From Alcaligenes sp. (lineage in GTDB: Bacteria > Pseudomonadota > Gammaproteobacteria > Burkholderiales > Burkholderiaceae_B), in NCBI GenBank assembly GCA_052109075.1, contig JBQEAN010000004.1, positions 15,692-79,691 on the forward strand: DNA of 64,000 bases, given 5' to 3'. Positions within the stretch are counted from its first letter, which is position 1, and every line of letters begins with the position of its first letter. Positions 1 to 64,000 of this stretch are shown piece after piece. Both the position numbers and the translations under genes were made by a program. Under the pieces are notes generated by a model. The model ran no database searches, was not told where the DNA came from, and worked only from the letters and a program-made list of their open reading frames with translations.

Positions 1-1
1 T

Positions 2-1969
2 CCCTTTGCGTGGGAGTCGCGTCTGACGCAGGACTATCCGCGCCAAACCTATTGCGTGCAGTACCAGGAAAGTGATTTTCAGTTTGTCAGCCGTTTGATG
101 GAGCGCGAGGGGATTTACTACTGGTTTGAGCATCGTAATGGTGCACACACCCTGGTGATGGCTGACGATGCAGGCCAGCATGCGACAGCGCCTTGGCTGT
201 CGGATCTGCCTTTTGTCTCGCCTGACCGGGTTGCACACCCCGATGTTGAACATATTCATGCCTGGCACCCCTACGAGCAAGTGACCCCAGGTCGCTATGC
301 GACGGCGGATTACGACTATTGCAAGCCGGGAGCCAGCCTGGATGCCACCCGCAGTAATCCGGCAGAACACGCTTTGGGCGATTTGGAAGTTTATGAGTGG
401 GCCGGTGGTTATACCGAGCCTCAGCATGGAGAACATTACTCTCGCCTGCGGCTGGAAGCCTTGCAAGCCGTACGCAGTCAGGCACAGGCCCAGACTAATG
501 CGCGTGGCGTCGCGCCTGGCTACTTACTGTCTGTGCGCAATCATCCGCGCCCCGAGGACAACCGTGATTATCTGGTGACCCAGGTTGATTACGACTTTCT
601 GGATGTGGGGCATACCGGCGAGAGCGGGATGGCTAGCCACTACTTCATCGATTTTCTGGTTATTCCGTCCAGCCAGCCATACCGCCCCTTGCGGCTTACG
701 CCCATCCCACGTACTTATGGTCCCCAAACTGCCAAGGTAGTGGGCAAAAGTGGTGAGCAGTTGTGGACTGATCAGTATGGCCGCATCAAAGTTCAGTTTT
801 TGTGGGACCGCTATGGGCAGGCTAATGAAAATAGCTCCTGCTGGCTACGCGTTTCCAGCCCTTGGGCAGGCGGTGGCTTTGGCGGTATTCAGTTGCCTCG
901 CGTGGGTGACGAAGTCATTGTGGATTTTTTGGGAGGCGACCCAGACCGGCCGATTGCGGTGGGGCGTGTGTATAACGCGAGCAATATGCCACCCTGGAAC
1001 CTGCCGGACAATGCGACGCAAAGCGGCTTTCTAAGCCGATCTAAAGACGGTGACCCCAGCAACGCCAACGCCTTCATGTTCGAGGACAGAGCCGGGCAGG
1101 AACGTATTTGGCTGCATGCCGAGCGCAATCTGGATACGGAGGTTGAGGGCGACGAAACACATACTGTCGATGGTAACCGGACCACAGTGGTGACGGGACA
1201 CGACACTTTGGGCGTCATGGCGACCCGGACAACCACCGTACAGGCGCTGGAAACCGAAACCTTTAATAGCGGTGTTGTACGGACGGTGATCGGTGATCTG
1301 GTGGAAACCATAGAAGGTGAGCAGACCCGGACTCATACCGGCAATGTGACGCGGACGGTAACGGGTGATGTGACTGATACGCTGACGGGCGATCTGACCC
1401 GAACGATTACCGGGGATGTTACCCATACCGTCACGGGCGAGGTCACCGATGCGATTACGGGTGTGCGCAATTCGACACAGACCGGCGATTACACCCGCAC
1501 GATAACGGGTGCGGTGGATTACACCGTGACCGGTGATGTCAAAGAAACCATTACGGGTGACGTGGACCTTTCCACCACCGGCAATGTGACCGATACCTTG
1601 ACGGGTAATCTGACTAAAAGTATTTCCGGACCGGTGGATATTACCGCCTCAGCAGGGGTGAATATCACTACGCCCAGCTGGAAGGTCAATGTGACGGGTG
1701 TTGAAAAGTGGTGGATACCGCATACCGAAAAAGTCACGGGGTTCCGCCTGAATGGCACCATTTCCTCTCTGGATGCCTGGGGCATTCGGGCGCAGGGCTA
1801 TCTGGTTAATTTTCAGGCTGCCGTTTTGAAAATGGACCATTCCGCCTTCAAAGATGAGAAAGCCTATACGGCTATCAAGACCAGCGCAGTGTATCTGGGC
1901 AAACAGGCCGTGCGTGTGGGAAGTTCGACTTTGCGTCTGGCCAAGTCTGGCTTGCACATCTTTTTCTAA
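2..1969 (+). CDS. vgrG: T6SS spike protein VgrG (5' end lies outside the window)
   Basis: The frame is open from base 2 (PFAWESRLTQDYPRQTYCVQYQESDFQFVSRLMEREGIYYWF). It has gp5-OB motifs TDQYGRIKVQF, SCWLRVS and PRVGDEVIVDFLGGDPDRP, plus long C-terminal beta-helix repeats. Confidence 0.97.
   Translation, partial: PFAWESRLTQDYPRQTYCVQYQESDFQFVSRLMEREGIYYWFEHRNGAHTLVMADDAGQHATAPWLSDLPFVSPDRVAHPDVEHIHAWHPYEQVTPGRYATADYDYCKPGASLDATRSNPAEHALGDLEVYEWAGGYTEPQHGEHYSRLRLEALQAVRSQAQAQTNARGVAPGYLLSVRNHPRPEDNRDYLVTQVDYDFLDVGHTGESGMASHYFIDFLVIPSSQPYRPLRLTPIPRTYGPQTAKVVGKSGEQLWTDQYGRIKVQFLWDRYGQANENSSCWLRVSSPWAGGGFGGIQLPRVGDEVIVDFLGGDPDRPIAVGRVYNASNMPPWNLPDNATQSGFLSRSKDGDPSNANAFMFEDRAGQERIWLHAERNLDTEVEGDETHTVDGNRTTVVTGHDTLGVMATRTTTVQALETETFNSGVVRTVIGDLVETIEGEQTRTHTGNVTRTVTGDVTDTLTGDLTRTITGDVTHTVTGEVTDAITGVRNSTQTGDYTRTITGAVDYTVTGDVKETITGDVDLSTTGNVTDTLTGNLTKSISGPVDITASAGVNITTPSWKVNVTGVEKWWIPHTEKVTGFRLNGTISSLDAWGIRAQGYLVNFQAAVLKMDHSAFKDEKAYTAIKTSAVYLGKQAVRVGSSTLRLAKSGLHIFF
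1148..1651 (+). repeat. 21 in-register octapeptide (24-nt) repeats, G-D-V-T-x-T-(V/I)-T type, forming a gp5-like beta-helix in VgrG
   Basis: The run from GDETHTVD to GPVDITAS keeps an exact 24-nt register (1148 + 20x24 = 1628). The DNA is degenerate and the repeat is visible at protein level. Confidence 0.9.
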
Positions 1970-1983
1970 GGATATCAGCGACG

Positions 1984-2472
1984 ATGTTGGGACAGTTTAT
2001 GTGGATGGCTTTTTGCGTACTGCTGGGAGCCATCATGATCTCGATAGGCGTGGCCCTTGAGTGGCGGGACTGGCTACCTTATTTAGTCGTTTTGCCCATG
2101 CTGATAGCGGTCGGTGGTTTTGTCGCCGCTTACCGGGGTTTTCTGCGTTACTGGCGCGCCTGGCCTGAGCAACGTTTGTATCAGCGTCTGCACAGTGCGG
2201 GTATTGTTCCACGGCAGGCGGTGATCTTGTCCCAGTATGAGCTTTTGCCAGAGGTCTTCAAATCCGCCTATCCCTTGATGCGACTGGGGCTGGAGGTGGA
2301 GGGGCAACCAACCCATGTTGATGTGCTGGTGCAGCCTGAACTGAGTAATCGCTTCCAGCCGGGTAATGAAGTGAGCGTGTTGTGTGATCCGGCTAATGTG
2401 CAGCGCTGTGCCTTGAATCGCGAACAGGTGACCTTACAGCTCAAGCCAGCAGCTAACTCCTATGGGGATTGA
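1984..2472 (+). CDS. Membrane protein, DUF3592-like, vgrG-associated
   Basis: Two N-terminal TM helices followed by a small beta domain ending FQPGNEVSVLCDPAN. It lies directly after vgrG. Confidence 0.6.
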   Translation: MLGQFMWMAFCVLLGAIMISIGVALEWRDWLPYLVVLPMLIAVGGFVAAYRGFLRYWRAWPEQRLYQRLHSAGIVPRQAVILSQYELLPEVFKSAYPLMRLGLEVEGQPTHVDVLVQPELSNRFQPGNEVSVLCDPANVQRCALNREQVTLQLKPAANSYGD

Positions 2473-2485
2473 TGGGGGCAGCGGC

Positions 2486-5008
2486 ATGCGTATCGTAAAA
2501 CCTTTGCGGCTTGGTATCTTGGCGCGCCCCTGGAGTTGGCGCGGGCAACATGCCTTGGGTATTTCTGTGCAGGCTTGGTGCTCGATGGATGCACCGCATT
2601 TACTCAGCACGGATGCACGCATGTGGCAGGGGGTCGCCGACCTGATGCAGGGCGATGATGTGCTGGATCTGGCTCTGCCTAAACCCTGCGCTGAATTCCT
2701 GGTGTCGGGTCATGCCTGTGCACCGGGTGGCGAGGCGGTGCCCCAATTGGCTGTGCAAGCACGCGTGGGGCCGATAGAAAAGAAGCTGGCGGTCTTTGGG
2801 ACGCGACATTGGCGTCAAGGCAGACCGGGGCCAGCAGACCCTTTTTGTCGTGTGCCTTTGGATGGTACCCGCAGCTGGGGTGGGCCACAGTATGCAGATA
2901 ACCCGGCCGGTATGGGAATGGAAGCCTCCGCGCCGGGCGAGCCGCTCTACTTGCCTCAGGTAGAGCCTTGGGAAGGGCGCGTGTACCGCCCTGGAGACCA
3001 AGGGCGAGTAGCGGGTTTGGGGCCTGTTTCACCGTTACGACCGCGTCGCTTTCGCTTGGCGGGTAGCTATGACCCTACTTGGCAAAAGGGAGATCCTGGC
3101 ATGATGCTGGACAGCCTGGATCCGCATTTTTTTAACGCCGCCGAAGCGGATCAGTGGTGGCCTAAGCAAGCGCACTGGCCTGCTGATACGTGTTGGGAAC
3201 TACAGCACTTACATCCACACCGGCCCAACTGGCAGGGTACGTTGCCGCAGTGGGAGGCTCTGTGCTGGTATCAGGATCGCCGTATACCGGGTTTACGGAA
3301 GTTGAGTCTGAAGCACACGACAGTCTGGTTTTTCCCTGATCTGGGGCAGATGTTGCTGCTATATCAAGGCAGTGTGCCGGTTCAGGATGCACAGGCTCAA
3401 GATGTGAGCTTGTTGATGCCTGCCTTGGAGTCTTTAGGGCAGCCTCGTGGTCAAGAGCATTATGAGCAGGTGCTGCGTTCGCGCAGTGAAGGCGATCAGG
3501 CTGGGCTTTTTGCCTTACGTGATCAGGACTTGTTGCCCGCTGGCTGTAGCGCGCCCTTGGGGGATGCGCAAACGACGCCGGACGATCCGCTGGCCTTGAC
3601 CATGCGTACCCGTTTGGAGCGGTGGGCAATGGCTGCCGCGCAGGATCATCCTGCTTGGCAAAACGAGTGGTTTGCGATGGCGCAGGCCGGGCCACCCAAG
3701 CCTATGGATGTGGATAGGACGGATTGGGTGCAGGAGGTGCGTCAGGCGAATCGTCAGCAATGGGATGCGCGTCAGCAAATGGCAGAAGGGATGGAGAAAG
3801 TGCAGCAGATGCAGCGCCAATCGCCCTTTAAGGGTACGGTGCGCAGCCGTGTTTCCGCGCGTGAGACAGAGCGCATGTTGAGCCAGCTGGATAACGCAGC
3901 CAGCAATCAGCCTCCGGTGTCTGCCTTGCTGGCCCAACCGATGGAAGAAGCTAGACGCGTCTTGCAGGCTTACGCGCCTGCGCCATCGCCTGCGTCCGAT
4001 TTGCGGCAGCAGCGTTTGCGCAGACGCGTGGAATTGATTCTGGCAGGCACGCGAAATCTGTCTGGTCTGGACTTGAGTGGCCTGCGGTTGCAGGGCTTCG
4101 ATTTCTCTGGCGTGCGGTGTGTAGGTACTTGCTTCAATAATGCTGTGTTGACGTGTGGCACGTTTGCGGGAGCGGATTGCTCGGGGGCCACTTTTGTACG
4201 GGCAAGGCTGGAGCAGGTCCAGTTCAATCAATCACAGCTGGATGAGGTGGACTTCAGTGCTGCGGTCTTGCAGTCCGTGCAGTTTCACCAAGTGCAGGCG
4301 ACCCGCTGGCAGCTACGGGAGTCTAGTTGGCAAGATGTGAGCTTCCGGGAGTCAAGTTTGCAGGAGCAAGAGTGGCTGGATGTAGATATGCTGCGTTGCA
4401 CTTTTGAGGCCTCGCAGTTGCAGGGCGTGCAGTATCTGATGCGATCGCGCTTGTCCGGCTTGTCCTATCTGGATTGTCAGCTACAGCAGTGTGCTTGGCT
4501 GGATTGTGACCTGCGAGAGCTGTCTGTGCGCGGCTCCACTTTGGTGGAGGTGTCCTGGCTGTTGGGTTTGTTGGACGGTGTCCTGGATTGTCGTGATAGC
4601 ACCTGGCGTCAAAGTGTAGTGTCTGGCTTGGACATACCGGGAGCGGACTGGAGCAGCGCGCGTTTGGAAGAGAGCAATTTACGCGAGCTGGATTTGTCAC
4701 AATCCTGTTTTGAGAATGCTCAGCTGACTCGTTGTGACTTGTCGGGTGCGAACCTGCGAGGCTCGCATTGGACGCAGGCTCGTTTAAGCGACTGTATTTT
4801 GATTGATACGGATTTCAGCCAGGCCCGCCTGCATAAGGTCGACATGAGCAACAGCCTTGCTGGTAGCGCAAATGTGCAAGGTGCCTCGCTGGATACGGTG
4901 AACTTCTTTCGGGCGGATCTGACCGGTCTGCAAACGGATGCTCGCACCTGTAGCCGGAACCTGTATATGCGCACGGCGCGTCGTGATCCGTCCGGAGGGC
5001 AGATCTGA
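2486..5008 (+). CDS. DUF2169 T6SS adaptor with C-terminal pentapeptide repeats (TagAB-like)
   Basis: It starts MRIVKPLRLG and has LDLALPKPCAEFLVSG, SWGGPQYADNPAG and HFFNAA..DQ motifs. The C-terminal third is pentapeptide repeats. ATG 2486 is preferred over 2462. Confidence 0.9.
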   Translation: MRIVKPLRLGILARPWSWRGQHALGISVQAWCSMDAPHLLSTDARMWQGVADLMQGDDVLDLALPKPCAEFLVSGHACAPGGEAVPQLAVQARVGPIEKKLAVFGTRHWRQGRPGPADPFCRVPLDGTRSWGGPQYADNPAGMGMEASAPGEPLYLPQVEPWEGRVYRPGDQGRVAGLGPVSPLRPRRFRLAGSYDPTWQKGDPGMMLDSLDPHFFNAAEADQWWPKQAHWPADTCWELQHLHPHRPNWQGTLPQWEALCWYQDRRIPGLRKLSLKHTTVWFFPDLGQMLLLYQGSVPVQDAQAQDVSLLMPALESLGQPRGQEHYEQVLRSRSEGDQAGLFALRDQDLLPAGCSAPLGDAQTTPDDPLALTMRTRLERWAMAAAQDHPAWQNEWFAMAQAGPPKPMDVDRTDWVQEVRQANRQQWDARQQMAEGMEKVQQMQRQSPFKGTVRSRVSARETERMLSQLDNAASNQPPVSALLAQPMEEARRVLQAYAPAPSPASDLRQQRLRRRVELILAGTRNLSGLDLSGLRLQGFDFSGVRCVGTCFNNAVLTCGTFAGADCSGATFVRARLEQVQFNQSQLDEVDFSAAVLQSVQFHQVQATRWQLRESSWQDVSFRESSLQEQEWLDVDMLRCTFEASQLQGVQYLMRSRLSGLSYLDCQLQQCAWLDCDLRELSVRGSTLVEVSWLLGLLDGVLDCRDSTWRQSVVSGLDIPGADWSSARLEESNLRELDLSQSCFENAQLTRCDLSGANLRGSHWTQARLSDCILIDTDFSQARLHKVDMSNSLAGSANVQGASLDTVNFFRADLTGLQTDARTCSRNLYMRTARRDPSGGQI

Positions 5009-6066
5009 TGGATGCTCATGTGCTACGTTTGCGAATCCGTGAAGGCGAGCCCTTGCTAGGCCTGGACTTAAGCAATCTGTATCTGCCACCAGGAGACTAT
5101 TCGGGGGCCGTGTTTATCTCTTGTCGTTTGCCTGGTTTGCAGGGACCGGGCGTCAATCTGGCTGGCTCCCGATTTCATCAATGTGAGTTAAGTGGAGCCG
5201 AGCTGGATGCCAGCGTGCTGGATGGTTGTGCGTTTATGGACTGCGTGATGAAAGAGCTTTCCTGTAAGCACGTACGGGCCAGTGACGTGTTGTGGCAGGA
5301 CTGTGATTTGCACGGTGCCGCCTGGCAAGGCGGTGCCTGGAGTGATTCGCATTGGGCGCAATGTGTGCTGCAGGCAGGAAGCTTTGACCAGGCCTTGTTG
5401 CAGCGCTGTACCTGGACGGGTTGCGCAGGAGCGCTGTCTTTGCAAGCGACTCGTTTAGAGGATGTGGCTGTTACGGATATGGATTGGCGGGGCAGTTCGC
5501 TGGCGGGTAGCTGCTGGGATAGGGTGACCGCCAAGGGTTGTAATTTTCAGGGCATGAATTTATCGGGATTGGACTTGAGCGGCAGCGTGTTGACGGAGTC
5601 CGATTTCAGTCAGGCGGACTTGAGTCATGCGCGGTTGCGCGGGACAAATTTCAAGTCTGCCATCCTAAATCATGCAGTGCTTGATCAGGTGCAGGCCAAT
5701 CAGGCTCTGTTTGTACAGGCACAGGCCAAAGGGTTGCAGATCCGGGATGCGGAGTTGACGCAAAGCCTGTGGGCGCAGGCTTGGGCTCCTCAGGCCAATT
5801 TTTGTCACTCACGCTTGCAACAAGCTTATTTTGCGCAGGCTGTCTTACAGGAAGCGCGTTTTGACCATAGCCAGCTGCGCTATGCGGATTTTTCTTATGC
5901 AGATTGCCGCCGTGCCCGTTGGGATAGCGCGAATTTTGAGCGCACGCAGTTTCATCGCTGCCTGCTGGACAAGCCGGGGCAGGAACAGACTTCAGGGTGC
6001 TTGCCCAATGATCCGGCCCTGCACGAGGCCGAGAGCTGGACCGCGCGTCACATGAATCTTGAATAA
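5008..6066 (+). CDS. Pentapeptide repeat protein (TagB-like)
   Basis: A(D/N)(L/F)xx repeats throughout. The start overlaps the upstream stop (TGATG). Confidence 0.9.
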   Translation: MDAHVLRLRIREGEPLLGLDLSNLYLPPGDYSGAVFISCRLPGLQGPGVNLAGSRFHQCELSGAELDASVLDGCAFMDCVMKELSCKHVRASDVLWQDCDLHGAAWQGGAWSDSHWAQCVLQAGSFDQALLQRCTWTGCAGALSLQATRLEDVAVTDMDWRGSSLAGSCWDRVTAKGCNFQGMNLSGLDLSGSVLTESDFSQADLSHARLRGTNFKSAILNHAVLDQVQANQALFVQAQAKGLQIRDAELTQSLWAQAWAPQANFCHSRLQQAYFAQAVLQEARFDHSQLRYADFSYADCRRARWDSANFERTQFHRCLLDKPGQEQTSGCLPNDPALHEAESWTARHMNLE

Positions 6067-6075
6067 GGAGCCCTG

Positions 6076-6885
6076 ATGTTCGCCAACTGCCAGCGGGGTG
6101 GCATGGACATTGCCTTTCCCGATATTTGCAAGACGCCACCGGCCCTGCTGCCCATTCCCTACCCGAATTTTGCGACGGGTTTGATGGGTATTCCCAATGC
6201 TTGGAATATCCTGTTGCAAGGTGGGCCTGCCCATAATTTGCTAACCACGATACCTTTGAGTAATGGTGATAATCCGGGCGTGGCCTTGGGCTTGATCTCG
6301 CAAACGGTGATGTCGCGGTCGCGATCGATTACCTGCGTACCCAATGTGTTGTGGAAGGGTATCCCGGCCACTCGCCTGACCAGCTTGAGCATGCAAAACA
6401 CCGTCAATACGGTAGGCATGCGTGTCGTGCCCAGCCAGTTCAAGGTCTTGCTGCTAGGCGGGGGCGGCGCAGGAGGTGGGGCGGGTAAGGCAGGCAAGGC
6501 AGGCGCGGGCAGCGGCCCTGATGCCGCTCGCAAGGCGGCAGCACGTGAAGCTAAGCGGGCGCAGCTCAAACGCAACAGGCGGCGCGGTGCTCAGCGCGAG
6601 CGCGAAGTGGAGGCCGAATTGAAACAGGAAGGACATGAAGTGATGGGCACTCAGGTGTCTGCAAAAACACCATTGACCCGCCGCGTGATCGATATACTGA
6701 TCAAAGACAAGAACACGGGAAAAATCCGGGCGGTCGAAGTCAAAAGTGGGGGAGCGCGCCGTTCCTCGACCCAGCTGGCCAAGGACAAGGCCATGGAGAG
6801 CAAAGGGGCGCAGTTGATTGGCAAGAATGCGCCTAAGCAGCCACTTCCCAAGAACATACGCATACCTACGGAGGTACGACATTGA
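6076..6885 (+). CDS. PAAR-like (DUF4150) tip protein fused to a C-terminal PD-(D/E)xK nuclease-fold toxin domain
   Basis: The N-terminus MFANCQRGGMDIAFPDICKTPP..PIPYPNFA...PSQFKVLLL is typical of DUF4150. A Gly/Ala/Lys linker follows, then G..RE / RRVID / AVEVKSG / Q..KD. RBS AAGGAG. Confidence 0.82.
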   Translation: MFANCQRGGMDIAFPDICKTPPALLPIPYPNFATGLMGIPNAWNILLQGGPAHNLLTTIPLSNGDNPGVALGLISQTVMSRSRSITCVPNVLWKGIPATRLTSLSMQNTVNTVGMRVVPSQFKVLLLGGGGAGGGAGKAGKAGAGSGPDAARKAAAREAKRAQLKRNRRRGAQREREVEAELKQEGHEVMGTQVSAKTPLTRRVIDILIKDKNTGKIRAVEVKSGGARRSSTQLAKDKAMESKGAQLIGKNAPKQPLPKNIRIPTEVRH

Positions 6886-7334
6886 AAACGCACACTGATC
6901 CCGTTAAATATGACGCTGCGGACTGGCATGTGGGCGGGGACTACCCCTCCGACCTGGGCCCTCAGGGCGGACGCACGCACATTGGCATGTATCTGGCCTG
7001 GCTGGTTGAAAAAGGTTTGCTGGCCAATGCGTTTATAGACCGCTATCCCAACGAGGTTCGACAATGCCGCGATCATATGATTAAAGGCTCGCAACTGCTG
7101 CAAGAGTGTTGTGACGACGTGCTGGTTAGCGAAGACATGTCGGAGATGGGTAAAGCCTTCAGCGACTTTTATTACGACGAACTTTACCTGGATGACTACG
7201 TCGATACGCTGGACGACGAAGTGTTGCCATCCATCTACCACGTGCCCGATGACTGGGACAGCTACGAAACGCTGCGCCCCGTTCTTGAACAACGCTACCA
7301 GCACTGGCGTCAGGAGCAGGGCTTGGACGATTAG
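6882..7334 (+). CDS. Putative cognate immunity protein (acidic, cytoplasmic)
   Basis: The TTG start overlaps the toxin stop codon. The 150-aa product is Asp/Glu-rich with no signal peptide and is followed by a terminator. Confidence 0.7.
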   Translation: MKTHTDPVKYDAADWHVGGDYPSDLGPQGGRTHIGMYLAWLVEKGLLANAFIDRYPNEVRQCRDHMIKGSQLLQECCDDVLVSEDMSEMGKAFSDFYYDELYLDDYVDTLDDEVLPSIYHVPDDWDSYETLRPVLEQRYQHWRQEQGLDD

Positions 7335-7361
7335 TTTCGGCCCGTCTGTTCTTTTTTGTTG

Positions 7362-7397
7362 AAAGCGCTGCCTGCGGGCGGCGCTTTTGCTTTATTT
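7362..7397 (+). terminator. Intrinsic terminator ending the vgrG-effector operon
   Basis: AAAGCGCTGCC-TGCG-GGCGGCGCTTT stem-loop (one G-U pair) followed by a T-rich tract. Confidence 0.75.
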
Positions 7398-7422
7398 GCT
7401 TCAAAAAGAGCGTAAATACATC

Positions 7423-7436
7423 TATTTTGCAAAATA
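7423..7436. promoter_or_regulatory. Perfect 14-bp palindrome upstream of tssA, candidate operator
   Basis: TATTTTGCAAAATA in the AT-rich gap about 80 bp before the tssA start. Confidence 0.35.
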
Positions 7437-7517
7437 AGTAAGGAAAAATTTTCGTCAAAAAGGTGTCACCTTCGCTGCCTAGACTGGGTCCGTGATCAGT
7501 TATCCGAGACAAGAGCT

Positions 7518-8579
7518 ATGGTCGAAGGAATACAGGGGCAGTGGCAGCCAGCCTGGATTGTGGCGCCCGAAAATGCCTGCTACGGCGACAACCTGGAATA
7601 CGAAGCAGACTTTCTGGCCCTGCTGCAGGCCCTGCAAGTGCAGGGTGAGCAGCAGTTTGGGCAAACCATCATTCCGGCCCAAGTGCCTGATTGGACACGC
7701 ATTGTTCGTTTGGTACAGGACTTGCTGGATCGCTCGGCCGATATTCGTTTGCTGGTGGTGCTGGCCCAGGCGCGTTTGCAGACCAGTGGCTTGCCCGCTT
7801 TGGTGGAAGTTTGCGACTGGTTGTTGAGCGCACTTCAACGAGGCTGGGCACAAGTTCACCCGCGTTTGCATGAAGATGGCGAGCTGGACCCCTTGCCACG
7901 CGTCAATGCCCTGGCAGGGCTGTCAGCCATTGATGGTCTGGGCCGTTTGATGCGTGAAGCCCCCGTGGTCAGCCTGGGGCATCGTCAATTGAATTTGCGT
8001 GAAGTCGGCTATGTGCTTGATGGTAGCCAGAAAGAATCGGGTCTGCCGGGTCGGGATCGTCTGGTGGAAGAGCTGCGCCGCGCTTTTGCAGCCGGCCAGG
8101 GGCAGACCGTCGCCTTGAGCCGCTTGCGCCAGTTCCGACAGGAACTGGAGGCGCTGGTGCTTCGTCATCTGGACGCCGAGTGGTCTGTCCGTCTGGATGG
8201 GGCCTGGGACACCGTGGAAGCGGCTTGCTCGGTACTGGACGCGTCAACGTCACTGCCTGCCGCGCCGGAGCCTGTGCCAACAAGCAGCACCAGCCCGGTT
8301 CAATCCCCCGCTGTCACCCCACTTGTGCCCGTAATGGACTTGATGGGCTGGCAAAACCTACATGTTTCATCCCGTGAAGAAGTGATGCTGGTGCTGGACA
8401 AGCTGGTGGCCTATTTCGAGCATCACGAGCCCAGTCATCCCGCCCCTTTGCTACTGCGTCGCGCCCAACAACTGGTGCCTATGGGTTTTCACGAGCTGAT
8501 TCGTGATCTTGCGCCGGGAGCCTGGGAGCAGATTCAGGTGTTCATGCCTAGATCTGAAGTGGCGAATACCGCCTCTTAA
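7518..8579 (+). CDS. tssA: T6SS TssA (ImpA N-terminal domain)
   Basis: GDNLEYEADF, PDW..I, DIRL and VHPRL..DG motifs, plus C-terminal YFEHHEPSHPAP. Confidence 0.92.
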   Translation: MVEGIQGQWQPAWIVAPENACYGDNLEYEADFLALLQALQVQGEQQFGQTIIPAQVPDWTRIVRLVQDLLDRSADIRLLVVLAQARLQTSGLPALVEVCDWLLSALQRGWAQVHPRLHEDGELDPLPRVNALAGLSAIDGLGRLMREAPVVSLGHRQLNLREVGYVLDGSQKESGLPGRDRLVEELRRAFAAGQGQTVALSRLRQFRQELEALVLRHLDAEWSVRLDGAWDTVEAACSVLDASTSLPAAPEPVPTSSTSPVQSPAVTPLVPVMDLMGWQNLHVSSREEVMLVLDKLVAYFEHHEPSHPAPLLLRRAQQLVPMGFHELIRDLAPGAWEQIQVFMPRSEVANTAS

Positions 8580-8606
8580 TTCAATAAACCAACTGGAGAA
8601 GACCTG

Positions 8607-9164
8607 ATGTCTGTGAAATCCAATTCTGGCAGCGGCCAGAAATTCCTTGGGCGCAATCGGGCTCCGCGTGTGCAAATTGAGTACGACGTAGAACTGTACG
8701 GCGCCGAGCATCGTGTGCAACTGCCTTTTGTGATGGGTGTGCTGGCTGATCTGGCCGGGCATAACACGGAGAGCCAGCCGGAGCTGGGCGAGCGCAAGTT
8801 TCTGGAAATCGACGTGGACAACTTCGATGACCGCATGAAGTCCATCGCACCCAAGCTGAACATGCAGGTTCCCAACAGTTTGAAGGGGGATGGTGTCTTG
8901 GGAGTGGAGGTGTCCTTTGATTCCATGGACAGTTTTTCGCCTGCTGAACTGGCTCGTCAGATCGAGCCGCTGGCCCGCTTGCTGGAAGCGCGTACTCAAC
9001 TGGCCAATCTGTTGACCTACATGGATGGCAAAAGCGGGGCGGAGGAACTGTTGTCCCGTCTCTTGCAGCAGCCCGAACTCTTGCATGCCTTGGCTGGCCG
9101 CCCACCCCAGGCCTTGACCATGGATGAGTCCCAGCCTGATCAGGACCCCGAGTCCAACGCTTAA
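8607..9164 (+). CDS. tssB: T6SS contractile sheath small subunit
   Basis: RAPRVQIEYDVE, LPFVMGVLADL and ERKFLEIDVDNFDDRM. Confidence 0.97.
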   Translation: MSVKSNSGSGQKFLGRNRAPRVQIEYDVELYGAEHRVQLPFVMGVLADLAGHNTESQPELGERKFLEIDVDNFDDRMKSIAPKLNMQVPNSLKGDGVLGVEVSFDSMDSFSPAELARQIEPLARLLEARTQLANLLTYMDGKSGAEELLSRLLQQPELLHALAGRPPQALTMDESQPDQDPESNA

Positions 9165-9176
9165 GGAGCCCGCAGC

Positions 9177-10670
9177 ATGACTTCTACCCAAACCTTGACC
9201 GCGACTCGCGATACCGCCCAATTGGACGAGTTGTCGAACCTGTTGCAGCAGGAATTCCGCCCGAAAACCGAACAAGCTCAGCAGGCGGTTGAGTTCGCCG
9301 TCACCACCTTGGCGGAGCAGGCCCTGGACCAGTCCGTGACTTTGAGCGATGACGCCTATCAGACCATTCAGGCAGTGATTGCCCAGATCGATCAGAAGAT
9401 GACCGAGCAGATCAACCACATCCTGCATCACCCCGAATTCCAGCTCCTGGAAGGTGCCTGGCGAGGCCTGCACCATCTGGTCAGCAACACCGAAACAGAC
9501 GAGCTGCTGCGCATTCGCGTGATGCCTGCGACCAAGAAGGAGTTGGCACGCAACCTGAAGCGTTATAAAGGTGTGGCCTGGGATCAAAGCCCTTTGTTCA
9601 AGAAAGTGTACGAACAGGAATATGGCCAGTTTGGTGGTGAGCCCTTTGGTTGCCTGGTGGGGGATTACCACTTCGACCACAGCCCACCGGATGTGGAAAT
9701 GCTGGGTGAACTGGCCCGTATCGGTGCGGCCGCTCATAGCCCCTTTATCGCGGGAGCAGCACCTTCTGTGATGCAGATGGAGTCCTGGCAGGAACTGGCG
9801 AACCCACGCGATTTGACCAAGATTTTTTCCAATACCGAATACGCTGCCTGGCAAAGCTTGCGTGAGTCAGACGATGCCCGGTATCTGGGCCTGGCCATGC
9901 CGCGCTTTCTGGCGCGCTTGCCCTACGGCGCACGTACCAATCCGGTCGATGAGTTCGACTTCGAGGAAGACACCGATGGAGCCAGCCACGACCGCTACAC
10001 CTGGGCCAACTCGGCCTATGCCATGGCCGTGAACATCAACCGTTCCTTCAAGCATTTTGGCTGGTGCACGGCGATCCGTGGAGTGGAGTCGGGCGGTGCA
10101 GTCGAGAACCTGCCTTGCCATACCTTCCCCACCGATGATGGTGGTGTGGACATCAAATGCCCCACAGAAATCGCCATTAGCGACCGACGTGAAGCCGAGC
10201 TGGCCAAGAATGGATTCATGCCCTTGGTGCACCGTAAGAACTCGGATTTTGCGGCCTTTATTGGGGCCCAGTCCTTACAGAAGCCCCAGGAGTACTACGA
10301 CGCCGATGCCACTGCCAATGCCCGTCTGGCAGCGCGCTTGCCTTACCTGTTTGCCTGCTGCCGCTTCGCGCATTACCTGAAATGCATTGTGCGCGACAAG
10401 ATCGGTTCGTTCCGCGAACGTGACGATATGGAACGTTGGCTAAACAGCTGGATTATGAACTACGTGGATGGCGATCCGACCAACTCCTCGCAAGAAACCA
10501 AAGCTCGCAAACCGTTGGCGGCGGCCGAGGTATCGGTGCAAGAGGTGCCAGACAACCCTGGCTATTATGCCGCCAAGTTCTTTTTGCGACCGCACTACCA
10601 GTTGGAAGGGTTGACCGTATCCCTGCGACTGGTGTCCCGCCTGCCTTCGCTCAAAGGTGAGCAGAGCTGA
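9177..10670 (+). CDS. tssC: T6SS contractile sheath large subunit
   Basis: ILHHPEFQLLEGAWRGL, EYGQFGGEPFG, PRFLARLPYG and RPHYQLEGL. Confidence 0.98.
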   Translation: MTSTQTLTATRDTAQLDELSNLLQQEFRPKTEQAQQAVEFAVTTLAEQALDQSVTLSDDAYQTIQAVIAQIDQKMTEQINHILHHPEFQLLEGAWRGLHHLVSNTETDELLRIRVMPATKKELARNLKRYKGVAWDQSPLFKKVYEQEYGQFGGEPFGCLVGDYHFDHSPPDVEMLGELARIGAAAHSPFIAGAAPSVMQMESWQELANPRDLTKIFSNTEYAAWQSLRESDDARYLGLAMPRFLARLPYGARTNPVDEFDFEEDTDGASHDRYTWANSAYAMAVNINRSFKHFGWCTAIRGVESGGAVENLPCHTFPTDDGGVDIKCPTEIAISDRREAELAKNGFMPLVHRKNSDFAAFIGAQSLQKPQEYYDADATANARLAARLPYLFACCRFAHYLKCIVRDKIGSFRERDDMERWLNSWIMNYVDGDPTNSSQETKARKPLAAAEVSVQEVPDNPGYYAAKFFLRPHYQLEGLTVSLRLVSRLPSLKGEQS

Positions 10671-10720
10671 TTCCCATCCTGGCCAGTTAATGGCCTTATT
10701 CGACCTCCAAGGAGAAAAGC

Positions 10721-11203
10721 GTGTCTGTTGATATGTTCATGAAAATTGAGGGCGCCAGCGGCGAGTCCAAGGATTCCAACCACAAAGACTGGACCGATAT
10801 TCTGTCCTTCTCGTGGGGCGCATCTCAGCCTGGCAGCATGAGCTCGGGCGGTGGTGGAGGCCAGGGCAAGGCCAATTTCAACGATTTGCATGTAGTTGCT
10901 CGCATCGACAAGGCGGCCCCAGCTGTCATGAAGCATTGCGCCAGCGGAAAGCACTTGGGCAAAGTGGAAGTGTCGGTGTGCAAGGCCGGTGGCGAGCAGG
11001 TGGAGTACTCGAAAATCACGCTGGAAGAAGTGCTGGTGACTTCGGTTCAGCTGAACGCCGAGCATGATGTGGAAAGCGTCATGGTCAATTACTCCTTCCA
11101 GGCTGCTCGCGTCAAACAGCAGTATTGGGAACAGTCCGATCGTGGCAGTAAAGGTGCTGAAACGCTGGTCGCTTGGGATATCAAACAGAACAAAGAAGCC
11201 TGA
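10721..11203 (+). CDS. hcp: T6SS tube protein Hcp (TssD)
   Basis: GESKDSNHKDWTDILSFSWG and a terminal WDIKQNK. GTG start with RBS AAGGAG. Confidence 0.97.
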   Translation: MSVDMFMKIEGASGESKDSNHKDWTDILSFSWGASQPGSMSSGGGGGQGKANFNDLHVVARIDKAAPAVMKHCASGKHLGKVEVSVCKAGGEQVEYSKITLEEVLVTSVQLNAEHDVESVMVNYSFQAARVKQQYWEQSDRGSKGAETLVAWDIKQNKEA

Positions 11204-11232
11204 TCGGGCTTAGGTTTTCAGGTAGGGCCGCT

Positions 11233-11775
11233 ATGGACCAATTTCGTTTGCCCGGACGCCGCGGGGCCGCGCTGATGCGCGGTCAGGCGGATCGTTTGCA
11301 ACCGTGTTTGTTGGACAGGTTGACCGACGAGCGGCCCGATAAAGCTTGGGAGCCTCCTCAGCCCATGAGCCAGTACCAGATGCGTCAGGCGGTGCTGCGT
11401 GATCTGGGTCATTTACTCAATACGCCTAATCAGGGGGCAACCCCCTTGATGCAGGCTTTGGCTCATGTGCGTCGTTCTTGCCTGAACTATGGCATGAGCC
11501 CGCTGGCCGGTAAAACCATGAGCGAAGTGGAATGGCTGGATGTAGAGGACGCGCTGCGCACGGCTATTTTGCACTTCGAGCCACGCATCTTGCCTGACAC
11601 CTTGCAGGTGCATTGTCTGGATCACAGTGCTCAGCGCGATTTGCATAACGTCTTGAGCTTGCGCATTCAGGGCCACGTCTGGTGCGAGCCCTATCCGCAA
11701 GAATTCTTGCTGCGCACCAGCATCGATCTGGAAAGCGGCCAACTGGACCTTGAAGAGAGCTACACGACGGGATGA
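11233..11775 (+). CDS. tssE: T6SS baseplate TssE (gp25-like)
   Basis: LQPCLLDRL, VLRDLGHLLN, SCLNYG and FEPRI. ATG 11233 is chosen because the ORF-track start overlaps hcp. Confidence 0.92.
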   Translation: MDQFRLPGRRGAALMRGQADRLQPCLLDRLTDERPDKAWEPPQPMSQYQMRQAVLRDLGHLLNTPNQGATPLMQALAHVRRSCLNYGMSPLAGKTMSEVEWLDVEDALRTAILHFEPRILPDTLQVHCLDHSAQRDLHNVLSLRIQGHVWCEPYPQEFLLRTSIDLESGQLDLEESYTTG

Positions 11776-13658
11776 ATCCGGAGCTGCTGCATTACTACAA
11801 CCGTGAACTGGCATACCTGCGCGAGCTGGGGGCCGAGTTTGCGCAAGCCTACCCCAAAGTGGCTGCCCGTTTGGGCGTGCATGATACGACGGTAGCCGAC
11901 CCTTATGTCGAACGCTTGTTAGAGGGTTTCAGCTTTCTCACTGCCCGCATTCAGATGAAAATGGATGCAGAGTTTCCTCGCCTGAGTCAGCAGTTGCTGG
12001 ACGTAATTCAGCCGTCCTGGCTGATGCCCATGCCCAGCATGGGACTGGTGCAGTTTCGCCCCAGCATGAGCGAAGGAGCGCTGGCGAAAGGCTTTACCAT
12101 GCCGCGTCACACCACCTTGCGTTCACGCATTCCGGCAGGTGAGCAAACGGCCTGCGAGTTTTCCACCTGTCATGCCGTGTCCTTGTGGCCCATGCAGCTC
12201 TCCCAGGTGCGATTGGGAGATGTGGCGGCAGATTTACCCTTGGCCGCGTTGGGAAGTCGACAGGCGGCCCAGGCTCGTTCGGCGTTAAGGCTGGACTTCA
12301 TTGTGCAAGGCGGTTTGACCTTGGAGGAACTGGCGTTGGACGAACTGAGCCTGCATCTGGATGGCCCGGAGTCTGACAGTAGCCTTTTGTTGGATGCCTT
12401 GTTGCGGCAAGCCTTGGGTGTATTTGTACAGATGGAGGATCAGGCACCACAGTTTCTGGCGAACTCGGACTGCCTGAAGCACGATGGTCTGGAAGATGAT
12501 CAAGCCATCTTGCCTATGGTCTCCCATGAGTTCTCCGGCCATCGATTGTTGCGGGAGTATTTTGCCTTGCCGGGCCGTTTTGCCTTTGTGCGGCTAGGAG
12601 GTTTGCAAGCGGCTATCGCCAAACAGCGTGCGCAGGATTTGAAAAGCCGCCGTTGGAGCATTCACATTGTGCTCAAGCAGTCGTGGCCTGATCTGGCGGC
12701 TCGAGTCGGCCCCGGTCATGTGCGTTTGTATTGCACGCCCGTTGTGAATTTATTCCGCCGCCGCAGCGAACGCATGGCCTTGCGCCCGCAGGCAACAGAC
12801 CATCATGTCGTTATGGATAGAACCCGGCCCCTGGATTTTGAGGTCTGCATGATGGAGCAGGTGCAAGGGCATGGTCGGCAAGAAACGGACAGTGTCCTGT
12901 TTCGCCCCTTGTATGCCAGCACCGCGCAGGATGTCGGGCGTTACGGCCGTTACTACACCTTGCGTCGCGAGCCGCGCGTGGTGTCCGATACCCAGAAACG
13001 TTGGGGCGGGCGCAGTAGCTACGGAGGCAGTGAAGTGTACTTGTCACTGGTTAATCAGCACGAACAGTCGGAATTTTTTGGCATGAATCAAATCAGTGTC
13101 ACGGCCTGGTGCAGTAATCGTGACTTGCCTTTGCTATTGCCGCGCTCTCCCGAGTCTGACTTCAGCTTGCAGGTCTCTGCCCCTGTCGCGGCTGTCCGTT
13201 TATTGGGTGGTTTGACTCGCCCACGAGCTGCCTCCACCAATGGCCGCCAAGCCTGGGACTTGATCTCGCAGATGAGCCTGGCACAGTTGGGTGTGGCCCA
13301 GTCGGACCCGGTAGAGGCGGCCGGCCGTTGGCGTGCTTTGTTGGCTCCGCATGTGAACAGTGCCGATGCGGGCGCCTTGCGCCAGTTGGCTTCCATTGTG
13401 GCGGTGCAGGCGCGCCCAGTGCAGCGGGCGATGCCTGGGCCCGGGCCGTTGGTTATGGCGCGTGGAGTGCATTTCGAGGTGACCTTGGATCAAAGTGGTT
13501 TTCCCGGCGGTCGGCCCTTTGTACTGGCAGCGGTGCTGAGTCGTTACCTGGCTCGTCATGTCAGTTTGAATAGTTTTGTCTCTACCCAGTTTCGCTCTGA
13601 GACGGGGGTGGAGCTAGGTGCTTGGGGGCCGCAAGTGGGTACGCGGGCGGGACTGTGA
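11772..13658 (+). CDS. tssF: T6SS baseplate TssF
   Basis: LLHYYNRELAYLRELGAEFA, DPYVERLLEGF and LYCTPVVNLF. Confidence 0.96.
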   Translation: MNPELLHYYNRELAYLRELGAEFAQAYPKVAARLGVHDTTVADPYVERLLEGFSFLTARIQMKMDAEFPRLSQQLLDVIQPSWLMPMPSMGLVQFRPSMSEGALAKGFTMPRHTTLRSRIPAGEQTACEFSTCHAVSLWPMQLSQVRLGDVAADLPLAALGSRQAAQARSALRLDFIVQGGLTLEELALDELSLHLDGPESDSSLLLDALLRQALGVFVQMEDQAPQFLANSDCLKHDGLEDDQAILPMVSHEFSGHRLLREYFALPGRFAFVRLGGLQAAIAKQRAQDLKSRRWSIHIVLKQSWPDLAARVGPGHVRLYCTPVVNLFRRRSERMALRPQATDHHVVMDRTRPLDFEVCMMEQVQGHGRQETDSVLFRPLYASTAQDVGRYGRYYTLRREPRVVSDTQKRWGGRSSYGGSEVYLSLVNQHEQSEFFGMNQISVTAWCSNRDLPLLLPRSPESDFSLQVSAPVAAVRLLGGLTRPRAASTNGRQAWDLISQMSLAQLGVAQSDPVEAAGRWRALLAPHVNSADAGALRQLASIVAVQARPVQRAMPGPGPLVMARGVHFEVTLDQSGFPGGRPFVLAAVLSRYLARHVSLNSFVSTQFRSETGVELGAWGPQVGTRAGL

Positions 13659-14698
13659 ACCGGGTCGAGCGGGAGCAATTGGCACCGCAGGCATCCTTGG
13701 AAGAACTGGCCCGGATCATTCAGCAATGGCCGTTTGGGCATGACTTGTTTCGGGTCTTGCGGGCGGTGGATGCCTTGCAAGCAGAGCAAGATCAACCTCG
13801 CTTGGGGACGGCGCCTACGCCTTGCCAAGAAGTGGTGAGGGTAGGCCAGCCACCTACCTTGACCTTTGTGGCTTCCAGTGTGCAAAGCGCCCGTTGGCAA
13901 GGGGAGAAGCTGCATCTGGGTGTGCAAGGTTTCGGCCTGTGGGGACCCAATGGACCTTTGCCGTTGCACATGACGGAGTACTTTTTTCAGCGCAGCCACA
14001 ACTTTGGTGACCATGCGGGTGTGGCCTTTTTGGACCAGTTCCATCACCGTTTGTTTTTACTGTTTTTCAGAGCGTGGGCACAGGCACAGGCCGTCTGTGA
14101 TCTGGAGCATGACCAGGACGGATTCACGCGCTGGTTGGCCAGTCTGGCGGGAGTAGGGGGGCAGTGTGAAGTCGCTCCCATGAGCGACCATGCGGTCCTG
14201 TTTCAGGCTCCTGCGTTGACATCTCAAACCCGCAGTGCGCCTGCCTTGCAGGCTCTTTTATCCAGCTACTTTCAATTGCCCGTGACGATTCAGGAGAACG
14301 TGCCAGTTTGGGTGCCTTTGGATGGGCAGACCCAGGTGTGTCTGGGGCGAAGTTGTGCGGACCTTGGGAAAAATACGGTGTTGGGTGCGCGGGTTTTGGA
14401 CGTGCAGCAAACCATACGGATACGGATTGGGCCCTTAAGTCGGCAAGACTATGGACGTTTCCTGCCCGGCCGTCTGGCTTGGCGTCAACTGCGCTATTGC
14501 CTAGCCCTGTATCTGGGGCTGGAGTGGTCGGTACAGCTGCAATTAGTGTTGGCAGCCAGTGCGCAGCCTGATCTGGGTTTGGGGGCTGGCTTAGGCTTGG
14601 GGCAGGAGACCTGGTTAGGTCAGCCAGGCACGCAGGACAGAGCGGATCTGTGCCTGTTTCTGGACAGTCGACCAGATTGGCAAGATCCGCTGAGCTAA
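13655..14698 (+). CDS. tssG: T6SS baseplate TssG
   Basis: FGLWGPNGPLPLH and FLDQFHHRL..LF.RAW. The GTG start overlaps the tssF stop (GTGA). Confidence 0.94.
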   Translation: MNRVEREQLAPQASLEELARIIQQWPFGHDLFRVLRAVDALQAEQDQPRLGTAPTPCQEVVRVGQPPTLTFVASSVQSARWQGEKLHLGVQGFGLWGPNGPLPLHMTEYFFQRSHNFGDHAGVAFLDQFHHRLFLLFFRAWAQAQAVCDLEHDQDGFTRWLASLAGVGGQCEVAPMSDHAVLFQAPALTSQTRSAPALQALLSSYFQLPVTIQENVPVWVPLDGQTQVCLGRSCADLGKNTVLGARVLDVQQTIRIRIGPLSRQDYGRFLPGRLAWRQLRYCLALYLGLEWSVQLQLVLAASAQPDLGLGAGLGLGQETWLGQPGTQDRADLCLFLDSRPDWQDPLS

Positions 14699-14702
14699 GG
14701 CG

Positions 14703-15293
14703 TTAAGCCCGACGAGTTCCCTGTAAAAGATCGAACTCATTTTCTTGATTGGATAAGGTGCTGACCCATTCCGGCGCGCGGCCTAATTCAGGTTGCCAGC
14801 TTGCCGCCGGGATCGTGCTGTCGGTGCTGTGTGTGTTTGCCGCTTTGGCGGGCGTGTCAAAGGGGTGCTTGTCCGAAGGGGCAGGCATCGGACCACCTAC
14901 CGGCACTAAACCGGGTACATGCAAGTCTGCAAACGGGTCCGCAGCAGGCGCAGCCGCCAAGGGCGCATCCACTGTTTTGGCGGGGCTGACACCCGACTCC
15001 ACCCGGTAGTGCATGTCTCCCAAAGTCAGACGGTCCCCCTCCTGCAAAGCTTTTATCTGTGCTAGGGGCAGCTCTATGCCATTCACCGCTACTTGGCCGT
15101 CAGAGCAGGCGCGCTGAATCGTCAGCAGGTCTTGCTGGCGACGCAGATAGGACAAGATGGACGGGGTCTGGTTGTTGTCGGGCAAAACCAAATCGGCCTG
15201 CATCCAGGACCCGCACACCAGACCAGGTTCAGGAACGCGCTGTGGGGCTCCGCCGCTCTCGGCCTGCAGACGCCAGTCAATGAATGGGCTCAT
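14703..15293 (-). CDS. Short, degenerate FHA-domain protein (TagH/Fha-like)
   Basis: FHA strand pattern (CGS..ADLVLPD ... VAVNG ... LQEGDRLTLG) followed by a Pro/Ala-rich tail. The canonical GR and SxxH motifs are absent. Confidence 0.65.
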   Translation of the reverse strand: MSPFIDWRLQAESGGAPQRVPEPGLVCGSWMQADLVLPDNNQTPSILSYLRRQQDLLTIQRACSDGQVAVNGIELPLAQIKALQEGDRLTLGDMHYRVESGVSPAKTVDAPLAAAPAADPFADLHVPGLVPVGGPMPAPSDKHPFDTPAKAANTHSTDSTIPAASWQPELGRAPEWVSTLSNQENEFDLLQGTRRA

Positions 15294-15679
15294 GGCTGTG
15301 TTTCCGTCACTTTTTCATACACGGGCCCCCAGGTAGGGTGGCCGCGCTCGGCCTGGGCCAAGGTGAACCCAGGGTCCACGGCCAGGGCTTGCTTGAATCG
15401 TTCTTCACACAGAAACGTGTACTCGCGTACGCAAAAGCTGAAGGCCTGCAGTTTCAATGCCTCACTGTATTGATTGGGTGCGGCAGCAGGCAGGGTGCTG
15501 GAACGGCCGACTTGCCGTATGACAGTACTGTAGTCGCCGTCATTGAAGGCGGAGCGTATTTGCTCAAGCTCCGTCTCGGCAGTCGGGCTGAAAACAGCAA
15601 CAGGTTTGTTCTGGGTTTGAGCGCAGGCCGTCAGCAATAGGGCCAGGGTGGGATAGATCAGACGGTCTGGTAAAGGCAT
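15290..15679 (-). CDS. tssQ: T6SS-associated lipoprotein, TssQ family
   Basis: Lipobox LLTAC, ALKLQAFSFCV....LC...F..AL..DP.F.L..AE.GHP.WGPV pattern, and location within the T6SS cluster. Confidence 0.75.
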   Translation of the reverse strand: MPLPDRLIYPTLALLLTACAQTQNKPVAVFSPTAETELEQIRSAFNDGDYSTVIRQVGRSSTLPAAAPNQYSEALKLQAFSFCVREYTFLCEERFKQALAVDPGFTLAQAERGHPTWGPVYEKVTETQP

Positions 15680-15866
15680 GGCAGAAAAAAAGAAAAGTTG
15701 TACTTGCTGACAAGACTAGGAAAGGAAAAAGACAGGCGCATGACATGACGCAGATGGCTTTGTAAGAGTTGTTGCGTAAGGGTAAGCACCGAAACACCCC
15801 GTGTCCTTAACAAAGTTGTCGCATTCATGCTTTTAGATGGGGGGCATTGCCATTCAAGGAGACATT

Positions 15867-16370
15867 GTGACTGTCTGCCGCTTGCTTCGTTTGTGCTCGC
15901 TGCTGATGCTGGGTTTGCTGGCCTCATGTGCGTCTACCTCCAGTCGCATGGCTGTGCCCTATGAGGTTGTTCTGAGCGCGGACGAGCGGCTCAACCCGGA
16001 TGCAACGGGTCGACCCTCCCCGGTGCAGGTGTTTGTGTTCGAACTGCGTTCGGGCAGCACGTTTGAGGCCAGGGATTTCTTTGCCTTGCAGTCCGACCCG
16101 CAACAGGCCTTGACGGGAGACCTGCTGAATGTGGAGCAGCTTGTGTTGCGTCCTGGACAGACCCAGGCCCTTAAAAGGCCGGGCGATCTGCAGGCCACCG
16201 CGGTGGGCGTGGTAGTGGGCTATCGCCTGCTCGATACCAGTGTGTGGCGTGTTTTGCTGCCCCTGCCCGAGTCGCGTACCACCAATATCTACAAGTTCTG
16301 GCAATCAGCCCCTGATGCTGTCCAGGTCAGCCTGCAACTGCGCGAGAACGCCATTCATGTCGTCGATTGA
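15867..16370 (+). CDS. tssJ: T6SS outer-membrane lipoprotein TssJ
   Basis: Lipobox LASC, LNPDATGRPSPV..FEL and VGVVVGYR. GTG 15867 follows RBS AAGGAG. Confidence 0.93.
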   Translation: MTVCRLLRLCSLLMLGLLASCASTSSRMAVPYEVVLSADERLNPDATGRPSPVQVFVFELRSGSTFEARDFFALQSDPQQALTGDLLNVEQLVLRPGQTQALKRPGDLQATAVGVVVGYRLLDTSVWRVLLPLPESRTTNIYKFWQSAPDAVQVSLQLRENAIHVVD

Positions 16371-16404
16371 TGCCGTCGCTGATGGCGGAGAACGGATTAT
16401 TTCA

Positions 16405-17727
16405 ATGGATAAAGTTATTTGGACCGAAGGGCTGTTTTTACGGCCCCAGCATTTTCAGCAGATGGAGCGGTATTTGGAGCACTATGCTCACGCCGGACGG
16501 CGTGCTGCACAGCCATTTTGTTGGGGTTTTGAAACCTTGAGTCTGGACGAGCAGGGCTTGAGCATGGGTAGCGTGGCGCTGCGTGAAGCTCGCGGCTTGT
16601 TGCCGGACGGCACGCCTTTCGATTGCCGACCGGGCGCGGTACAGACTTTGGCTTGGACTGCGCCAGAAGTCGTACGACCGGAGCGTTTGATGCTGGTTCT
16701 GCCCCGTAGGCAACCCGGGCGGGTGGATATTCAGTTTGATGGACATAGTTCGCGTCGCTCCCGCTACGTAGTGAGCGAGCAGGAACTGCACGATAACAGT
16801 GGCCTGTCGCCAGAGCCTTGCCTGACGCAACTGGCACGCTTGCAGCCTGCCCTTTTGCCCGAGTCCGAGGTGTACGAGGACAGTATTGCGATGCCTGTGG
16901 CTCGTGTTCTGGAGCGTAGGCCAGACCGTTCACTGGTGCTGGACCCGGATTTTATTCCGCCCATTTTGTCCATTCAGGCACAGGCCCGACTCAGTACCCT
17001 ACACGCTGATGTACAGGCGCTTTTGCAGGCTCGTGCTCAAGCCTTGGCGGAGCGTCTGGGCCCGGGCGGTCGTGGTCAGGGTGATGTAGCGGACTTCATG
17101 ATGCTGGAACTGGTTAACCGTTATCGGGCAGCCCTGTGGGCGATGGAGCAGCGCGTGCATGTGCACCCTTGCGAGCTGTACCAAACCTGGATGGAGCTGC
17201 ATGGAGGCCTGGCGACCTATACCCAAGACGGGCGCCAGCCGCTGATTTGGCCACCGTATCAGCACGACGATCTGGCCCAGTCCTTTCTGCCCCTGGTGTT
17301 GGAGTTGCGCCGTGCCTTGTCCGTGGTGCTGGAACAGCAAGCGATACCGATTGTGCTGGAAGACAAAGGGCAGGGCGTGCGCCTGGCTCAGATTGCCGAC
17401 CGTGCGCTCTTGCGTCAGGCGGGATTTGTGTTGGCCGTGCAGGCTGATTTGCCTGCTCAAACCGTGCGGCAGCATTTCGCCGCCCAGGTCAAATTGGGGC
17501 CGGTTGAGCGCATCCGTGATCTGGTTCATTTGCAGTTGCCCGGCATAGGCTTGCAGCCCTTATCAGTAGCGCCACGCGCCTTACCCTACCACGCAGGCTT
17601 CACCTATTTCGAGCTGGAGAAAGGCGGTGAGCTATGGCGTCAGCTGGAGCAAAACGGTGCTTTAGCACTGCATTTGGCGGGTGACTTTCCCGGCCTGCAA
17701 CTTGAGTTTTGGGCAATACGCCGCTGA
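16405..17727 (+). CDS. tssK: T6SS baseplate TssK
   Basis: KVIWTEGLFLRPQHFQQ and a terminal LEFWAIR. Confidence 0.96.
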   Translation: MDKVIWTEGLFLRPQHFQQMERYLEHYAHAGRRAAQPFCWGFETLSLDEQGLSMGSVALREARGLLPDGTPFDCRPGAVQTLAWTAPEVVRPERLMLVLPRRQPGRVDIQFDGHSSRRSRYVVSEQELHDNSGLSPEPCLTQLARLQPALLPESEVYEDSIAMPVARVLERRPDRSLVLDPDFIPPILSIQAQARLSTLHADVQALLQARAQALAERLGPGGRGQGDVADFMMLELVNRYRAALWAMEQRVHVHPCELYQTWMELHGGLATYTQDGRQPLIWPPYQHDDLAQSFLPLVLELRRALSVVLEQQAIPIVLEDKGQGVRLAQIADRALLRQAGFVLAVQADLPAQTVRQHFAAQVKLGPVERIRDLVHLQLPGIGLQPLSVAPRALPYHAGFTYFELEKGGELWRQLEQNGALALHLAGDFPGLQLEFWAIRR

Positions 17728-17741
17728 TCCGGAGCATGGCT

Positions 17742-18998
17742 ATGAACGAGACAGTTTCCTGGAACAATGGCCCGGTCCCGAACGAGCGTCAGTCACGTGC
17801 AGATGCGCCGCGCTTTGTTGCCCAAGGCGCCAATCCTTTGCTGGAGGCCGCCAACCCCTTACTTGTGATGGTGTCCGATATACGCAGCAGCGCACGGCAT
17901 GCGGATCCGGCGGGTTTGCGTGCCAAGCTGGTGGCTGAAATTCGCCAGTTTGAGTTGCGTGCCCAAGCGGTGCCGGTTGCCAATGAAACCATTTTGGCAG
18001 CCCGCTATTGCCTGTGTACCACCCTGGATGAGGCGGCAGCCCTGACCCCTTGGGGGCAGGCTGGTGTTTGGTCTTCCAATACCTTGCTGGTGACCTTTCA
18101 CAACGAAACCTGGGGGGGCGAAAAGTTCTTCCAACTTTTGGACAAACTGATGCAAAGTCCGGCGGCGCATCTGCATTTGCTGGAGCTGATGTATTTCTGC
18201 CTGGCTCTGGGTTTTCAAGGCCGCTATCGCGTGCATGAGCACGGAGCCAGTCAGCTGGAAACAGTGCGCCAGCGCCTGTACATGAGCTTGCGCCAGTACG
18301 GTCCCACTGTACCTGCTGCCCTGTCCCCTCATTGGCGCGACAACCCGGCGCAGAAAGTGGGCAAACCTTTGCCTGTCCCCATCTGGGTGGCGGTTTGCGT
18401 GGCCTTGTTGCTGTGTTTGTTGATGTATCTGGGCACCAGCTTGTTGCTGAATCGACAATCCGACCAGTCCTTTGAGGACATCGTGGCTTTGCGCCTGCCT
18501 GCCATGCAGACGCAGGGACAGCCGCAGCCTGCAGGCGTGGTGCCACCCGCACCTTTGGCCTTGGCGGAACTGCTGGCCCCTGAAGTTGCCGAGGGTTTGC
18601 TGACGGTGCGGGACCAGGCCGATCGCAGCGTCATCATCTTGCGTGGCGATGGCCTGTTTGATTCGGGGGCGGACCAGATTCGCGCACCACTGTTGCCCGT
18701 TATCGCCCGTATTGCGGATGCCGTTGAAGCCGCGCCTGGACTGGTGTTGGTGGATGGCTATACCGACAAGGTGCCCATACGCAGCGTGCGTTTTCCTTCC
18801 AATTTCCATCTTTCTCAGGCTCGCGCCGATTCGGTTAAAGCCGTCTTGCAGGAACGCTTGAGCCAGCCCGAACGGGTGCGTGCGCAAGGTCGGGCCGATG
18901 CCTCGCCCATAGCGGATAACAGCAGCGCTCAAGGTCGGGCACAGAACCGTCGGGTGGAGATCACGATAGTGCCCTTGAGCAAGGAGGCAGGGCAATGA
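17742..18998 (+). CDS. tssL: T6SS TssL/DotU with C-terminal OmpA/MotB peptidoglycan-binding domain
   Basis: ARYCLCTTLDEA, FHNETWGGEKFF and LGFQGRY, one TM helix, then GYTD, LSQARA and NRRVEI. Confidence 0.95.
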   Translation: MNETVSWNNGPVPNERQSRADAPRFVAQGANPLLEAANPLLVMVSDIRSSARHADPAGLRAKLVAEIRQFELRAQAVPVANETILAARYCLCTTLDEAAALTPWGQAGVWSSNTLLVTFHNETWGGEKFFQLLDKLMQSPAAHLHLLELMYFCLALGFQGRYRVHEHGASQLETVRQRLYMSLRQYGPTVPAALSPHWRDNPAQKVGKPLPVPIWVAVCVALLLCLLMYLGTSLLLNRQSDQSFEDIVALRLPAMQTQGQPQPAGVVPPAPLALAELLAPEVAEGLLTVRDQADRSVIILRGDGLFDSGADQIRAPLLPVIARIADAVEAAPGLVLVDGYTDKVPIRSVRFPSNFHLSQARADSVKAVLQERLSQPERVRAQGRADASPIADNSSAQGRAQNRRVEITIVPLSKEAGQ

Positions 18999-21900
18999 CA
19001 CGTATCTTGAGTCTGATCTTCAGTCGCAGCGTATGGACCTTCGTGGGTGTGTTGATTTTGCTGGTGCTGATCTGGTTGCTGGGGCCATTGCTGGCCATTG
19101 GCCAGACCCGGCCGCTTGACACGGAGTTGTCGCGCTGGATTGCGATGGCACTGGTGCTGGCCTTTTGGCTATTGCGCTTGCTGTGGCGGAGTTGGCGTGA
19201 AGGCCGCTTGAATGCACAGTTGCTGGGGCAGCTAAGCCGTCCGACGCAAAAGACGGCGCCACCAGGCAATACAGCTAGTCCTCATCCCTTGCAGGGCCAG
19301 TTTGATGAGGCTATTGAACTGCTCAAACGGATTCGATTTGGCTCGCATATGGGCGGGCGTTTGCGCTCCTTGTTGTCGCGTCAGTACGTGTATCAACTGC
19401 CTTGGTATGTTTTCATCGGTGCGCCCGGAGCGGGTAAAACCACGGCGTTGGTCAATTCTGGTTTGCAGTTTCCCTTGTCTGAACGCTACGGTAAAACCTC
19501 TTTACGTGGCGTCGGTGGGACTCGTAATTGCGATTGGTGGTTTACCGATGAGGCTGTGCTGCTGGATACGGCAGGCCGCTACACCACGCATGAAAGCGAT
19601 CCGGTGGGCGACGAGCAGGAGTGGCGCGGTTTCCTGGGTCTGCTCAAACGCTACCGTCGTAGGCAACCGATTAATGGCACCTTGCTGACCATTAGCGTGC
19701 CAGATTTGTTGGCGAGCACCCCTGCACAGCGGCACGACCACGCACAGGTATTGCGCCAGCGCTTGGCGGAGTTACGAGAGCGCTTGGGCATTCAGTTTCC
19801 GATCTATGTGTTGGTCACCAAAATGGATTTGCTCCAAGGCTTTCAGGAGTATTTTGATCATTGCGATCGCCAGGAGTTGGAGCAAGTCTGGGGTTTTACA
19901 CTGCCTTATGAAAACTCGCGTGAGGCGGGCTTTTCTTTGTCCCATACCTATGGGCGCGAGTATGCAGCGCTGCATCAGCGGCTGGAGCGAGGATTGACGG
20001 CTGTGATGGCCGAGCAGTCTGACGAAAGTGTACGTACTGAAGCCTATCTGCTGCCGCAACAGTTCGCACGCTTGGGGCCAGTGTTGGAAGAGTTTCTGGA
20101 GCAGGTATTTAGCCAGTCTCGTTTCGAGGCACCGCTTTTACTACGTGGTGTGTACTTCACCAGTGGTCGACAAGGTGGGGTGCGACTGGATCAAGTTCGG
20201 GACTCCATGCGGGAGTATCTGGAAGTGGATGTGCAGGCCGATCAGGGGCAAACCGTGGCAGGCCAGGGCCGCAGTTATTTCCTGACACAGCTGCTGAAAG
20301 AGCTGATTTTTCAGGAAGCCGGGGTAGCAGGCCGGGATGAGCGCTGGGAGCGTCGTGTGCGTTTGCGCCATTTTCTGGTTTACGGTCTGGTCGCGGTGGG
20401 CGTGTTGTTATTGGCTTTGGCGTGGAGCCGCAGCTTTCTGCTGAATCGCAGCTATGTGGAGCAGGTGCAGGAGCGGGTGCCACAAGCCCAGCAACAGGCC
20501 GATCAAACACAGGTGCTCGATACCACTCCCGCGGTGGGGCTGTTGCCTTTGCTGAATATGTTGTCGCTATTGCCGCAAAGCGATCAATTTCCCTTGGATG
20601 CTCCCGGTCTGGAGCGCCGCATGGGCCTGTATCAGGGCGAGAAGATGAAAGCCGCCGCTGATACCGTCTATCAACGCGCGTTGGAGAAGCTGCTGGCTCC
20701 GTTATTGGCGCGCCGTATCGAAACGGTATTGCGTAGCGAGCAGGCTCAGGATCTGGAGTATGGCTACGAAGCCTTGCGTGCGTATCTGATGCTGTATGAC
20801 ACGCGGCGCTATGATGCCGCCCACTTGCAGACTTGGTTGCTGGGCAGCCTGAAACAGGATCTGCCTGCTGGCTTTACCCAGGCGCAATACGACAGTTTGG
20901 AAAGCCATGTGCGTGCGGTGACTCAGGCAGGCTTGCTGCTGAACCCTTTCCCTCGCAATGAGGCCTTGATTGAGCAAAGCCGGGAACGCTTGGCGCGCAT
21001 TAGCCTGGAGCAGCGTACCTATAGCCGCATGCGTCGCATTTTGGCCACAACCCCGGGCCTGAGGCTTATGTCGGTCTCGGGCATGGCGGGGCCTTACGCC
21101 GCCTCTGTGTTCAAACGTCAAAGTGGCAAACCCCTGACTGAAGGGGTGGATGGACTGTATACCTATGAGGGGTACTGGACAGTGGTCGAGCCGCGCATCG
21201 ACAGTGAGTTGCAACAAATGCGAGGGGACGACCGCTGGATACTGGGGATTGACACTGGCGCCGGCCAGTCCGAGGCCGCTCGTCGTGCCGCTAGCCAGGA
21301 GTTGCGTCGCTTGTATCTGCTGGATTATGTGCGTGTGTGGGACGAGTACCTGGCCGATTTGCGCTTGCTTCAAGGTGGCAGTTTGTTGGAAAACATTCAG
21401 TTGGCTCGTACCTTGTCGATGGCCGACTCGCCCTTGAAGCAACTGGTGCAACAAGTGGCCTTGCAGACCCGGTTGCTGCGTGAGGCGGCGCAGCAGGGTG
21501 CTTCCTTGGGAGCACAGGCCAAGGTCAGGTTGGACGATACCCGGCAGGCGCTGGAGCAGATGTTTGGTCCGGTGGGCCTGGAAGGTAGTCGCCGCAACGA
21601 GCCCCAGGCCCGGCAGGTGGAGGCGATTGTGGATCAGCATTTTGAGCCTTATCACCGCTTGGCTTCCAGTAGCGGCGGGGCACCGGCTCCTATTGATGGC
21701 ACCTTGGAGTTGCTGGACGAGTTCTATGCGTTTCTGACCTCGTCGGATGCGGCTTTGCGTAGTGCAGGGACACCACCGCAATCCAACGTGCTGACTAAAT
21801 TGCAAGCGGAGGCCGGTCGCTTGCCTGGGCCTTTGCGTGATGCCTTGGATCAGTTTTCGGTGGGTGCCTCTGCTGAGATTGCCTCCCGTACCCAAGCCAG

Positions 21901-22594
21901 TCTGGGGCAGTTGGTCAACGCCACCATAGGCCAGTTTTGCCGCAGTGCGATTGCGGGGCGTTATCCCTTTGCGACTCAATCCAGCCAGGATGTTGCACCC
22001 AATGATTTTGCTCGCATGTTTGCGCCCGGTGGTTTGATGGATGCTTTTTTCCAAGAGCATCTGATGCACCAAGTGGATATGTCTGGCGGACGTTGGCGCT
22101 TCAAGCCGGGCATAGACGGGCAGGCGGCTGCCAACTTCCGTTATTTGGACGCTTTCCAGCGAGCCGCGGTGATTCGGGATGTGTTTTTCCCGGCAGGCAG
22201 TACGCAGCCACGAATTGATTTGGCTTTCACACCCGTGCAGTTGGATGCGGAGCTATCGCAGGTGCTGTTGGATGTAGATGGTCAGGTGCTGCGCTATGCG
22301 CATGGCCCGCAGATAGCCTTGGGTGTGCAGTGGCCGGGCCCGCGTGGGGGCCGTCAGGTCAGTTTGGAAGCACAGCCGCAGTCGGAGGGCGCAGGGATGC
22401 GGGCAAGTGGGGCTTGGGCGCTGTTGCGCTTGTTGGATAAGGCACAGCCTGTGTCGGGCGCGTCATCAGGTGCCCAGCGCTTGTTTTTTTCCTTGGGAAG
22501 CCGCCAGTTTGTGGTGGATGTAGTAGCCAATAGCTCCAGAAATCCGTGGCGTTTGGCGGAGATGAGAGGTTTTAGCTGCCCTGGGAGCCATTGA
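18995..22594 (+). CDS. tssM: T6SS membrane subunit TssM/IcmF
   Basis: Three TM segments, LPWY, Walker A GAPGAGKT, CDWWF, DTAGRY, RGVYFTS and GRYPF. Confidence 0.97.
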   Translation: MTRILSLIFSRSVWTFVGVLILLVLIWLLGPLLAIGQTRPLDTELSRWIAMALVLAFWLLRLLWRSWREGRLNAQLLGQLSRPTQKTAPPGNTASPHPLQGQFDEAIELLKRIRFGSHMGGRLRSLLSRQYVYQLPWYVFIGAPGAGKTTALVNSGLQFPLSERYGKTSLRGVGGTRNCDWWFTDEAVLLDTAGRYTTHESDPVGDEQEWRGFLGLLKRYRRRQPINGTLLTISVPDLLASTPAQRHDHAQVLRQRLAELRERLGIQFPIYVLVTKMDLLQGFQEYFDHCDRQELEQVWGFTLPYENSREAGFSLSHTYGREYAALHQRLERGLTAVMAEQSDESVRTEAYLLPQQFARLGPVLEEFLEQVFSQSRFEAPLLLRGVYFTSGRQGGVRLDQVRDSMREYLEVDVQADQGQTVAGQGRSYFLTQLLKELIFQEAGVAGRDERWERRVRLRHFLVYGLVAVGVLLLALAWSRSFLLNRSYVEQVQERVPQAQQQADQTQVLDTTPAVGLLPLLNMLSLLPQSDQFPLDAPGLERRMGLYQGEKMKAAADTVYQRALEKLLAPLLARRIETVLRSEQAQDLEYGYEALRAYLMLYDTRRYDAAHLQTWLLGSLKQDLPAGFTQAQYDSLESHVRAVTQAGLLLNPFPRNEALIEQSRERLARISLEQRTYSRMRRILATTPGLRLMSVSGMAGPYAASVFKRQSGKPLTEGVDGLYTYEGYWTVVEPRIDSELQQMRGDDRWILGIDTGAGQSEAARRAASQELRRLYLLDYVRVWDEYLADLRLLQGGSLLENIQLARTLSMADSPLKQLVQQVALQTRLLREAAQQGASLGAQAKVRLDDTRQALEQMFGPVGLEGSRRNEPQARQVEAIVDQHFEPYHRLASSSGGAPAPIDGTLELLDEFYAFLTSSDAALRSAGTPPQSNVLTKLQAEAGRLPGPLRDALDQFSVGASAEIASRTQASLGQLVNATIGQFCRSAIAGRYPFATQSSQDVAPNDFARMFAPGGLMDAFFQEHLMHQVDMSGGRWRFKPGIDGQAAANFRYLDAFQRAAVIRDVFFPAGSTQPRIDLAFTPVQLDAELSQVLLDVDGQVLRYAHGPQIALGVQWPGPRGGRQVSLEAQPQSEGAGMRASGAWALLRLLDKAQPVSGASSGAQRLFFSLGSRQFVVDVVANSSRNPWRLAEMRGFSCPGSH

Positions 22595-22595
22595 A

Positions 22596-23327
22596 ATGCG
22601 CGAGGACGATTTTGACTCCAGTCTGGTGGTGATGTGGTACGGCAAGATTCCTGCAATGGGAGACTTTGTGCGCAGGCGCATGCCCGATCCCATTTTATTG
22701 CCTTGGGAGCGCTGGTTCAACAGTGGAGTCAGCCAGATTCGCTCGACTGGCAGGCCTGTTGGGCAACGTGTGCCTGTACATGCCTGGGGTTTTCTCAGGT
22801 CCTTGCCGCAGGGTGGTGTCCAGGCGGGGGCAGTGTTGCCCAGTCAGGACAGGGTCGGGCGAGAGTATCTGGTCTGTGCGTTGGTGCCGTTGGATATCGG
22901 GCAGTGTCAGCGTGTGCGTCTGCCTGTACTGGCCAGCATGGTCGAGCAGTTGGGCCTGTCCTTACAACAAGGGGTGCGCTTTTGCTGGGCGGCGACACAA
23001 CTGGATCAGACCTTGTGCAGTGCCATGCCTGTTGCTGGTTTATTGGCCAAGAGTGTCTCGGCCAAGCTTGAACTGCGTGATGCAGGACAGGATATTTTGG
23101 ATGTTTTGTACGGCTCTCAAGCTATGTCCGTGCAGCAAGATCCTTGGGCTGTATTGCAACCGTGTCTGGAGCCTGGCTCCCATCGCAGTTACTGGTGGTG
23201 TCTGGGTATGAATAATCCAAGCTGGCGCAGCGTGACGCACAGTGGCGAGTTAAGTCTGGCCCTGTTTCGGCGGCTGTTTGTGTCAGCGGCGGCAGATGCA
23301 GAAGGCCGCTTTTTTCAACCATGGTGA
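22596..23327 (+). CDS. tagF: T6SS post-translational repressor TagF (no fused PP2C domain)
   Basis: WYGKIPAMGDFV, PSQDRVGREY and SYWW. Confidence 0.88.
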   Translation: MREDDFDSSLVVMWYGKIPAMGDFVRRRMPDPILLPWERWFNSGVSQIRSTGRPVGQRVPVHAWGFLRSLPQGGVQAGAVLPSQDRVGREYLVCALVPLDIGQCQRVRLPVLASMVEQLGLSLQQGVRFCWAATQLDQTLCSAMPVAGLLAKSVSAKLELRDAGQDILDVLYGSQAMSVQQDPWAVLQPCLEPGSHRSYWWCLGMNNPSWRSVTHSGELSLALFRRLFVSAAADAEGRFFQPW

Positions 23328-23335
23328 GATCCTTC

Positions 23336-24679
23336 ATGAAACATACGGCTTCTGCCAAGGACGCACAGGGTCGCCCCTTGGAGCTGATCCTGGATTCTTT
23401 GCTGTTGGATCAGCGGTTGGTGATTTTGGACCAGTTAGCCCTGCAGCTAGCCGAGCTGCACGAGCAACAACAATGGTACGGCGCGCTGGGGTTGGATACG
23501 GTTGTATTGAGCGATGAAGGCCTGGTTCAGTTATTGCCGTTGGAGCAGTGCATACACAGGCGCAGTCTGGCGCAAGCCCGTGCTCACGGAAAAACGTTTG
23601 ATGAGCCGTGTGCGGCACCCGAGCAATATGTGGATGACCCTTTGCAGCCTGCAGGCCCTTGGACGGATGTGTATGGCTACGCAGCCTTGCGCTGGCAGTT
23701 AATGACGGGCATGCCGTTGATGGCAGCGCCCTGGCGACAACTGCAGGATCCGGTGGTGATGGACGAGGATGCAGATGGGCCTACGCAGGCGATGGTGCAG
23801 GGCCTGGCCTTGGACTGGGTGCAGCGTCCTCAATCCATGTCTTCGTATCGGCGATTGGAACGCTTGGGGCAGGTGCCTGAATCGGTGTCCGAGCAAGCTT
23901 CTGCCGCGCAACCGGTGCTGCCCGTTACACTCGAGCACCGCTCTACCTTGCCGTTTTGGCTGGCCGGTTTGGCCGTGCTGGCGTTGGCGGGACTGGGGGG
24001 GGTGTATTGGGAAGCGGGTGGTGAGATAGCCGGACCCTCCGTAGCGCAGCCAGACTCTGATCGCCCTACGGTGGCGCAGCACCAAGCTGAAGAGCGGCTA
24101 CAAAAGCCGGGAACCGGTATGCCGGTGCAGGTGGGAGAGCTTGAGCGCAAACCGGACAATGTGGCACCCTTAGAAGTGGAGGCCGCACCCGCGGGCATCG
24201 CCGCTACCCTAGGGACTCAGCCAGGGTCAGAACAGCAAGTCGAGCCACAACCGGAGTTAAATGTAACGTCCGGGTCAAGTGCTTTGCTGCCTGTGTTGTC
24301 GGCGCAAGCAGAAACCTTGCTTGATGAGGCGGGCCGTGTCGCCTTGGAGGATCATGCCGCCGGAACAGATGGGGTGGCGGCAGTTAAACAAGACGAAGTA
24401 TTGGAGCCGTCCGCACAGGTCGCCCAGGTGGAGCAACTGGAGCCTGTCGCCGCTAAGCCTGCGCCGCCTGCCAAGGGTGCCGTCGCCTTGGATGTGCGCC
24501 CGTGGGGCGAGGTCTACGTGAACGGTCGCAAGCAGGGTGTCAGCCCGCCTTTGAAGTCTTTGTCCTTGGCCCCGGGCTCGCACCGCATCGTCATTAAAAA
24601 TGCGGGTTTGCCGACATTCAGTACAACGATACGCGTTCGCTCAGGAAAGACGGCCAGCGTCAGTCATGAATTTAAGTAG
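23336..24679 (+). CDS. PpkA-like membrane pseudokinase: kinase C-lobe remnant, TM helix, low-complexity linker, PEGA-like domain
   Basis: APEQY and WTDVYG (subdomains VIII and IX) are retained. There is no Gly-loop, VAIK, HRD or DFG. The C-terminus reads PWGEVYVNG..GVSPPL..L..G.H. The start is 23321 or 23336. Confidence 0.72.
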   Translation: MKHTASAKDAQGRPLELILDSLLLDQRLVILDQLALQLAELHEQQQWYGALGLDTVVLSDEGLVQLLPLEQCIHRRSLAQARAHGKTFDEPCAAPEQYVDDPLQPAGPWTDVYGYAALRWQLMTGMPLMAAPWRQLQDPVVMDEDADGPTQAMVQGLALDWVQRPQSMSSYRRLERLGQVPESVSEQASAAQPVLPVTLEHRSTLPFWLAGLAVLALAGLGGVYWEAGGEIAGPSVAQPDSDRPTVAQHQAEERLQKPGTGMPVQVGELERKPDNVAPLEVEAAPAGIAATLGTQPGSEQQVEPQPELNVTSGSSALLPVLSAQAETLLDEAGRVALEDHAAGTDGVAAVKQDEVLEPSAQVAQVEQLEPVAAKPAPPAKGAVALDVRPWGEVYVNGRKQGVSPPLKSLSLAPGSHRIVIKNAGLPTFSTTIRVRSGKTASVSHEFK

Positions 24680-24709
24680 ACAGGGAGAGCATAAGGCGGC
24701 GTAGCCACC

Positions 24710-25585
24710 TTATACCGCTTTGCGCTTGCCGATCAGACCTGTCGCCAGCAGGGTGCCAAACAAGACAGTGCTCATGCCAATTAGCATTTGGGCGGTCAGG
24801 GCTTCGTCCAATAGCAGAGCGCCCCAGAGCACCCCGAATGGCGGCACCAGAAAGGTGACGGTAATGGTTTTGGATGGGCCTACATTGGATAGCAGGCGGT
24901 AGAAGATCAGATAGGCGACAGCGGTACACAGCAAAGAGAGAGACAGCGCTGCGCCCCAGGCATGTAGGCCGGGAAGCTGTGTAGGCCACCAAAAAATAGC
25001 AACGGGCAGCAAGATCAAGGTCGCACTGACCATACTACCCGCGGCCACGGCTTGTGGTTGTACGCCTCGCAGATACCGGGCAGTAAAGTTGGCCGCAATC
25101 CCATAGAACACCGTCGCTAGCAATGAGGCCAGCACGGCCCAGCCTGCGGCTCCTTGGTTAAAGCTGAGCTTGTCGTAGACCAGAATCAAGATCCCTAGAA
25201 AGCCCAGGCAGAGTCCCAGGATGCGGTTGCGTGTCAGACGCTCTTTCAGCCAAACGCGGGCGACCAGTGCGCCAAACAAAGGGGCCATAGCGTTCAAGAC
25301 GGCTAATAGCCCTGATTCCAGCCGCAGGGCGGCAAAGGCGTACAAGGAGAAAGGGACGGCAGCATTTAGTACCCCCAAGGCAAAGATCGGTTTCCAGTTC
25401 GCCAGAAAATCAGGCAAGCGTCCCGTCACGGTGATGTAGCTCATCAAAGCTAAGGCACTGACACCAACACGTACTGCCGTCAGCGGGAAGGGGCCAAACT
25501 CCGGGACCGCTTGAAGCGTAAATAAAAACGAGCTGCCCCAGATGGCAGCTAGCAGGAATAAATCGCGTAAGTCTTTGGGGGCCAT
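24710..25585 (-). CDS. EamA/DMT family transporter
   Basis: About 10 TM helices with AIWGSSF, LKERL and VTFLVP.FGVLWG. ATG 25585 is preferred as the start. Confidence 0.9.
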   Translation of the reverse strand: MAPKDLRDLFLLAAIWGSSFLFTLQAVPEFGPFPLTAVRVGVSALALMSYITVTGRLPDFLANWKPIFALGVLNAAVPFSLYAFAALRLESGLLAVLNAMAPLFGALVARVWLKERLTRNRILGLCLGFLGILILVYDKLSFNQGAAGWAVLASLLATVFYGIAANFTARYLRGVQPQAVAAGSMVSATLILLPVAIFWWPTQLPGLHAWGAALSLSLLCTAVAYLIFYRLLSNVGPSKTITVTFLVPPFGVLWGALLLDEALTAQMLIGMSTVLFGTLLATGLIGKRKAV

Positions 25586-25742
25586 GGGTTCGGGTCGGTG
25601 GCGGCGGTCCGCATGGGCCGCATAACAGCGCTGATTGTAATCCTCCTGCTGAGGCGCGGACACCGGGTCTTGGTGTGCAAGGTGCTGGTCTGAAACCCCT
25701 TGACTCTTTAAACCGACGGATCGTTATCAATAGCACGCCATG

Positions 25743-25780
25743 AAAAACTGGCCTGCCTCATGACGAGACCGGCCAGTTTT
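25743..25780 (-). terminator. Intrinsic terminator after the NCS2 permease (possibly bidirectional)
   Basis: AAAAACTGGCC ... GGCCAGTTTT inverted repeat 24 bp past the stop codon. Confidence 0.75.
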
Positions 25781-25803
25781 AAGAACAGCTTTACGGTCGT
25801 AAT

Positions 25804-27294
25804 TTATGCTTCGGCGTGCTTGGCTGCGTCCACTGCGGCTTGCGTATCTTCTTTAGCGCCATTGAAGAACACGTTCAATAGCACGGCAGCAATCGAAGTC
25901 AACAGAATACCGGACTCGATTAGCGGGTGAATGGCGTGAGGCATCCACTGCATGTAGTTGGGAGCGACCAAGGGAATCATGCCGACCCCAATGGAGATAG
26001 CCACAATCATGGAGTTATTGCGGTTGGTCTTGTAATCCACATTGGACAGGATGCGAATGCCCGTGGCGGTCACCATGCCGAACATCACAATGCCAGCACC
26101 ACCCAATACAACGGTGGGCAGGGATTCAACCAGAGCGGCCATCTTGGGCAGCAGGCCCAGCACAATCAGGATGACACCGCCGGCCACGCAGACAAAGCGG
26201 CTGCGCACACCCGTGACTGCAACCAGACCTACGTTTTGCGAGAAGCTGGAGTAGGGGAAGGTATTGAAGATACCGCCCAGCAAGGTGCCCAGGCCATCGG
26301 TACGCAGACCGCGTGCCAGATCTTTCTGATCCACTTTCTTGCCTGTCATGTCGCTCAAGGCCAGGAACATGCCAGTGGATTCAATCAGCACCACAATCAT
26401 GACCAGTGTCATGGTCGCAATGTGCAGGGGGTTGAATTTGGGCATGCCAAAGTGGAAGGGCAACACCAGGTCAACCCAAGCAGCGTTAGCTACTTTCTCG
26501 TAGGTCATGATGCCCATGGCCGAGGCCACAACGGCACCGATGATAATGCCCAGCAAAACAGCCACGTTGGCTAAAAATCCCTTGCAGAACTTGGCGATCA
26601 GCAAGATGGATGTCAGCACGATGGCGGCAATGCCCAGGCCCGTCAGGTTCGCGTAGCGCGGGTTGGGTACCGTCGCCTTCAAGGCCAGCCCTTCAGGGAG
26701 CGGGGGCAGGGCAGAGCCGGGCATGGCTGCAGCGGATTGAGCGTGCTGTATCCAGGCCAGGTGGTCAGGGTTGATGACACTGGGGGCGGTAGGGCCAAAC
26801 GGATTACCGAAAATCCAGTTGATCCCCACGCGCATCAGCGTAATACCGATCATGACAATAATCGTGCCCGTCACCACAGGAGGGAAAAAGCGCAGCATTC
26901 GGCTGACTGTGGGCGCAATGATCATGGTGATAATGCCCGCCCCGATTACCGTGCCAAAGAGCAGTTGGGCTCCCTCATGTCCAGGATTGGCCTGAGCCAT
27001 GGAGACCATTGGGCCTACAGCTGCAAAAGTCACGCCCATCATGACAGGCAGTTTGATACCAAAGTACTGCGTAAAACCCATCGATTGAATGATGGATACG
27101 ATGCCGCATACAAACAAGTCAGCGGCAATCAGGATAGATACTTCTTCAGACGTCAAATTCAGTGCTCGGCCCACAATTAGTGGAACCGCGACGGCACCGG
27201 CGTACATTACCAAAACGTGTTGCAGGCCCAGTGCCGCCAGCCTGCCGTTTGGTAATCGTTCGTCGACGGGTGCGGTGGTCGCGTTCGTACCCAT
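25804..27294 (-). CDS. NCS2/NAT family purine (xanthine/urate-type) permease
   Basis: GLQH in TM1, FPPVVTG, and the NAT signature SQNVGLVAVTG with Gln. Confidence 0.93.
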   Translation of the reverse strand: MGTNATTAPVDERLPNGRLAALGLQHVLVMYAGAVAVPLIVGRALNLTSEEVSILIAADLFVCGIVSIIQSMGFTQYFGIKLPVMMGVTFAAVGPMVSMAQANPGHEGAQLLFGTVIGAGIITMIIAPTVSRMLRFFPPVVTGTIIVMIGITLMRVGINWIFGNPFGPTAPSVINPDHLAWIQHAQSAAAMPGSALPPLPEGLALKATVPNPRYANLTGLGIAAIVLTSILLIAKFCKGFLANVAVLLGIIIGAVVASAMGIMTYEKVANAAWVDLVLPFHFGMPKFNPLHIATMTLVMIVVLIESTGMFLALSDMTGKKVDQKDLARGLRTDGLGTLLGGIFNTFPYSSFSQNVGLVAVTGVRSRFVCVAGGVILIVLGLLPKMAALVESLPTVVLGGAGIVMFGMVTATGIRILSNVDYKTNRNNSMIVAISIGVGMIPLVAPNYMQWMPHAIHPLIESGILLTSIAAVLLNVFFNGAKEDTQAAVDAAKHAEA

Positions 27295-27406
27295 GAAATG
27301 TCTCCAGAGTGGATTAATTATTAGATGTAGCTATGTCAATGTAACGGCGTGCGACAGGCGGGCCATAAGATAATTCGTATAGAGCCTAGGTGGGCAAGAC
27401 TATAAA

Positions 27407-27422
27407 TGAGGGATAACCCTCA
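27407..27422. promoter_or_regulatory. Palindromic operator-like site upstream of the NCS2 gene
   Basis: TGAGGG-ATAA-CCCTCA, with a degenerate copy TAAGGGAAAACACTGC at 27459-27474. Confidence 0.5.
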
Positions 27423-27509
27423 AGAAAAATGCCCGAACCTGGGTTTTTGAGGAATAGCTAAGGGAAAACACTGCTGTGGAGGTACATCGTCAGGCAAGGC
27501 GGCGGATCG

Positions 27510-27519
27510 TTGTATACGA
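27510..27519. promoter_or_regulatory. Candidate GntR/FadR-family operator
   Basis: TTGTATACGA, one mismatch from the palindrome TTGTATACAA, upstream of a purine permease. Confidence 0.35.
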
Positions 27520-27779
27520 GCACTAGCAGTCGGTTTGCGCTCGTCGTGTGGCTGTGGTGTTTGTATCAAAAATGTTTTTATGAACACGGCTGGGCGGCCG
27601 TGTTGTGCCAGAAGGAAGGCACAGCAGTGTCAGTTATGACTGGGGTGTAAGCCTGCGAGAGACTGCGATAGGGCTTGTCCAGCGCCTTTTGGGCAGCATC
27701 GGATTGTTACAGTGCACACCTGCTGCATTTCAATTCTTTATGGATTAGTACAAGTGCGTAATGGTAATATCCCTAACTA

Positions 27780-28295
27780 CAAAACTTTTTGATGTGCTGG
27801 AAATTGCTGTTAAGAGCAAAGTGTTTTCTTGGTAAATAAAAGTCTTTGTTTAATATGGGATTTGGGTTTTTATTCTGAAGATGGTGGCTGAAGAATGAAA
27901 CGTCTTTGATAGTTCTCCTAGTGTCTTGGCCAAGTTGTCATGAACAGTGCACTTAAATCTTGGTTGTTTTTAAACCCTGGTTTTTATTTTTTAAAAATAA
28001 ATAAAATAATATTGTCAGTGGATTTTTGAATTGGATATTTTATTTAATTGTATTTTTATTTAAATTAAAATTGCAAATAAATGATATCTAATTGGCTAAG
28101 GTTTATATAAACCTAGCACAATAACTATTTGTAAGCTGTGGTAGCTAAATGTAATTTTCGCCATTGTTTACTGGTGTGCTGCCTGTGACGCGTCTGTGTC
28201 AGAAGTGGTCATCCAAAATAGCGTTTATTCAAATATGACTATTCTGCACTCCGGAGTGGCAGGGCGAGTCAGTAAAGATCGAAAGGGTAGGGTGC
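27780..28295 (+). promoter_or_regulatory. Very AT-rich promoter/leader region of the capsule operon, with a 16-bp palindrome at 28099-28114
   Basis: Long A/T tracts, no ORF, and the palindrome AGGTTTAT-ATAAACCT. Confidence 0.6.
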
Positions 28296-31200
28296 GTGTC
28301 TCAAAATACAGGCAAGGGGGCTAAGGAGTTTGAAGCGTCCCGTACAGATATTAATAAAAGAAATACGTCGTCTGGTGCAATCGCCATTATTGGTATGGCG
28401 TTTCGCTTCCCGGGCGATCTATCGCAACCCGATCAGTTCTGGAATGCCTTAATTGAAAAGCGCGACCTAGTCACTGAAATCCCAGCCGATCGTTGGGCGA
28501 CGCAGGAGTTGCAGCACAATAAACGCTCCGAGCCAGGCCGTAGCGTTACTTTTTCTGCGGGCGTGTTGTCGCGTATCGACGAGTTTGATGCGGATTTTTT
28601 CGGTATTTCCCCACGCGAAGCGGCCTGGTTGGACCCTCAGCAGCGTTTGTTGTTAGAGCTGTCTTGGGAAGCCATGGAAAATGCCGGGGTATTACCATCG
28701 GCAATGGCAGGCAGTGATTGTGCCGTTTATGTCGGTATTTCCGGTCTGGATTACGGCATGCGTGGTCTGGACGATTTGGCCAGCCTTACCTCTCACATGA
28801 TGACCGGTAATACCTTGAGTATTGCCGCTAATCGCCTGTCTTATATTTACGATTTACACGGCCCTTCGATGGCCGTGGACACCGCCTGTTCGTCGTCGCT
28901 GGTCGCTTTACACCAGGCCTGCGCCAGCTTGCGTAATGGCGAGGCGTCGACTGCTTTGGTCGGTGGCGTCAATCTTTTGCTGCACCCGTATCCCTTTGTC
29001 GGCTTTACCAAAGCCTCCATGCTGTCGGCTGATGGTCGCTGCAAAGCATTTGATGCCGCTGGCAATGGCTATGTGCGCTCCGAGGGTGGGGCGGTTGTCA
29101 TGCTCAAGCCGCTGGAACAGGCGTTGGCGGATGGTGATGAAGTTCAGGCCGTGATTCTGGCCACGGGCGTGAATGCGGATGGTGCCCGCAAAACTGGTAT
29201 CACTATCCCTAGCTGTCAGGGGCAAATTGAATTGATGCGCTCCGTGCTGGAGCGTAGTGGCCTGACGGCTGCCGAGGTGGATTTTGTTGAAGCCCACGGC
29301 ACGGGAACGGCAGTGGGTGATCCGATTGAAACCACCGCCATTAGCGCAGTTTATGGCAAGGAGCGCGAGCAGCTCCTGCCTATCGGTTCGGTCAAAGCTA
29401 ATTTGGGCCATATGGAATCGGCCTCCGGCATGGCGGGTCTGGTCAAGGCAGTGTTGGCTTTGCAGTATCAAGCCCTGCCTCCTGCTCTGCATTTGAACAC
29501 TCCTAATCCCGCTATTGATTTCGATGGTTTGAACCTGGAACTGCTGACTCAGGCGCGTATGTTGCAGCGTGCGGATGGCAAGCCCTTGGTCGCCGGGGTG
29601 AACTCGTTTGGGTTTGGCGGTGCCAACGCCCATGTGTTGTTACAAGCGCCTGCCGCTGTTCCTGACACTCAGTCCAGTTTGCCGGAAGCGGGTTTGCCAC
29701 CCTTGGCCTTGTCGGCCAAATCGGAAGGGGCTCTGCGCGAGCTGGCAGGTCATTATGCAGACAGACTAGACGGCGCGACACAACAGCACTTTTACGACGT
29801 CAGTTACGCTGCTGCCCATCGTCGTCAGGCCTTGGCTCGTGGTTTGATCATTCAACCTGAAACGGTCACAGAAGGCGTAGCGCGGTTGCGTGCTTACGCT
29901 CAAGGCAAGGACACTCAGGGCCTGCAAACTGTGGATGCGCTGGAAAAAGAAGGCCAGCTGGCCTTTGTCTACGCCGGAAACGGAGCGCAGTGGTTGGGTA
30001 TGGGCGTGACCTTGTTGCGTGAGTCTCCTCGTTTTGCCGCTTTGCTGGCTGATCTGGACTCCATGATGATGCCACTGGCGGGTTTCTCCCTGCTGGAACA
30101 ATTGCAGGCCGAACCGTCCGCGTCCCGAATGGACGACACCACGGTTGCTCAGCCCTTGCTGTTTGCCGTGCAGGTTAGTGTGACGCGCATGTTGCGCGAA
30201 GATGGTGTGACGCCTGATGCTGTTGCCGGTCATAGCGTGGGCGAGATTGCTGCTGCCTGGGCTGCTGGGGCGCTGGAGCTGGAGCAGGCCATTCGCGTGA
30301 TTTGTGCCCGCAGTCAGGCGCAAGGTTTGACCCGTGGACAAGGCCGGATGGCAGTGATTGGCCAGTCGCTGGAAGCCGTCAACACCCTGCTGGAAAGTCT
30401 GGGTGACGATTTGGGCGTGAATGTGGCGGGTGTAAATAGCCCCTCCAACATTACCTTGTCTGGCAGCTTGGAAGGTTTGCAACGCATCCAATCCGCAGTG
30501 GAAGGCCAAAGTGTATTTTTCCGTTTGCTGGACCTGGACTACGCGTTTCACAGTCCCTATATGGATGGCTTGTTACCGCATCTGCGCAAAAATCTGGGTG
30601 ATTTGCAGCCCGGTCAGAATGCTCCAAAAGCTCGTTTTGTCTCGACGGTTACGGGTGCAGAGTTAGCAGCCCAAGAATTGGGCGTGGACTACTGGTGGCG
30701 CAATATTCGCGAGCCCGTGCAGTTTCAGCAGGCTATTGCCTGCTTGGCCAAGCAAGGTTGCCGCGTATTCCTGGAAATTGGCCCACATGCCATCTTGCAG
30801 CGTTATATCCGTGAAACCCTGACGCAAGCTGATGTGCAGGGGGTGGTGTTGTCGAGCCTGAGTAAGCAGGATGATGGTGCCCAGCGCTTGGCTGACACTG
30901 TCTTGCGTACCTTGGCTTTATTGCCCACCCAATTGAAAGCCCGGTTCCCCGTGCCCGGTAGTCCCGTGGATCTGCCTGTGTATCCGTGGCAGCGTGAGCG
31001 TCACTGGTACAAGGCCAGCACCGAAGGCATGCGTTCTATTGAGCGCCGCCGTGTGCATGATCTGCTGGGTTGGCGCTTGCCCGATACCGAGCTTGGCTGG
31101 GAAAACGTGCTGGACCCTATGGTTCTGCCTTGGCTAGCCGACCACAAAGTGGGTGGCGCAATGGTTTACCCCGGCGCTGCCTACCTGGAAATGGCCTTGG

Positions 31201-34200
31201 CCGCTGCCCGAGAGTGGCTGGGTGAGGCCCTGATTCTGGTGGACGAGCTAGATATTCTGGCCCCATTGGTCTTTGACGGTGAGCATGCTCGCAGCTTGCG
31301 CTTTGTGCTGAATCCACGCGATGGCAGCTTCCATATCAAGAGCCGTCAACGCCTGAGTCAGGACGAATGGGTGATTCATGCCAGTGGCCGTATTCTGGCT
31401 TCCGATGGACGCATGCCTTTGGCTGAGCTGCAGCCCTTGGAGCACTCGGACCTTCAGATCGATCGTGACCGACACTATCGCCTGGCCCATACCTTGGGTC
31501 TGGATTACGGCCCAGCCTTTCAAGGCTTGAAGGCTGCGCAAGTGCAGGGTACCCATCTGAGTGCCCAACTGGATATGCCTATCAGCCTGGAGCAAGACAG
31601 CTATCTGCTGCATCCGGCCTTGATGGACGTGTGCTATCAATCCTTGGTGGATTTCTTCGCACAGGATATTGAGGCAGGCCAAGGCGTGGCCTTGCTACCT
31701 GTGAAAGTAGGGCGCTTTGCCTTGTCCACAGAAGGGCAGGTGACCCATTTCCGTGCGCATTTGCGCCGTAGTAGTGCTCGTTCGGTGCTGGCGGATTTTG
31801 AACTGTATGGCGCTGATGGTCGCTTGCTGGCCAGCGCACAGGGCTGCCGTTTCCGCGCTGCTTACTTTTTGCGGCAGGATCGCCATGCGGTTTCCAACTG
31901 GCAAATTACCCCCTACCTGCGCCCTCATCCGCGTGATCAGCACGTTGCTATTACGGTGTCTACCGGACAACTGGCTACAAGGGGTTGGGCCGCCCTGGCC
32001 GACCAGCAACAGGAGCGCGAAAACTGGTTCCAGCAAACTCTGCCTTTGCTGGATGCGCTGAGCCTGTCCTTTATTTATGAGGCCTTCCAGAGTCTGTCGG
32101 CTCAGCCCTCTGTCATCAGCGCCGAAGTGCTAAGTGGCCCCTATGGCCGCTGGATGAGCGATTTGCTGCGTCGTGAGGAACTGCTGCAAGATAACGAGCA
32201 CGGATGGAGTGTGGTGGAGCAGGCAGACATGCCGCCCGCCCAGGATTTGTGGCGCACGATTTTGCAGGATTCGCCCAACAGTCTGCCGCAACTGACCCAG
32301 ATTGGTTCGGTTGGCCGTCAACTGCCTGCTTTGCTGCGTGGTGAGGTGTCAGGTCAACAATTGCTGGCTGCGTTGCGTCGCTCTCCCGTGGTTGAGGTGT
32401 TGTACGACGACGACCCCATGTATTTGGGTGTGCGCTTGGCGTTGGAAGCTCAGTTGCGTGAGCTGGCTGCTAACTTGCCAGCATCCCAGCGACTGCGAGT
32501 GCTGGAAGTAGCCGTAGGCCCAAGCGATTTGCCCAAGATCTTGGCGGCGTGCCTGTCTGAAGATCAGTTTGACTATGTGCTGGCCCTGCCGGATGCCGAT
32601 TTGCAGGCACGTCAGGCAACCCAGCATCATGGTCTGGCGAATGTGCAGGTTGTTGGTTTTGATTTGCAGGAATGGCAACTGGAACAGCCAGACGCTACTG
32701 CATTTGATGTCGTGATTTTGCGCCACAGCTTGCACCGTACGGTGCATGTGCCCCCCGCACTGGCGCGTAGCAAACAGTGGTTAGCCAGCGGTGGCGTGTT
32801 GTTGCTGGCCGAGTGTCACCCGGATTGGCACGCAGACTTCTTGTCGGGTCTGGACCAGAGCTGGTGGCATGAAACTGGCCATCAACAATCCTCCTCCTTG
32901 TTGTCGCCCGAAGGCTGGCACAAGGCCTTGGAGCAAGTCGGCTTTGAACAGGTGCAAACCGCCGTTGAGCCTGCCGCCCACGAGCTAAGTGAAGGTGCTT
33001 ATCTGCTATTGGCCAATGCGGCCAAGGCTCAGCCCGAACAAGATACAGAGTCCGTGCCTGCTGCCAATTGGGTGCTGCTGTTTGATGATGCCTCCCAGGC
33101 GCAGGCCCAGTCGTTGCAGATCCGTTTACAAGCGACAGGCCAAACCGTCAGTGCTCAAACCTGGCCCTTGGCAGCCGATGCCTTGGCCGAGCAGGTGGCG
33201 ATCAATGTGGTGCAGATGCTGGGCTGGGGCGACTCCGTTGCCGCAGCCAGTGATAGCAGCGGCAAACTGTTGAGCCTGGCTCAAGGTTTGTCCGCACGTG
33301 CTGCTCAAAGCCGCTTGTGGCTAGTGACGCAAGGTGGTGCCTTGCCAGCGATGGCAGATAAGCTGGACTGGACGGTTAACCCGGCCCAGTCGGCACTGTG
33401 GGGATTTGGCCGTGTCTTGATGAATGAGCTGCCCGCTTTGTCATGTTCCATGATTGATCTGGCCGGTGATACCGCCGCTAGCGATATCAGCATCCGTTTG
33501 GAACGTGAACTACTGTGGCCAGATAATGCCACTGAAATTGTCTTGTCCCACGACGCACGTCATACCTTAGTGCTCGAAGATGCTACTCAGGCAGAACAGG
33601 CCCAACTGAGCCAGGACGCCCGCTTCAAGCTGGACTTCCAAGTGCCCGGGCAACTGCGTAATCTGGAATGGCAGGCCGTTCAAGCTCCGAAGCTGGCGGC
33701 AGATCAGGTTGAAGTCCGCACGATGGCTGCTGGCCTGAACTTCCGTGACGTGATGTATTTAATGGGCTTGTTACCCGACGAGGCGGTGGAAAACGGGTTT
33801 GCCGGTGCCAGCCTGGGCCTGGAGTTTTCAGGCGTGGTGACGCAAGTTGGTGCTGACGTTAAAGATGTGTCGGTAGGCCAGCCAGTGATGGGCTTTGGCT
33901 CCTCCTGCTTTGCCAGCCATGTGGTGACGCGTGCCGATGCGATTGCTCCCATGCCAGAGGGCTGGGATTTTGAGGCCGCCGCTACAGTACCTACCGTCTT
34001 TTTCACGGTGTATTACGCCTTGACTCACTTGGCTCACATCCAGCCTGGTGAAAAAATTCTGATTCATGGTGCCGCAGGTGGCGTGGGGATCGCAGCGATT
34101 CAGCTGGCCCGCCATTTGGGTGCAGAAATCTATGCCACCGCCGGTACGGATGAGAAGCGTGTGTTTGCTTCCCTGCTGGGTGCGGATCGTGTGTTTGACT

Positions 34201-35876
34201 CGCGCAGCTTGAGCTTTGCTCAGGATGTGATGGATGCCACTGGCGGTGCAGGTGTTGATGTGGTGCTGAACTCGCTGGCGGGTGAAGCCATGCGTCGCAG
34301 CCTGGACGTCTTGAGCCCCTTTGGTCGCTTCCTGGAGTTGGGTAAACGCGACTTCTTCGAGAACACGCCCATTGGTCTACGTCCCTTCAAGAGCAATATC
34401 AGCTACTTCGGAATTGATGCCGACCAGTTATTGACGGGTCGTCCTGCCTTGGCGGGGCGCTTGTTTAAAGAGGTCATGGAGCTGTTCCATGATGGCGCCT
34501 TGTTCCCCTTGCCGTATCGCAGCTTCAATGCGGAGCATGTGGTTGATGCCTTCCGCGCTATGCAGCAGGCTCGTCATATTGGCAAACTGGTGGTGTCCTT
34601 GAAGGATGCCCAGCCTAGCCTGCCAGCGCCTCGAGCCGCTGCTATTGATTTGTCCGCACAGGGGGCTTGGCTGGTAACGGGCGGTTTGTCCGGCTTCGGT
34701 CTGGCTTCAGCTCAGTGGCTGGTCAAACGTGGCGTCAAATCGTTGGTACTGGCTGGCCGTCGGGGGGCTGATACCCCTGGTGCACAGGAGCTGCTGGAGC
34801 AGTTCCAGGCGCAGGGCTGCCGAGTACAAGTCGTGGCGTGTGATGTTACCGACTACACCGCTGTACAGGCCGTAGTGGCGCAGATTCAGGCTGGCGAAGC
34901 CCCGCTGGCGGGTGTGCTGCATGCCGCCGCCGTGTTTGATGACCGCCTGATTGCCAATATGGATCAGGACAGTCTGGATAAAGTGCTGCAAACCAAACTG
35001 GTGGGTGCCTGGAATTTGCATCAGGCGACACAGGATTTGAAACTGTCGCACTTCGTGCTGTATTCCTCGGTGACGACCGCTATTGGTAACCCCGGTCAGG
35101 CCAATTATGTGGCTGCCAACGCGGGCCTGGAAGGCCTGACGCGCCTGCGTCAGAACCTGGGCCTGGCTGCATCTTGCATTGCTTGGGGACCCATCGGTGA
35201 TGCAGGCTACCTGACCCGTAACGAAACCGTTAAAGACAGTCTTGGAAAGCGCTTGGGCAAGGCTCCTTTGCAGGCTGAGCTAGCTTTGGACCAATTGGAT
35301 CGCGTACTGGCAGTCAATGGTGAGGTCTCCATTGTGGCTAACTTCGACTGGAATGCATTGGCTCGTTTGCTGGCCTCGGCGCAAAGCGAGCGCTTTGCCA
35401 TCTTGAACCGAGCCTGTAAAGACCATGACTCCGGCAGTGATGGACAGGATATCCATGCGCTGATCGCCGGTAAAACACCGGAGCAGATTCACGCCTTAGT
35501 CGCCGATTGGGTGGCCCAGGAAGTGGCCAACATTTTGCGTACCGAGGTAGACCGTATCGAGACCCAGCGTTCTTTGCATGATCTGGGCATGGACTCCTTG
35601 ATGGCGGTGGAGTTGGCCTTGGGCCTGGAGCAACGCTTTGGCGTGCAATTGCCGGCCATGGTGCTGAATGACTCGCCGACTGTCTGGAACGTGGCGGGCC
35701 GTATTGTGGACAAACTGACCGCCGGTGGCGAGGATTCGGTGGAACAGGAAGCCGGGCATTTAATAGCCGATGTTGTACGGCAGCACGGGGACGATATGTC
35801 CGAAGCGGACTTGCAAAGTCTGGCGCAGGATGTACAGCGATTGGCAGAAAAAGGGACAACATTGATCAATGAGTAA
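28296..35876 (+). CDS. wcbR: Single-module reducing type I PKS: KS-AT-DH-(degenerate MT)-ER-KR-ACP, no TE (WcbR-like)
   Basis: KS: DTACSSS, EAHGTGT, GHME. AT: GHSVG, YAFHS. DH: HKVGGAMVYP. ER: IHGAAGGVG. KR: TGGLSGFG, YVAAN. ACP: LGMDSL. It sits in a capsule export locus. Confidence 0.93.
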   Translation: MSQNTGKGAKEFEASRTDINKRNTSSGAIAIIGMAFRFPGDLSQPDQFWNALIEKRDLVTEIPADRWATQELQHNKRSEPGRSVTFSAGVLSRIDEFDADFFGISPREAAWLDPQQRLLLELSWEAMENAGVLPSAMAGSDCAVYVGISGLDYGMRGLDDLASLTSHMMTGNTLSIAANRLSYIYDLHGPSMAVDTACSSSLVALHQACASLRNGEASTALVGGVNLLLHPYPFVGFTKASMLSADGRCKAFDAAGNGYVRSEGGAVVMLKPLEQALADGDEVQAVILATGVNADGARKTGITIPSCQGQIELMRSVLERSGLTAAEVDFVEAHGTGTAVGDPIETTAISAVYGKEREQLLPIGSVKANLGHMESASGMAGLVKAVLALQYQALPPALHLNTPNPAIDFDGLNLELLTQARMLQRADGKPLVAGVNSFGFGGANAHVLLQAPAAVPDTQSSLPEAGLPPLALSAKSEGALRELAGHYADRLDGATQQHFYDVSYAAAHRRQALARGLIIQPETVTEGVARLRAYAQGKDTQGLQTVDALEKEGQLAFVYAGNGAQWLGMGVTLLRESPRFAALLADLDSMMMPLAGFSLLEQLQAEPSASRMDDTTVAQPLLFAVQVSVTRMLREDGVTPDAVAGHSVGEIAAAWAAGALELEQAIRVICARSQAQGLTRGQGRMAVIGQSLEAVNTLLESLGDDLGVNVAGVNSPSNITLSGSLEGLQRIQSAVEGQSVFFRLLDLDYAFHSPYMDGLLPHLRKNLGDLQPGQNAPKARFVSTVTGAELAAQELGVDYWWRNIREPVQFQQAIACLAKQGCRVFLEIGPHAILQRYIRETLTQADVQGVVLSSLSKQDDGAQRLADTVLRTLALLPTQLKARFPVPGSPVDLPVYPWQRERHWYKASTEGMRSIERRRVHDLLGWRLPDTELGWENVLDPMVLPWLADHKVGGAMVYPGAAYLEMALAAAREWLGEALILVDELDILAPLVFDGEHARSLRFVLNPRDGSFHIKSRQRLSQDEWVIHASGRILASDGRMPLAELQPLEHSDLQIDRDRHYRLAHTLGLDYGPAFQGLKAAQVQGTHLSAQLDMPISLEQDSYLLHPALMDVCYQSLVDFFAQDIEAGQGVALLPVKVGRFALSTEGQVTHFRAHLRRSSARSVLADFELYGADGRLLASAQGCRFRAAYFLRQDRHAVSNWQITPYLRPHPRDQHVAITVSTGQLATRGWAALADQQQERENWFQQTLPLLDALSLSFIYEAFQSLSAQPSVISAEVLSGPYGRWMSDLLRREELLQDNEHGWSVVEQADMPPAQDLWRTILQDSPNSLPQLTQIGSVGRQLPALLRGEVSGQQLLAALRRSPVVEVLYDDDPMYLGVRLALEAQLRELAANLPASQRLRVLEVAVGPSDLPKILAACLSEDQFDYVLALPDADLQARQATQHHGLANVQVVGFDLQEWQLEQPDATAFDVVILRHSLHRTVHVPPALARSKQWLASGGVLLLAECHPDWHADFLSGLDQSWWHETGHQQSSSLLSPEGWHKALEQVGFEQVQTAVEPAAHELSEGAYLLLANAAKAQPEQDTESVPAANWVLLFDDASQAQAQSLQIRLQATGQTVSAQTWPLAADALAEQVAINVVQMLGWGDSVAAASDSSGKLLSLAQGLSARAAQSRLWLVTQGGALPAMADKLDWTVNPAQSALWGFGRVLMNELPALSCSMIDLAGDTAASDISIRLERELLWPDNATEIVLSHDARHTLVLEDATQAEQAQLSQDARFKLDFQVPGQLRNLEWQAVQAPKLAADQVEVRTMAAGLNFRDVMYLMGLLPDEAVENGFAGASLGLEFSGVVTQVGADVKDVSVGQPVMGFGSSCFASHVVTRADAIAPMPEGWDFEAAATVPTVFFTVYYALTHLAHIQPGEKILIHGAAGGVGIAAIQLARHLGAEIYATAGTDEKRVFASLLGADRVFDSRSLSFAQDVMDATGGAGVDVVLNSLAGEAMRRSLDVLSPFGRFLELGKRDFFENTPIGLRPFKSNISYFGIDADQLLTGRPALAGRLFKEVMELFHDGALFPLPYRSFNAEHVVDAFRAMQQARHIGKLVVSLKDAQPSLPAPRAAAIDLSAQGAWLVTGGLSGFGLASAQWLVKRGVKSLVLAGRRGADTPGAQELLEQFQAQGCRVQVVACDVTDYTAVQAVVAQIQAGEAPLAGVLHAAAVFDDRLIANMDQDSLDKVLQTKLVGAWNLHQATQDLKLSHFVLYSSVTTAIGNPGQANYVAANAGLEGLTRLRQNLGLAASCIAWGPIGDAGYLTRNETVKDSLGKRLGKAPLQAELALDQLDRVLAVNGEVSIVANFDWNALARLLASAQSERFAILNRACKDHDSGSDGQDIHALIAGKTPEQIHALVADWVAQEVANILRTEVDRIETQRSLHDLGMDSLMAVELALGLEQRFGVQLPAMVLNDSPTVWNVAGRIVDKLTAGGEDSVEQEAGHLIADVVRQHGDDMSEADLQSLAQDVQRLAEKGTTLINE

Positions 35877-37209
35877 GAAAGATCTAGCGCCAGGCAGTAA
35901 AGCACAATTGATCCAGCGCATCTTGGGGCGTAAAACCGGTCATGCGGCCAGTGATGGCCGCATGACGGCTCAAATCGCGGCCCACCAAGGCGCGTCCAGC
36001 CATATCCCAGAGTCCTTTACCCGCTTTGATCGTCATCCCGGTTACGAGAAAATGCTGGTGCCCAAGGCCATGGCCGATCGTCTGGGTGTACGCAATCCCT
36101 TTTTTCGCAGCCACGATGGTGTGGCCGCTGCACGCACCCGTATTGGTGGGCGCGATTACTTGAACTTTGCCAACTACAACTACCTGGGCCTGTCTGCTCA
36201 CCCTGAAGTGAACGCTGCGGCTAAAGCTGCAATGGACCAGTACGGCACATCGGCCTCGGCCAGTCGTTTGGTGGCAGGCGAGCGTCGGGTGCAGCGTGAG
36301 CTGGAAGAAGAGTTGGCACAGAACTACGACGTGGACGATTGCGTGGTGTTTGTCAGTGGGCACGCCACCAACGTCAGCACGATTGGTTACTTGTTCGGCC
36401 CCAAAGATCTGGTTATCCACGATAGCCTGATCCACAACAGTATTTTGCAAGGCATCCAGCTATCGGGTGCCGCTCGCCGCTCCTTCCCGCACAACGACAG
36501 CGCCGCATTAGAGCGCATCCTGGCCGAGATTCGTGGGCAGTTCGAGCGGGTGCTTATTGTCATCGAAGGCTTGTACAGCATGGATGGCGACATTCCGGAC
36601 CTGCCTGCATTTATTGACATCAAACGGCGCTATAAAGCCTTTTTGATGGTGGATGAAGCGCACGCATTGGGCGTGCTGGGCAAGACCGGCCGGGGCTCGC
36701 ATGAATATTTTGGTGTGGCGGGCCGTGATGTGGATATCTGGATGGGTACGCTAAGTAAGACTCTGGCAAGCTGCGGCGGCTATATCGCTGGCGACCGCGC
36801 GCTGGTGGAATTGCTCAAGTACGCCGCCTCTGGTTTTGTATACAGCGTGGGGATCTCGCCTGTGCTGGCCGCTGCCTCTTTAAAAGCTTTGCAGATCATG
36901 CACCGGGAACCTGAGCGTGTGCAGACCCTGCAAGAGCGGGGTAGTCAGTTCTTGAGCACGATGCGTTCGCTAGGAGTCGATACTGGCTATGCCCAAGGCT
37001 ATGCCGTTATTCCAGCAATTACGGGTAGTTCCTTGAAAGCAGTCAGGTTGTCTGGTCAGTTGTTTGATGCCGGCCTGAATGTGCAACCGATTATTCATCC
37101 GGCGGTAGAAGAAAAGGCTGCACGTCTGCGCTTTTTCCTGTCGGCCAGTCATACCCAGGATGACATTGATTTAGCGTGCGAAACCGTTCACACGCTCATG
37201 AAGAAATAA
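35869..37209 (+). CDS. wcbT: PLP-dependent alpha-oxoamine synthase (BioF/SPT family), WcbT-like
   Basis: NYLGL, HNSI, SMDGD, DEAH and GTLSK (PLP lysine). It overlaps the PKS 3' end by 8 nt. Confidence 0.9.
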   Translation: MSKKDLAPGSKAQLIQRILGRKTGHAASDGRMTAQIAAHQGASSHIPESFTRFDRHPGYEKMLVPKAMADRLGVRNPFFRSHDGVAAARTRIGGRDYLNFANYNYLGLSAHPEVNAAAKAAMDQYGTSASASRLVAGERRVQRELEEELAQNYDVDDCVVFVSGHATNVSTIGYLFGPKDLVIHDSLIHNSILQGIQLSGAARRSFPHNDSAALERILAEIRGQFERVLIVIEGLYSMDGDIPDLPAFIDIKRRYKAFLMVDEAHALGVLGKTGRGSHEYFGVAGRDVDIWMGTLSKTLASCGGYIAGDRALVELLKYAASGFVYSVGISPVLAAASLKALQIMHREPERVQTLQERGSQFLSTMRSLGVDTGYAQGYAVIPAITGSSLKAVRLSGQLFDAGLNVQPIIHPAVEEKAARLRFFLSASHTQDDIDLACETVHTLMKK

Positions 37210-37211
37210 GC

Positions 37212-38411
37212 ATGGCTCAATTACTACACATAGCAGTTAGCAAGATTGCCGCAATGGGACGCCCCGTTGTGGCGAGCACCCTGGTCGCTGTACTGGCCGG
37301 ATGTGCCACGATGCCGGATTGGATGTCGGCAGACGGCCCCAGCCGCCAGCAAGTACAGGAACGGCGCGATGGTCGTATCGAAGGGATCACCCTGGTCAAT
37401 GTGACAGACGACCTGACTAAGAAACTGGCTGGAAAGAAACGCCTGGGTGATTTTGCCGCTCAGTTTCCTAGCACAGGCTCAAACCATTACCTGATCGGTC
37501 CAGGCGATGTACTGGAAGTATCCGTGTGGGAAGCCCCGCCTGCCATGTTGTTTGGCACTATCTCGCTGGATGCTAAGGCCATGGGGACCACGACGAATGC
37601 CGTGGCGTTCCCTCATCAAATGGTTACCCCGGATGGCATGATCAGCATGCCATTTGCAGGACGTATCACGGTCAGTGGGCGTAATACCCAACAAATTGAA
37701 GAAAGCATTGCTAAGCGTTTGCAGGGTAAAGCCAATAATCCTCAAGTTCTTGTGCGAGTCATCCAGAACAACACGTCCAATGTGACCGTGGTGGGTGAGG
37801 TCAATCAAAGCACCTTAATGCCGTTGACTCCTAAAGGCGAACGCCTGCTGGATGCCTTAGCGGCCGGTGGTGGCGTCAAGCAAGCGGTCAACCGCATCGC
37901 GATCCAGCTTTCACGCGAACAAAATACGGCGACGATGGCGCTGGACACAATCATTCGTAGCCCTCAGCAAAACATCATGTTGAAGCCCGGCGATGTGATT
38001 ACGGCGCTGTACCAGAACCAAAGTTTCTCCATCTTGGGCGCAACGGGCAAGAACGAAGAAGTTCCGTTTGAGGCCCAAGGCATTTCTCTGGTGCAGGCTC
38101 TGGCGCGGTCGGGTGGCCTGGATACCTCCCGAGCTGATGCGCGGGGTGTTTTCATCTTCCGTTTTGAGGACGCTGCTCTGGTTGAGGGTGCCCCCGAGTC
38201 TGCTTTGCTCGACAAGAAGGGCGTGGTGCCCGTGGTCTATCAGATCGACTTGCGTGATCCCGGCTCTTTCTTTGTCACCCAGAATTTCCCGGTTCAGGAT
38301 AAGGACGTGATTTACGTCTCTAACTCCCCAGCAGCGGAGTTCCAGAAGTTCCTGCGCCTGGTGGTGTCGGTGGCCGTGCCTAGTGTGACTTTGAACAATA
38401 TGGTGGATTGA
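37212..38411 (+). CDS. wza: Polysaccharide export outer-membrane lipoprotein (Wza/WcbC/CtrA, OPX family)
   Basis: Lipobox LAGC, IGPGDVLEVSVWE, DGMISMPFAG and SLBB repeats. Confidence 0.93.
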   Translation: MAQLLHIAVSKIAAMGRPVVASTLVAVLAGCATMPDWMSADGPSRQQVQERRDGRIEGITLVNVTDDLTKKLAGKKRLGDFAAQFPSTGSNHYLIGPGDVLEVSVWEAPPAMLFGTISLDAKAMGTTTNAVAFPHQMVTPDGMISMPFAGRITVSGRNTQQIEESIAKRLQGKANNPQVLVRVIQNNTSNVTVVGEVNQSTLMPLTPKGERLLDALAAGGGVKQAVNRIAIQLSREQNTATMALDTIIRSPQQNIMLKPGDVITALYQNQSFSILGATGKNEEVPFEAQGISLVQALARSGGLDTSRADARGVFIFRFEDAALVEGAPESALLDKKGVVPVVYQIDLRDPGSFFVTQNFPVQDKDVIYVSNSPAAEFQKFLRLVVSVAVPSVTLNNMVD

Positions 38412-38453
38412 TGGTAGCCATGAAGGGGAAGGCTTTCTTTGACAGGAGCCAGT

Positions 38454-39242
38454 ATGACTGAACCGGTGCGTAGCCCCATGGCCGTCACCTGGTCGGTTTG
38501 GCGGGCTTTGCTTTTGCGAGAGTCTTTGGACCGTCTGTTTGACATGCGGGCGGCGTGGTTTTGGTTGTTGATGGAGCCGGTGCTGCATATCAGCTTCATC
38601 ACATTTATTTTTACAGTGATTCGCTTACGTACGGTTGGTGGTATTGACTCCTCAATTTGGATTGTGGTGGGGATGCTGGCCTTTTTCACGTTTCGGCGTA
38701 CCGCTATTCAAGTGATGTATGCAGTGGATAGCAATAAGCCGTTATTTGCTTATCGCCAGGTTCAGCCTTTTGACACCTCTGTTGCACGGGGGGTACTAGA
38801 GGCGTTCCTGATGGTATTAGTGACTTCGGTGATTCTTACAGGGGTGGCACTGCTCGGGCACGATATACGACCTGATGACCCTATCCAGGTTGTGATAGCT
38901 CTCTTTGGTTTGTGGCTGTTTGGTATGGGGTACGGATTAATTGCTTCTGTTCTTATAGCGCTAGTGCGGGAGACAGAGCACATTTTGAAAATTATGATGA
39001 TGCCGTTGTATCTTATTTCCGGCGTCATTATGCCTATCTCGGCGGTGCCTCAGCCATACCGCGACTTATTATTGTTTAACCCTTTAGTTCACGGGTTGGA
39101 GTTGGTGCGGCAGGGTTTTTCCAGCTACTACCACGTGGTGGCTGGTATCAGCATGGCGTACTTATATGCTTGGGGCGTAGTGAGTCTCTTTCTTGGCTTG
39201 CTATTGTACCGGCGCTTCACTCAACAGTTGGTGATGAAATGA
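38454..39242 (+). CDS. kpsM: Capsule ABC transporter permease
   Basis: ALLLRE, WLLMEP, LFAYRQVQPFD and NPLVHGLEL, with 6 TM helices. Confidence 0.93.
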   Translation: MTEPVRSPMAVTWSVWRALLLRESLDRLFDMRAAWFWLLMEPVLHISFITFIFTVIRLRTVGGIDSSIWIVVGMLAFFTFRRTAIQVMYAVDSNKPLFAYRQVQPFDTSVARGVLEAFLMVLVTSVILTGVALLGHDIRPDDPIQVVIALFGLWLFGMGYGLIASVLIALVRETEHILKIMMMPLYLISGVIMPISAVPQPYRDLLLFNPLVHGLELVRQGFSSYYHVVAGISMAYLYAWGVVSLFLGLLLYRRFTQQLVMK

Positions 39243-39901
39243 TCATCGTCAATGATGTTTATAAGCGATATAAGACTGCGCATGGTGTGGGTAGATGGGT
39301 TTTGGAGGGAATCAACTTAACGATTCCTCCTAAAGTAAACGTGGGCTTAATCGGCTCTAATGGAGCCGGTAAATCCACTTTGCTACGTTTGATTGGTGGG
39401 GTGGATCATCCTAATAAAGGAACGGTTCAGCGTTTGTGCCGGGTGTCGTGGCCTATGGGGAATGGGGGGCTGGAAGGCACTTTAACCGGGCGTCAAAACG
39501 CCAAGTTTGTCTGCCGCGTGCATGGGCATCAGGAGGATCTAGCCGATCGCCTGGCTTTTATTAAGGATTTTTCCGAGCTAGGCCAGGCCTTTGAGGAACC
39601 GATTTATACCTACTCCTCGGGCATGCGCTCCCGTCTCCAGTTTGCCTTGTCCTTTGCCTTCAATTTTGATGTGTATATCTCGGATGAGGTTACCGCAGCT
39701 GGCGACGCCGCTTTTCGTAAGAAAGCCGCAGACGCGTTTAGAACCATGACGGATCGTGCAGGCCTGATTATGGTCGCGCACGATAACAAAACTTTAAGAC
39801 AATTTTGCCAGGCTGGCGTCTGGCTGCATAAAGGGAAAGCGCACTGGTTTGACCAGATTGATGACGCGCTTAATGCCTACAAGGATTCACTTCCAAAATG
39901 A
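39239..39901 (+). CDS. kpsT: Capsule ABC transporter ATPase
   Basis: Walker A GSNGAGKST, signature YSSGM and DEVTAAGD. No C-terminal carbohydrate-binding extension. ATGA overlap with kpsM. Confidence 0.95.
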   Translation: MIIVNDVYKRYKTAHGVGRWVLEGINLTIPPKVNVGLIGSNGAGKSTLLRLIGGVDHPNKGTVQRLCRVSWPMGNGGLEGTLTGRQNAKFVCRVHGHQEDLADRLAFIKDFSELGQAFEEPIYTYSSGMRSRLQFALSFAFNFDVYISDEVTAAGDAAFRKKAADAFRTMTDRAGLIMVAHDNKTLRQFCQAGVWLHKGKAHWFDQIDDALNAYKDSLPK

Positions 39902-41088
39902 CAGATACACCTCAAGTCACTCCGCAAGCCAATAGCACCGCTTCAGACAAGCCCATCTCTACACAGCCTACGTTTTTAACGCGTGTCCGTTCCTGGTTCT
40001 CTTTGCGGCTATTTGATCATGCGGTACGTGTGATTCTAGTCTTGGCTATTTTGACGACTGCTTATTGGTTGGTGTTTGCGTCAGATCGCTATGTCTCTGA
40101 AGCCAATGTCATTATCCGCAAAACAGACTCGGTCGGGGCGCCTTCATTTGACTTGGGAATGTTGGTGTCTGGTGTAGCCTCTGTCGATCGAGCTAATCAG
40201 CTATTACTGCGTGACTATTTGTTGTCCGTGGATATGCTCAAAAAGCTCGATCAGGCCTTGGATTTACGCACGCACTACAGTTCTTCAGAGCATGATTTTG
40301 TGTCGAGGATGTGGTTTCAAGATACCTCGATGGAGTGGTTCCACCGTCATTATTTACGTCGTGTAGAGGTTGAGTTTGACGAGTTTTCGGGTGTGCTGCG
40401 CATTAAGGTGCAGGCCTATAACCCCGAGTTGGCGCAAGCTATTACGCAGCAATTGGTTCAGGAAGGTGAGCGTTATATGAACGTGCTGGGCCATGAAATG
40501 GCCCAAGTTCAGGTGAATTTTCTGGTAACTCAGGTTGATCAAGCTCAGGAGCGTTTCCAAAAAGCCAGTCAAGCCTTGTTGAATTATCAGAACGAGGCAG
40601 GGCTGCTTTCACCCCAGGCGACGGCAGAAAGTATCAATGCAATTGTTGCCGCTTTAGAGGGGCAGCGAGCTCAGCTGCAGACCCAACTTGCCTCTTTGCC
40701 TAAGTCTTTGGATCGTGATCATCCCAATATTTTGATGCTCAAGCAGTCTTTGAAAGCCGTAGACGAGCAAATTAAGCAGGAAAAACTCAAGTTGGCTACG
40801 CCATCAGGCGGGACCTTGAATAAGTTTGTGGAAGAGTTTTATCGCTTGGACATGAATGTCAAGTTCACTCAAGAGCTATACAAGTCATCGTTGACCGCTT
40901 TGGAAAAAGGCAGGATTGATGCTACCCGGATGCTGGAGAAGGTGTCCGTGCTGCAGTCACCCACTTTGCCTGAGTACCCGATTGAGCCGCGGCGTCTTTA
41001 CAACACATTGGTTACGTTACTACTGGCCTTGATGTTGGCGGGGATTCTGAAGTTGCTCAAGAGCATCGTGCTGGACCATGTGGATTAA
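39898..41088 (+). CDS. kpsE: Capsule export inner-membrane co-polymerase (PCP-3; KpsE/WcbD)
   Basis: Two terminal TM helices, ASDRYVSEA, DYLLS.DM, a coiled coil, and P.LPEYP.EPRR. Confidence 0.92.
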   Translation: MTDTPQVTPQANSTASDKPISTQPTFLTRVRSWFSLRLFDHAVRVILVLAILTTAYWLVFASDRYVSEANVIIRKTDSVGAPSFDLGMLVSGVASVDRANQLLLRDYLLSVDMLKKLDQALDLRTHYSSSEHDFVSRMWFQDTSMEWFHRHYLRRVEVEFDEFSGVLRIKVQAYNPELAQAITQQLVQEGERYMNVLGHEMAQVQVNFLVTQVDQAQERFQKASQALLNYQNEAGLLSPQATAESINAIVAALEGQRAQLQTQLASLPKSLDRDHPNILMLKQSLKAVDEQIKQEKLKLATPSGGTLNKFVEEFYRLDMNVKFTQELYKSSLTALEKGRIDATRMLEKVSVLQSPTLPEYPIEPRRLYNTLVTLLLALMLAGILKLLKSIVLDHVD

Positions 41089-41112
41089 GAACACTATCAG
41101 GGGAAGTAGATA

Positions 41113-42351
41113 ATGGCCGTTTCGCCCGTTCAGGTGGATCAGCCTGGCAATGTGTCTATGGATGGATGCATGCAGGCTTTACAGGACGAAAATCAGTTGT
41201 TATTGGACCAGCTGCATATTGTGCAAACCGAATTAGAGCGTTTGCACTATCGGGAGCAAGCGCACGCTCTGCCATCGACGATTATTCACATAGCGTCAGT
41301 GGACAATTTGCTGGTTGAAAAGCAGGCAGAGATTCTTCGCTATGAGGCCCTGGTTAAAGCACAAGGCGAAGTCCATGTTTTGCAGACGCAATTTGCATTG
41401 GCCAGCCAACTGGGTGAAATCCTGATCCAGGGTACTCATTCGGTCGGCGCTATGTTGTCTTTGCCGAATCGTTTGTTGAAGGTCTGGAAGCAGAACCGAC
41501 GTGAGGTACCTCCTAAGGAGTTGGGAGGGAAGCAGTTCGGAAAAGTGATAGATGCTTTCAAGGATGGAGGAGAGGAGATGGTAGAGGCCCTGCTGACCCG
41601 AGCCGCAGTATCTACCACGATTCAAGCGAGCGCCTGGACTGCTCTGGCTAGGGGACAGATGCAAACGAGTGCAGCAGCTGCTGCTAAGTTTGCACGCCGG
41701 GCTTACGCATTAGAACCTCGGTCGTTTAGGCAAAAATGGCTTGCTTTCCGTCTACATGAAGCTGGAGATCTATTAGAGGCAGAGGCTCTGGCTGCTTTGC
41801 TTCCAGATGGTGTCGGATTTAGTGAGTCGGAAGGACGCCAGCTTAATCGTCTTAAGGATGAAGCAAAACAGGATCGGCTTTATCGGGCGCGCAACGCTCT
41901 TGGGCATGCTGAGCGTGAAAATCAAGTACGGCATCAGTGGAATGAGTTGGCGGCCTCGCGTGATCAATTGGCCGTACAAGTTGCTTTGCAGTCTAAAAAA
42001 CTGACGGCTGCTCAGGGAACTGTCAACAAACTGCAACAAGAAAAGGCTGCAATGGGTTTGACTGTGCAGCAAGAGCAGCAGGCTTTGCTGCAGGCTCAAG
42101 CTTTGATGGCTTCCCTTCAAAAAGAAGGTGAGGAGCAAAAAGCGCTGGTTCAACAATGGTTTGAACAATGTACAACGCTTCAGTTTGGGGTGGCTGAGTT
42201 GACTCGATCCCGTAATGAGCAGGCGAGTCTGGCGGCCGAGCGGCTTGTTGAGCGTGAAGCACTAAAGCAGGAGTTGTCCGAGTTAGTTGCAAAACAGGGC
42301 GGGCGTGTTTCACCTAGAAGTCGAAAGCGTAGCCAAGATAGGAAGCGGTGA
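41113..42351 (+). CDS. Capsule-locus coiled-coil/TPR-like protein of unknown function
   Basis: N-terminal ENQLLLDQLHIVQTELE motif, central TPR-like helices, a long Gln/Glu-rich heptad region and a basic tail. Confidence 0.7.
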   Translation: MAVSPVQVDQPGNVSMDGCMQALQDENQLLLDQLHIVQTELERLHYREQAHALPSTIIHIASVDNLLVEKQAEILRYEALVKAQGEVHVLQTQFALASQLGEILIQGTHSVGAMLSLPNRLLKVWKQNRREVPPKELGGKQFGKVIDAFKDGGEEMVEALLTRAAVSTTIQASAWTALARGQMQTSAAAAAKFARRAYALEPRSFRQKWLAFRLHEAGDLLEAEALAALLPDGVGFSESEGRQLNRLKDEAKQDRLYRARNALGHAERENQVRHQWNELAASRDQLAVQVALQSKKLTAAQGTVNKLQQEKAAMGLTVQQEQQALLQAQALMASLQKEGEEQKALVQQWFEQCTTLQFGVAELTRSRNEQASLAAERLVEREALKQELSELVAKQGGRVSPRSRKRSQDRKR

Positions 42352-42513
42352 GATCGCCACGGGTGATATCACTGGGACCAGAGGTGAGGGCGCTTTCCAG
42401 TTTTGTGTTTCTCAGCAGGGCGTAACGCGAGCATTTGGGGTGTGAAATGCCGGTTTGGTCAGGCGGGATACCTGTTTGATTGTTGATCTTTTTGAGGACA
42501 ATAAGGTTTAGTA

Positions 42514-43635
42514 ATGAAGATTTTGACTGTATTTGGTACCCGCCCCGAGGCCATCAAGATGGCTCCTGTGGTCAAGGCTCTGGCTGCCGACTCTGCATTT
42601 GAGGCGCGTGTTTGCGTGACGGGTCAGCACCGCCAGATGCTGGATCAGGTTCTGGATATTTTTTCCATCAAGCCTGATTTTGACTTGAACCTGATGAAAC
42701 CTGGTCAGGATCTGTACGACATTACCAGTAACGTACTGTTGGGTATGCGCGATGTGTACAAACAGTGGCAGCCAGACATGATTCTGGTGCATGGAGACAC
42801 GACTACCACAATGGCAGCTGCGTTATCGGCGTACTACTCAAAGATTAAGGTTGGGCACGTAGAAGCAGGTCTGCGTACTCACAACAAGTACTCGCCTTGG
42901 CCTGAAGAGATGAATCGCCGCCAAGCTGGCGTTCTGGCTGATGTGCACTTTGCTCCAACCGAGCAATCACAGTCGCATTTGTTGCGTGAAGGAGTGGATC
43001 CTAAAACGGTGCATATCACGGGCAATACCGTAATTGATGCGCTGTTGGATGTAACCGCACGCGTACGCCAAGACTCGGAATTGCGCAGCCGTTTTGAAGC
43101 GCAATTCTCTTTTGTCAATCCAGCCAAACGCTTGGTTCTGGTGACGGGGCATCGTCGTGAGAACTTTGGTTCTGGGTTTGAAAACATCTGCTTGGCTTTG
43201 CGCCAGATTGCCTCGCGTGGTGATGTGCAGGTGGTATATCCCGTGCACTTGAATCCAAATGTTCAGGAACCAGTACGTCGTATCTTATCGGATGTTTCCG
43301 ATGTTCATTTGATCGAGCCACTGGATTATTTGCCCTTTGTTTACTTGATGGATCGTTGTGATCTTTTGGTAACGGACTCCGGGGGCATTCAAGAAGAGGC
43401 ACCTTCTTTGGGTAAGCCGGTATTGGTAATGCGAGACACCACTGAGCGCCCAGAGGCCGTGGATGCAGGAACGGTACGTTTGGTAGGGACAGAGACGCAA
43501 GCCATTGTCAGCGCTGCCACGCAGCTGCTGGACGACGCTGCTGAATATGAGCGTATGGCGCGGGCGCACAATCCCTATGGCGACGGCAAGGCCGCTACCC
43601 GCATTGGTGAAATTTTAAAAACTTTGATCTATTGA
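42514..43635 (+). CDS. wecB: UDP-N-acetylglucosamine 2-epimerase (non-hydrolysing)
   Basis: [37 protein letters not shown] and NPYGDG. Confidence 0.97.
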
Positions 43636-43649
43636 TTCGGAAAATCAGC

Positions 43650-44912
43650 ATGTTTGAAACTTTATCCATGATCGGCTTGGGCTATATCGGCCTGCCTACC
43701 GCAACATTATTTGCCTCCCGCCGTAAGACGGTAATTGGCGTAGATGTGAACCCTCACGCGGTCGACACGATCAATCAAGGCAGGATCCACATTGTTGAAC
43801 CTGAGCTGGATATGTTGGTGCAAGCCGCGGTGCATGGCGGCTACTTGCGCGCCACTTTGACGCCCGAGGCGGCTGATGCTTTTTTGATTGCAGTCCCTAC
43901 CCCATTTTTGGAAGGCAATAAACCAGATTTGAGCTATATCGAACAAGCGGCTCAAGCTATTGCGCCTGTCTTGGTTAAAGGCAATCTGGTTATTTTGGAA
44001 TCCACTTCGCCTGTCGGCACGACAGAGCAGATGGCGCAGTGGCTGGCAGAGGCTCGTCCAGATCTAAGCTTCCCTCAGCAAGCGGGTGAGGAGGCTGATA
44101 TTCAGGTGGCTTATTGCCCAGAACGTGTTCTGCCAGGACGTGTAGTGCACGAACTGGTCAGCAATGACCGCGTGATCGGTGGTATGACGCAAAAAGCAAC
44201 CGAAATGGCGATCGAGCTGTACAGAATCTTCGTTGAAGGTGATCTGGTACCGACTAACGCGCGTACGGCTGAAATGTGCAAGCTGACGGAAAATAGTTTC
44301 CGTGATGTGAACATCGCGTTTGCCAATGAGTTGTCTCTGATTTGTGATCGCTTGAATATTAATGTGTGGGAACTGATCAGCCTGGCTAATCGTCACCCAC
44401 GCGTTAGTATTTTGCAGCCCGGTGCCGGGGTGGGTGGTCACTGTATCGCCGTGGATCCTTGGTTTATCGTCGATAAAACGCCTGAGGAAGCTCGTATTGT
44501 TCGCTTGGCTCGTGAGATCAATGACTACAAGCCTGAATGGGTTGTAGAGAAGGTCAAAGCTGCTATTGCTGGAGTCTTGTCTTTGCGCCCCGATGCTCGT
44601 ATGGCAGATATTAAAGTTGCATGCCTAGGCTTGGCTTTCAAACCAGATATCGATGATTTACGTGAGAGCCCTGCCGTTGGTATAGCTAAGAAGATCGCTA
44701 CTCTGGGATGCAAAGTCAGCGCGGTAGAACCCAATATTCAAGACTTACCCGTCAAGCTGCAGGGCATGGGTATTGAGTTATCAGCCTTAGGAAGTGCTTT
44801 GGCTAATGCTGATGTCGTCTGCATCATGGTGAAACATCGTCCGTTCATCGAGCAAACTGCAGAAATTCGTAAACATGCCCAATGTATTGATGTTGTTGGG
44901 CTGTTTGATTAA
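43650..44912 (+). CDS. wecC: UDP-N-acetyl-D-mannosamine dehydrogenase
   Basis: GLGYIGLP, YCPERVLPG, GVGGHCIAVDPWF and FKPDIDDLRESP. It follows wecB. Confidence 0.93.
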   Translation: MFETLSMIGLGYIGLPTATLFASRRKTVIGVDVNPHAVDTINQGRIHIVEPELDMLVQAAVHGGYLRATLTPEAADAFLIAVPTPFLEGNKPDLSYIEQAAQAIAPVLVKGNLVILESTSPVGTTEQMAQWLAEARPDLSFPQQAGEEADIQVAYCPERVLPGRVVHELVSNDRVIGGMTQKATEMAIELYRIFVEGDLVPTNARTAEMCKLTENSFRDVNIAFANELSLICDRLNINVWELISLANRHPRVSILQPGAGVGGHCIAVDPWFIVDKTPEEARIVRLAREINDYKPEWVVEKVKAAIAGVLSLRPDARMADIKVACLGLAFKPDIDDLRESPAVGIAKKIATLGCKVSAVEPNIQDLPVKLQGMGIELSALGSALANADVVCIMVKHRPFIEQTAEIRKHAQCIDVVGLFD

Positions 44913-44940
44913 TAGGCAGTGAGCTTTTGGTTTTAAGATT

Positions 44941-44975
44941 AATTAAATCGGCCTACATAGGCCGATTTAATTTTT
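44941..44975 (+). terminator. Strong hairpin/terminator inside the capsule locus
   Basis: Perfect 15-bp inverted repeat AATTAAATCGGCCTA-CA-TAGGCCGATTTAATT followed by TTT. Confidence 0.75.
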
Positions 44976-45006
44976 AGTATTAATTGAATCGGGGTAGTGG
45001 ATTATT

Positions 45007-47217
45007 ATGAATCCAGCAAATGTTCAAAAAGCTTTAGACGCATTTTTACGGGCAGATTATTCAGCTGCAATTAAAATATATCGGGAGCTGGGTACATTGC
45101 TTGGTGAGCAGTATTTCAAAGCAAATATAGAGATTTGCCATGCTCGCCTTGGCCAGAGTGAGGCTGGAGCTAGTTCTGTTGTTGATGTTGTTGTTGAAAA
45201 TGTTAATAGTAAAGAAGGTATAGCGAAGAAAAAGAAAAAAGAAAATCCTGCTTCGTTGGATTGGCGTGGCCATATGGAGCTTTCTAGGAAAGATCCTGTG
45301 TGGTACGTTTTGTCCGTTAAGGAAGGTGCAGAGCTACGGGTAGAAGTTTCAGCGGATTATTATGAGACTGACGAGAAAAATAGAAAAGCTGTGTTTTTGT
45401 TAAAAGGATTTGATAAAAAGGGAAATGAAGTCGATGAGAGTTTTGGGAAGATGGCAAAGTCTAGTCATCTTCAGGCTAGATTTAAGTATCTCCCTGCTAC
45501 GTTCGGAAAAAGACAACAGGTACACACATTCATAGTTCCTGATGGGGTTGTAGAAATGCATCTCGGATTATGTGGATTCAATCTTCAAAAAAATGAAAAG
45601 GTTTTCGTTGACAGCGTTAAGGTTAAGGAAAAACGAGCAAAGGGTAAACAGGAGGATTTTGTCCCTCCTAGCGAACTAGCCGCTGAAATTAGCATACTGG
45701 GATGGCCTGAGTACCCCGATAATGGAAAGCCTTATGTGCTAGGAGTAATGGATGAATTTACAGCCGGATGTTTTGAGCAGGATCTGAATCTCATTCAACC
45801 TAGGCCAGATAATTGGTATGCTCTTTTGGAAAAATACAAACCAGAGTTGATTTTTATTGAAAGTGCATGGAAGGGGAATTACGGGAGTTGGCAATATAGA
45901 GTTGCAGAGTATTCTAATAAGCCTGGGCAAGAAGTTGCTCAGCTTTGCAGCTATGCCCGTGAGAAGGGGATACCAACTGTATTTTGGAATAAAGAAGATC
46001 CCGTTCATCATGACAAATTCATGTGTAGCGCTAAGCTAGTCGATGGGATCTTCACTACTGACGCAAATATGAAAGAATCATATTTCCGTAAAACAGGTAA
46101 TCCTAATATTCACGCACTTCCCTTTGCCGCCCAGCCAGCGCTGCATCGACCAGCGCCATTAAATGGGCGGAAGCAGAAATTGTGCTTTGCGGGAAGCTGG
46201 TATGGAAATCGACATGCAGAGCGAGGCCAGTCCATGCGTTGGCTTTTGGAAACTGCTAATCAGTACGATCTGGATATTTATGATCGCAATCATGGTACGG
46301 GGGTTTTCCCCTTTCCGGATGAATTCCAGAAAGGAATCAAAGGGAGCTTGCCCTATAAAGCACTTTGTGAGGAATACAATCGCTATCGTGCATTCCTAAA
46401 TGTGAACTCGGTGGTCGATTCTCCTACAATGTTCTCGCGCCGTGTCTTTGAGCTGATGGCTTGCGGCACCCCTATTGTGAGCACCTATGCCAAGGGGATT
46501 GAGAATCTGTTTGAGTCCGATGCTGTTTGGCTAGTTCGTAATCGTGAGGAAGCTCAAGAAGCGATTCATACATTAATGACTAATGATGCAGAGTGGCGCC
46601 GTCGGAGTTTGGCTGGGATTAGAGAAGTGTTTGCAAAGCATACTTATGCACATCGGCTGAACACTATCTTTACTCATCTGAATGCTGCGACGCGTTTGCC
46701 TACGGATCCACCTGTGATGTTGTTCGCAAAAGCCAATAACTCAGAAGCCATGGGAGCGTTGGTGAAGTTTGCCAAGGAACAGGAGTATCGCCAATTTGTT
46801 CTGGGCATTGAGTGCTCGCCAAGTGCTGCAACCAATTTCAGCGATATTGACGAGAGTATCGTGGTTTTGAGCCCAGGAGGCCATGCCTCTTGGGCGCAGG
46901 AACAGGGGGCAGCTTATCCAATCATGGGGTGGATTGGGAGCGGGCACTGGTACGGACCGCATTATTTGCGAGATTTGGCCAATGCTAGTCTTTATGAACC
47001 CGGGCTTGCTGGATGGGCGAAGGCGATTGGACAGGACCGTTTTAGTGCTGGTGGTGAGGCTGATTTATGCTCAGTCTTATGGCGTTCCAAGGAGTTCTTG
47101 GCTGTCTATATAAACGCTCAGCCGGACGGCAGTGTGAATCGGGATGATCTGTATTTTGTTGATAGTGATCAGCTTGTATTGAATGGTGCTGCCTCGCAGG
47201 CAATGGTGGGAGTGTAA
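45007..47217 (+). CDS. Multidomain glycosyltransferase: TPR-like start, beta-rich module, CgeB/DUF3880-type GT-B domain, C-terminal GT-A-like remnant
   Basis: IESAW.GN, PTVFWNKEDP, FTTD, LNVNSV.DSPTMFSRRVFE and HTYAHRL. It is a paralogue of 55516-56604. Confidence 0.75.
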   Translation: MNPANVQKALDAFLRADYSAAIKIYRELGTLLGEQYFKANIEICHARLGQSEAGASSVVDVVVENVNSKEGIAKKKKKENPASLDWRGHMELSRKDPVWYVLSVKEGAELRVEVSADYYETDEKNRKAVFLLKGFDKKGNEVDESFGKMAKSSHLQARFKYLPATFGKRQQVHTFIVPDGVVEMHLGLCGFNLQKNEKVFVDSVKVKEKRAKGKQEDFVPPSELAAEISILGWPEYPDNGKPYVLGVMDEFTAGCFEQDLNLIQPRPDNWYALLEKYKPELIFIESAWKGNYGSWQYRVAEYSNKPGQEVAQLCSYAREKGIPTVFWNKEDPVHHDKFMCSAKLVDGIFTTDANMKESYFRKTGNPNIHALPFAAQPALHRPAPLNGRKQKLCFAGSWYGNRHAERGQSMRWLLETANQYDLDIYDRNHGTGVFPFPDEFQKGIKGSLPYKALCEEYNRYRAFLNVNSVVDSPTMFSRRVFELMACGTPIVSTYAKGIENLFESDAVWLVRNREEAQEAIHTLMTNDAEWRRRSLAGIREVFAKHTYAHRLNTIFTHLNAATRLPTDPPVMLFAKANNSEAMGALVKFAKEQEYRQFVLGIECSPSAATNFSDIDESIVVLSPGGHASWAQEQGAAYPIMGWIGSGHWYGPHYLRDLANASLYEPGLAGWAKAIGQDRFSAGGEADLCSVLWRSKEFLAVYINAQPDGSVNRDDLYFVDSDQLVLNGAASQAMVGV

Positions 47218-47220
47218 ATA

Positions 47221-49353
47221 ATGAGTAAACGTGTATTGGTCTGCGGTAGCCCGGACTTGAACTTCATTGATGGCTCTTCTATTTGGGCTCAGACCATTGC
47301 TTTAGCCTTTGCGGCGACTGGCCAAGCGGAGGTAGAGTTTATTGCCAAGAGCAAGCCGGAAAGAGATGAACTGTTTGCCCCATTGAGAAGTGCTGACCGA
47401 CTTACCATTGTGAATGGGACAGATCCAAGCTATTGGAATGGGAAAGGTTTTAAGCGCCTGACTTTGCCAATGATGGCGGAGTTATCAGTTAAATTGGATC
47501 AAGCCAACCCCTATGACGCTGTGGTGGTGCGTGGGCTGGATATTGCCATAGCGTTGTTGGACCATCCTGCTCTTCTGGCAAAATGCTGGCTCTATTTGAC
47601 GGATATTCCGCAGCTGGTAGGTGAGTACCCTCCTGAGTTACGCGAGAAGATGCGCCGTATGGCGACAGGTTGCCAGCGCCTTTTGTGCCAAACTCAAGGT
47701 TTTGTGAATCTGTGGAAAGAGCTGGTTCCAAGTGTCAGCCTTGATAAGTTCAGCCTTTATACGCCAGTCATCCCCGACCTACCTGCTAGCCTCACTCCGT
47801 TAAGCCAGAGATCTATGCGGGCAGTCTATGCGGGTAAGTTTAAAGCAGACTGGATGACGCTGGAGATGACAGAGAGCTGGTCTATCGTTCATGCCGAGGT
47901 TCCGGGTAGTGAACTGGTCATGATTGGGGACAAAATCCACAATGAAGCAGGCTGGCCAGAGTATAAAGGGCGCATGCAGCAAGCGTTAGAAGCTACGGCA
48001 GGTTTGCAATGGTTGGGGGCGCAATCTCGTGAATCTGTGCAGGCTCAGTTGCAATCTGCGAGGGTGGGGCTGTCCTGGCGTGCCGAGAGTATGAACGATA
48101 CAGTGGAGTATTCGACTAAGATTCTTGAATACGGTGGGGCGGGCTGCGCCGCCATTTTGAACCGGAATACTTTGCATGAGCAACTATTAGGTGTGGATTA
48201 TCCTTTGTTTGCTAACAGTGCAGAGGAGTTCTCGCGTCAGTTGCGTAGAGCATTCACAGAGCCGGCTGTTGTGGAGGCCGCTGCTAATGCTTTGACTCAG
48301 TTAGCTCGCCGTCACACTTTTTCGCAAAGGGTGAAGGAGATTCAAACTTGGCTGCAAGTAGTTCCTGAGAGAACAGCCGTTAATGGTAAGGTGCGTGTGC
48401 TGGTGGCTGGACACGATCTGAAGTTCTTTGCTTTGTTGCAGGATGCCCTGGAGTCAACTGGTCAGTTTGAGTTCTTGGTGGATACTTGGGCAGGCCACGA
48501 TAAGCATGATGAACGAAGGAGTTTTGAGCTTTTAGAGCAAGCAGACATTATCTTTTGTGAGTGGTGCCTAGGCAATTTGAAATGGTACTCAAATAACAAA
48601 AAGCCACACCAGCGACTAGTAGCCAGGTTTCATGCTCAAGAACGAACACTTCCATATGTGGTTGAAGCAAATTGGGAAAATATTGACCATATTAGTTATG
48701 TAAGTGAATTTATAAGGAAGGAAGGCCAAAATGCATTTGGATTTCCGGACGAAAGAGTTTCCGTGATACCAAATCTATTGGACTCTAATAAATTCACGCC
48801 ATTGAAAAAAGCAGGAGATGCCAGTTATACCTTAGGGATGATTGGTGTGGCTCCATCCTTGAAGAGGTTGGATCGAGCTATTGATTTATTGGAAGCGTTG
48901 TTGGATGATGATGCGAGATATTGCTTGCGGATAAAGGGGAAAAATCCGCTTGATTATGGATGGCTTTTAAAGCGCGAGGATGAGCTTCAGTACTATAAAA
49001 ATATTTATAAGCGAATCAATCAAAACTCTCGGTTACGACATAAGGTTATATTTGATCCGCCGAATGATGATGTGAATGATTGGTTGTCAATGGTGGGTTT
49101 TATTCTGTCACCTTCTGATTTTGAGTCATTTCATATGGCTGTTGGTGAGGGTATGCTTACAGGGGCTGTTCCTATTATTTGGAATTGGGAGGGGGCTGGA
49201 GATATATGGGGGGAGCAATGGGTAGTGAAGGATGTAATAGAGGCTAAGGCGGCTATAAAAAAATGGGAAATTGGATCCCTGGGTATAGAAAAGTCCCTCA
49301 GTAATTTGTCTGCCAATAGAGTGGTGGAAGAATGGAAGAGAATCCTGAGTTAA
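47221..49353 (+). CDS. Two-domain GT-B (GT4-like) glycosyltransferase, candidate capsule polymerase
   Basis: Domain 1 has YAGKF and EYSTKILEY. Domain 2 has VAGHDLKF, VIPN and SDFESFHMAVGEGM (ExxxxxxxE). Confidence 0.78.
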   Translation: MSKRVLVCGSPDLNFIDGSSIWAQTIALAFAATGQAEVEFIAKSKPERDELFAPLRSADRLTIVNGTDPSYWNGKGFKRLTLPMMAELSVKLDQANPYDAVVVRGLDIAIALLDHPALLAKCWLYLTDIPQLVGEYPPELREKMRRMATGCQRLLCQTQGFVNLWKELVPSVSLDKFSLYTPVIPDLPASLTPLSQRSMRAVYAGKFKADWMTLEMTESWSIVHAEVPGSELVMIGDKIHNEAGWPEYKGRMQQALEATAGLQWLGAQSRESVQAQLQSARVGLSWRAESMNDTVEYSTKILEYGGAGCAAILNRNTLHEQLLGVDYPLFANSAEEFSRQLRRAFTEPAVVEAAANALTQLARRHTFSQRVKEIQTWLQVVPERTAVNGKVRVLVAGHDLKFFALLQDALESTGQFEFLVDTWAGHDKHDERRSFELLEQADIIFCEWCLGNLKWYSNNKKPHQRLVARFHAQERTLPYVVEANWENIDHISYVSEFIRKEGQNAFGFPDERVSVIPNLLDSNKFTPLKKAGDASYTLGMIGVAPSLKRLDRAIDLLEALLDDDARYCLRIKGKNPLDYGWLLKREDELQYYKNIYKRINQNSRLRHKVIFDPPNDDVNDWLSMVGFILSPSDFESFHMAVGEGMLTGAVPIIWNWEGAGDIWGEQWVVKDVIEAKAAIKKWEIGSLGIEKSLSNLSANRVVEEWKRILS

Positions 49354-49359
49354 GAAAGT

Positions 49360-50958
49360 ATGAATGAAAATAATATCTTAGATTGTTTGAATGAAAGAGG
49401 TATTGAGTATATCAATAAGATTATTGGCTCTAATAATAAAACCGATTATAGGAAAATAAAAACACTATTCTTAAAAGGAATTGTTGAGCTAAATAATTTC
49501 CCTGATTGTGAAATAGATATTGGTGATTTTGAATGGGCCGGTGGTGACCGAGATAGGAATTGGTGGTGGCAAATGCAGTCTTTGCCTTTTCTTGCTTGGT
49601 ATATAAATAGTTATAATTTGCAGACTGATTTAGAAAAGAAGAGCTTTTTTAACCTCTGCTGGAGATCGCTAGAGAATTGGAAAGATAAAGCATTAAAGGC
49701 AGAGTCACCCTTAGTTTGGCATGACCATGCGTCAGCATTTCGTGTGAGAAATATTGTTAATTGGCTAGTTTTTTGTTGTATTCATAATTATTCTCAATTG
49801 AATGATGATATAAAAAATCAAGTGTCAATTTTGGTTAAGGAGCATTTGTGTTGGTTGTCTCAGGATGAGAATTTTTCTAGATATACGAATCATGGCTTTG
49901 ACCAAGCAATGATTTCATTGGTTGTCTCTTTGATGTTTGGTGGGGATTTATTTGAAAAAATTAAAATAATAAATAAAGAGAGGCTATTGGAAGAATTGCG
50001 GCATGCATTTACTGATGAGGGGGTTCATAAAGAAAATAGCCCTGGATATCAGAAGTTTATGTTGGAGAGAGTGCGCCAGCTTCGGATAATTAAAATTCTT
50101 GGTGAAACAGATGTTTCTGATTTGGTTGGCTCTTATGTGAATAAAGCCGAGGTTTTTTTGCGTGCTCTAACATTGCCTAATGGGTATCTGCCGCTGATTG
50201 GGGATACTAAGCTTGAAATGGGGCTCGTGGGTAGTGATATTGATTGTGCTAAGGTACATCCGTATTTGGATGTCTATGACTATTCAAAATCTGGGTATTT
50301 AATTGCAAAAGGCGTTGATGGGCGGGAGAAGAGTTTTTTTCTGCTTCTAAAAAACAGCCATCTCTCTAATTATCATAGACATGATGACGATATGATGATT
50401 TATTTGTTTTATGATGGTGAGGTTGTTTTTGGTGATGGCGGGCTTTTTAATCACCAGGAGAAGGATGGCAGGCGGAAAAATATAAGATCTTACAAATCTC
50501 ACTGCGTCCCTTATATTGATTCTTTGGCAATTAGGGATAGACGAAATTTGTCAGAAGATGCTGTTGTTGAAGCGCTCAGTGATCGTGAGTTTTATATGGA
50601 GAGCTCCATGTTTGGTAAGCGCTTGTGTCGACGAGTGTGTTTGGAGATTGAGTCTGGTCTGAAGCTGAGGATTAATGACCACCCTAAAGAAGAAATTAAT
50701 GAAAAGGTATGGGCAAATTTTTTAATTCCTCATGAAAAAAAATTCGAAATTGAAAATAATGCTGCTGTTTTTCGATTTCAAGGTTTTTCTTGTTTTATTA
50801 GGTATGATGCTGGCACAGAATTTTTTAGTGTTCTGGGTTGGGATGATGTGGATTATTATAATGGTGCATATTTTTCTGAAAAATATGGTGAAATTAAATC
50901 CGCCTGCCGTATAAGTTTTTCATGTGCTGATTTGGAGATTGATTTTAATTCAAATTAA
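49360..50958 (+). CDS. Heparinase II/III-like protein (putative polysaccharide lyase)
   Basis: WHDH...R, NHG..Q, GVHKENSPGYQ, PLIGD, H.H.D and DGG motifs. No signal peptide. Low GC. Confidence 0.78.
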   Translation: MNENNILDCLNERGIEYINKIIGSNNKTDYRKIKTLFLKGIVELNNFPDCEIDIGDFEWAGGDRDRNWWWQMQSLPFLAWYINSYNLQTDLEKKSFFNLCWRSLENWKDKALKAESPLVWHDHASAFRVRNIVNWLVFCCIHNYSQLNDDIKNQVSILVKEHLCWLSQDENFSRYTNHGFDQAMISLVVSLMFGGDLFEKIKIINKERLLEELRHAFTDEGVHKENSPGYQKFMLERVRQLRIIKILGETDVSDLVGSYVNKAEVFLRALTLPNGYLPLIGDTKLEMGLVGSDIDCAKVHPYLDVYDYSKSGYLIAKGVDGREKSFFLLLKNSHLSNYHRHDDDMMIYLFYDGEVVFGDGGLFNHQEKDGRRKNIRSYKSHCVPYIDSLAIRDRRNLSEDAVVEALSDREFYMESSMFGKRLCRRVCLEIESGLKLRINDHPKEEINEKVWANFLIPHEKKFEIENNAAVFRFQGFSCFIRYDAGTEFFSVLGWDDVDYYNGAYFSEKYGEIKSACRISFSCADLEIDFNSN

Positions 50959-51027
50959 AAAGGCTCTCGTTATGGATGGGTTTGTTCAAAATAGAGCATG
51001 GGATTTTATATAAAATTTAATTAAGCC

Positions 51028-52209
51028 ATGAAAGAAAAGCGTTCTATTCGTTTAAAGGAAGTTGGCGCCTCAGTGAGGAGGTTGAATTTTCCACCACAGC
51101 AGTATCTAGTCGGCCGTACAGGGTTAAGTATTGGTTATGGATATACATTTTTAACGGATGATGATGGGCTTGCTTTAACTGCTTTGCCAGCTGCTTTGGA
51201 TGATCGGGATATTTTCTTAGTTGGTGGTTCTTCTATTGAAGCAAGCTACTGTGATATTAATAAGCGTGCTTCATTTTTGTTGCAAGAAAAGTTGTTAAGT
51301 GTTGGTATTGGTAATGTTTGTTACAATATGGGTGCATCCGGCTGTACTTCTTTGAATCTATTTAATTCTATTGTGAATAAGTTGATTGGCCGGACGGGGG
51401 ATGTGGTTTATTTTATTCCTTCAAATGATGTGCGTGCTTTTGAGTTTAAAAAAGGATACATTAATAGATCGAAATATTTTGCTAACATCATTCCCGCAAA
51501 AAATGAGCTAGGCGACTCTAGGTTGTTTGACCAGAATAAGCAACAACTGCTTTCAATGTTGAGTATGTTGGAGTTCTTTTGTAAAGAATTTGGTTTTCGT
51601 TTTTTTGTTTCAGGCGTTATTTATCGTGATGAAGATCTGCGATACCAGCAGATTAATGAAATGGCTGAAAAATTTTGTCGGGATAGGGGTATTGATTTTA
51701 TAACAATAGGAAACTATCCTAAAGATTCGTTTTATGATTCTGTTCACCTGACTGCTATTGGAAATGAATATATTTCTGATGCGTTGGTTGGTTTTTTGCT
51801 AAATAAAAATAAAAGTAAATCAACTTCTTTAATTAATAAAAATAAAGTTTATGTTGATGCTTGGGTTAGGTTTGACTTAGAGGAAAAAAGAGAAATATCA
51901 CTTTTCGTTGATGTGGAGTCGACTGGCGATGTTTTGGGATCCTCTATGTTGGTGAATTTCAATTTTTTAGATAATGAGCAGCCGGGTAATAAGAGTCTTT
52001 ACTCGGCTGGTTTAAGCTTTTCGAAGATTATTGGTTGCTATAAATACTTGGAGCTTCCGGAGAAAGGAAAGCGCTGTGTAATGCAATATACCTTTGTTTT
52101 TCCTGATGGCGTTAGCTCAGTAGGTGTGACATTGAAAAAATGGAATTCAGCGAAGGAGTTTATTATTCATAATGCTGTGGCTTATGCACGCTGTAATGGT
52201 GCAGCGTAA
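51028..52209 (+). CDS. SGNH/GDSL-fold protein with C-terminal beta-rich module
   Basis: Block I VGGS, block II MGASG, block III SND and block V DSVH. Low GC. Confidence 0.7.
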   Translation: MKEKRSIRLKEVGASVRRLNFPPQQYLVGRTGLSIGYGYTFLTDDDGLALTALPAALDDRDIFLVGGSSIEASYCDINKRASFLLQEKLLSVGIGNVCYNMGASGCTSLNLFNSIVNKLIGRTGDVVYFIPSNDVRAFEFKKGYINRSKYFANIIPAKNELGDSRLFDQNKQQLLSMLSMLEFFCKEFGFRFFVSGVIYRDEDLRYQQINEMAEKFCRDRGIDFITIGNYPKDSFYDSVHLTAIGNEYISDALVGFLLNKNKSKSTSLINKNKVYVDAWVRFDLEEKREISLFVDVESTGDVLGSSMLVNFNFLDNEQPGNKSLYSAGLSFSKIIGCYKYLELPEKGKRCVMQYTFVFPDGVSSVGVTLKKWNSAKEFIIHNAVAYARCNGAA

Positions 52210-52258
52210 TTGATTTTTTGTAATGCTTTCGTGACGAACATGTTTTGGGTGACAGACT

Positions 52259-53221
52259 TTGCAAGTGACTAGGCGCTTTGTTCTGCTGACTGTGGATACA
52301 GAGGCCTTACCTCGACGCGCCGCTGAGGACCATATTCGACGCTTAGTCTGGGGTGTGCATCCGCGTGGCTCTGCCGGAATTCAGGAAATCTCATCAATTG
52401 GTGGTGAGTTTGGAGCTAAGCACGTCTTCTTTGCGGATTTTTGTGGAGCTTATGGTGATCAGTCTCAAATGCAAGAGGTTGTACGGTGGCTAGACGCTCA
52501 AGGTCAGGATGTGCAGCTTCATACTCATCCTGAAACTTTGCCTGATGCATTTTGGCAGGAGCATAGTCAATCGGCATTGCCGCGTTACATGAATGATTAT
52601 GGTGATCAAGCACGAGCTGTGTTTGTTTTGAGCCATTTCAGTCGGATAATTACAGAGATCACGGCAAAGCCAGTCCTTGCCCACCGCGCAGGCTCCTTTC
52701 GCTGGAATGCCCTGACCATACGTGCTTTACAAGAACTCGATATTCCCTTGTCCTTTAACCAATCCATGCGTGCCCTGGAAAGTGGCCGAGGTGTCCACGG
52801 CGAGCCCGACTGTCTGCCTTACTCTTGGTCAAACGGCGTCATCGAAGTCCCCGTTACCGAACGTTGGGTGCCAGGCGTCCCGGGTTTCCGTCCTGATCGT
52901 TGGGTTAGCCTGACTTATCCGGAATCTCCGTACTTTAAATTTGGCTCGCGCCCTATTCCTGTTTGGAAACATCCTTTTGCACCTAAGCCCGCACCGGTTA
53001 CGGTTGTACTCTTACACTCTTGGTCTCTGCTTGATCGTGATGAGGCAGGCCACGCCGTGTATCGAGATGATCGCTTGTTGGAGGGCTACCGGAACTTCCT
53101 GCGCCGCCTTGTCAAGGATTGTGAGGTCATCACGACCGCGGAGTTTTTAGAGCTACGTGAGCAGGGTAAAATCGACATTTCGCGAACAGTTAACTTAGAG
53201 CAGGTAGAAGCACAAATATGA
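52259..53221 (+). CDS. Polysaccharide deacetylase-like protein, copy 1
   Basis: TVDTE, QLHTHP, HRAG, IEVP and LHSW (NodB/CE4-like metal motifs). The start is TTG 52259 or GTG 52265. Confidence 0.75.
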   Translation: MQVTRRFVLLTVDTEALPRRAAEDHIRRLVWGVHPRGSAGIQEISSIGGEFGAKHVFFADFCGAYGDQSQMQEVVRWLDAQGQDVQLHTHPETLPDAFWQEHSQSALPRYMNDYGDQARAVFVLSHFSRIITEITAKPVLAHRAGSFRWNALTIRALQELDIPLSFNQSMRALESGRGVHGEPDCLPYSWSNGVIEVPVTERWVPGVPGFRPDRWVSLTYPESPYFKFGSRPIPVWKHPFAPKPAPVTVVLLHSWSLLDRDEAGHAVYRDDRLLEGYRNFLRRLVKDCEVITTAEFLELREQGKIDISRTVNLEQVEAQI

Positions 53222-54198
53222 GGGATCGCTACGCAATGATTACGGTGGATACGGAGGCGCTACCTAAGCGAGCATCCGAAGACCACGTCAATCGTCTGAT
53301 ATGGGGGCGGTTCCCAAAGGGGACAGCTGGTGTGGCTGAAATGTGCCGCATCGGTGATGAGTTTGGTGCCAAGCACGTTTTTTTTACGGATTTTTGTGGT
53401 GCGTACGCTTATCTGGATGAGTTGAAAGAAGTTGTGCGTTGGCTGGACGAGCAGGGCCAGGATGTGCAGTTGCATACTCATCCTGAATATCTACCAAACA
53501 GCTTCTGGGAAGAGCACGGCCTGCCTAATCGCCCTCAATACATGAATCAGTACACCGAGCAGGAGCGCGCAGCGTTTGTGTTTCGGCATTTTGCGCATTT
53601 GATGACGGAGCAAACGGGCAAGCCGGTTCTGGCGCATCGTGCGGGCTCGTTCCGCTGGAACGCGGATTCAATCCGGGCCTTGAAAGAAGTGGGTATCCCG
53701 CTGTCCTTCAATAATTCGGTATGTGCGGTACATAATGGCCAATGCATATATAGCGAGGCTACGAATGAGCCCTATGTCTGGTCTAACGGTATTATTGAAA
53801 TTCCCACGACCGAGAAGCGGATTCTGGGTAGGTTAGGCAAGCCGGACTGGTGGGTTCGACTGACTTACCCAGAGTCCCGCTACTTTCGCTTTCGCCCTTG
53901 GTGGGGCAATTTGTTGTTTAACGCAGTCAGTGGTAGCCCACCATTTGCTGTGTTTTTGCTGCACTCTTGGTCCTTGCTGTATTGGGACGAGAATGGTTTG
54001 GGTGAATACCGGGATGACAGCCGCTTAGAGGGATACCGCAAGTTAATGTCACGTCTGACCAAGGACTACGACGTGATCACGACAGCAGAGTTTCTGGATT
54101 TGCACGCGAGGGGCAAGATCTCCACGCCGCACTCAGTAGATTTATCTTTAGCGCAGTATGCTCCTCCACAAAAGAAAAACAAGAAAGTGAAGGTTTAG
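53218..54198 (+). CDS. Polysaccharide deacetylase-like protein, copy 2
   Basis: It has the same motifs as copy 1 and is a tandem paralogue with an ATGA overlap. Confidence 0.78.
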   Translation: MRDRYAMITVDTEALPKRASEDHVNRLIWGRFPKGTAGVAEMCRIGDEFGAKHVFFTDFCGAYAYLDELKEVVRWLDEQGQDVQLHTHPEYLPNSFWEEHGLPNRPQYMNQYTEQERAAFVFRHFAHLMTEQTGKPVLAHRAGSFRWNADSIRALKEVGIPLSFNNSVCAVHNGQCIYSEATNEPYVWSNGIIEIPTTEKRILGRLGKPDWWVRLTYPESRYFRFRPWWGNLLFNAVSGSPPFAVFLLHSWSLLYWDENGLGEYRDDSRLEGYRKLMSRLTKDYDVITTAEFLDLHARGKISTPHSVDLSLAQYAPPQKKNKKVKV

Positions 54199-54202
54199 CG
54201 TA

Positions 54203-55519
54203 ATGGCGCTGAGATTTTTTCAAAGGCTGCTGGGTGAACCCTGGTTGGCCTTTAATCGTTTTCTGACAGTCCGCATGTTGCGACGCAAAACGCAGCAGCG
54301 CAGACCTGTGCAAACGCCTTATGAACCTGTGCCAGGACGCCTACTGTATGTGGCGGCCAGTGCCTTGCCGTACCATATCAGTGGCTATACCACCCGTACG
54401 CACGCTATTGCTCAGGCCTTGCAGGCGGCTGGTGGGGATGTGCGGGTGCTGACTCGGCCAGGGTATCCGTGGGACCGCAAGGATCGGTTAGCGGAGGCTT
54501 TGGCCGATACAACTATGGTTGATCAGGTTCAGTATGTGCATATCCACCGCCCCGCTAATAATCGTCCGGTTTTGCAGTTCGCCATCGAAGCCGCTGTCTC
54601 CATTGCCCAAGAGGCCATCAAGCAGCGCGTTTCGGTCATCCATGCAGCCTCCAACCATGTCAACGCTTTACCTGCCCTGATCGCTGCTCGCCAGCTGGGT
54701 ATTCCGTTCCAATACGAAATGCGTGGCCTGTGGGAACTGAGCCGTGCTTCCCGTATGCCGGAGTTCCGTGATTCTCAAGGTTTTAAGCAAGGTCTGGAGC
54801 TAGAAGGTTTGGTCGCCAGCCAAGCAGATCGTTTGTTCGTTATTTCCGAGCAACTGGGCCGCTATGCCTGCGAGCACTGGGATGTAGATCCGGCCCGCAT
54901 GGGCCTGATGCCCAATTGTATTGATCCGTCGCGCTTTATGCCGGGTGACGCGCAGGATGTGCAGCCCAACACGATTGTGTATGCTGGCTCCCTGATTGTC
55001 TATGAAGGGCTGGATGTATTGATTGATGCCGTGGCGGACTTGGTAGGCCATGGCAAGGATGTGACCCTGACCATTATCGGAGACGGGGAGGCGCGCGCTC
55101 AATTGCAGGCTCAGGTGCAAAGCTTGGGAATGGAAAAGCATGTGCTGTTTGCAGGTCGTGTGTCACCCGAGGAAGCCCGTGCCTTGCAGGCCAAGGCCGC
55201 CTTGGTCTGTATTCCGCGCCGTCCGTTTGAAGTGTGCCGTATCGTGCCTCCCATTAAGTTGGTCGAGGCGATGGCAATGGGCAAGCCGGTGTTGGTACCG
55301 GATTTGCCGGTGTTTCAGGATGAGGTCGGTGCCTGTCGTTCCGTACGCTTTTTCAAGGCAGGTGATGTTCAAGATCTGGCCCGCGTTCTGGATGAAACCT
55401 TTCAGGCTGGCCCTGAAGTCTTGGCGCAGGATGGCGCTTTGGCGCGAGAGGAAGCGACTCAACGTCGTAGCTGGGCTGACTTTGTCGTACATGCTTTGCC
55501 AGCCGGGGCTCACTCATGA
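54203..55519 (+). CDS. GT4 family glycosyltransferase
   Basis: SGY..RT, YEMRG.WE, YAGSL..YEGLD and PIKLVEAMAMGKPV. Confidence 0.9.
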   Translation: MALRFFQRLLGEPWLAFNRFLTVRMLRRKTQQRRPVQTPYEPVPGRLLYVAASALPYHISGYTTRTHAIAQALQAAGGDVRVLTRPGYPWDRKDRLAEALADTTMVDQVQYVHIHRPANNRPVLQFAIEAAVSIAQEAIKQRVSVIHAASNHVNALPALIAARQLGIPFQYEMRGLWELSRASRMPEFRDSQGFKQGLELEGLVASQADRLFVISEQLGRYACEHWDVDPARMGLMPNCIDPSRFMPGDAQDVQPNTIVYAGSLIVYEGLDVLIDAVADLVGHGKDVTLTIIGDGEARAQLQAQVQSLGMEKHVLFAGRVSPEEARALQAKAALVCIPRRPFEVCRIVPPIKLVEAMAMGKPVLVPDLPVFQDEVGACRSVRFFKAGDVQDLARVLDETFQAGPEVLAQDGALAREEATQRRSWADFVVHALPAGAHS

Positions 55520-56604
55520 TCGGCCGCGCAATCCGGGCGTTGGGCGCGCGTGTCTACACACACCCTACGGTTAGCGAGGACGGGCGGCCCACTGGGTCGT
55601 TTGGCCAGTTAAAGGTGGCCCTGGTCTCGGATTACTTCACGGCTGACTGCTTATCGGCAGAGTGCCAAATTCGCATTCTGAATCCTCGTAATTATGAAGA
55701 AGTGATCTCCACCTGGAAACCAGATCTGGTTTTTGTGGAGTCGGTGTTTCATGGTTTGGGTGGGGTGTGGCGGTACGAGCTGGCCAAACAGTCACGTTTG
55801 ATTCGCCTGCGCACACCACGCACGATTTACAAGCTGGTGCAGTTTGCTAAAGATCAGGGTGTGCCCACGGTGTTCTGGAATAAGGACGACGGGGCGTACT
55901 TCGAGCACTTTATTGATGTTGCCAAGGCTTTTGACTATGTGTTCACTACGGACAGCGATTGCCTGCCGCGTTATCGCGCCCAGGTAGGTCCAGATGTGCC
56001 GGTACATACCTTGAGCATGCCGTATCAACCCGCGTTTCATAGCTTCACGGGTTTTGATTTTACGCGCAAGGAAGGTTGTTTTACCGGCAGTTATTACCGA
56101 CGTATTTTGAGTGAACGCCGTCGTTTTCTGGACATGGTTTTCGGGGCCTGTGAGGACTCGCAGATGCATCTGAATGCCTACGACAGAAATCATGACCGGT
56201 TGTCCCGGCACATTGAGTTCCGTTTTCCTCGTTCCACCCATGTGAAGGTTCACGGCCAAGTGCCGCACCGTGAAACAGGGCGTATCTACAAGGAACATGT
56301 GATGTGCCTGAATGTGAACTCGGTCACGGACTCGGAGACGATGTGTTCGCGCCGTCTGTTGGAAATCTTGGCTAGCGGGGGCATTGCGGTGACCAACCCA
56401 GGTCGCGCAGTGGATCGTTATTTCAGTGATTACTGCCACGTTGTGCACTCCCGTGAGCAGGCCAGTGAATTGTTTGCCCGTTTATGCCAACAAGGCCCGA
56501 CGGCGCAGGACCGTGAGCGTGCGGCTGCGGGGGCGGCGTATGTGCGTCAGTTCCATACCTGGGAGCATCGCCTCCAGGAGTTGGCTGACGTGGTTGGTTT
56601 CTAG
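55516..56604 (+). CDS. CgeB/DUF3880-type glycosyltransferase-like protein
   Basis: KPDLVFVES, PTVFWNKDD, FTTD, LNVNSVTDS.TM.SRR and HTWEHRL. Confidence 0.78.
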   Translation: MIGRAIRALGARVYTHPTVSEDGRPTGSFGQLKVALVSDYFTADCLSAECQIRILNPRNYEEVISTWKPDLVFVESVFHGLGGVWRYELAKQSRLIRLRTPRTIYKLVQFAKDQGVPTVFWNKDDGAYFEHFIDVAKAFDYVFTTDSDCLPRYRAQVGPDVPVHTLSMPYQPAFHSFTGFDFTRKEGCFTGSYYRRILSERRRFLDMVFGACEDSQMHLNAYDRNHDRLSRHIEFRFPRSTHVKVHGQVPHRETGRIYKEHVMCLNVNSVTDSETMCSRRLLEILASGGIAVTNPGRAVDRYFSDYCHVVHSREQASELFARLCQQGPTAQDRERAAAGAAYVRQFHTWEHRLQELADVVGF

Positions 56605-56619
56605 GGTGCGCTTGTTTCC

Positions 56620-58098
56620 ATGATTGTGAGCATTTTTGCGTACCTGATTCAGGCGCTATTCGTTTTAGTGGTAGGGGCCTTTGCCCTGTATGTGGTTCTG
56701 GAACTGCGGGTGTTGCTGATCTCGCGGCGGGTGGAACGTCGCAAGTTAAGTGAACTGGTGCAGTCGACAGTGGTTTTGCAACAGGACTGGTATCCCAAGG
56801 TCAGCGTGTTATTGCCGATCTATAACGAAGCGGCAGTCGTGGAGCGTTTGATCGATGCAGCGTGCCGATTGGATTACCCGGTGTCGGCCTTGGAAATCCT
56901 GGTGCTGGATGACTCCACGGATCAGACCGCGTTGCTGGCTCAGAATAAGGTGGATCAGTTGGCAAAGCAGGGTGTGCCGATCCGCCGTATTCAGCGAACC
57001 GATCGCTCGGGTTACAAGGCGGGGAATCTGGTGCATGGCATTCAGCACTCTCAAGGCGAGTTTTTTGCAATTTTTGATGCAGATTTTTTACCACCGGTCG
57101 ATTTTTTGAAGAAAACAATTCCCCCTTTTAAGGACGGGAAGCTCGGTTTTCTTCAAACCGGCATCGGTTACGAGAACCGAGATCATTCCTTTCTGACCCG
57201 CTTTCAGGCGATGGAGATGGGCCATCAGCAGTACGTGACGGTGGGCTTGAGCGAAGATGGCGATATGGCCTCTTTAAGCGGTAGCTCCTGTGTCTGGCGG
57301 CGCGCTTGCGTAGAGGCATTGGGTGGTTGGAATGCTTCTACCATTACCGAGGACGTAGACCTGGGTTATCGGGCGCAGTTTGGGGAATGGAAATACGCTT
57401 ATTTGCGTGATGTGGTGTCCATGTCCACCTTACCCGAGAACATTAGCGCCTTCCGTGTGCAGCGAGAGCGCTGGGGGCGGGGGCTCATCCACAGTGCCTT
57501 TAAGCACTTGGGGCAGATGTGGCATCAGGACATGCCTTTGATGAAACGCATGCATGCGTTTTCCATGATGTTTTCATCAGTCATGCTGGCATCTATTTAT
57601 GCCTTAATCTTGTTGAGCCTACCGCTGAACTATTTGCTGGATTTTGATCATGTGGTTTTGCAGTGGGGTGCGCCGCTCTTCTTTTTACTGGTAGCCGTCT
57701 GGGCCTTGAATAATGCCTTTGGGGCTCGCAAGGGGGCGCGTTTTGATGACAGGCCCGGCGTACTGGGAACCTTGTGGCATACCTATTTGTATGTCGCCAT
57801 GTTCCCGCCCATGGCTTGGTATTATTTTGTTGGTGGTGTGCGAGCTGCGTTCAAGGTCTATGGGGAATTTAATCGCACGCCCAAAGGCGCAGGCGAGAAG
57901 ACCACAAGACAGCCTCGCATTAATCTGTATTTGCTGATTGGTGAGGTGTTCACCTTCCTGTATTCGGCCTTTGCCTTGTATGTGGCCGTGCGTATGGGCA
58001 ATTACTTGTTGATACCCCTGAACGCGACAGTTTGCGTAGGCTTTGGCATGGTTTTGTACTGGTCCTTTCAAGAAAGGAGAACGCGTGAGCGTAGCTGA
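56620..58098 (+). CDS. Integral-membrane GT2 glycosyltransferase (D,D,D,QxxRW type)
   Basis: N-terminal TM helix, PIYNE, DDSTD, KAGNL, FDAD, TED and QRERW, then several C-terminal TM helices. Confidence 0.9.
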   Translation: MIVSIFAYLIQALFVLVVGAFALYVVLELRVLLISRRVERRKLSELVQSTVVLQQDWYPKVSVLLPIYNEAAVVERLIDAACRLDYPVSALEILVLDDSTDQTALLAQNKVDQLAKQGVPIRRIQRTDRSGYKAGNLVHGIQHSQGEFFAIFDADFLPPVDFLKKTIPPFKDGKLGFLQTGIGYENRDHSFLTRFQAMEMGHQQYVTVGLSEDGDMASLSGSSCVWRRACVEALGGWNASTITEDVDLGYRAQFGEWKYAYLRDVVSMSTLPENISAFRVQRERWGRGLIHSAFKHLGQMWHQDMPLMKRMHAFSMMFSSVMLASIYALILLSLPLNYLLDFDHVVLQWGAPLFFLLVAVWALNNAFGARKGARFDDRPGVLGTLWHTYLYVAMFPPMAWYYFVGGVRAAFKVYGEFNRTPKGAGEKTTRQPRINLYLLIGEVFTFLYSAFALYVAVRMGNYLLIPLNATVCVGFGMVLYWSFQERRTRERS

Positions 58099-58858
58099 AC
58101 CAGCAGGGCAGGAGCGGATTCTGATTACCGGTGCCACCAGTGCGATTGGTGGCGAGCTGGCGCTTTATTACGCCAAACCGGGTACAGAGCTGATGCTGCA
58201 TGGTCGCAATGTCGCCATTCTGGAGCCTTTGGCTGAACGTTGCCGACAGGTGGGGGCGCAGGTGCAGACCCATCAGCTGGATTTGCGTGATCTGGATGCT
58301 TTGCATGGTTGGTTGTCGCAATGTGCTGCGTTTGATCTCGTGATCGTGAATGCGGGCATGAACATTCATGTCGGCCCCAATGGCGAACCCGAGGCTTGGG
58401 AAGAGACTGAGCTGCTGCTGGACATCAATGTGAAAGCGACCTTGCGTGTGGTGCAGTCTGTGTTGCCTGCCATGCGGGCACGGGGGCGTGGTCAGATCGC
58501 TTTGATGAGCTCACTGGCGGCCTACTTTGGATTGCCGACTACGCCGTCTTACAGCGCCAGCAAAGCTGCCGTTAAAGCTTACGGTGAAGGCCTGCGTGGT
58601 TGGTTGGCTCCCGAGGGGATCAAGATCAATGTTGTGATGCCAGGCTATGTCAGCTCGCCCATGTGTGACGCCATGCCTGGCCCCAAACCATTTCTGTGGA
58701 CACCACAGCGGGCGGCCCAGCGTATTGCGCGTGGTCTTAAGGCCAATAAAGCGCGTATCAGCTTTCCTTTCCCTCTTAATCTGGGTTGCTGGTTTCTGGC
58801 GGTACTGCCTGCACGAGTGTCCGTCTTTATTCTGAGCAAAATCGGTTATGACGCTTGA
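58085..58858 (+). CDS. wcbP: Short-chain dehydrogenase/reductase, WcbP-like
   Basis: TGATSAIG, NAG and S...YSASK. It precedes a wcbQ-like gene, as in Burkholderia wcb loci. Confidence 0.82.
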   Translation: MSVAEPAGQERILITGATSAIGGELALYYAKPGTELMLHGRNVAILEPLAERCRQVGAQVQTHQLDLRDLDALHGWLSQCAAFDLVIVNAGMNIHVGPNGEPEAWEETELLLDINVKATLRVVQSVLPAMRARGRGQIALMSSLAAYFGLPTTPSYSASKAAVKAYGEGLRGWLAPEGIKINVVMPGYVSSPMCDAMPGPKPFLWTPQRAAQRIARGLKANKARISFPFPLNLGCWFLAVLPARVSVFILSKIGYDA

Positions 58859-60395
58859 GCCCGGTTTCTGGCCGGTAATCCTGGCCGCTCTGTCGGGCTT
58901 GGCTTTGACAGTAGGCTTGGAGCGTTGTTTGCAGACGGCGGTCAGCTTGCGTCGTCCGGTTGCTGCCTGGGCCTTGCACGTGGGCTTGTATGGTTTGACC
59001 TATGTGATTCTGGTCTTTATGCTGGGGCGGCCTATTTTTGCCACTGCTTTGCTGTGTGCGTTTTTTCTGCTGCTGGTTGTCGTCAGTAATGCCAAGTTCA
59101 AGGCCTTGCGTGAAGCTTTTGTTTTCCAGGATTACGAGTACTTTACCGACGCTCTCCGCCATCCTCGGCTCTATATCCCGTTCTTGGGCTGGGGCAAATT
59201 CTTTCTGGCAGCCGCAGGTTTTATTGCTGCCTTGACGATAGGTTTGTGGCTGGAAACAGTGCCGGCCTTGCGGGCTGCCTGGACGGCTCAATGGGGCGCT
59301 TTGGCTTTGCTCGCAGTGTTGAGCCTGGGTTTGCTGTTATGGGGCAATAGTGCGCGTTTGAAGGTGCAAATTGCACCGGAGCAGGATGTGCAAGCCTTAG
59401 GCTTATTGGCCAGCTTCTGGCGCTATTGGCAGCAAGGACGAAAACCCCCGATTTTATCTTCTCCATTTGCCCAAATGTCCCCGCAGACTTTGTCTGCTTT
59501 TTCCGGGGCTGGTCCCTTGGCGGATCAGCCTCATATGGTTTCTGTGCAAAGCGAGTCTTTCTTTGATGCCCGACGCATTTGGGATGGGATTCGGCCAGAG
59601 ATTCTGGCGGAGTTTGATCGCTTCAAGTCTCAAGCCAGCGCTTATGGTTGCCTGCAGGTTCCTGCTTGGGGGGCGAACACGGTACGTTCAGAGTTCTCCT
59701 TTTTGAGCGGTATCGAGAACACGGCTCTGGGCGTACATAGATTCAATCCGTATCGCGCGGTTTGTGCAGGCTGGTCGGTTGCGACCTTGGCCTCTTGGCT
59801 AAAGAGCCAGGGGTATCGCACAATTTGTATTCATCCTTATCCCGCCAGTTTCTACCAACGCAATCGCGTGTTCCCGCTGTTTGGCTTTGATGAGTTTTTG
59901 GATATCAAGGCGTTTGGCGCTGTGGAGCGTACTGGCCCTTATATCGGTGACCAGGCTGTGGCAGATAAAGTCGCCAGTGTGTTGGAGCAGGCGCAAGGTC
60001 CAGTCTTTATTCATGTCATCACCATGGAAAACCACGGGCCTTTGCATCTGGAAAAGGTGGCAGCGGGTGATATCGAGAGCGTGTATCGCCAAGCCCCCCC
60101 CGATGCATGTGAGGACCTGACGATTTATCTGCGCCACATCCGCAATGCCGATGCCATGCTGACACGCTTGCGTGGCGCTCTGAACTCGTCAGAACGGCCT
60201 GCCAGCTTGTGCTGGTATGGCGACCATGTTCCCATCATGCCCTCGGTGTATGCCGCCCTGGGCACGCCTTGCGGGGATGTGGATTACTTTATCTGGAACT
60301 CCACCGGAGATCACAAGGGGACGCAGCATCAAGATGCCGCGATTCATGATCTGGCGCGCGAGTGGATGCAGTTAAGTGGGGTAAAGGCCAAGTAG
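58848..60395 (+). CDS. wcbQ: LtaS/sulfatase-superfamily membrane protein, WcbQ-like
   Basis: N-terminal TM bundle, QSESF, GANTVRSEF (Thr nucleophile), TMENHGP and YGDH. Confidence 0.85.
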   Translation: MTLEPGFWPVILAALSGLALTVGLERCLQTAVSLRRPVAAWALHVGLYGLTYVILVFMLGRPIFATALLCAFFLLLVVVSNAKFKALREAFVFQDYEYFTDALRHPRLYIPFLGWGKFFLAAAGFIAALTIGLWLETVPALRAAWTAQWGALALLAVLSLGLLLWGNSARLKVQIAPEQDVQALGLLASFWRYWQQGRKPPILSSPFAQMSPQTLSAFSGAGPLADQPHMVSVQSESFFDARRIWDGIRPEILAEFDRFKSQASAYGCLQVPAWGANTVRSEFSFLSGIENTALGVHRFNPYRAVCAGWSVATLASWLKSQGYRTICIHPYPASFYQRNRVFPLFGFDEFLDIKAFGAVERTGPYIGDQAVADKVASVLEQAQGPVFIHVITMENHGPLHLEKVAAGDIESVYRQAPPDACEDLTIYLRHIRNADAMLTRLRGALNSSERPASLCWYGDHVPIMPSVYAALGTPCGDVDYFIWNSTGDHKGTQHQDAAIHDLAREWMQLSGVKAK

Positions 60396-60417
60396 GTGGC
60401 GACACCATCTGCTTGGC

Positions 60418-61983
60418 TCAAGATTTGAAGGCGTCTATCCAATGCCGTGTAGAAGCATCATGCTCGGCAGAGGTTTCCTTCTTCCCCGAGAGCTCCTGCA
60501 AAATACCGTTCGCCAGCACTTTCCCATACTCCACTCCCCATTGATCGAAGGGGTTGATACCCCAGATCAGAGCCTGAACAAAGATTTTGTGCTCGTACAA
60601 CGCCAATAGTGCACCCAAAGAGAAGGGGCTGAGACGGGGCAATACGATCAGGGAGTTGGGGCGGCCACCGGAGTGAACGCGATGGTGGGCCAGTTGCTCG
60701 GCTTGTTCTCCCTGGCCTTCGCATTCAGCCAAGGCTTGTTCGTAGGTCTTGCCGCGCATCAGGGCTTCGCGTTGGGCCAGGCAGTTGGCCAACAGCAGGT
60801 TGTGGTGTTCCGGCTCTTTATGGTCAGCCTGCTGGCAGACAATAAAGTCGACCGGCGCACCATCGCTTCCTTGATGCAACCATTGGTAGAACGTATGTTG
60901 TGCATCTGTGCCCGCCAGCCCCCAGACAGCAGCGCCGGTGGCGACGCCTACCGCTTGCCCGTTGGTGGTGACGGACTTGCCCAAAGACTCCATATCCAGC
61001 TGCTGGATGTAGGGCACCAGATTGCCCAGCCGGAAGTCGTAGGGGGAAATATTCAGCGAGCCATAGCCCAGCACACTGCGGTTCACCACACCGGTCAGTG
61101 CCATTTGCGCGGGGACGTTGGACGCGATAGGGGCTTCCTGAAAGTGCTGGTCCATAGCTGCTGCGCCTGAGAGCATGCCGGCGACCACATCGCTGCTGAC
61201 AGCCAACGCCGTGGTCAGGCTGACGGCGGACCATAAAGAAAAGCGGCCACCCACCCAATCCCAGAATTTGAAAATCTGTTTCTGCGGCACGCCCCAGTGT
61301 GATGCTATTTCAGGGCGGGCGGTAATGGCGACGATTTGCTCGTAGGGGTTGGCAACACCGGCTGCTTGTAACCATTCCAAGGCGCGTTGGCCGTTTTTCA
61401 GGGTCTCGGTTGTCGTGAAGGATTTGGACGCGATGACGACCAAGGTGTCGTGAGGGTCCACACCCGAGAGCGCATGCTCCAGCGCGTGACCGTCGATATT
61501 GGCTAAGAAGCGTACATGGCGCCAGCTGTGACGATAGCCAAAGGCCGATAGGGACAGTCGTACCCCCCAGTCGCTGCCACCGATACCAATGTGAATGATG
61601 TTGCGCCAGCGGCGCTCGGAGTCCGCGACCCGCACAAATTCATTCATGCGTTCGCGCTCTTTGGTGACTTCGGCCATGGGGGCGGGGGCACGCAGAGCGC
61701 TGTGCCAAGCAGCACGCTGTTCAGTGCAGTTGACGATGCCACCGCCTAGTAGCTGTTGGCGGGCCTTGTCGAAGTGACGGGCAGCCAGCAAGTCTTCACC
61801 GGCTTGTTGCAGCTCGGGTGAATGGCGTTGGCCACTTAAGTCCACTTGCAGTCCCGCTGCCTTCAGGCAATGCAGGTCCAGTGCGTAACGATCGGCCTGC
61901 AGGGCCGCCTCACAGAAACGTGCCCACTCTGGTAGACCGAGTAAGGGGATGACTGAAGACAGGGCGTTAGAGCTGGTGTGCAT
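60418..61983 (-). CDS. pgi: Glucose-6-phosphate isomerase
   Basis: GIGGS, SKSFTT.ET, WDWVGGRFS, QQLDMES.GK and FDQWGVE.GK. Confidence 0.97.
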   Translation of the reverse strand: MHTSSNALSSVIPLLGLPEWARFCEAALQADRYALDLHCLKAAGLQVDLSGQRHSPELQQAGEDLLAARHFDKARQQLLGGGIVNCTEQRAAWHSALRAPAPMAEVTKERERMNEFVRVADSERRWRNIIHIGIGGSDWGVRLSLSAFGYRHSWRHVRFLANIDGHALEHALSGVDPHDTLVVIASKSFTTTETLKNGQRALEWLQAAGVANPYEQIVAITARPEIASHWGVPQKQIFKFWDWVGGRFSLWSAVSLTTALAVSSDVVAGMLSGAAAMDQHFQEAPIASNVPAQMALTGVVNRSVLGYGSLNISPYDFRLGNLVPYIQQLDMESLGKSVTTNGQAVGVATGAAVWGLAGTDAQHTFYQWLHQGSDGAPVDFIVCQQADHKEPEHHNLLLANCLAQREALMRGKTYEQALAECEGQGEQAEQLAHHRVHSGGRPNSLIVLPRLSPFSLGALLALYEHKIFVQALIWGINPFDQWGVEYGKVLANGILQELSGKKETSAEHDASTRHWIDAFKS

Positions 61984-62075
61984 AGGAAGTCAGCATACAG
62001 TGGGCTAGAACGCTATTGTACGAGGCTTTAGGCAGGCTTGAGCAGACCGGGCCGTAACGGCGCTTGTCCTGATTT

Positions 62076-63086
62076 TCAGGCGTGGATTTGGACTAGAGTT
62101 TGCTCTTCATAGGGCAGTATCCAGGCTTGCAGGTTCGGGTCGCTGGCCAGAACTTTTGCAATCTCTTGGGGTGACATCCAGGAAAAGGCGGTGGACAGGG
62201 CATCGGCAATTGTGGCATTGCCTGCCACAACCGAGACACTGCGATACAAGGGGCGGGCCTGACCATTGGCAGGGTTGAACAGATGGGTGACCGAGCCATT
62301 TCGGCTTAGCGCTGTACCTGAACCTGATGAGGTGCTGACAGCCTGGTCGTGAATATCCAGATCCAGCAAGCTGGTACGCTCCATCGAGTCGCCCGCCAAG
62401 CCGACGCGCCAAGGGCGTTCGCCGGGAGCCATGCCCAAGCCACGTATCTCTCCCATATCAACCAGCGCGTGCCCCAGGCCAGCCTGTTTCAACTGTTCTG
62501 TTATGCGATCGGTAATGTAGCCCTGAGCAATGCCATTCAGGGTCAGGGCCATACCGGGCTGTTTCAGACGGATGGTGTCGCCTTGAATCTGGATGGCCTT
62601 GTGATTTACTTGCTGTAGGACTTGGTTCAGCTCCGCTTCGGTAGGAAGGTTGGAAGAGCTATCACTACGTTGCGCAGTCTGGCTATACAAGTCCCATAGC
62701 ACTTGCACGGTTGGGTCAAAGGCGCCTTGTGTTAACTCGCTAAGGCGCTGCGACTCCAGCAATAGGCGGGTCAAGTCGCCGGGGGCCTGTTTCAGATAAC
62801 CGTCGCGGTTCAGTCGTCTTAGCGCGCTGTCTTCCTGGTACAAACTGAATATCCGTTCCAGCCGCCGGACTTCGGACAGGGCTTGGTCAATCAGCGCCTG
62901 CGCAAATACGGGGTCGGGATGGTGGATGTGCAATTGCGCATCGGCGCCCAAGGCTACACCTTGCCAGGAGCTTAGGGCGGGGGTGGTCGTTTGTATGGCT
63001 TTTGCTGCCCAGGGCAAGCAAGTCAGGGCGCTAGTTGCGGCCACGATACCGATAAAACGACGACGGGATACAGGGGTAGAAGTCAT
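62076..63086 (-). CDS. nosX: FAD:protein FMN transferase (ApbE family), Tat-exported, NosX
   Basis: Tat motif SRRRFI, GAFDPTV, NGIAQGYI.D, STS, HLFNP and ADALST. It follows nosL. Confidence 0.9.
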   Translation of the reverse strand: MTSTPVSRRRFIGIVAATSALTCLPWAAKAIQTTTPALSSWQGVALGADAQLHIHHPDPVFAQALIDQALSEVRRLERIFSLYQEDSALRRLNRDGYLKQAPGDLTRLLLESQRLSELTQGAFDPTVQVLWDLYSQTAQRSDSSSNLPTEAELNQVLQQVNHKAIQIQGDTIRLKQPGMALTLNGIAQGYITDRITEQLKQAGLGHALVDMGEIRGLGMAPGERPWRVGLAGDSMERTSLLDLDIHDQAVSTSSGSGTALSRNGSVTHLFNPANGQARPLYRSVSVVAGNATIADALSTAFSWMSPQEIAKVLASDPNLQAWILPYEEQTLVQIHA

Positions 63087-63118
63087 GGCAAATACCTGGG
63101 GTCAGGAAAGTACGCGTT

Positions 63119-63634
63119 TCAAGGTAGTGCGACTGCACCAAAGATGTAGTTCTCGGGCATGTCGGCAAAGCGAACCAATTGGCCGCCATGTTGCTGCTGG
63201 AAGTCCTTGGCAGCCTGCTCCTGGCTGAAGGGCAGGGCATCAATGGTTCCCATGCCGCCGGTGTAGCGGCTGTAGATCAGGTACCAGGCGTCTTGGGCTG
63301 GTATCCAGGCCTGCTCTGGAAACTGGCCGTTTTCGTCCTTCTGCACCATGTCCTGAACATAAGTAGCGGCAATGGCTTTGGATTCCTCGGGCAGCATGGT
63401 GTAGGCAAAGACTTCGCGGATAGTGGTGAACCAAAGCGGTGCCTCGCGTTCGCGCAAAAGAATTTGTCCTTTGGGACCTTGATGCTCAAACAGGTACATG
63501 CCGCAGTAGTGCCCCACAGCCGTTTGGGGAATCTGGACGACGGGTGGGGGCGGTGCTTGTACTTGCTCGGGTTGGCCGCAGGCGGCCAGTATCAGGCCCA
63601 GGCAAAGTAATAAAAAGGTGCGTAGCTTTTTCAT
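63119..63634 (-). CDS. nosL: Nitrous oxide reductase copper chaperone lipoprotein NosL
   Basis: Lipobox LAAC, HYCGM, GPKGQI, YVQDM, GGMG and PF...A..F...HGG. Confidence 0.93.
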   Translation of the reverse strand: MKKLRTFLLLCLGLILAACGQPEQVQAPPPPVVQIPQTAVGHYCGMYLFEHQGPKGQILLREREAPLWFTTIREVFAYTMLPEESKAIAATYVQDMVQKDENGQFPEQAWIPAQDAWYLIYSRYTGGMGTIDALPFSQEQAAKDFQQQHGGQLVRFADMPENYIFGAVALP

Positions 63635-64000
63635 AAGGCCTTCTTTTTAAACACCAGGCTGGCCAGTCCAAAAGGAACGACGATCCATAGCAACAAGACA
63701 CCCATCAGCAAGCCGGCGGGCAGGCGCGCCTGCTCACTTAAACCTGCCATACCGGCGAACATGGCGACATTTTCGTAGCCGGTTAGATTCAGCAGGCGGT
63801 ACACATCGGTAGGATTGAACAGCAGGATGATGTTCAGCCAAGATGCGGTAATAGTGGCACCCTGGTCGGCAACCAGCATGCCCAGCAGCGCCATGTCGTA
63901 AATCACCACGAAAAATAGCCAGATGCCGATGGCCAAACCTGCCGCTGTAGCACGCTCTTTCACCAAGGTGCTGATGAAGTAGCCCATGGACAAGAAACTG
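63631..64000 (-). CDS. nosY: ABC permease NosY (C-terminal part; 5' end outside the window)
   Basis: AAGLAIGIW..FV.IYD and NPTDVYRL. It overlaps the nosL start. Confidence 0.88.
   Translation of the reverse strand, partial: SFLSMGYFISTLVKERATAAGLAIGIWLFFVVIYDMALLGMLVADQGATITASWLNIILLFNPTDVYRLLNLTGYENVAMFAGMAGLSEQARLPAGLLMGVLLLWIVVPFGLASLVFKKKAL

Follow-up and report, generated by a model that had tools for sequence, protein, structure and literature searches.

Gene sets that join a PKS to an alpha-oxoamine synthase (AOS) are already known as rkpA/G/H/I in Sinorhizobium, wcbR/T/P/Q in Burkholderia and sgaA/B/C in Pseudomonas fluorescens MYb115. MYb115 makes C24-C28 sphinganines together with their phosphoglycerol derivatives, the +154 Da "PG-sphingolipids", and both lipid classes disappear when either sgaA or sgaB is deleted (Peters et al., Nat Commun 2025, PMC12134224). 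PfSgaA is an iterative PKS, PfSgaB is an AOS that acts in vitro as an SPT specific for L-serine, and SgaC, an SDR, has been proposed as the 3-keto reductase (PMC12134224). The study lists 87 such clusters from Alcaligenes in its Supplementary Data 4, treats the free lipids as host-acting secondary metabolites, never mentions capsule and leaves the head-group enzyme unnamed (PMC12134224). It is also the report of PKS/AOS-derived long-chain sphinganines in Pseudomonas to which the initial annotation of the locus described here had referred.

Older genetics ties the same genes to capsules. The rkp-1 region of Sinorhizobium meliloti/S. fredii (rkpU, rkpA, rkpG, rkpH, rkpI, rkpJ) includes an FAS/PKS-like gene and is required for the K-antigen capsule, rkp-1 mutants being without K antigen. 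That such genes make a lipid carrier dedicated to the capsule was already proposed in the 1990s for rkp-1 and has been restated for wcbPQRT. We take rkpG, rkpH and rkpI to encode an AOS, an SDR and an LtaS-like membrane protein, respectively; the last gene of rkp-1, rkpJ, is homologous to KpsS, and Kdo-like sugars occur in the K antigens. In B. pseudomallei, wcbR, wcbT, wcbP and wcbQ lie within the ABC-transporter capsule locus CPS-I, where they are called capsule lipid biosynthesis genes. Knockout of wcbR reduces CPS-I, and in Tn-seq wcbQ and wcbT behave as other capsule genes do. CPS-I presumably also carries KpsC/KpsS homologues, wcbA and wcbO. The literature that we examined reports no lipid product of the wcb genes, and we found no paper that joins the 2025 sphingolipid chemistry with the older capsule genetics.

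Two further systems frame the comparison. Group 2 capsules (E. coli, Neisseria) use KpsMTED exporter logic and place conserved genes around a variable sugar region, and their acceptor is a phosphoglycerol lipid (the terminus is phosphatidylglycerol-beta-Kdo, made via KpsS/KpsC). The Vi antigen, which has a VexE-dependent acylated terminus, is described as the one known variation that is free of kpsSC (PMC8760489).

An Alcaligenes capsule locus that opens with a PKS-AOS pair

The window that we analysed is a 64,000-nt stretch of an Alcaligenes sp. contig. It contains a 32-kb locus in which the exporter genes kpsD-M-T-E follow the PKS-AOS pair in the same orientation; an SDR gene and an LtaS-like gene come last:

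28296..35876, + strand: iterative type I PKS of the SgaA/WcbR/RkpA type, 2526 aa (Pfam domains, active-site motifs)
35869..37209, + strand: AOS of the SgaB/WcbT/RkpG type, SPT-like, 446 aa (class I/II aminotransferase fold)
37176..38411, + strand: KpsD/Wza-like outer-membrane polysaccharide export protein (Poly_export and SLBB; NCBIfam polysaccharide export)
38439..39242, + strand: KpsM, ABC-2 permease (PF01061; 6 hydrophobic segments)
39170..39901, + strand: KpsT, ABC ATPase (PF00005)
39898..41088, + strand: KpsE, inner-membrane adaptor of the BexC/CtrB/KpsE family (TIGR01010, E 2e-81)
41113..42351, + strand: conserved coiled-coil/TPR-like protein (zero Pfam/NCBIfam matches; 38 homologues, all unnamed)
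42514..44912, + strand: WecB and WecC (UDP-GlcNAc 2-epimerase, UDP-ManNAc dehydrogenase), conserved left arm
45007..52209, + strand: variable, strain-specific region with two large glycosyltransferases and two proteins without an assigned role (low GC, 36-50%)
52259..58098, + strand: right-arm polymer block with two CE4 deacetylase-like paralogues, a GT4, a GT-B-like transferase and a BcsA/PgaC-type membrane GT2
58043..58858, + strand: SDR of the SgaC/WcbP/RkpH type, presumed 3-ketosphinganine reductase (adh_short)
58848..60395, + strand: LtaS-like, WcbQ/RkpI-type membrane phosphoglycerol transferase (LtaS/GacH/EptA architecture; PF00884, sulfatase/LtaS family)

WecB and WecC are 59-98% identical across the Alcaligenes, Leeia and Desulfovibrio loci and the right-arm block is 45-98% identical in the same genera, while counterparts of the variable region are weak or absent in related loci. 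Scans of the window for promoters and terminators returned nothing distinctive. An ops/JUMPStart element was sought before the PKS; GGCGGTAG has three matches in the window, which is not above chance, and none in the leader at 27.3-28.3 kb. In one RNA-seq run from a related organism, contigs of low depth (85-99% alike) cover parts of PKS, AOS, kpsD and wecB/C; this is weak evidence, consisting of contigs only and open to DNA carry-over.

The PKS is predicted to hand its chain to a serine-using AOS

Pfam resolves the PKS into a single reducing module, KS-AT-DH-(inactive MT-like)-ER-KR-ACP, with KS at residues 28-400, AT at 557-862, DH at 921-1188, ER at 1802-2100, KR at 2123-2301 and ACP at 2404-2468. 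The methyltransferase-like region (residues 1395-1554) is missing the GxGxG SAM motif. The other domains retain their motifs, namely DTACSS (C195), HGTGT (H334), NLGH, GHSVG, HxxxGxxxxP at 950, GGVG, YVAAN at 2271 and GMDSL, and Pfam finds neither a thioesterase nor a reductase release domain anywhere in the 2526 residues. The PKS and AOS genes overlap by 8 nt; their junction, ATGAGTAA, places the AOS start codon 8 nt within the PKS frame. Open reading frames, Pfam and junction thus all agree with the initial annotation, which had described a fully reducing single-module PKS without a thioesterase, overlapping by 8 nt with an SPT/BioF-family enzyme. This arrangement recurs: in 76 of 80 related loci the gene immediately before the AOS homologue encodes a PKS (3 of the 4 exceptions are on short contigs), so the pairing is not due to chance.

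The AOS aligns with the SPT structure 3a2b (E 4e-64) and keeps the SPT catalytic residues His189, Asp263, His266, Lys297 (the PLP lysine) and Arg418/420; it also has an N-terminal extension of ~75 aa that is absent from SPT. Because its specificity is not readable from the sequence, and it scores below the NCBIfam cut-offs of BioF, Kbl and SPT alike, the enzyme might instead use an amino acid other than serine (glycine, alanine), or the product of the PKS chain might be non-sphingoid, giving a deoxy-sphingoid or other aminolipid. We regard this as very unlikely, since the AOS is 58-62% identical to its homologues in Pseudomonas, Bordetella and Ralstonia loci with a KpsS/KpsC layout. Within that range, identity to the AOS of the Pseudomonas loci is 60-62%, and these loci resemble the MYb115 layout as described. 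Together with the Alcaligenes clusters in the published census (PMC12134224), this points indirectly to orthology with PfSgaA/PfSgaB. Given such probable orthology, sphingolipid chemistry is well supported, and it is from orthology, not from sequence features, that serine use and PKS chain length are inferred for Alcaligenes.

By its published description, the MYb115 sga cluster is like the window in having an iterative PKS beside an AOS and an SDR in the same cluster (PMC12134224). In related Pseudomonas loci, the SDR gene has the LtaS-like gene on one side and KpsS on the other, and KpsC-like genes are close by. The window differs from them in that kpsDMTE come straight after the AOS and KpsS/KpsC are missing. 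It likewise differs from rkp-1, which it resembles by description rather than by sequence alignment, in being without KpsS/KpsC; its homology to the Burkholderia Wcb proteins is as stated in the papers.

The LtaS-like enzyme may act on the lipid rather than on the polysaccharide

The final two genes of the locus, encoding the SDR and the LtaS-like protein, overlap by 11 nt, and the two adjoin each other in 15 related loci. The SDR carries the TGxxxxxG and YxxxK motifs and a C-terminal hydrophobic helix (segment 247-265) and is by sequence a generic classical SDR. Its true start is likely the GTG at 58086, which follows an AAAGGAG Shine-Dalgarno sequence.

The top PDB sequence match of the LtaS-like protein is GacH (Streptococcus pyogenes; 5u9z, E 8.5e-14). 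An AF2 model (pLDDT 83.8) shows 5 TM helices and a catalytic domain; its top fold match is again GacH (6dgm, E 9e-14), and EptA and MCR-1 match over the full length. In the sequence and in the modelled fold, the protein is thus nearest to a phosphoglycerol transferase. SES, GANT (Thr278), ENH and GDH are invariant, which corresponds to the catalytic Thr and the metal ligands, and so 5 TM helices, an alkaline-phosphatase-fold domain, the Thr nucleophile and metal ligands are all shared with GacH, LtaS and EptA. GacH and LtaS draw glycerol phosphate from phosphatidylglycerol, and the likeness to GacH, together with the retained catalytic residues, fits a glycerol-phosphate head group of +154 Da. 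The differences from GacH, LtaS and EptA are an identity of ~20%, a sphingoid base in place of a glycan as the proposed acceptor, and a loop charge opposite to that of EptA.

That charge bias bears on topology. In 118 of 118 homologues of the LtaS-like protein, loops on the catalytic-domain side carry more K+R (5.7) than loops on the opposite side (1.1). E. coli EptA served as the control because the other sulfatase-family genes of the genome itself all encode soluble proteins, and the same count for EptA gave 2 versus 9, the opposite bias. The positive-inside rule by itself therefore predicts a cytoplasmic catalytic domain.

GacH itself modifies a polysaccharide rather than a lipid. The LtaS-like enzyme could accordingly add glycerol phosphate to the exported polysaccharide in the periplasm, as GacH and OpgB do, with another enzyme making the PG-sphingolipids; GacH is the nearest solved relative, WcbQ was interpreted in this way in a Cobetia capsule paper, and, to our knowledge, every characterised LtaS/GacH/EptA enzyme acts outside the cytoplasm. 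Four observations make this improbable: the predicted cytoplasmic domain; the +154 Da on sphinganines, which equals one glycerol phosphate; the position of the gene, which stays beside the SDR gene whatever the strain-specific sugar genes; and its distribution. In a co-occurrence sample of 300 genomes of the order (16 AOS-positive, 284 AOS-negative), all 9 genomes with the LtaS-like (WcbQ) gene are AOS-positive and none of the 284 AOS-negative genomes has it. We therefore favour action on the lipid, although the head-group step is not universal, because 11 of 40 PKS-AOS genomes, three Bordetella isolates among them, are without a WcbQ-like gene with this query.

The lipid module travels with capsule export genes

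In the same 300-genome sample, KpsE is present in 13 of 16 AOS-positive genomes versus 9 of 284 AOS-negative ones. Around PKS-AOS in 80 loci, the enriched families are KpsE, D, M, S, T and C, the LtaS-like family and SDR, and the usual gene order where KpsS/KpsC exist is KpsC-KpsS-SDR-LtaS-like. The bracketed layout of the window, PKS-AOS-kpsDMTE at one end and SDR-LtaS-like at the other, is kept in Alcaligenes, Leeia and Desulfovibrio, genera that span phyla. Co-occurrence, operon structure and the published rkp-1/wcb genetics thus support a link between the lipid module and capsule export.

The link would also hold if the module made a sphingolipid that is released or stays free in the membrane, sharing its regulation with the capsule and never attached to it, for example an outer-membrane retention or companion lipid or a host-acting one. 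MYb115 accumulates free sphinganines and PG-sphingolipids with a host effect and with no capsule invoked, and KpsE went undetected in 3 of the 16 AOS-positive genomes of the sample. We nevertheless consider a free lipid unlikely: the SDR and LtaS-like genes stand in one run with those for KpsC and KpsS, which build the lipid-linked primer of the capsule, parts of the module stand on either side of the exporter genes in the three phyla-spanning genera, and capsule is lost or reduced in rkp-1 and wcbR mutants. The initial annotation had proposed a sphingolipid pathway tied to the capsule, and this is supported in part. Its chemistry is supported by the MYb115 work (PMC12134224), the SPT residues and the GacH likeness, and its capsule link by co-occurrence, operons and genetics, while covalent anchoring of the capsule by the lipid is conjecture; the idea itself is not new. 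What is new here are the comparative results, the window adding a further example of a gene set that has already been catalogued.

Alcaligenes loci are without KpsS and KpsC

A search for PF05159, the family of the KpsS/KpsC beta-Kdo transferases, found no member in the locus or in its own genome (86% complete). The same search was negative for three Alcaligenes isolates, for Leeia oryzae and for the complete chromosome of D. desulfuricans. Neither kpsF nor kpsU is in the locus, which together with the absence of PF05159 sets it apart from group 2; shared with group 2 are the KpsMTED exporter logic and the variable sugar region flanked by conserved genes. The Vi system likewise has a Kps-type exporter without KpsS/KpsC, but the window has the PKS/AOS/SDR/LtaS-like module instead. 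No VexE match was found by NCBIfam among the five unassigned proteins of the locus, the only Vi-type similarity is that of the exporter parts to VexA and VexD, and the combination of a VexE acyltransferase and TviB-E genes that marks a Vi-type locus is absent.

Candidates for a substitute were considered within the locus. The 41113-42351 protein comes after KpsE in most loci of the KpsS/KpsC-free subtype (it is present in L001-L004, L011, L017, L043 and L068); we rejected it as a stand-in for KpsS, as it is coiled-coil/TPR-like and has no enzyme signature. The right-arm glycosyltransferase block was rejected as a strict replacement of KpsS/KpsC: Bordetella pseudohinzii (L047) has the same block, at 56-72% identity, next to KpsC and KpsS that are intact, and because of this coexistence it is more likely polymer machinery. 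Its GT2 has a weak Pfam match to GT21 (ceramide glucosyltransferase), and cellulose synthase and PgaC match better, so that a lipid-specific transferase gains no support.

A proposed sphingolipid primer for the capsule

We lean towards reading the locus as a Kps-type Alcaligenes capsule locus of the rkp-1/wcb/sga family, whose four enzymes make a single-chain sphingolipid on which the capsule is started. As orthology suggests, the PKS would act iteratively, keeping a saturated acyl chain on its ACP until it is very long, and the translationally coupled AOS would free the chain by decarboxylative condensation with L-serine, giving 3-ketosphinganine as shown for PfSgaB. The SDR would convert this to sphinganine, following the proposal in the literature. 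The LtaS/GacH-like enzyme would then, we infer, transfer glycerol phosphate from phosphatidylglycerol to the C1 hydroxyl of sphinganine, on the cytoplasmic face to judge by the charge distribution. The resulting sphinganine-1-phosphoglycerol would be the +154 Da species of MYb115; it resembles lyso-phosphatidylglycerol and would be an analogue of the group 2 acceptor.

This very-long-chain sphingolipid is probably the base for the capsule sugar chain and may also be its anchor. As the acceptor, it would receive the polymer via a KpsS/KpsC Kdo linker in most relatives; in Alcaligenes, where KpsS/KpsC are missing, the locus's own glycosyltransferases would start the polymer directly. The same lipid would be exported by KpsMTED and hold the polymer in the outer membrane. 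A broader proposal, which we put forward only tentatively, is that cytoplasmic sphinganine-1-phosphoglycerol, made by an LtaS-family enzyme of inverted topology, is the usual Kps primer in Betaproteobacteria and their neighbours and replaces phosphatidylglycerol-Kdo in Alcaligenes, Leeia and Desulfovibrio. If true, an ABC-transporter capsule would have a second route, after that of the Vi antigen, by which it is started and anchored without KpsS/KpsC.

The identity of the rkp-1/wcb lipid bears on how capsules are started, exported and retained in Burkholderia, Bordetella-like organisms, rhizobia and many environmental Betaproteobacteria, and the KpsS/KpsC-free Alcaligenes type offers a clean test system for the lipid-primer idea. 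In the sampled order, 13 of the 22 KpsE-positive genomes carry the AOS, which suggests that the E. coli phosphatidylglycerol-Kdo model may apply to a minority of Kps exporters there.

A polyketide synthase and an alpha-oxoamine synthase open a capsule locus

The capsule locus of the window lies between a type VI secretion cluster and genes suggestive of nitrous-oxide reduction.

Features of the capsule locus and its surroundings
1-24679: type VI secretion cluster, directly upstream of the capsule locus
Between this cluster and the capsule locus, minus strand: two transporters
28296-60395, plus strand: capsule-locus gene run, with short gaps or overlaps between genes
28296-35876, plus strand: polyketide synthase (PKS; SgaA/WcbR/RkpA type)
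35869-37209, plus strand: alpha-oxoamine synthase (AOS; SgaB/WcbT/RkpG type)
Immediately after the AOS: KpsD-like protein, KpsM, KpsT and KpsE
41113-42351: 412-aa coiled-coil plus TPR-like protein with an N-terminal LLxQLHxVQEELE motif
Last two locus genes, overlapping each other by 11 nt: SDR (SgaC/WcbP/RkpH type) and a membrane LtaS-family protein (WcbQ/RkpI type; 58848-60395, plus strand)
60418-63634, minus strand: pgi, apbE and nosL, the downstream boundary of the capsule locus

The nosL/apbE pair points to a nitrous-oxide reductase cluster starting at this boundary. On the upstream side, the type VI secretion cluster looks complete, with TssB/C sheath proteins, TssF, TssG, TssJ, TssK, TssM and TagF as well as an OmpA-domain TssL and a PEGA-domain protein. 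The assembly comprises 3.48 Mb in 109 contigs (86% complete), and the best DNA match is a food-fermentation metagenome.

The product of the first locus gene is a 2526-aa type I PKS with KS, AT, DH, methyltransferase-like, ER, KR and ACP regions, in which a domain search found no release domain. Catalytic motifs are intact in KS, AT, DH, ER, KR and ACP, and the GxGxG SAM motif is lost from the methyltransferase-like region, as would suit an unbranched product. The start of the AOS gene lies 8 nt ahead of the PKS stop, at ATGAGTAA. Its product, 96% identical to the A. pakistanensis AOS, keeps the PLP lysine and its partner residues when aligned to bacterial serine palmitoyltransferases and to Kbl (E about 1e-64), and reaches none of the curated subfamily cut-offs. 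Elsewhere in the genome are one further AOS homologue (34% identical, on a different contig) and three phosphopantetheinyl transferase genes. The initial annotation had described a PKS without a thioesterase, an 8-nt overlap with the AOS, wza-kpsMTE in the same orientation, and the SDR and LtaS-like genes last, and this description is correct as written. The SDR gene also overlaps the preceding GT2 gene by a few codons. Its listed ORF begins at TTG 58043; GTG 58086, which is preceded by an AAAGGAG Shine-Dalgarno sequence and overlaps the GT2 stop by 13 nt, is more likely the true start.

In Pseudomonas fluorescens MYb115, production of C24-C28 sphinganines requires SgaA (PKS) and SgaB (AOS), as does that of species heavier by 154 Da, interpreted by the authors as phosphoglycerol sphingolipids (PMC12134224). 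PfSgaB is a serine-specific serine palmitoyltransferase in vitro, and SgaC, an SDR in the same cluster, is the proposed 3-keto reductase (PMC12134224). In the census of that study, 6,101 homologous clusters were counted, most of them in Burkholderia; Alcaligenes has 87, Desulfovibrio 17 and Sinorhizobium 241 (Supplementary Data 4; PMC12134224). The window gene set is a further member of this known, already catalogued family. By orthology to the characterised system, the PKS would build a chain, the AOS would condense it with serine and the SDR would reduce the product, which is the likely course of the pathway. This pathway had been proposed from the window together with a mention of PKS/AOS-derived sphinganines in a Pseudomonas strain; such a strain has indeed been described (MYb115; PMC12134224), the steps of chain synthesis, serine condensation and 3-keto reduction agree with the published ones, and the assignment of the head group to the LtaS-like protein is reasonable.

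The lipid genes are linked to capsule genes

The sphingolipid study mentions capsule, wcb or a head-group enzyme nowhere (PMC12134224), and our literature search found no paper joining sga sphingolipid chemistry with rkp-1/wcb capsule genetics. Genes of these types have been known within capsule loci for a long time. The Sinorhizobium rkp-1 region is described as responsible for synthesis and modification of a dedicated lipid carrier for the K antigen, and loss of wcbR lowers CPS-I. In Burkholderia and Cobetia, wcbPQRT are labelled capsule lipid biosynthesis genes with unknown function, and wcbQ and wcbT score as capsule genes do in Tn-seq.

We surveyed 80 loci around AOS relatives and clustered all of their ORFs. 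The PKS precedes the AOS in 76 of the 80; the exceptions are three short contigs and one locus (L079) with no PKS beside the AOS. Apart from the PKS, all of the enriched neighbour families are capsule components: KpsE (24 loci), KpsD (20 plus 5), KpsM (20), KpsS (19), KpsT (18), KpsC (16), the LtaS-like protein (16) and the SDR (15). Among 300 genomes drawn evenly from the same order, in which related genomes are not independent, an AOS orthologue was found in 16, KpsE in 22 and both in 13, with the AOS in only 3 of 278 KpsE-negative genomes. The LtaS-like protein was found in 9 genomes, all AOS-positive (0 of 284 AOS-negative). Positives occur in seven families or more. This gene linkage and the mutant phenotypes of relatives are consistent with a product lipid that would serve as the capsule's acceptor and anchor; the main rival is that a free lipid merely accompanies the capsule.

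The LtaS-like protein is a candidate head-group enzyme predicted to face the cytoplasm

One glycerol phosphate corresponds to 154 Da, the shift seen in MYb115, which makes the LtaS-like protein the obvious candidate for the glycerol phosphate step left unassigned in the published work (PMC12134224). Sequence and a predicted model show five hydrophobic helices in this protein and, after them, a domain with the alkaline-phosphatase fold. Among solved structures, the phosphoglycerol transferase GacH, LtaP and LtaS are nearest to it in both sequence and fold, and the model in its entirety superposes on EptA and MCR-1 at full length. Homologues share an invariant Glu of SES, Thr278 of GANT, His of ENH and Asp-His of GDH; the family is large, with 2,707 clusters found at an E-value under 1e-30, and its members carry the names LTA synthase family, capsular biosynthesis protein or MdoB-like. 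A second rival explanation has this enzyme decorating the glycan in the manner of GacH. We infer instead, from its fold and residues, the mass shift and the exclusive co-occurrence with the AOS, that it would transfer glycerol phosphate to the sphinganine.

The two loops on the same side as the catalytic domain carry 8 Lys+Arg, versus 2 on the other side. Averaged over 118 homologues, the counts are 5.7 and 1.1, and all 118 show the bias. E. coli EptA, which shares the five-helix plan and has a periplasmic domain, gave 2 versus 9 with the identical script, a loop charge opposite to that of WcbQ-type enzymes. With this one control, the positive-inside rule predicts that the catalytic domain of WcbQ-type enzymes faces the cytoplasm; the basic loops could instead bind an anionic donor lipid. 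The cytoplasm, the predicted location of this domain, is where the PKS, AOS, SDR, KpsS and KpsC work.

Two locus layouts differ in KpsS and KpsC

In one layout (Pseudomonas, Achromobacter, Thiothrix, Geobacter and many MAGs), PKS-AOS faces a divergent run of KpsC, KpsS, SDR and LtaS-like genes. We deduced the same KpsC-KpsS-SDR-LtaS-like order from coordinates in six more genomes because the gap from KpsS to the LtaS-like gene, about 850 bp, is the size of the SDR. In the other, that of the window, kpsDMTE directly follows the AOS. PF05159 (KpsS/KpsC) is present in 33 of 40 PKS-AOS genomes and absent from seven: three Alcaligenes isolates, Leeia oryzae, a complete Desulfovibrio desulfuricans chromosome and two Steroidobacteraceae MAGs. 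The window's own genome (86% complete assembly) likewise has none. In Alcaligenes, Leeia and Desulfovibrio one LtaS-like gene is present, on the same strand and at the far locus end, 17-27 kb past the AOS. Two features make this copy worth experimental work: a layout free of KpsS/KpsC and an LtaS-family enzyme predicted to face inward.

In a whole-locus comparison, a low-GC variable middle lies between two conserved arms: on the left PKS, AOS, KpsD, M, T, E, coiled-coil protein, WecB and WecC, and on the right two CE4 deacetylase-like proteins, GT4, GT-B-like transferase, BcsA/PgaC-like membrane GT2, SDR and LtaS-like protein. The middle, at 44000-52200, has 36-50% GC versus 55-59% in its surroundings, and its genes have no equivalents in sister Alcaligenes loci, suggesting a strain-specific cassette that has been exchanged. 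E. coli group 2 loci have a similar conserved-variable-conserved plan, whereas the window has the lipid module in place of Kdo-linker genes. Both arms of 28296-60395 are collinear with the Leeia oryzae and Desulfovibrio desulfuricans loci (L085-L088; 35-78% protein identity), and this collinearity between betaproteobacterial Alcaligenes and Leeia and a Desulfovibrio suggests that the whole locus was transferred across phyla.

The right-arm block at 52259-58098 is 45-71% identical in Leeia and Desulfovibrio. Its cellulose-synthase/PgaC-type membrane GT2 and two CE4 deacetylase-like paralogues follow a logic like that of PNAG-type synthase systems, but here the set sits inside an ABC-transporter capsule locus. 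We considered the right-arm transferases as a replacement for KpsS/KpsC; their position fits, but the same block adjoins intact KpsC and KpsS in Bordetella pseudohinzii. In our view, therefore, the block mainly serves to make the polymer, and in Alcaligenes one of its enzymes must begin the chain as well.

The 412-aa coiled-coil protein, which matches no Pfam family, follows KpsE in most KpsS/KpsC-free loci (Alcaligenes, Leeia, Desulfovibrio, Desulfomicrobium and two MAGs) and may act in chain-length control or as a scaffold. Longer relatives have extra domains, in one case an FkbM methyltransferase.

Finally, a Herbaspirillum MAG has a compact locus, about 24 kb long and lacking the variable middle (L019; G015:C70:194368-195804). 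As read up to GT2, its order is PKS, AOS, KpsD, M, T, E, WecB, WecC, GT4, GT and GT2, and its LtaS-like gene lies just beyond the end of the retrieved stretch. This locus could serve as a minimal system for reconstitution.

Follow-up and report, generated by a model that had tools for sequence, protein, structure and literature searches.

In this study, we analyzed a capsule locus in a DNA stretch of 64,000 nucleotides from Alcaligenes sp. (GCA_052109075.1, JBQEAN010000004.1:15692-79691; hereafter the window). The locus comprises a polyketide synthase (PKS) gene and an alpha-oxoamine synthase (AOS) gene, the capsule export genes kpsMTED, a variable core, and a block of seven tightly coupled genes at its end (Table 1). 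All seven genes are located on the plus strand and are translationally coupled with gaps of -4, 4, -4, 15, about -14 and -11 nt. The next gene is a convergent pgi. The GC content of the block is 0.49-0.56, compared to about 0.56-0.60 in the flanks and 0.35-0.50 in the variable core. A preliminary description of the block as a coupled unit with host-like GC content that closes a capsule locus lacking kpsC, kpsS and vexE was confirmed, with "host-like" being roughly right.

Table 1. Genes and gene groups of the capsule locus; positions are counted from the first nucleotide of the window.
Position	Strand	Gene or group	Family matches and remarks
28296..37209	+	Fully reducing PKS (KS-AT-DH-MT-ER-KR-ACP) and AOS	Proposed lipid module partner of the SDR and the LtaS-like protein
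37176..41088	+	Export genes Wza/KpsD, KpsM, KpsT, KpsE	Poly_export/SLBB, NF050053 (KpsM), ABC_tran, TIGR01010 (KpsE)
41113..42351	+	Coiled-coil protein specific to cassette-type loci	No family hit
42514..52209	+	Variable, low-GC serotype core	WecB, WecC, two large CgeB-like glycosyltransferases, two unknowns
52259..53221	+	dA1, cytoplasmic CE4/NodB-like putative de-N-acetylase	No Pfam hit; paralog of dA2
53218..54198	+	dA2, CE4/NodB-like putative de-N-acetylase	No Pfam hit
54203..55519	+	GT4 retaining glycosyltransferase	PF00534/PF13439
55516..56604	+	CgeB-like glycosyltransferase	PF13524
56620..58098	+	BcsA-like membrane GT2	PF13641; 1 N-terminal and about 5 C-terminal TM helices
58085..58858	+	Classical SDR (RkpH/WcbP-like)	PF00106; probable start GTG 58085 with an AGGAG site upstream, rather than TTG 58043
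58848..60395	+	Membrane GacH/LtaS-like phosphoglycerol-transferase-family protein (RkpI-like)	PF00884; 5 N-terminal TM helices, catalytic domain predicted periplasmic

Protein families and predicted folds

The family assignments of the preliminary description were found to be right. The two putative deacetylases dA1 and dA2 are 57% identical to each other. For dA2, 494 homologs were detected, of which the best 120 showed 61-85% identity. An AlphaFold model (pLDDT 85) has a predicted CE4/NodB-like fold, and the top Foldseek hits were the CE4 deacetylase 3rxz and the lipid-linked-sugar deformylase ArnD (8t0j), with TM values of 0.46-0.62 to CE4 members and ArnD. dA1 keeps the family-invariant D-T-E, H-T-H, R and LLHSW motifs. 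The invariant residues D11, E13, H86, H88, R141 and H249 resemble the CE4 motifs, but are not identical to them. No signal peptide or TM helix was found in the deacetylases, the GT4 or the CgeB-like protein, so they are inferred to act in the cytoplasm.

The nearest solved relatives of the GT4 are MshA and PimA. Across loci, the GT4 proteins are 44-86% and the CgeB-like proteins 43-98% identical. The CgeB-like protein is not a divergent KpsS, since a profile-profile comparison with hhalign gave a probability of only 0.6%. The membrane GT2 carries invariant DD(S), DAD, TED, QRERW and F..TPK motifs, the last being gating-loop-like. It aligned to BcsA over residues 53-475 (E 1.5e-39) and to ceramide glucosyltransferase with an E value of 8e-7. 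BcsA was also the best match of its structure model (pLDDT 83), the top structural hit being a BcsA-pEtN-transferase complex. The features of processive membrane GT2 synthases, i.e. the motifs, the gating loop, and interface and TM helices after the GT domain, are thus present, while processivity itself remains an inference. The LtaS-like protein aligned to GacH (E 8.5e-14) with conservation of SES, the catalytic Thr in G-x-x-T-x-x-EF, NH and GDH, and therefore has the features of LtaS/GacH phosphoglycerol transferases.

Absence of KpsC, KpsS and VexE

None of the 20 ORFs from 28296 to 60395 matched the KpsC/KpsS, KpsF/KpsU or VexE families. Also, profile searches with PF05159 (KpsC/KpsS) and with the VexE model NF011721 returned no match in the whole assembly, and tblastn found no KpsC/KpsS either. 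The assembly is only 85.9% complete, and even kdsA was not found by tblastn. However, PF05159 was also absent from four Alcaligenes relatives including a complete chromosome. Complete genomes with the cassette described below and without PF05159 are those of Alcaligenes sp. WGS1538 and D. desulfuricans SFAD67; VexE was searched for only in the former of these two and was not found. The same VexE model detected the protein with 670-920 bits in five other genomes of our set (G166, G005, G014, G026 and G028).

Distribution and conservation of the terminal genes

The gene order dA-GT4-CgeB-GT2-SDR-LtaS is kept at 45-75% identity in about 45 of 65 loci from Beta-, Delta- and Gammaproteobacteria, next to variable regions. 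Among 50 genomes carrying a dA homolog, a linked KpsE was found in 46 and a WcbT/RkpG-like AOS in 47. PF05159 was detected in only 7 of these 50 genomes; three of the 7 have only dA or a partial block, and in two others KpsCS lies beside a second, divergent KpsMTE locus. Of about 46 genomes with the full cassette, 42 lack PF05159.

As the preliminary description had suggested a test of co-occurrence and exclusion by phylogenetic profiling, an even sample of 301 genomes of the order was examined. In this sample, 23 genomes had a strong KpsE: 17 had KpsCS and none of these had the cassette, 4 had the cassette and no KpsCS, 1 had VexE (Vi-type) and 1 was unclear. The predicted result was thereby obtained for five of the seven genes, namely the two deacetylases, the GT4, the CgeB-like glycosyltransferase and the GT2, which we refer to as the cassette. 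The SDR and LtaS-like genes do not exclude kpsSC. Sister loci read KpsC-KpsS-SDR-LtaS with PKS/AOS nearby and contain no cassette homologs. KpsCS and the cassette therefore occupy the same slot in front of SDR-LtaS. The PKS/AOS module is also common with KpsSC, the AOS ortholog being present in 10 of 17 KpsCS genomes, so the PKS lipid is not itself the alternative to the KpsSC system. Genomes with two KpsE loci carry two priming systems: cassette plus VexE in G005, G014, G026 and G028, and cassette plus KpsCS in G013, G032 and G045. One exception is Bordetella pseudohinzii, in which intact KpsC-KpsS-KdsA directly follows the cassette in the same locus.

The cassette-linked KpsE proteins form one group with an SH-aLRT support of 100, while the Vi-type KpsE/VexD proteins fall outside this clade. 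KpsE, KpsM and KpsT are 42-74% identical within the cassette type, but only 22-44% identical to the KpsCS type. In contrast, AOS, SDR and LtaS are about equally similar in both types, and so is Wza in most KpsCS-type loci. All 25 cassette-type KpsM proteins have Gln at the position of the essential canyon residue Arg94 and an acidic residue at the position of Gln181 of the solved KpsM, but two KpsCS-type KpsM proteins also have Gln94. Since the cassette type is one clade, the complementarity with KpsCS reflects essentially one evolutionary event plus inheritance rather than many independent replacements, and the same holds for the KpsM signature.

GT2 and SDR are encoded as one ORF in Desulfovibrio and Ruminobacter. 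The coiled-coil protein encoded after kpsE was found only in the 3 cassette genomes among 22 KpsE-positive genomes, next to KpsE in two of them and about 2.4 kb downstream in the third. Homologs of this protein are fused to an FkbM methyltransferase or to a GT4.

Proposed function of the two modules

The best explanation of these data is that the terminal block joins two modules. In this view, the cassette forms a conserved set acting at the cytoplasmic face that does the job of KpsS/KpsC in classical ABC-transporter capsules: it would build a conserved, non-Kdo oligosaccharide primer or linker on a membrane lipid, which the serotype-specific polymerases would then extend and the co-evolved KpsMT-KpsE-Wza machinery would export. 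The SDR and the GacH/LtaS-like protein belong with the PKS and AOS at the other end of the locus, and together they match the rkp-1/wcb-type lipid module. PKS plus AOS would give a long-chain alpha-amino ketone, the SDR would reduce it to an amino alcohol, and the LtaS-like enzyme would act on the periplasmic face. We assign this explanation a probability of roughly 0.55.

Gene content, conservation, phyletic complementarity with KpsCS, the shared gene slot, the single KpsE clade and the GT2-SDR fusions are direct results of our analysis. In contrast, it is inferred, without biochemical or genetic evidence for any of these genes, that the cassette primes the polymer, that GT2 acts on the PKS-derived lipid, and that a HexNAc added by the GT4 is de-N-acetylated to give an amino sugar in the linker. 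Besides this lack of evidence, the restriction of the cassette type to one clade and the only 86% complete assembly, two observations speak against the proposed role. The arrangement in B. pseudohinzii shows that cassette and KpsCS are not strictly exclusive, and the cassette could make something that follows a Kdo linker. Also, GT2 carries every hallmark of a processive, channel-forming synthase, which fits a polymer synthase at least as well as a lipid glycosyltransferase.

The preliminary description had proposed that all seven genes constitute a third priming chemistry, in which the membrane GT2 glycosylates the PKS-derived amino-lipid and the other enzymes build a linker recognized by KpsMT. 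This interpretation is supported only in part. Supported are the existence of a lineage of KpsMTED/PKS loci that lacks KpsSC and VexE and carries the conserved block next to a variable core, and, by the gene fusions, the link between GT2 and the lipid pathway. Not supported is the view of the block as one unit, and the acceptor, the sugars and the recognition by KpsMT remain inferred. A more far-reaching possibility, which we consider tentative and slightly less likely than not, is that cassette-type loci define a third class of ABC-transporter capsule assembly beside KpsSC/Kdo and Vi/VexE. In this class, GT2, GT4, the CE4-like deacetylase and the CgeB-like glycosyltransferase would build a non-Kdo linker containing an amino sugar on a PKS-derived sphingoid-like lipid, and a KpsM with a re-tuned binding canyon (Arg94 to Gln, acidic residue at position 181) would recognize it.

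Current models give ABC-transporter capsules two reducing-end glycolipids, PG-oligo-Kdo made by KpsSC and the diacyl-HexNAc of Vi (PMC8760489, PMC11041684). About one in six KpsE-bearing genomes in our even sample of one large order carried the cassette instead, and it also occurs in Desulfovibrio of the gut and in rumen Succinivibrionaceae. No description of it was found in the literature searched. If the cassette is the primer, capsule-finding tools that key on kpsSC would mis-score these loci and the substrate rule for KpsMT would need widening. Also, the long-standing question of what the rkp-1/wcb PKS lipid does would become testable in tractable strains (Alcaligenes, Paraburkholderia, Nitrosomonas europaea, D. 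desulfuricans), because the same lipid module is seen with two different glycan-priming cassettes.

Alternative explanations

A first alternative, which we regard as unlikely but as the most likely of the alternatives, is that the cassette makes a conserved glycan of its own or a conserved inner part of the capsule polymer. GT2 would then be a BcsA/PgaC-like processive synthase, the product of which would be partly de-N-acetylated by the CE4-like enzymes and decorated with glycerol phosphate by the LtaS-like enzyme, as in BcsA-BcsG or OpgH-OpgB. Priming of the exported polymer would be done by something else, for example an undecaprenyl-phosphate pathway or an unrecognized enzyme. The match of GT2 to BcsA over the catalytic and TM regions, the BcsA-pEtN-transferase complex as its top structural hit, the similarity of the LtaS-like protein to the polymer-decorating GacH, and the presence of KpsCS next to the cassette in B. 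pseudohinzii are in favor of this explanation. However, the inferred cytoplasmic location of the deacetylases, the GT4 and the CgeB-like protein argues against it, and no separate outer-membrane exporter or PilZ/c-di-GMP part is present. Furthermore, the cassette is virtually never found away from KpsMTE/PKS-AOS, the LtaS-like gene is equally linked to KpsCS loci that lack any GT2, and these genomes would still lack any known primer for their KpsMT system.

Very unlikely is that the five genes encode ordinary serotype-specific transferases of one widespread capsule type, for example a ManNAcA-containing polymer, that are conserved only because the locus spread horizontally as a unit. WecB/WecC often accompany the cassette, and the whole locus type is one clade. 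However, the genes between the export genes and the cassette vary in content and GC even among Alcaligenes species, while the cassette stays constant. It is found with unrelated neighbors, such as a methyltransferase and a heparinase-like gene in Bordetella, and directly beside the PKS with nothing between in Nitrosomonas. Its identity across classes equals that of the export core, and this reading does not explain how polymer synthesis starts without KpsSC or VexE. That kpsS/kpsC lie in the unassembled 14% of this genome, although conceivable as even kdsA is missing from the assembly, is most improbable because the complete Alcaligenes chromosome and three other Alcaligenes species with the same locus, as well as most full-cassette genomes, have no PF05159 match.

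Comparison with related systems

Like group 2/3-like capsule systems primed by KpsS/KpsC (GT107 beta-Kdo transferases), the locus has KpsM, KpsT, KpsE and KpsD/Wza in one locus with a variable core and conserved flanks, and the cassette presumably has the same role of building a conserved lipid-linked linker. It differs in the absence of a PF05159 domain anywhere in the assembly and of Kdo genes in the locus, in the presence of four unrelated enzyme families including a deacetylase and a membrane GT2, and in the divergent KpsM canyon. The Vi-antigen system (VexE acyltransferase, diacyl-HexNAc terminus) is also an ABC-transporter capsule system without kpsSC (PMC8760489) and occurs in the same bacterial order, sometimes in the same genome as a second locus, but Vi loci have no PKS/AOS module.

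The Sinorhizobium rkp-1 region (rkpA, rkpG, rkpH, rkpI, rkpJ) and the Burkholderia wcbP-T genes encode a PKS/FAS-like protein, an AOS-like acyltransferase, an SDR and a membrane protein together with capsule export genes. In rhizobia, these are needed for K-antigen and are thought to make or modify a lipid carrier (PMC4881576, PMC3557214). The corresponding four components are all present in the locus described here, with gene-by-gene equivalence inferred from domain type rather than from sequence comparison with the named rkp or wcb genes. Those systems include a KpsS-like gene (rkpJ; wcbO/wcbA), and this position is taken here by dA-GT4-CgeB-GT2.

By analogy only, as sequence similarity is weak, the combination of a GT4 with a putative de-N-acetylase resembles GPI (PIG-A/PIG-L), mycothiol (MshA/MshB) and NodC/NodB, where a HexNAc transferase is followed by a cytoplasmic de-N-acetylase. 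Nod factors leave the cell through a KpsMT-like ABC-2 exporter. With BcsA-BcsG (pEtN cellulose) and OpgH-OpgB, the block shares a membrane GT2 with QxxRW and a gating loop that is encoded with a membrane alkaline-phosphatase-family transferase. It differs from these in having no PilZ domain, BcsB or outer-membrane porin, in the occurrence of the LtaS-like gene in loci without the GT2, and in the fusion of the GT2 to a cytoplasmic SDR in some taxa.

Organization of the capsule locus

The window lies on contig C4 of a 3.48-Mb assembly with a completeness of 85.9% and carries one co-directional capsule locus (see table of features). Its closest relatives are found in Alcaligenes species, with 83-86% identity for the second putative deacetylase (dA2) and 89-96% for the alpha-oxoamine synthase (AOS). 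The locus starts with a fully reducing PKS (KS-AT-DH-MT-ER-KR-ACP) and a BioF/SPT-family AOS, followed by Wza/KpsD, KpsM, KpsT and KpsE, a coiled-coil protein, WecB and WecC, two large CgeB-like GTs and two unknown proteins in a low-GC stretch (0.35-0.50), and finally by the block of seven genes studied here. These seven genes are coupled by overlaps or gaps of at most 15 nt and end 22 nt before a convergent pgi gene. The variable core drops to 35-40% GC and its content differs between Alcaligenes species, which looks like a horizontally exchanged serotype region.

Coordinates of features in the window and in related loci
Feature	Position	Remark
Capsule locus	window 28296-60395	co-directional
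kpsM	window 38439-39242
Coiled-coil protein	window 41113-42351	follows kpsE
Low-GC part of the variable core	window 45000-52200	35-40% GC
SDR ORF as listed, overlap with GT2	window 58043-58098	TTG start at 58043; overlap of 56 nt
Probable SDR start	window 58085	GTG; gives a 257-aa protein
GT2-SDR fusion proteins in three Desulfovibrionaceae loci and Ruminobacter amylophilus	L046:13325-15520, L047:4942-7146, L058:13373-15592, L061:18397-20943	731-849 aa

In a preliminary description based on the sequence alone, the block had been described as two deacetylases, a GT4, a CgeB-type GT, a membrane GT2, an SDR and an LtaS-like protein, and these family assignments are correct. One refinement concerns the two putative deacetylases, which match no Pfam model. 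They are 57%-identical paralogs of a large, highly conserved family, whose best 120 homologs are 61-85% identical. A confident structural model (pLDDT 85) has a predicted CE4/NodB-type barrel, and its closest solved structures are a mycobacterial CE4 protein and ArnD, which deformylates a lipid-linked amino sugar. Longer homologs of this dA family (419-559 aa) were inspected as possible informative fusions, but yielded only a weak TPR hit. GT2 has all the BcsA-type motifs (DD, DAD, TED, QRERW, F..TPK) and about six TM helices, and both sequence and fold searches put BcsA first. The last gene encodes a five-TM protein with a periplasmic domain closest to the phosphoglycerol transferase GacH, in which the catalytic Thr and the metal ligands are aligned. 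dA, GT4 and the CgeB-like GT have no TM helix or signal peptide, so they work in the cytoplasm. For the SDR, the GTG given as probable start in the table is preceded by AAGAAAGGAG and yields a protein with a length like that of its homologs.

Search for known capsule primers

No ORF of the locus hits KpsC/KpsS, KpsF/KpsU or VexE models. In addition, profile searches of the whole assembly with PF05159 and the VexE model NF011721 found nothing, and tblastn with Bordetella KpsC/KpsS found nothing either. Thus, the observation that no relative of the known priming enzymes is encoded in this locus was confirmed. Absences in this 86%-complete genome are weak evidence, since tblastn with a Bordetella KdsA also found no kdsA in the assembly, while a second PKS-like gene (32% identity) was detected on contig C2. 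The stronger evidence therefore comes from relatives: four Alcaligenes species, one with a complete chromosome, carry the same locus and have no PF05159 match, and the complete one also lacks VexE. We also asked whether the CgeB-like GT could be a hidden KpsS. A profile-profile comparison gave a probability of only 0.6%, and this possibility was rejected.

Conservation of the gene block

A pattern scan with the dA family found 65 loci. They come from Burkholderiales (Alcaligenes, Achromobacter, Bordetella, the Burkholderia cepacia complex, Paraburkholderia and Herbaspirillum), from Nitrosomonas, Methylobacillus, Rhodocyclaceae/Accumulibacter and Leeia, from Desulfovibrionales, and from Succinivibrionaceae. 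In about 45 of them the order dA (1-2 copies)-GT4-CgeB-GT2-SDR-LtaS is kept at 45-75% identity, which is as conserved as KpsT and KpsE, while the genes upstream vary. Of 50 such genomes, 46 have a strong KpsE within about 15 kb, and 47 have an orthologous AOS on the same contig. dA can occur without the rest of the cassette: two Herbaspirillum loci (L011, L013) and two Succinivibrionaceae loci (L060, L062) have dA, and in Herbaspirillum also SDR-LtaS, but no GT4-CgeB-GT2, and the same genomes have PF05159 proteins.

Two modules in the block

The preliminary description had treated the seven genes as one module replacing KpsS/KpsC, and had named phylogenetic profiling as a test of whether this block excludes kpsSC. 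We took an even sample of 301 genomes of the order, of which 23, including the present one, have a strong KpsE. Of the other 22, 17 have KpsC/KpsS and none of these 17 has the dA family, 3 lack KpsCS and have the cassette, 1 (G166) has VexE beside its KpsE, and 1, whose KpsE lies on a 5.7-kb contig, is unresolved. By contrast, the AOS is present in 13 of the 22 genomes, including 10 of the 17 with KpsCS, and the LtaS-like protein in 9 of the 22, including 6 with KpsCS. The reading of the block as a single unit that excludes kpsSC was rejected for the SDR and the LtaS-like gene.

Inspection of those KpsCS-type loci shows the arrangement KpsC-KpsS-SDR-LtaS, with AOS/PKS alongside in several of them. 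They contain no homolog of dA, GT4, the CgeB-like GT, GT2 or the coiled-coil protein. SDR, LtaS, PKS and AOS are therefore one module that accompanies either KpsC-KpsS or dA-GT4-CgeB-GT2, and these two cassettes occupy the same position. By domain content, the module corresponds to the Sinorhizobium rkp-1 region (rkpA, G, H, I, with rkpJ the KpsS-like gene) and to the Burkholderia wcbP-T genes. According to secondary sources, those are needed for K-antigen and are thought to make or modify a lipid carrier (PMC4881576, PMC3557214).

Cassette genomes with KpsCS or a second export locus

Seven of the 50 genomes carrying a dA homolog have a PF05159 match. Three of them have only dA or a partial block (Herbaspirillum, Succinimonas and a Ruminobacter MAG), and one match is very weak (24 bits). 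In an Enterobacterales MAG, KpsC/KpsS lie beside a second KpsMTE whose KpsE is only 24% identical to that of the window. In a Desulfovibrio MAG, KpsC lies beside a second KpsE-KpsT (KpsE 27% identical to the window's), and KpsS lies on another short contig. Four other cassette genomes with two KpsE genes have VexE next to the second one.

The seventh genome, Bordetella pseudohinzii, is the real exception. Here, a single locus (contig C44) reads SDR-LtaS-Wza-KpsMTE-...-WecBC-GT-methyltransferase-heparinase II/III-like-dA-dA-GT4-CgeB-GT2-KpsC-KpsS, followed by KdsA, AOS and PKS on the other strand, so that an intact KpsC-KpsS-KdsA lies between GT2 and AOS/PKS. This genome also has a second, divergent KpsMTE-Wza locus on contig C1 with no KpsCS or VexE of its own. 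KpsCS may possibly serve that second locus.

Co-variation of the export proteins

In an unrooted KpsE tree of 61 sequences, the cassette-linked proteins form one group with SH-aLRT 100, which has 30 rows and includes the Bordetella one. Two outliers exist, one on a long branch and one just outside the group. The nearest neighbors of the group are KpsCS-type, and the Vi-type proteins are distant. The identities of the export and lipid-module proteins to those of the window are summarized in the following table.

Identity of proteins from both locus types to the proteins of the window
Protein	Cassette-type loci	KpsCS-type loci
KpsE, KpsM, KpsT	42-74%	22-44%
AOS	52-73% outside Alcaligenes	55-70%
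SDR	38-66% outside Alcaligenes	54-62%
LtaS	32-61% outside Alcaligenes	42-50%
Wza	37-66% (three loci)	about 50% in three loci, 30% in one

We also aligned the window's KpsM to the solved KpsM (8TSH family), in which Arg35, Trp45, Arg89 and Arg94 are essential and Gln181 and Arg187 contact the Kdo-PG glycolipid (PMC11041684). The window's protein keeps Arg35, Trp45 and Arg89, but has Gln at position 94, Glu at 181 and Lys at 187. These canyon residues differ in a fixed way in all 25 cassette-type KpsM proteins: Arg94 becomes Gln, an extra Arg sits at position 90, Gln181 becomes Glu or Asp, and Arg187 becomes Lys, Gln or Asn. The pattern is only suggestive and was not counted as independent evidence, since the cassette type is one clade, two KpsCS-type proteins share Gln94, and the TM5 alignment of divergent KpsM proteins is unreliable. 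Of 19 KpsCS-type proteins, 12 have Arg94. With these reservations, the substitutions fit a different, less anionic head group.

Fusion of GT2 and SDR

In three Desulfovibrionaceae loci (two named Desulfovibrio) and in Ruminobacter amylophilus, GT2 and SDR are one uninterrupted ORF with both domain sets. Two further Desulfovibrio loci have the two genes in the same frame, and in the window they overlap. Since the SDR belongs to the lipid module, the fusion argues that GT2 acts in the same pathway. This is the best support for the idea, put forward in the preliminary description, that GT2 glycosylates the PKS-derived lipid. Against it, GT2 looks like a processive synthase. Related GT2 enzymes that make glycolipids do exist: ceramide glucosyltransferase matched at 8e-7, and cyanobacterial MGlcDG synthase is another example. 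Sequence alone does not distinguish between the two.

Proposed role of the cassette

Taken together, the preliminary interpretation of the block as an alternative priming system was partly supported. Gene content and order, the complementarity with KpsCS, the common position of the two cassettes, the grouping of the KpsE proteins and the GT2-SDR fusions result directly from the analysis, while the enzymatic activities, any processivity of GT2 and the following pathway are inferred. In the most likely mechanism, PKS plus AOS would release a methyl-branched long-chain alpha-amino ketone, which the SDR would reduce to an amino alcohol. At the cytoplasmic face, GT2, GT4 and the CgeB-like GT would build a short conserved linker on a lipid acceptor, and one HexNAc of this linker would be de-N-acetylated by dA. 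This would follow the GT4-plus-deacetylase logic of MshA/MshB and PIG-A/PIG-L, MshA being the nearest solved GT4. The large CgeB-like GTs of the variable core would then polymerize a ManNAcA-containing chain, KpsMT-KpsE-Wza would export the product, and the LtaS-like enzyme would modify or transfer it in the periplasm. We assign a probability of about 0.55 to the core claim that the cassette is the functional counterpart of KpsSC, whereas the specific claim that GT2 acts on the PKS lipid remains tentative. The main rival, which we consider less likely, is that the cassette makes a conserved glycan of its own through a synthase-type GT2.

Full-text literature searches found no description of this cassette, and current reviews and primary papers name only the KpsSC and Vi/VexE termini (PMC8760489, PMC12220298, PMC11041684). 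The psc loci of Rubrivivax (PMC3684757) are different clusters and do not represent this cassette. While the lipid module and the export genes are known, the cassette and its complementarity with KpsSC appear to be new.

Coiled-coil protein encoded downstream of kpsE

The coiled-coil protein has no family hit, and a sequence search against the PDB gave no hit. Among the 22 other KpsE-positive genomes of the even sample it was found only in the three cassette-type ones. Its homologs are 390-870 aa in size and are fused to an FkbM methyltransferase (Paraburkholderia tuberum, L027) or to a GT4 (Desulfosarcina, L054), which recalls the coiled-coil chain terminators and rulers of ABC-dependent O-antigens.
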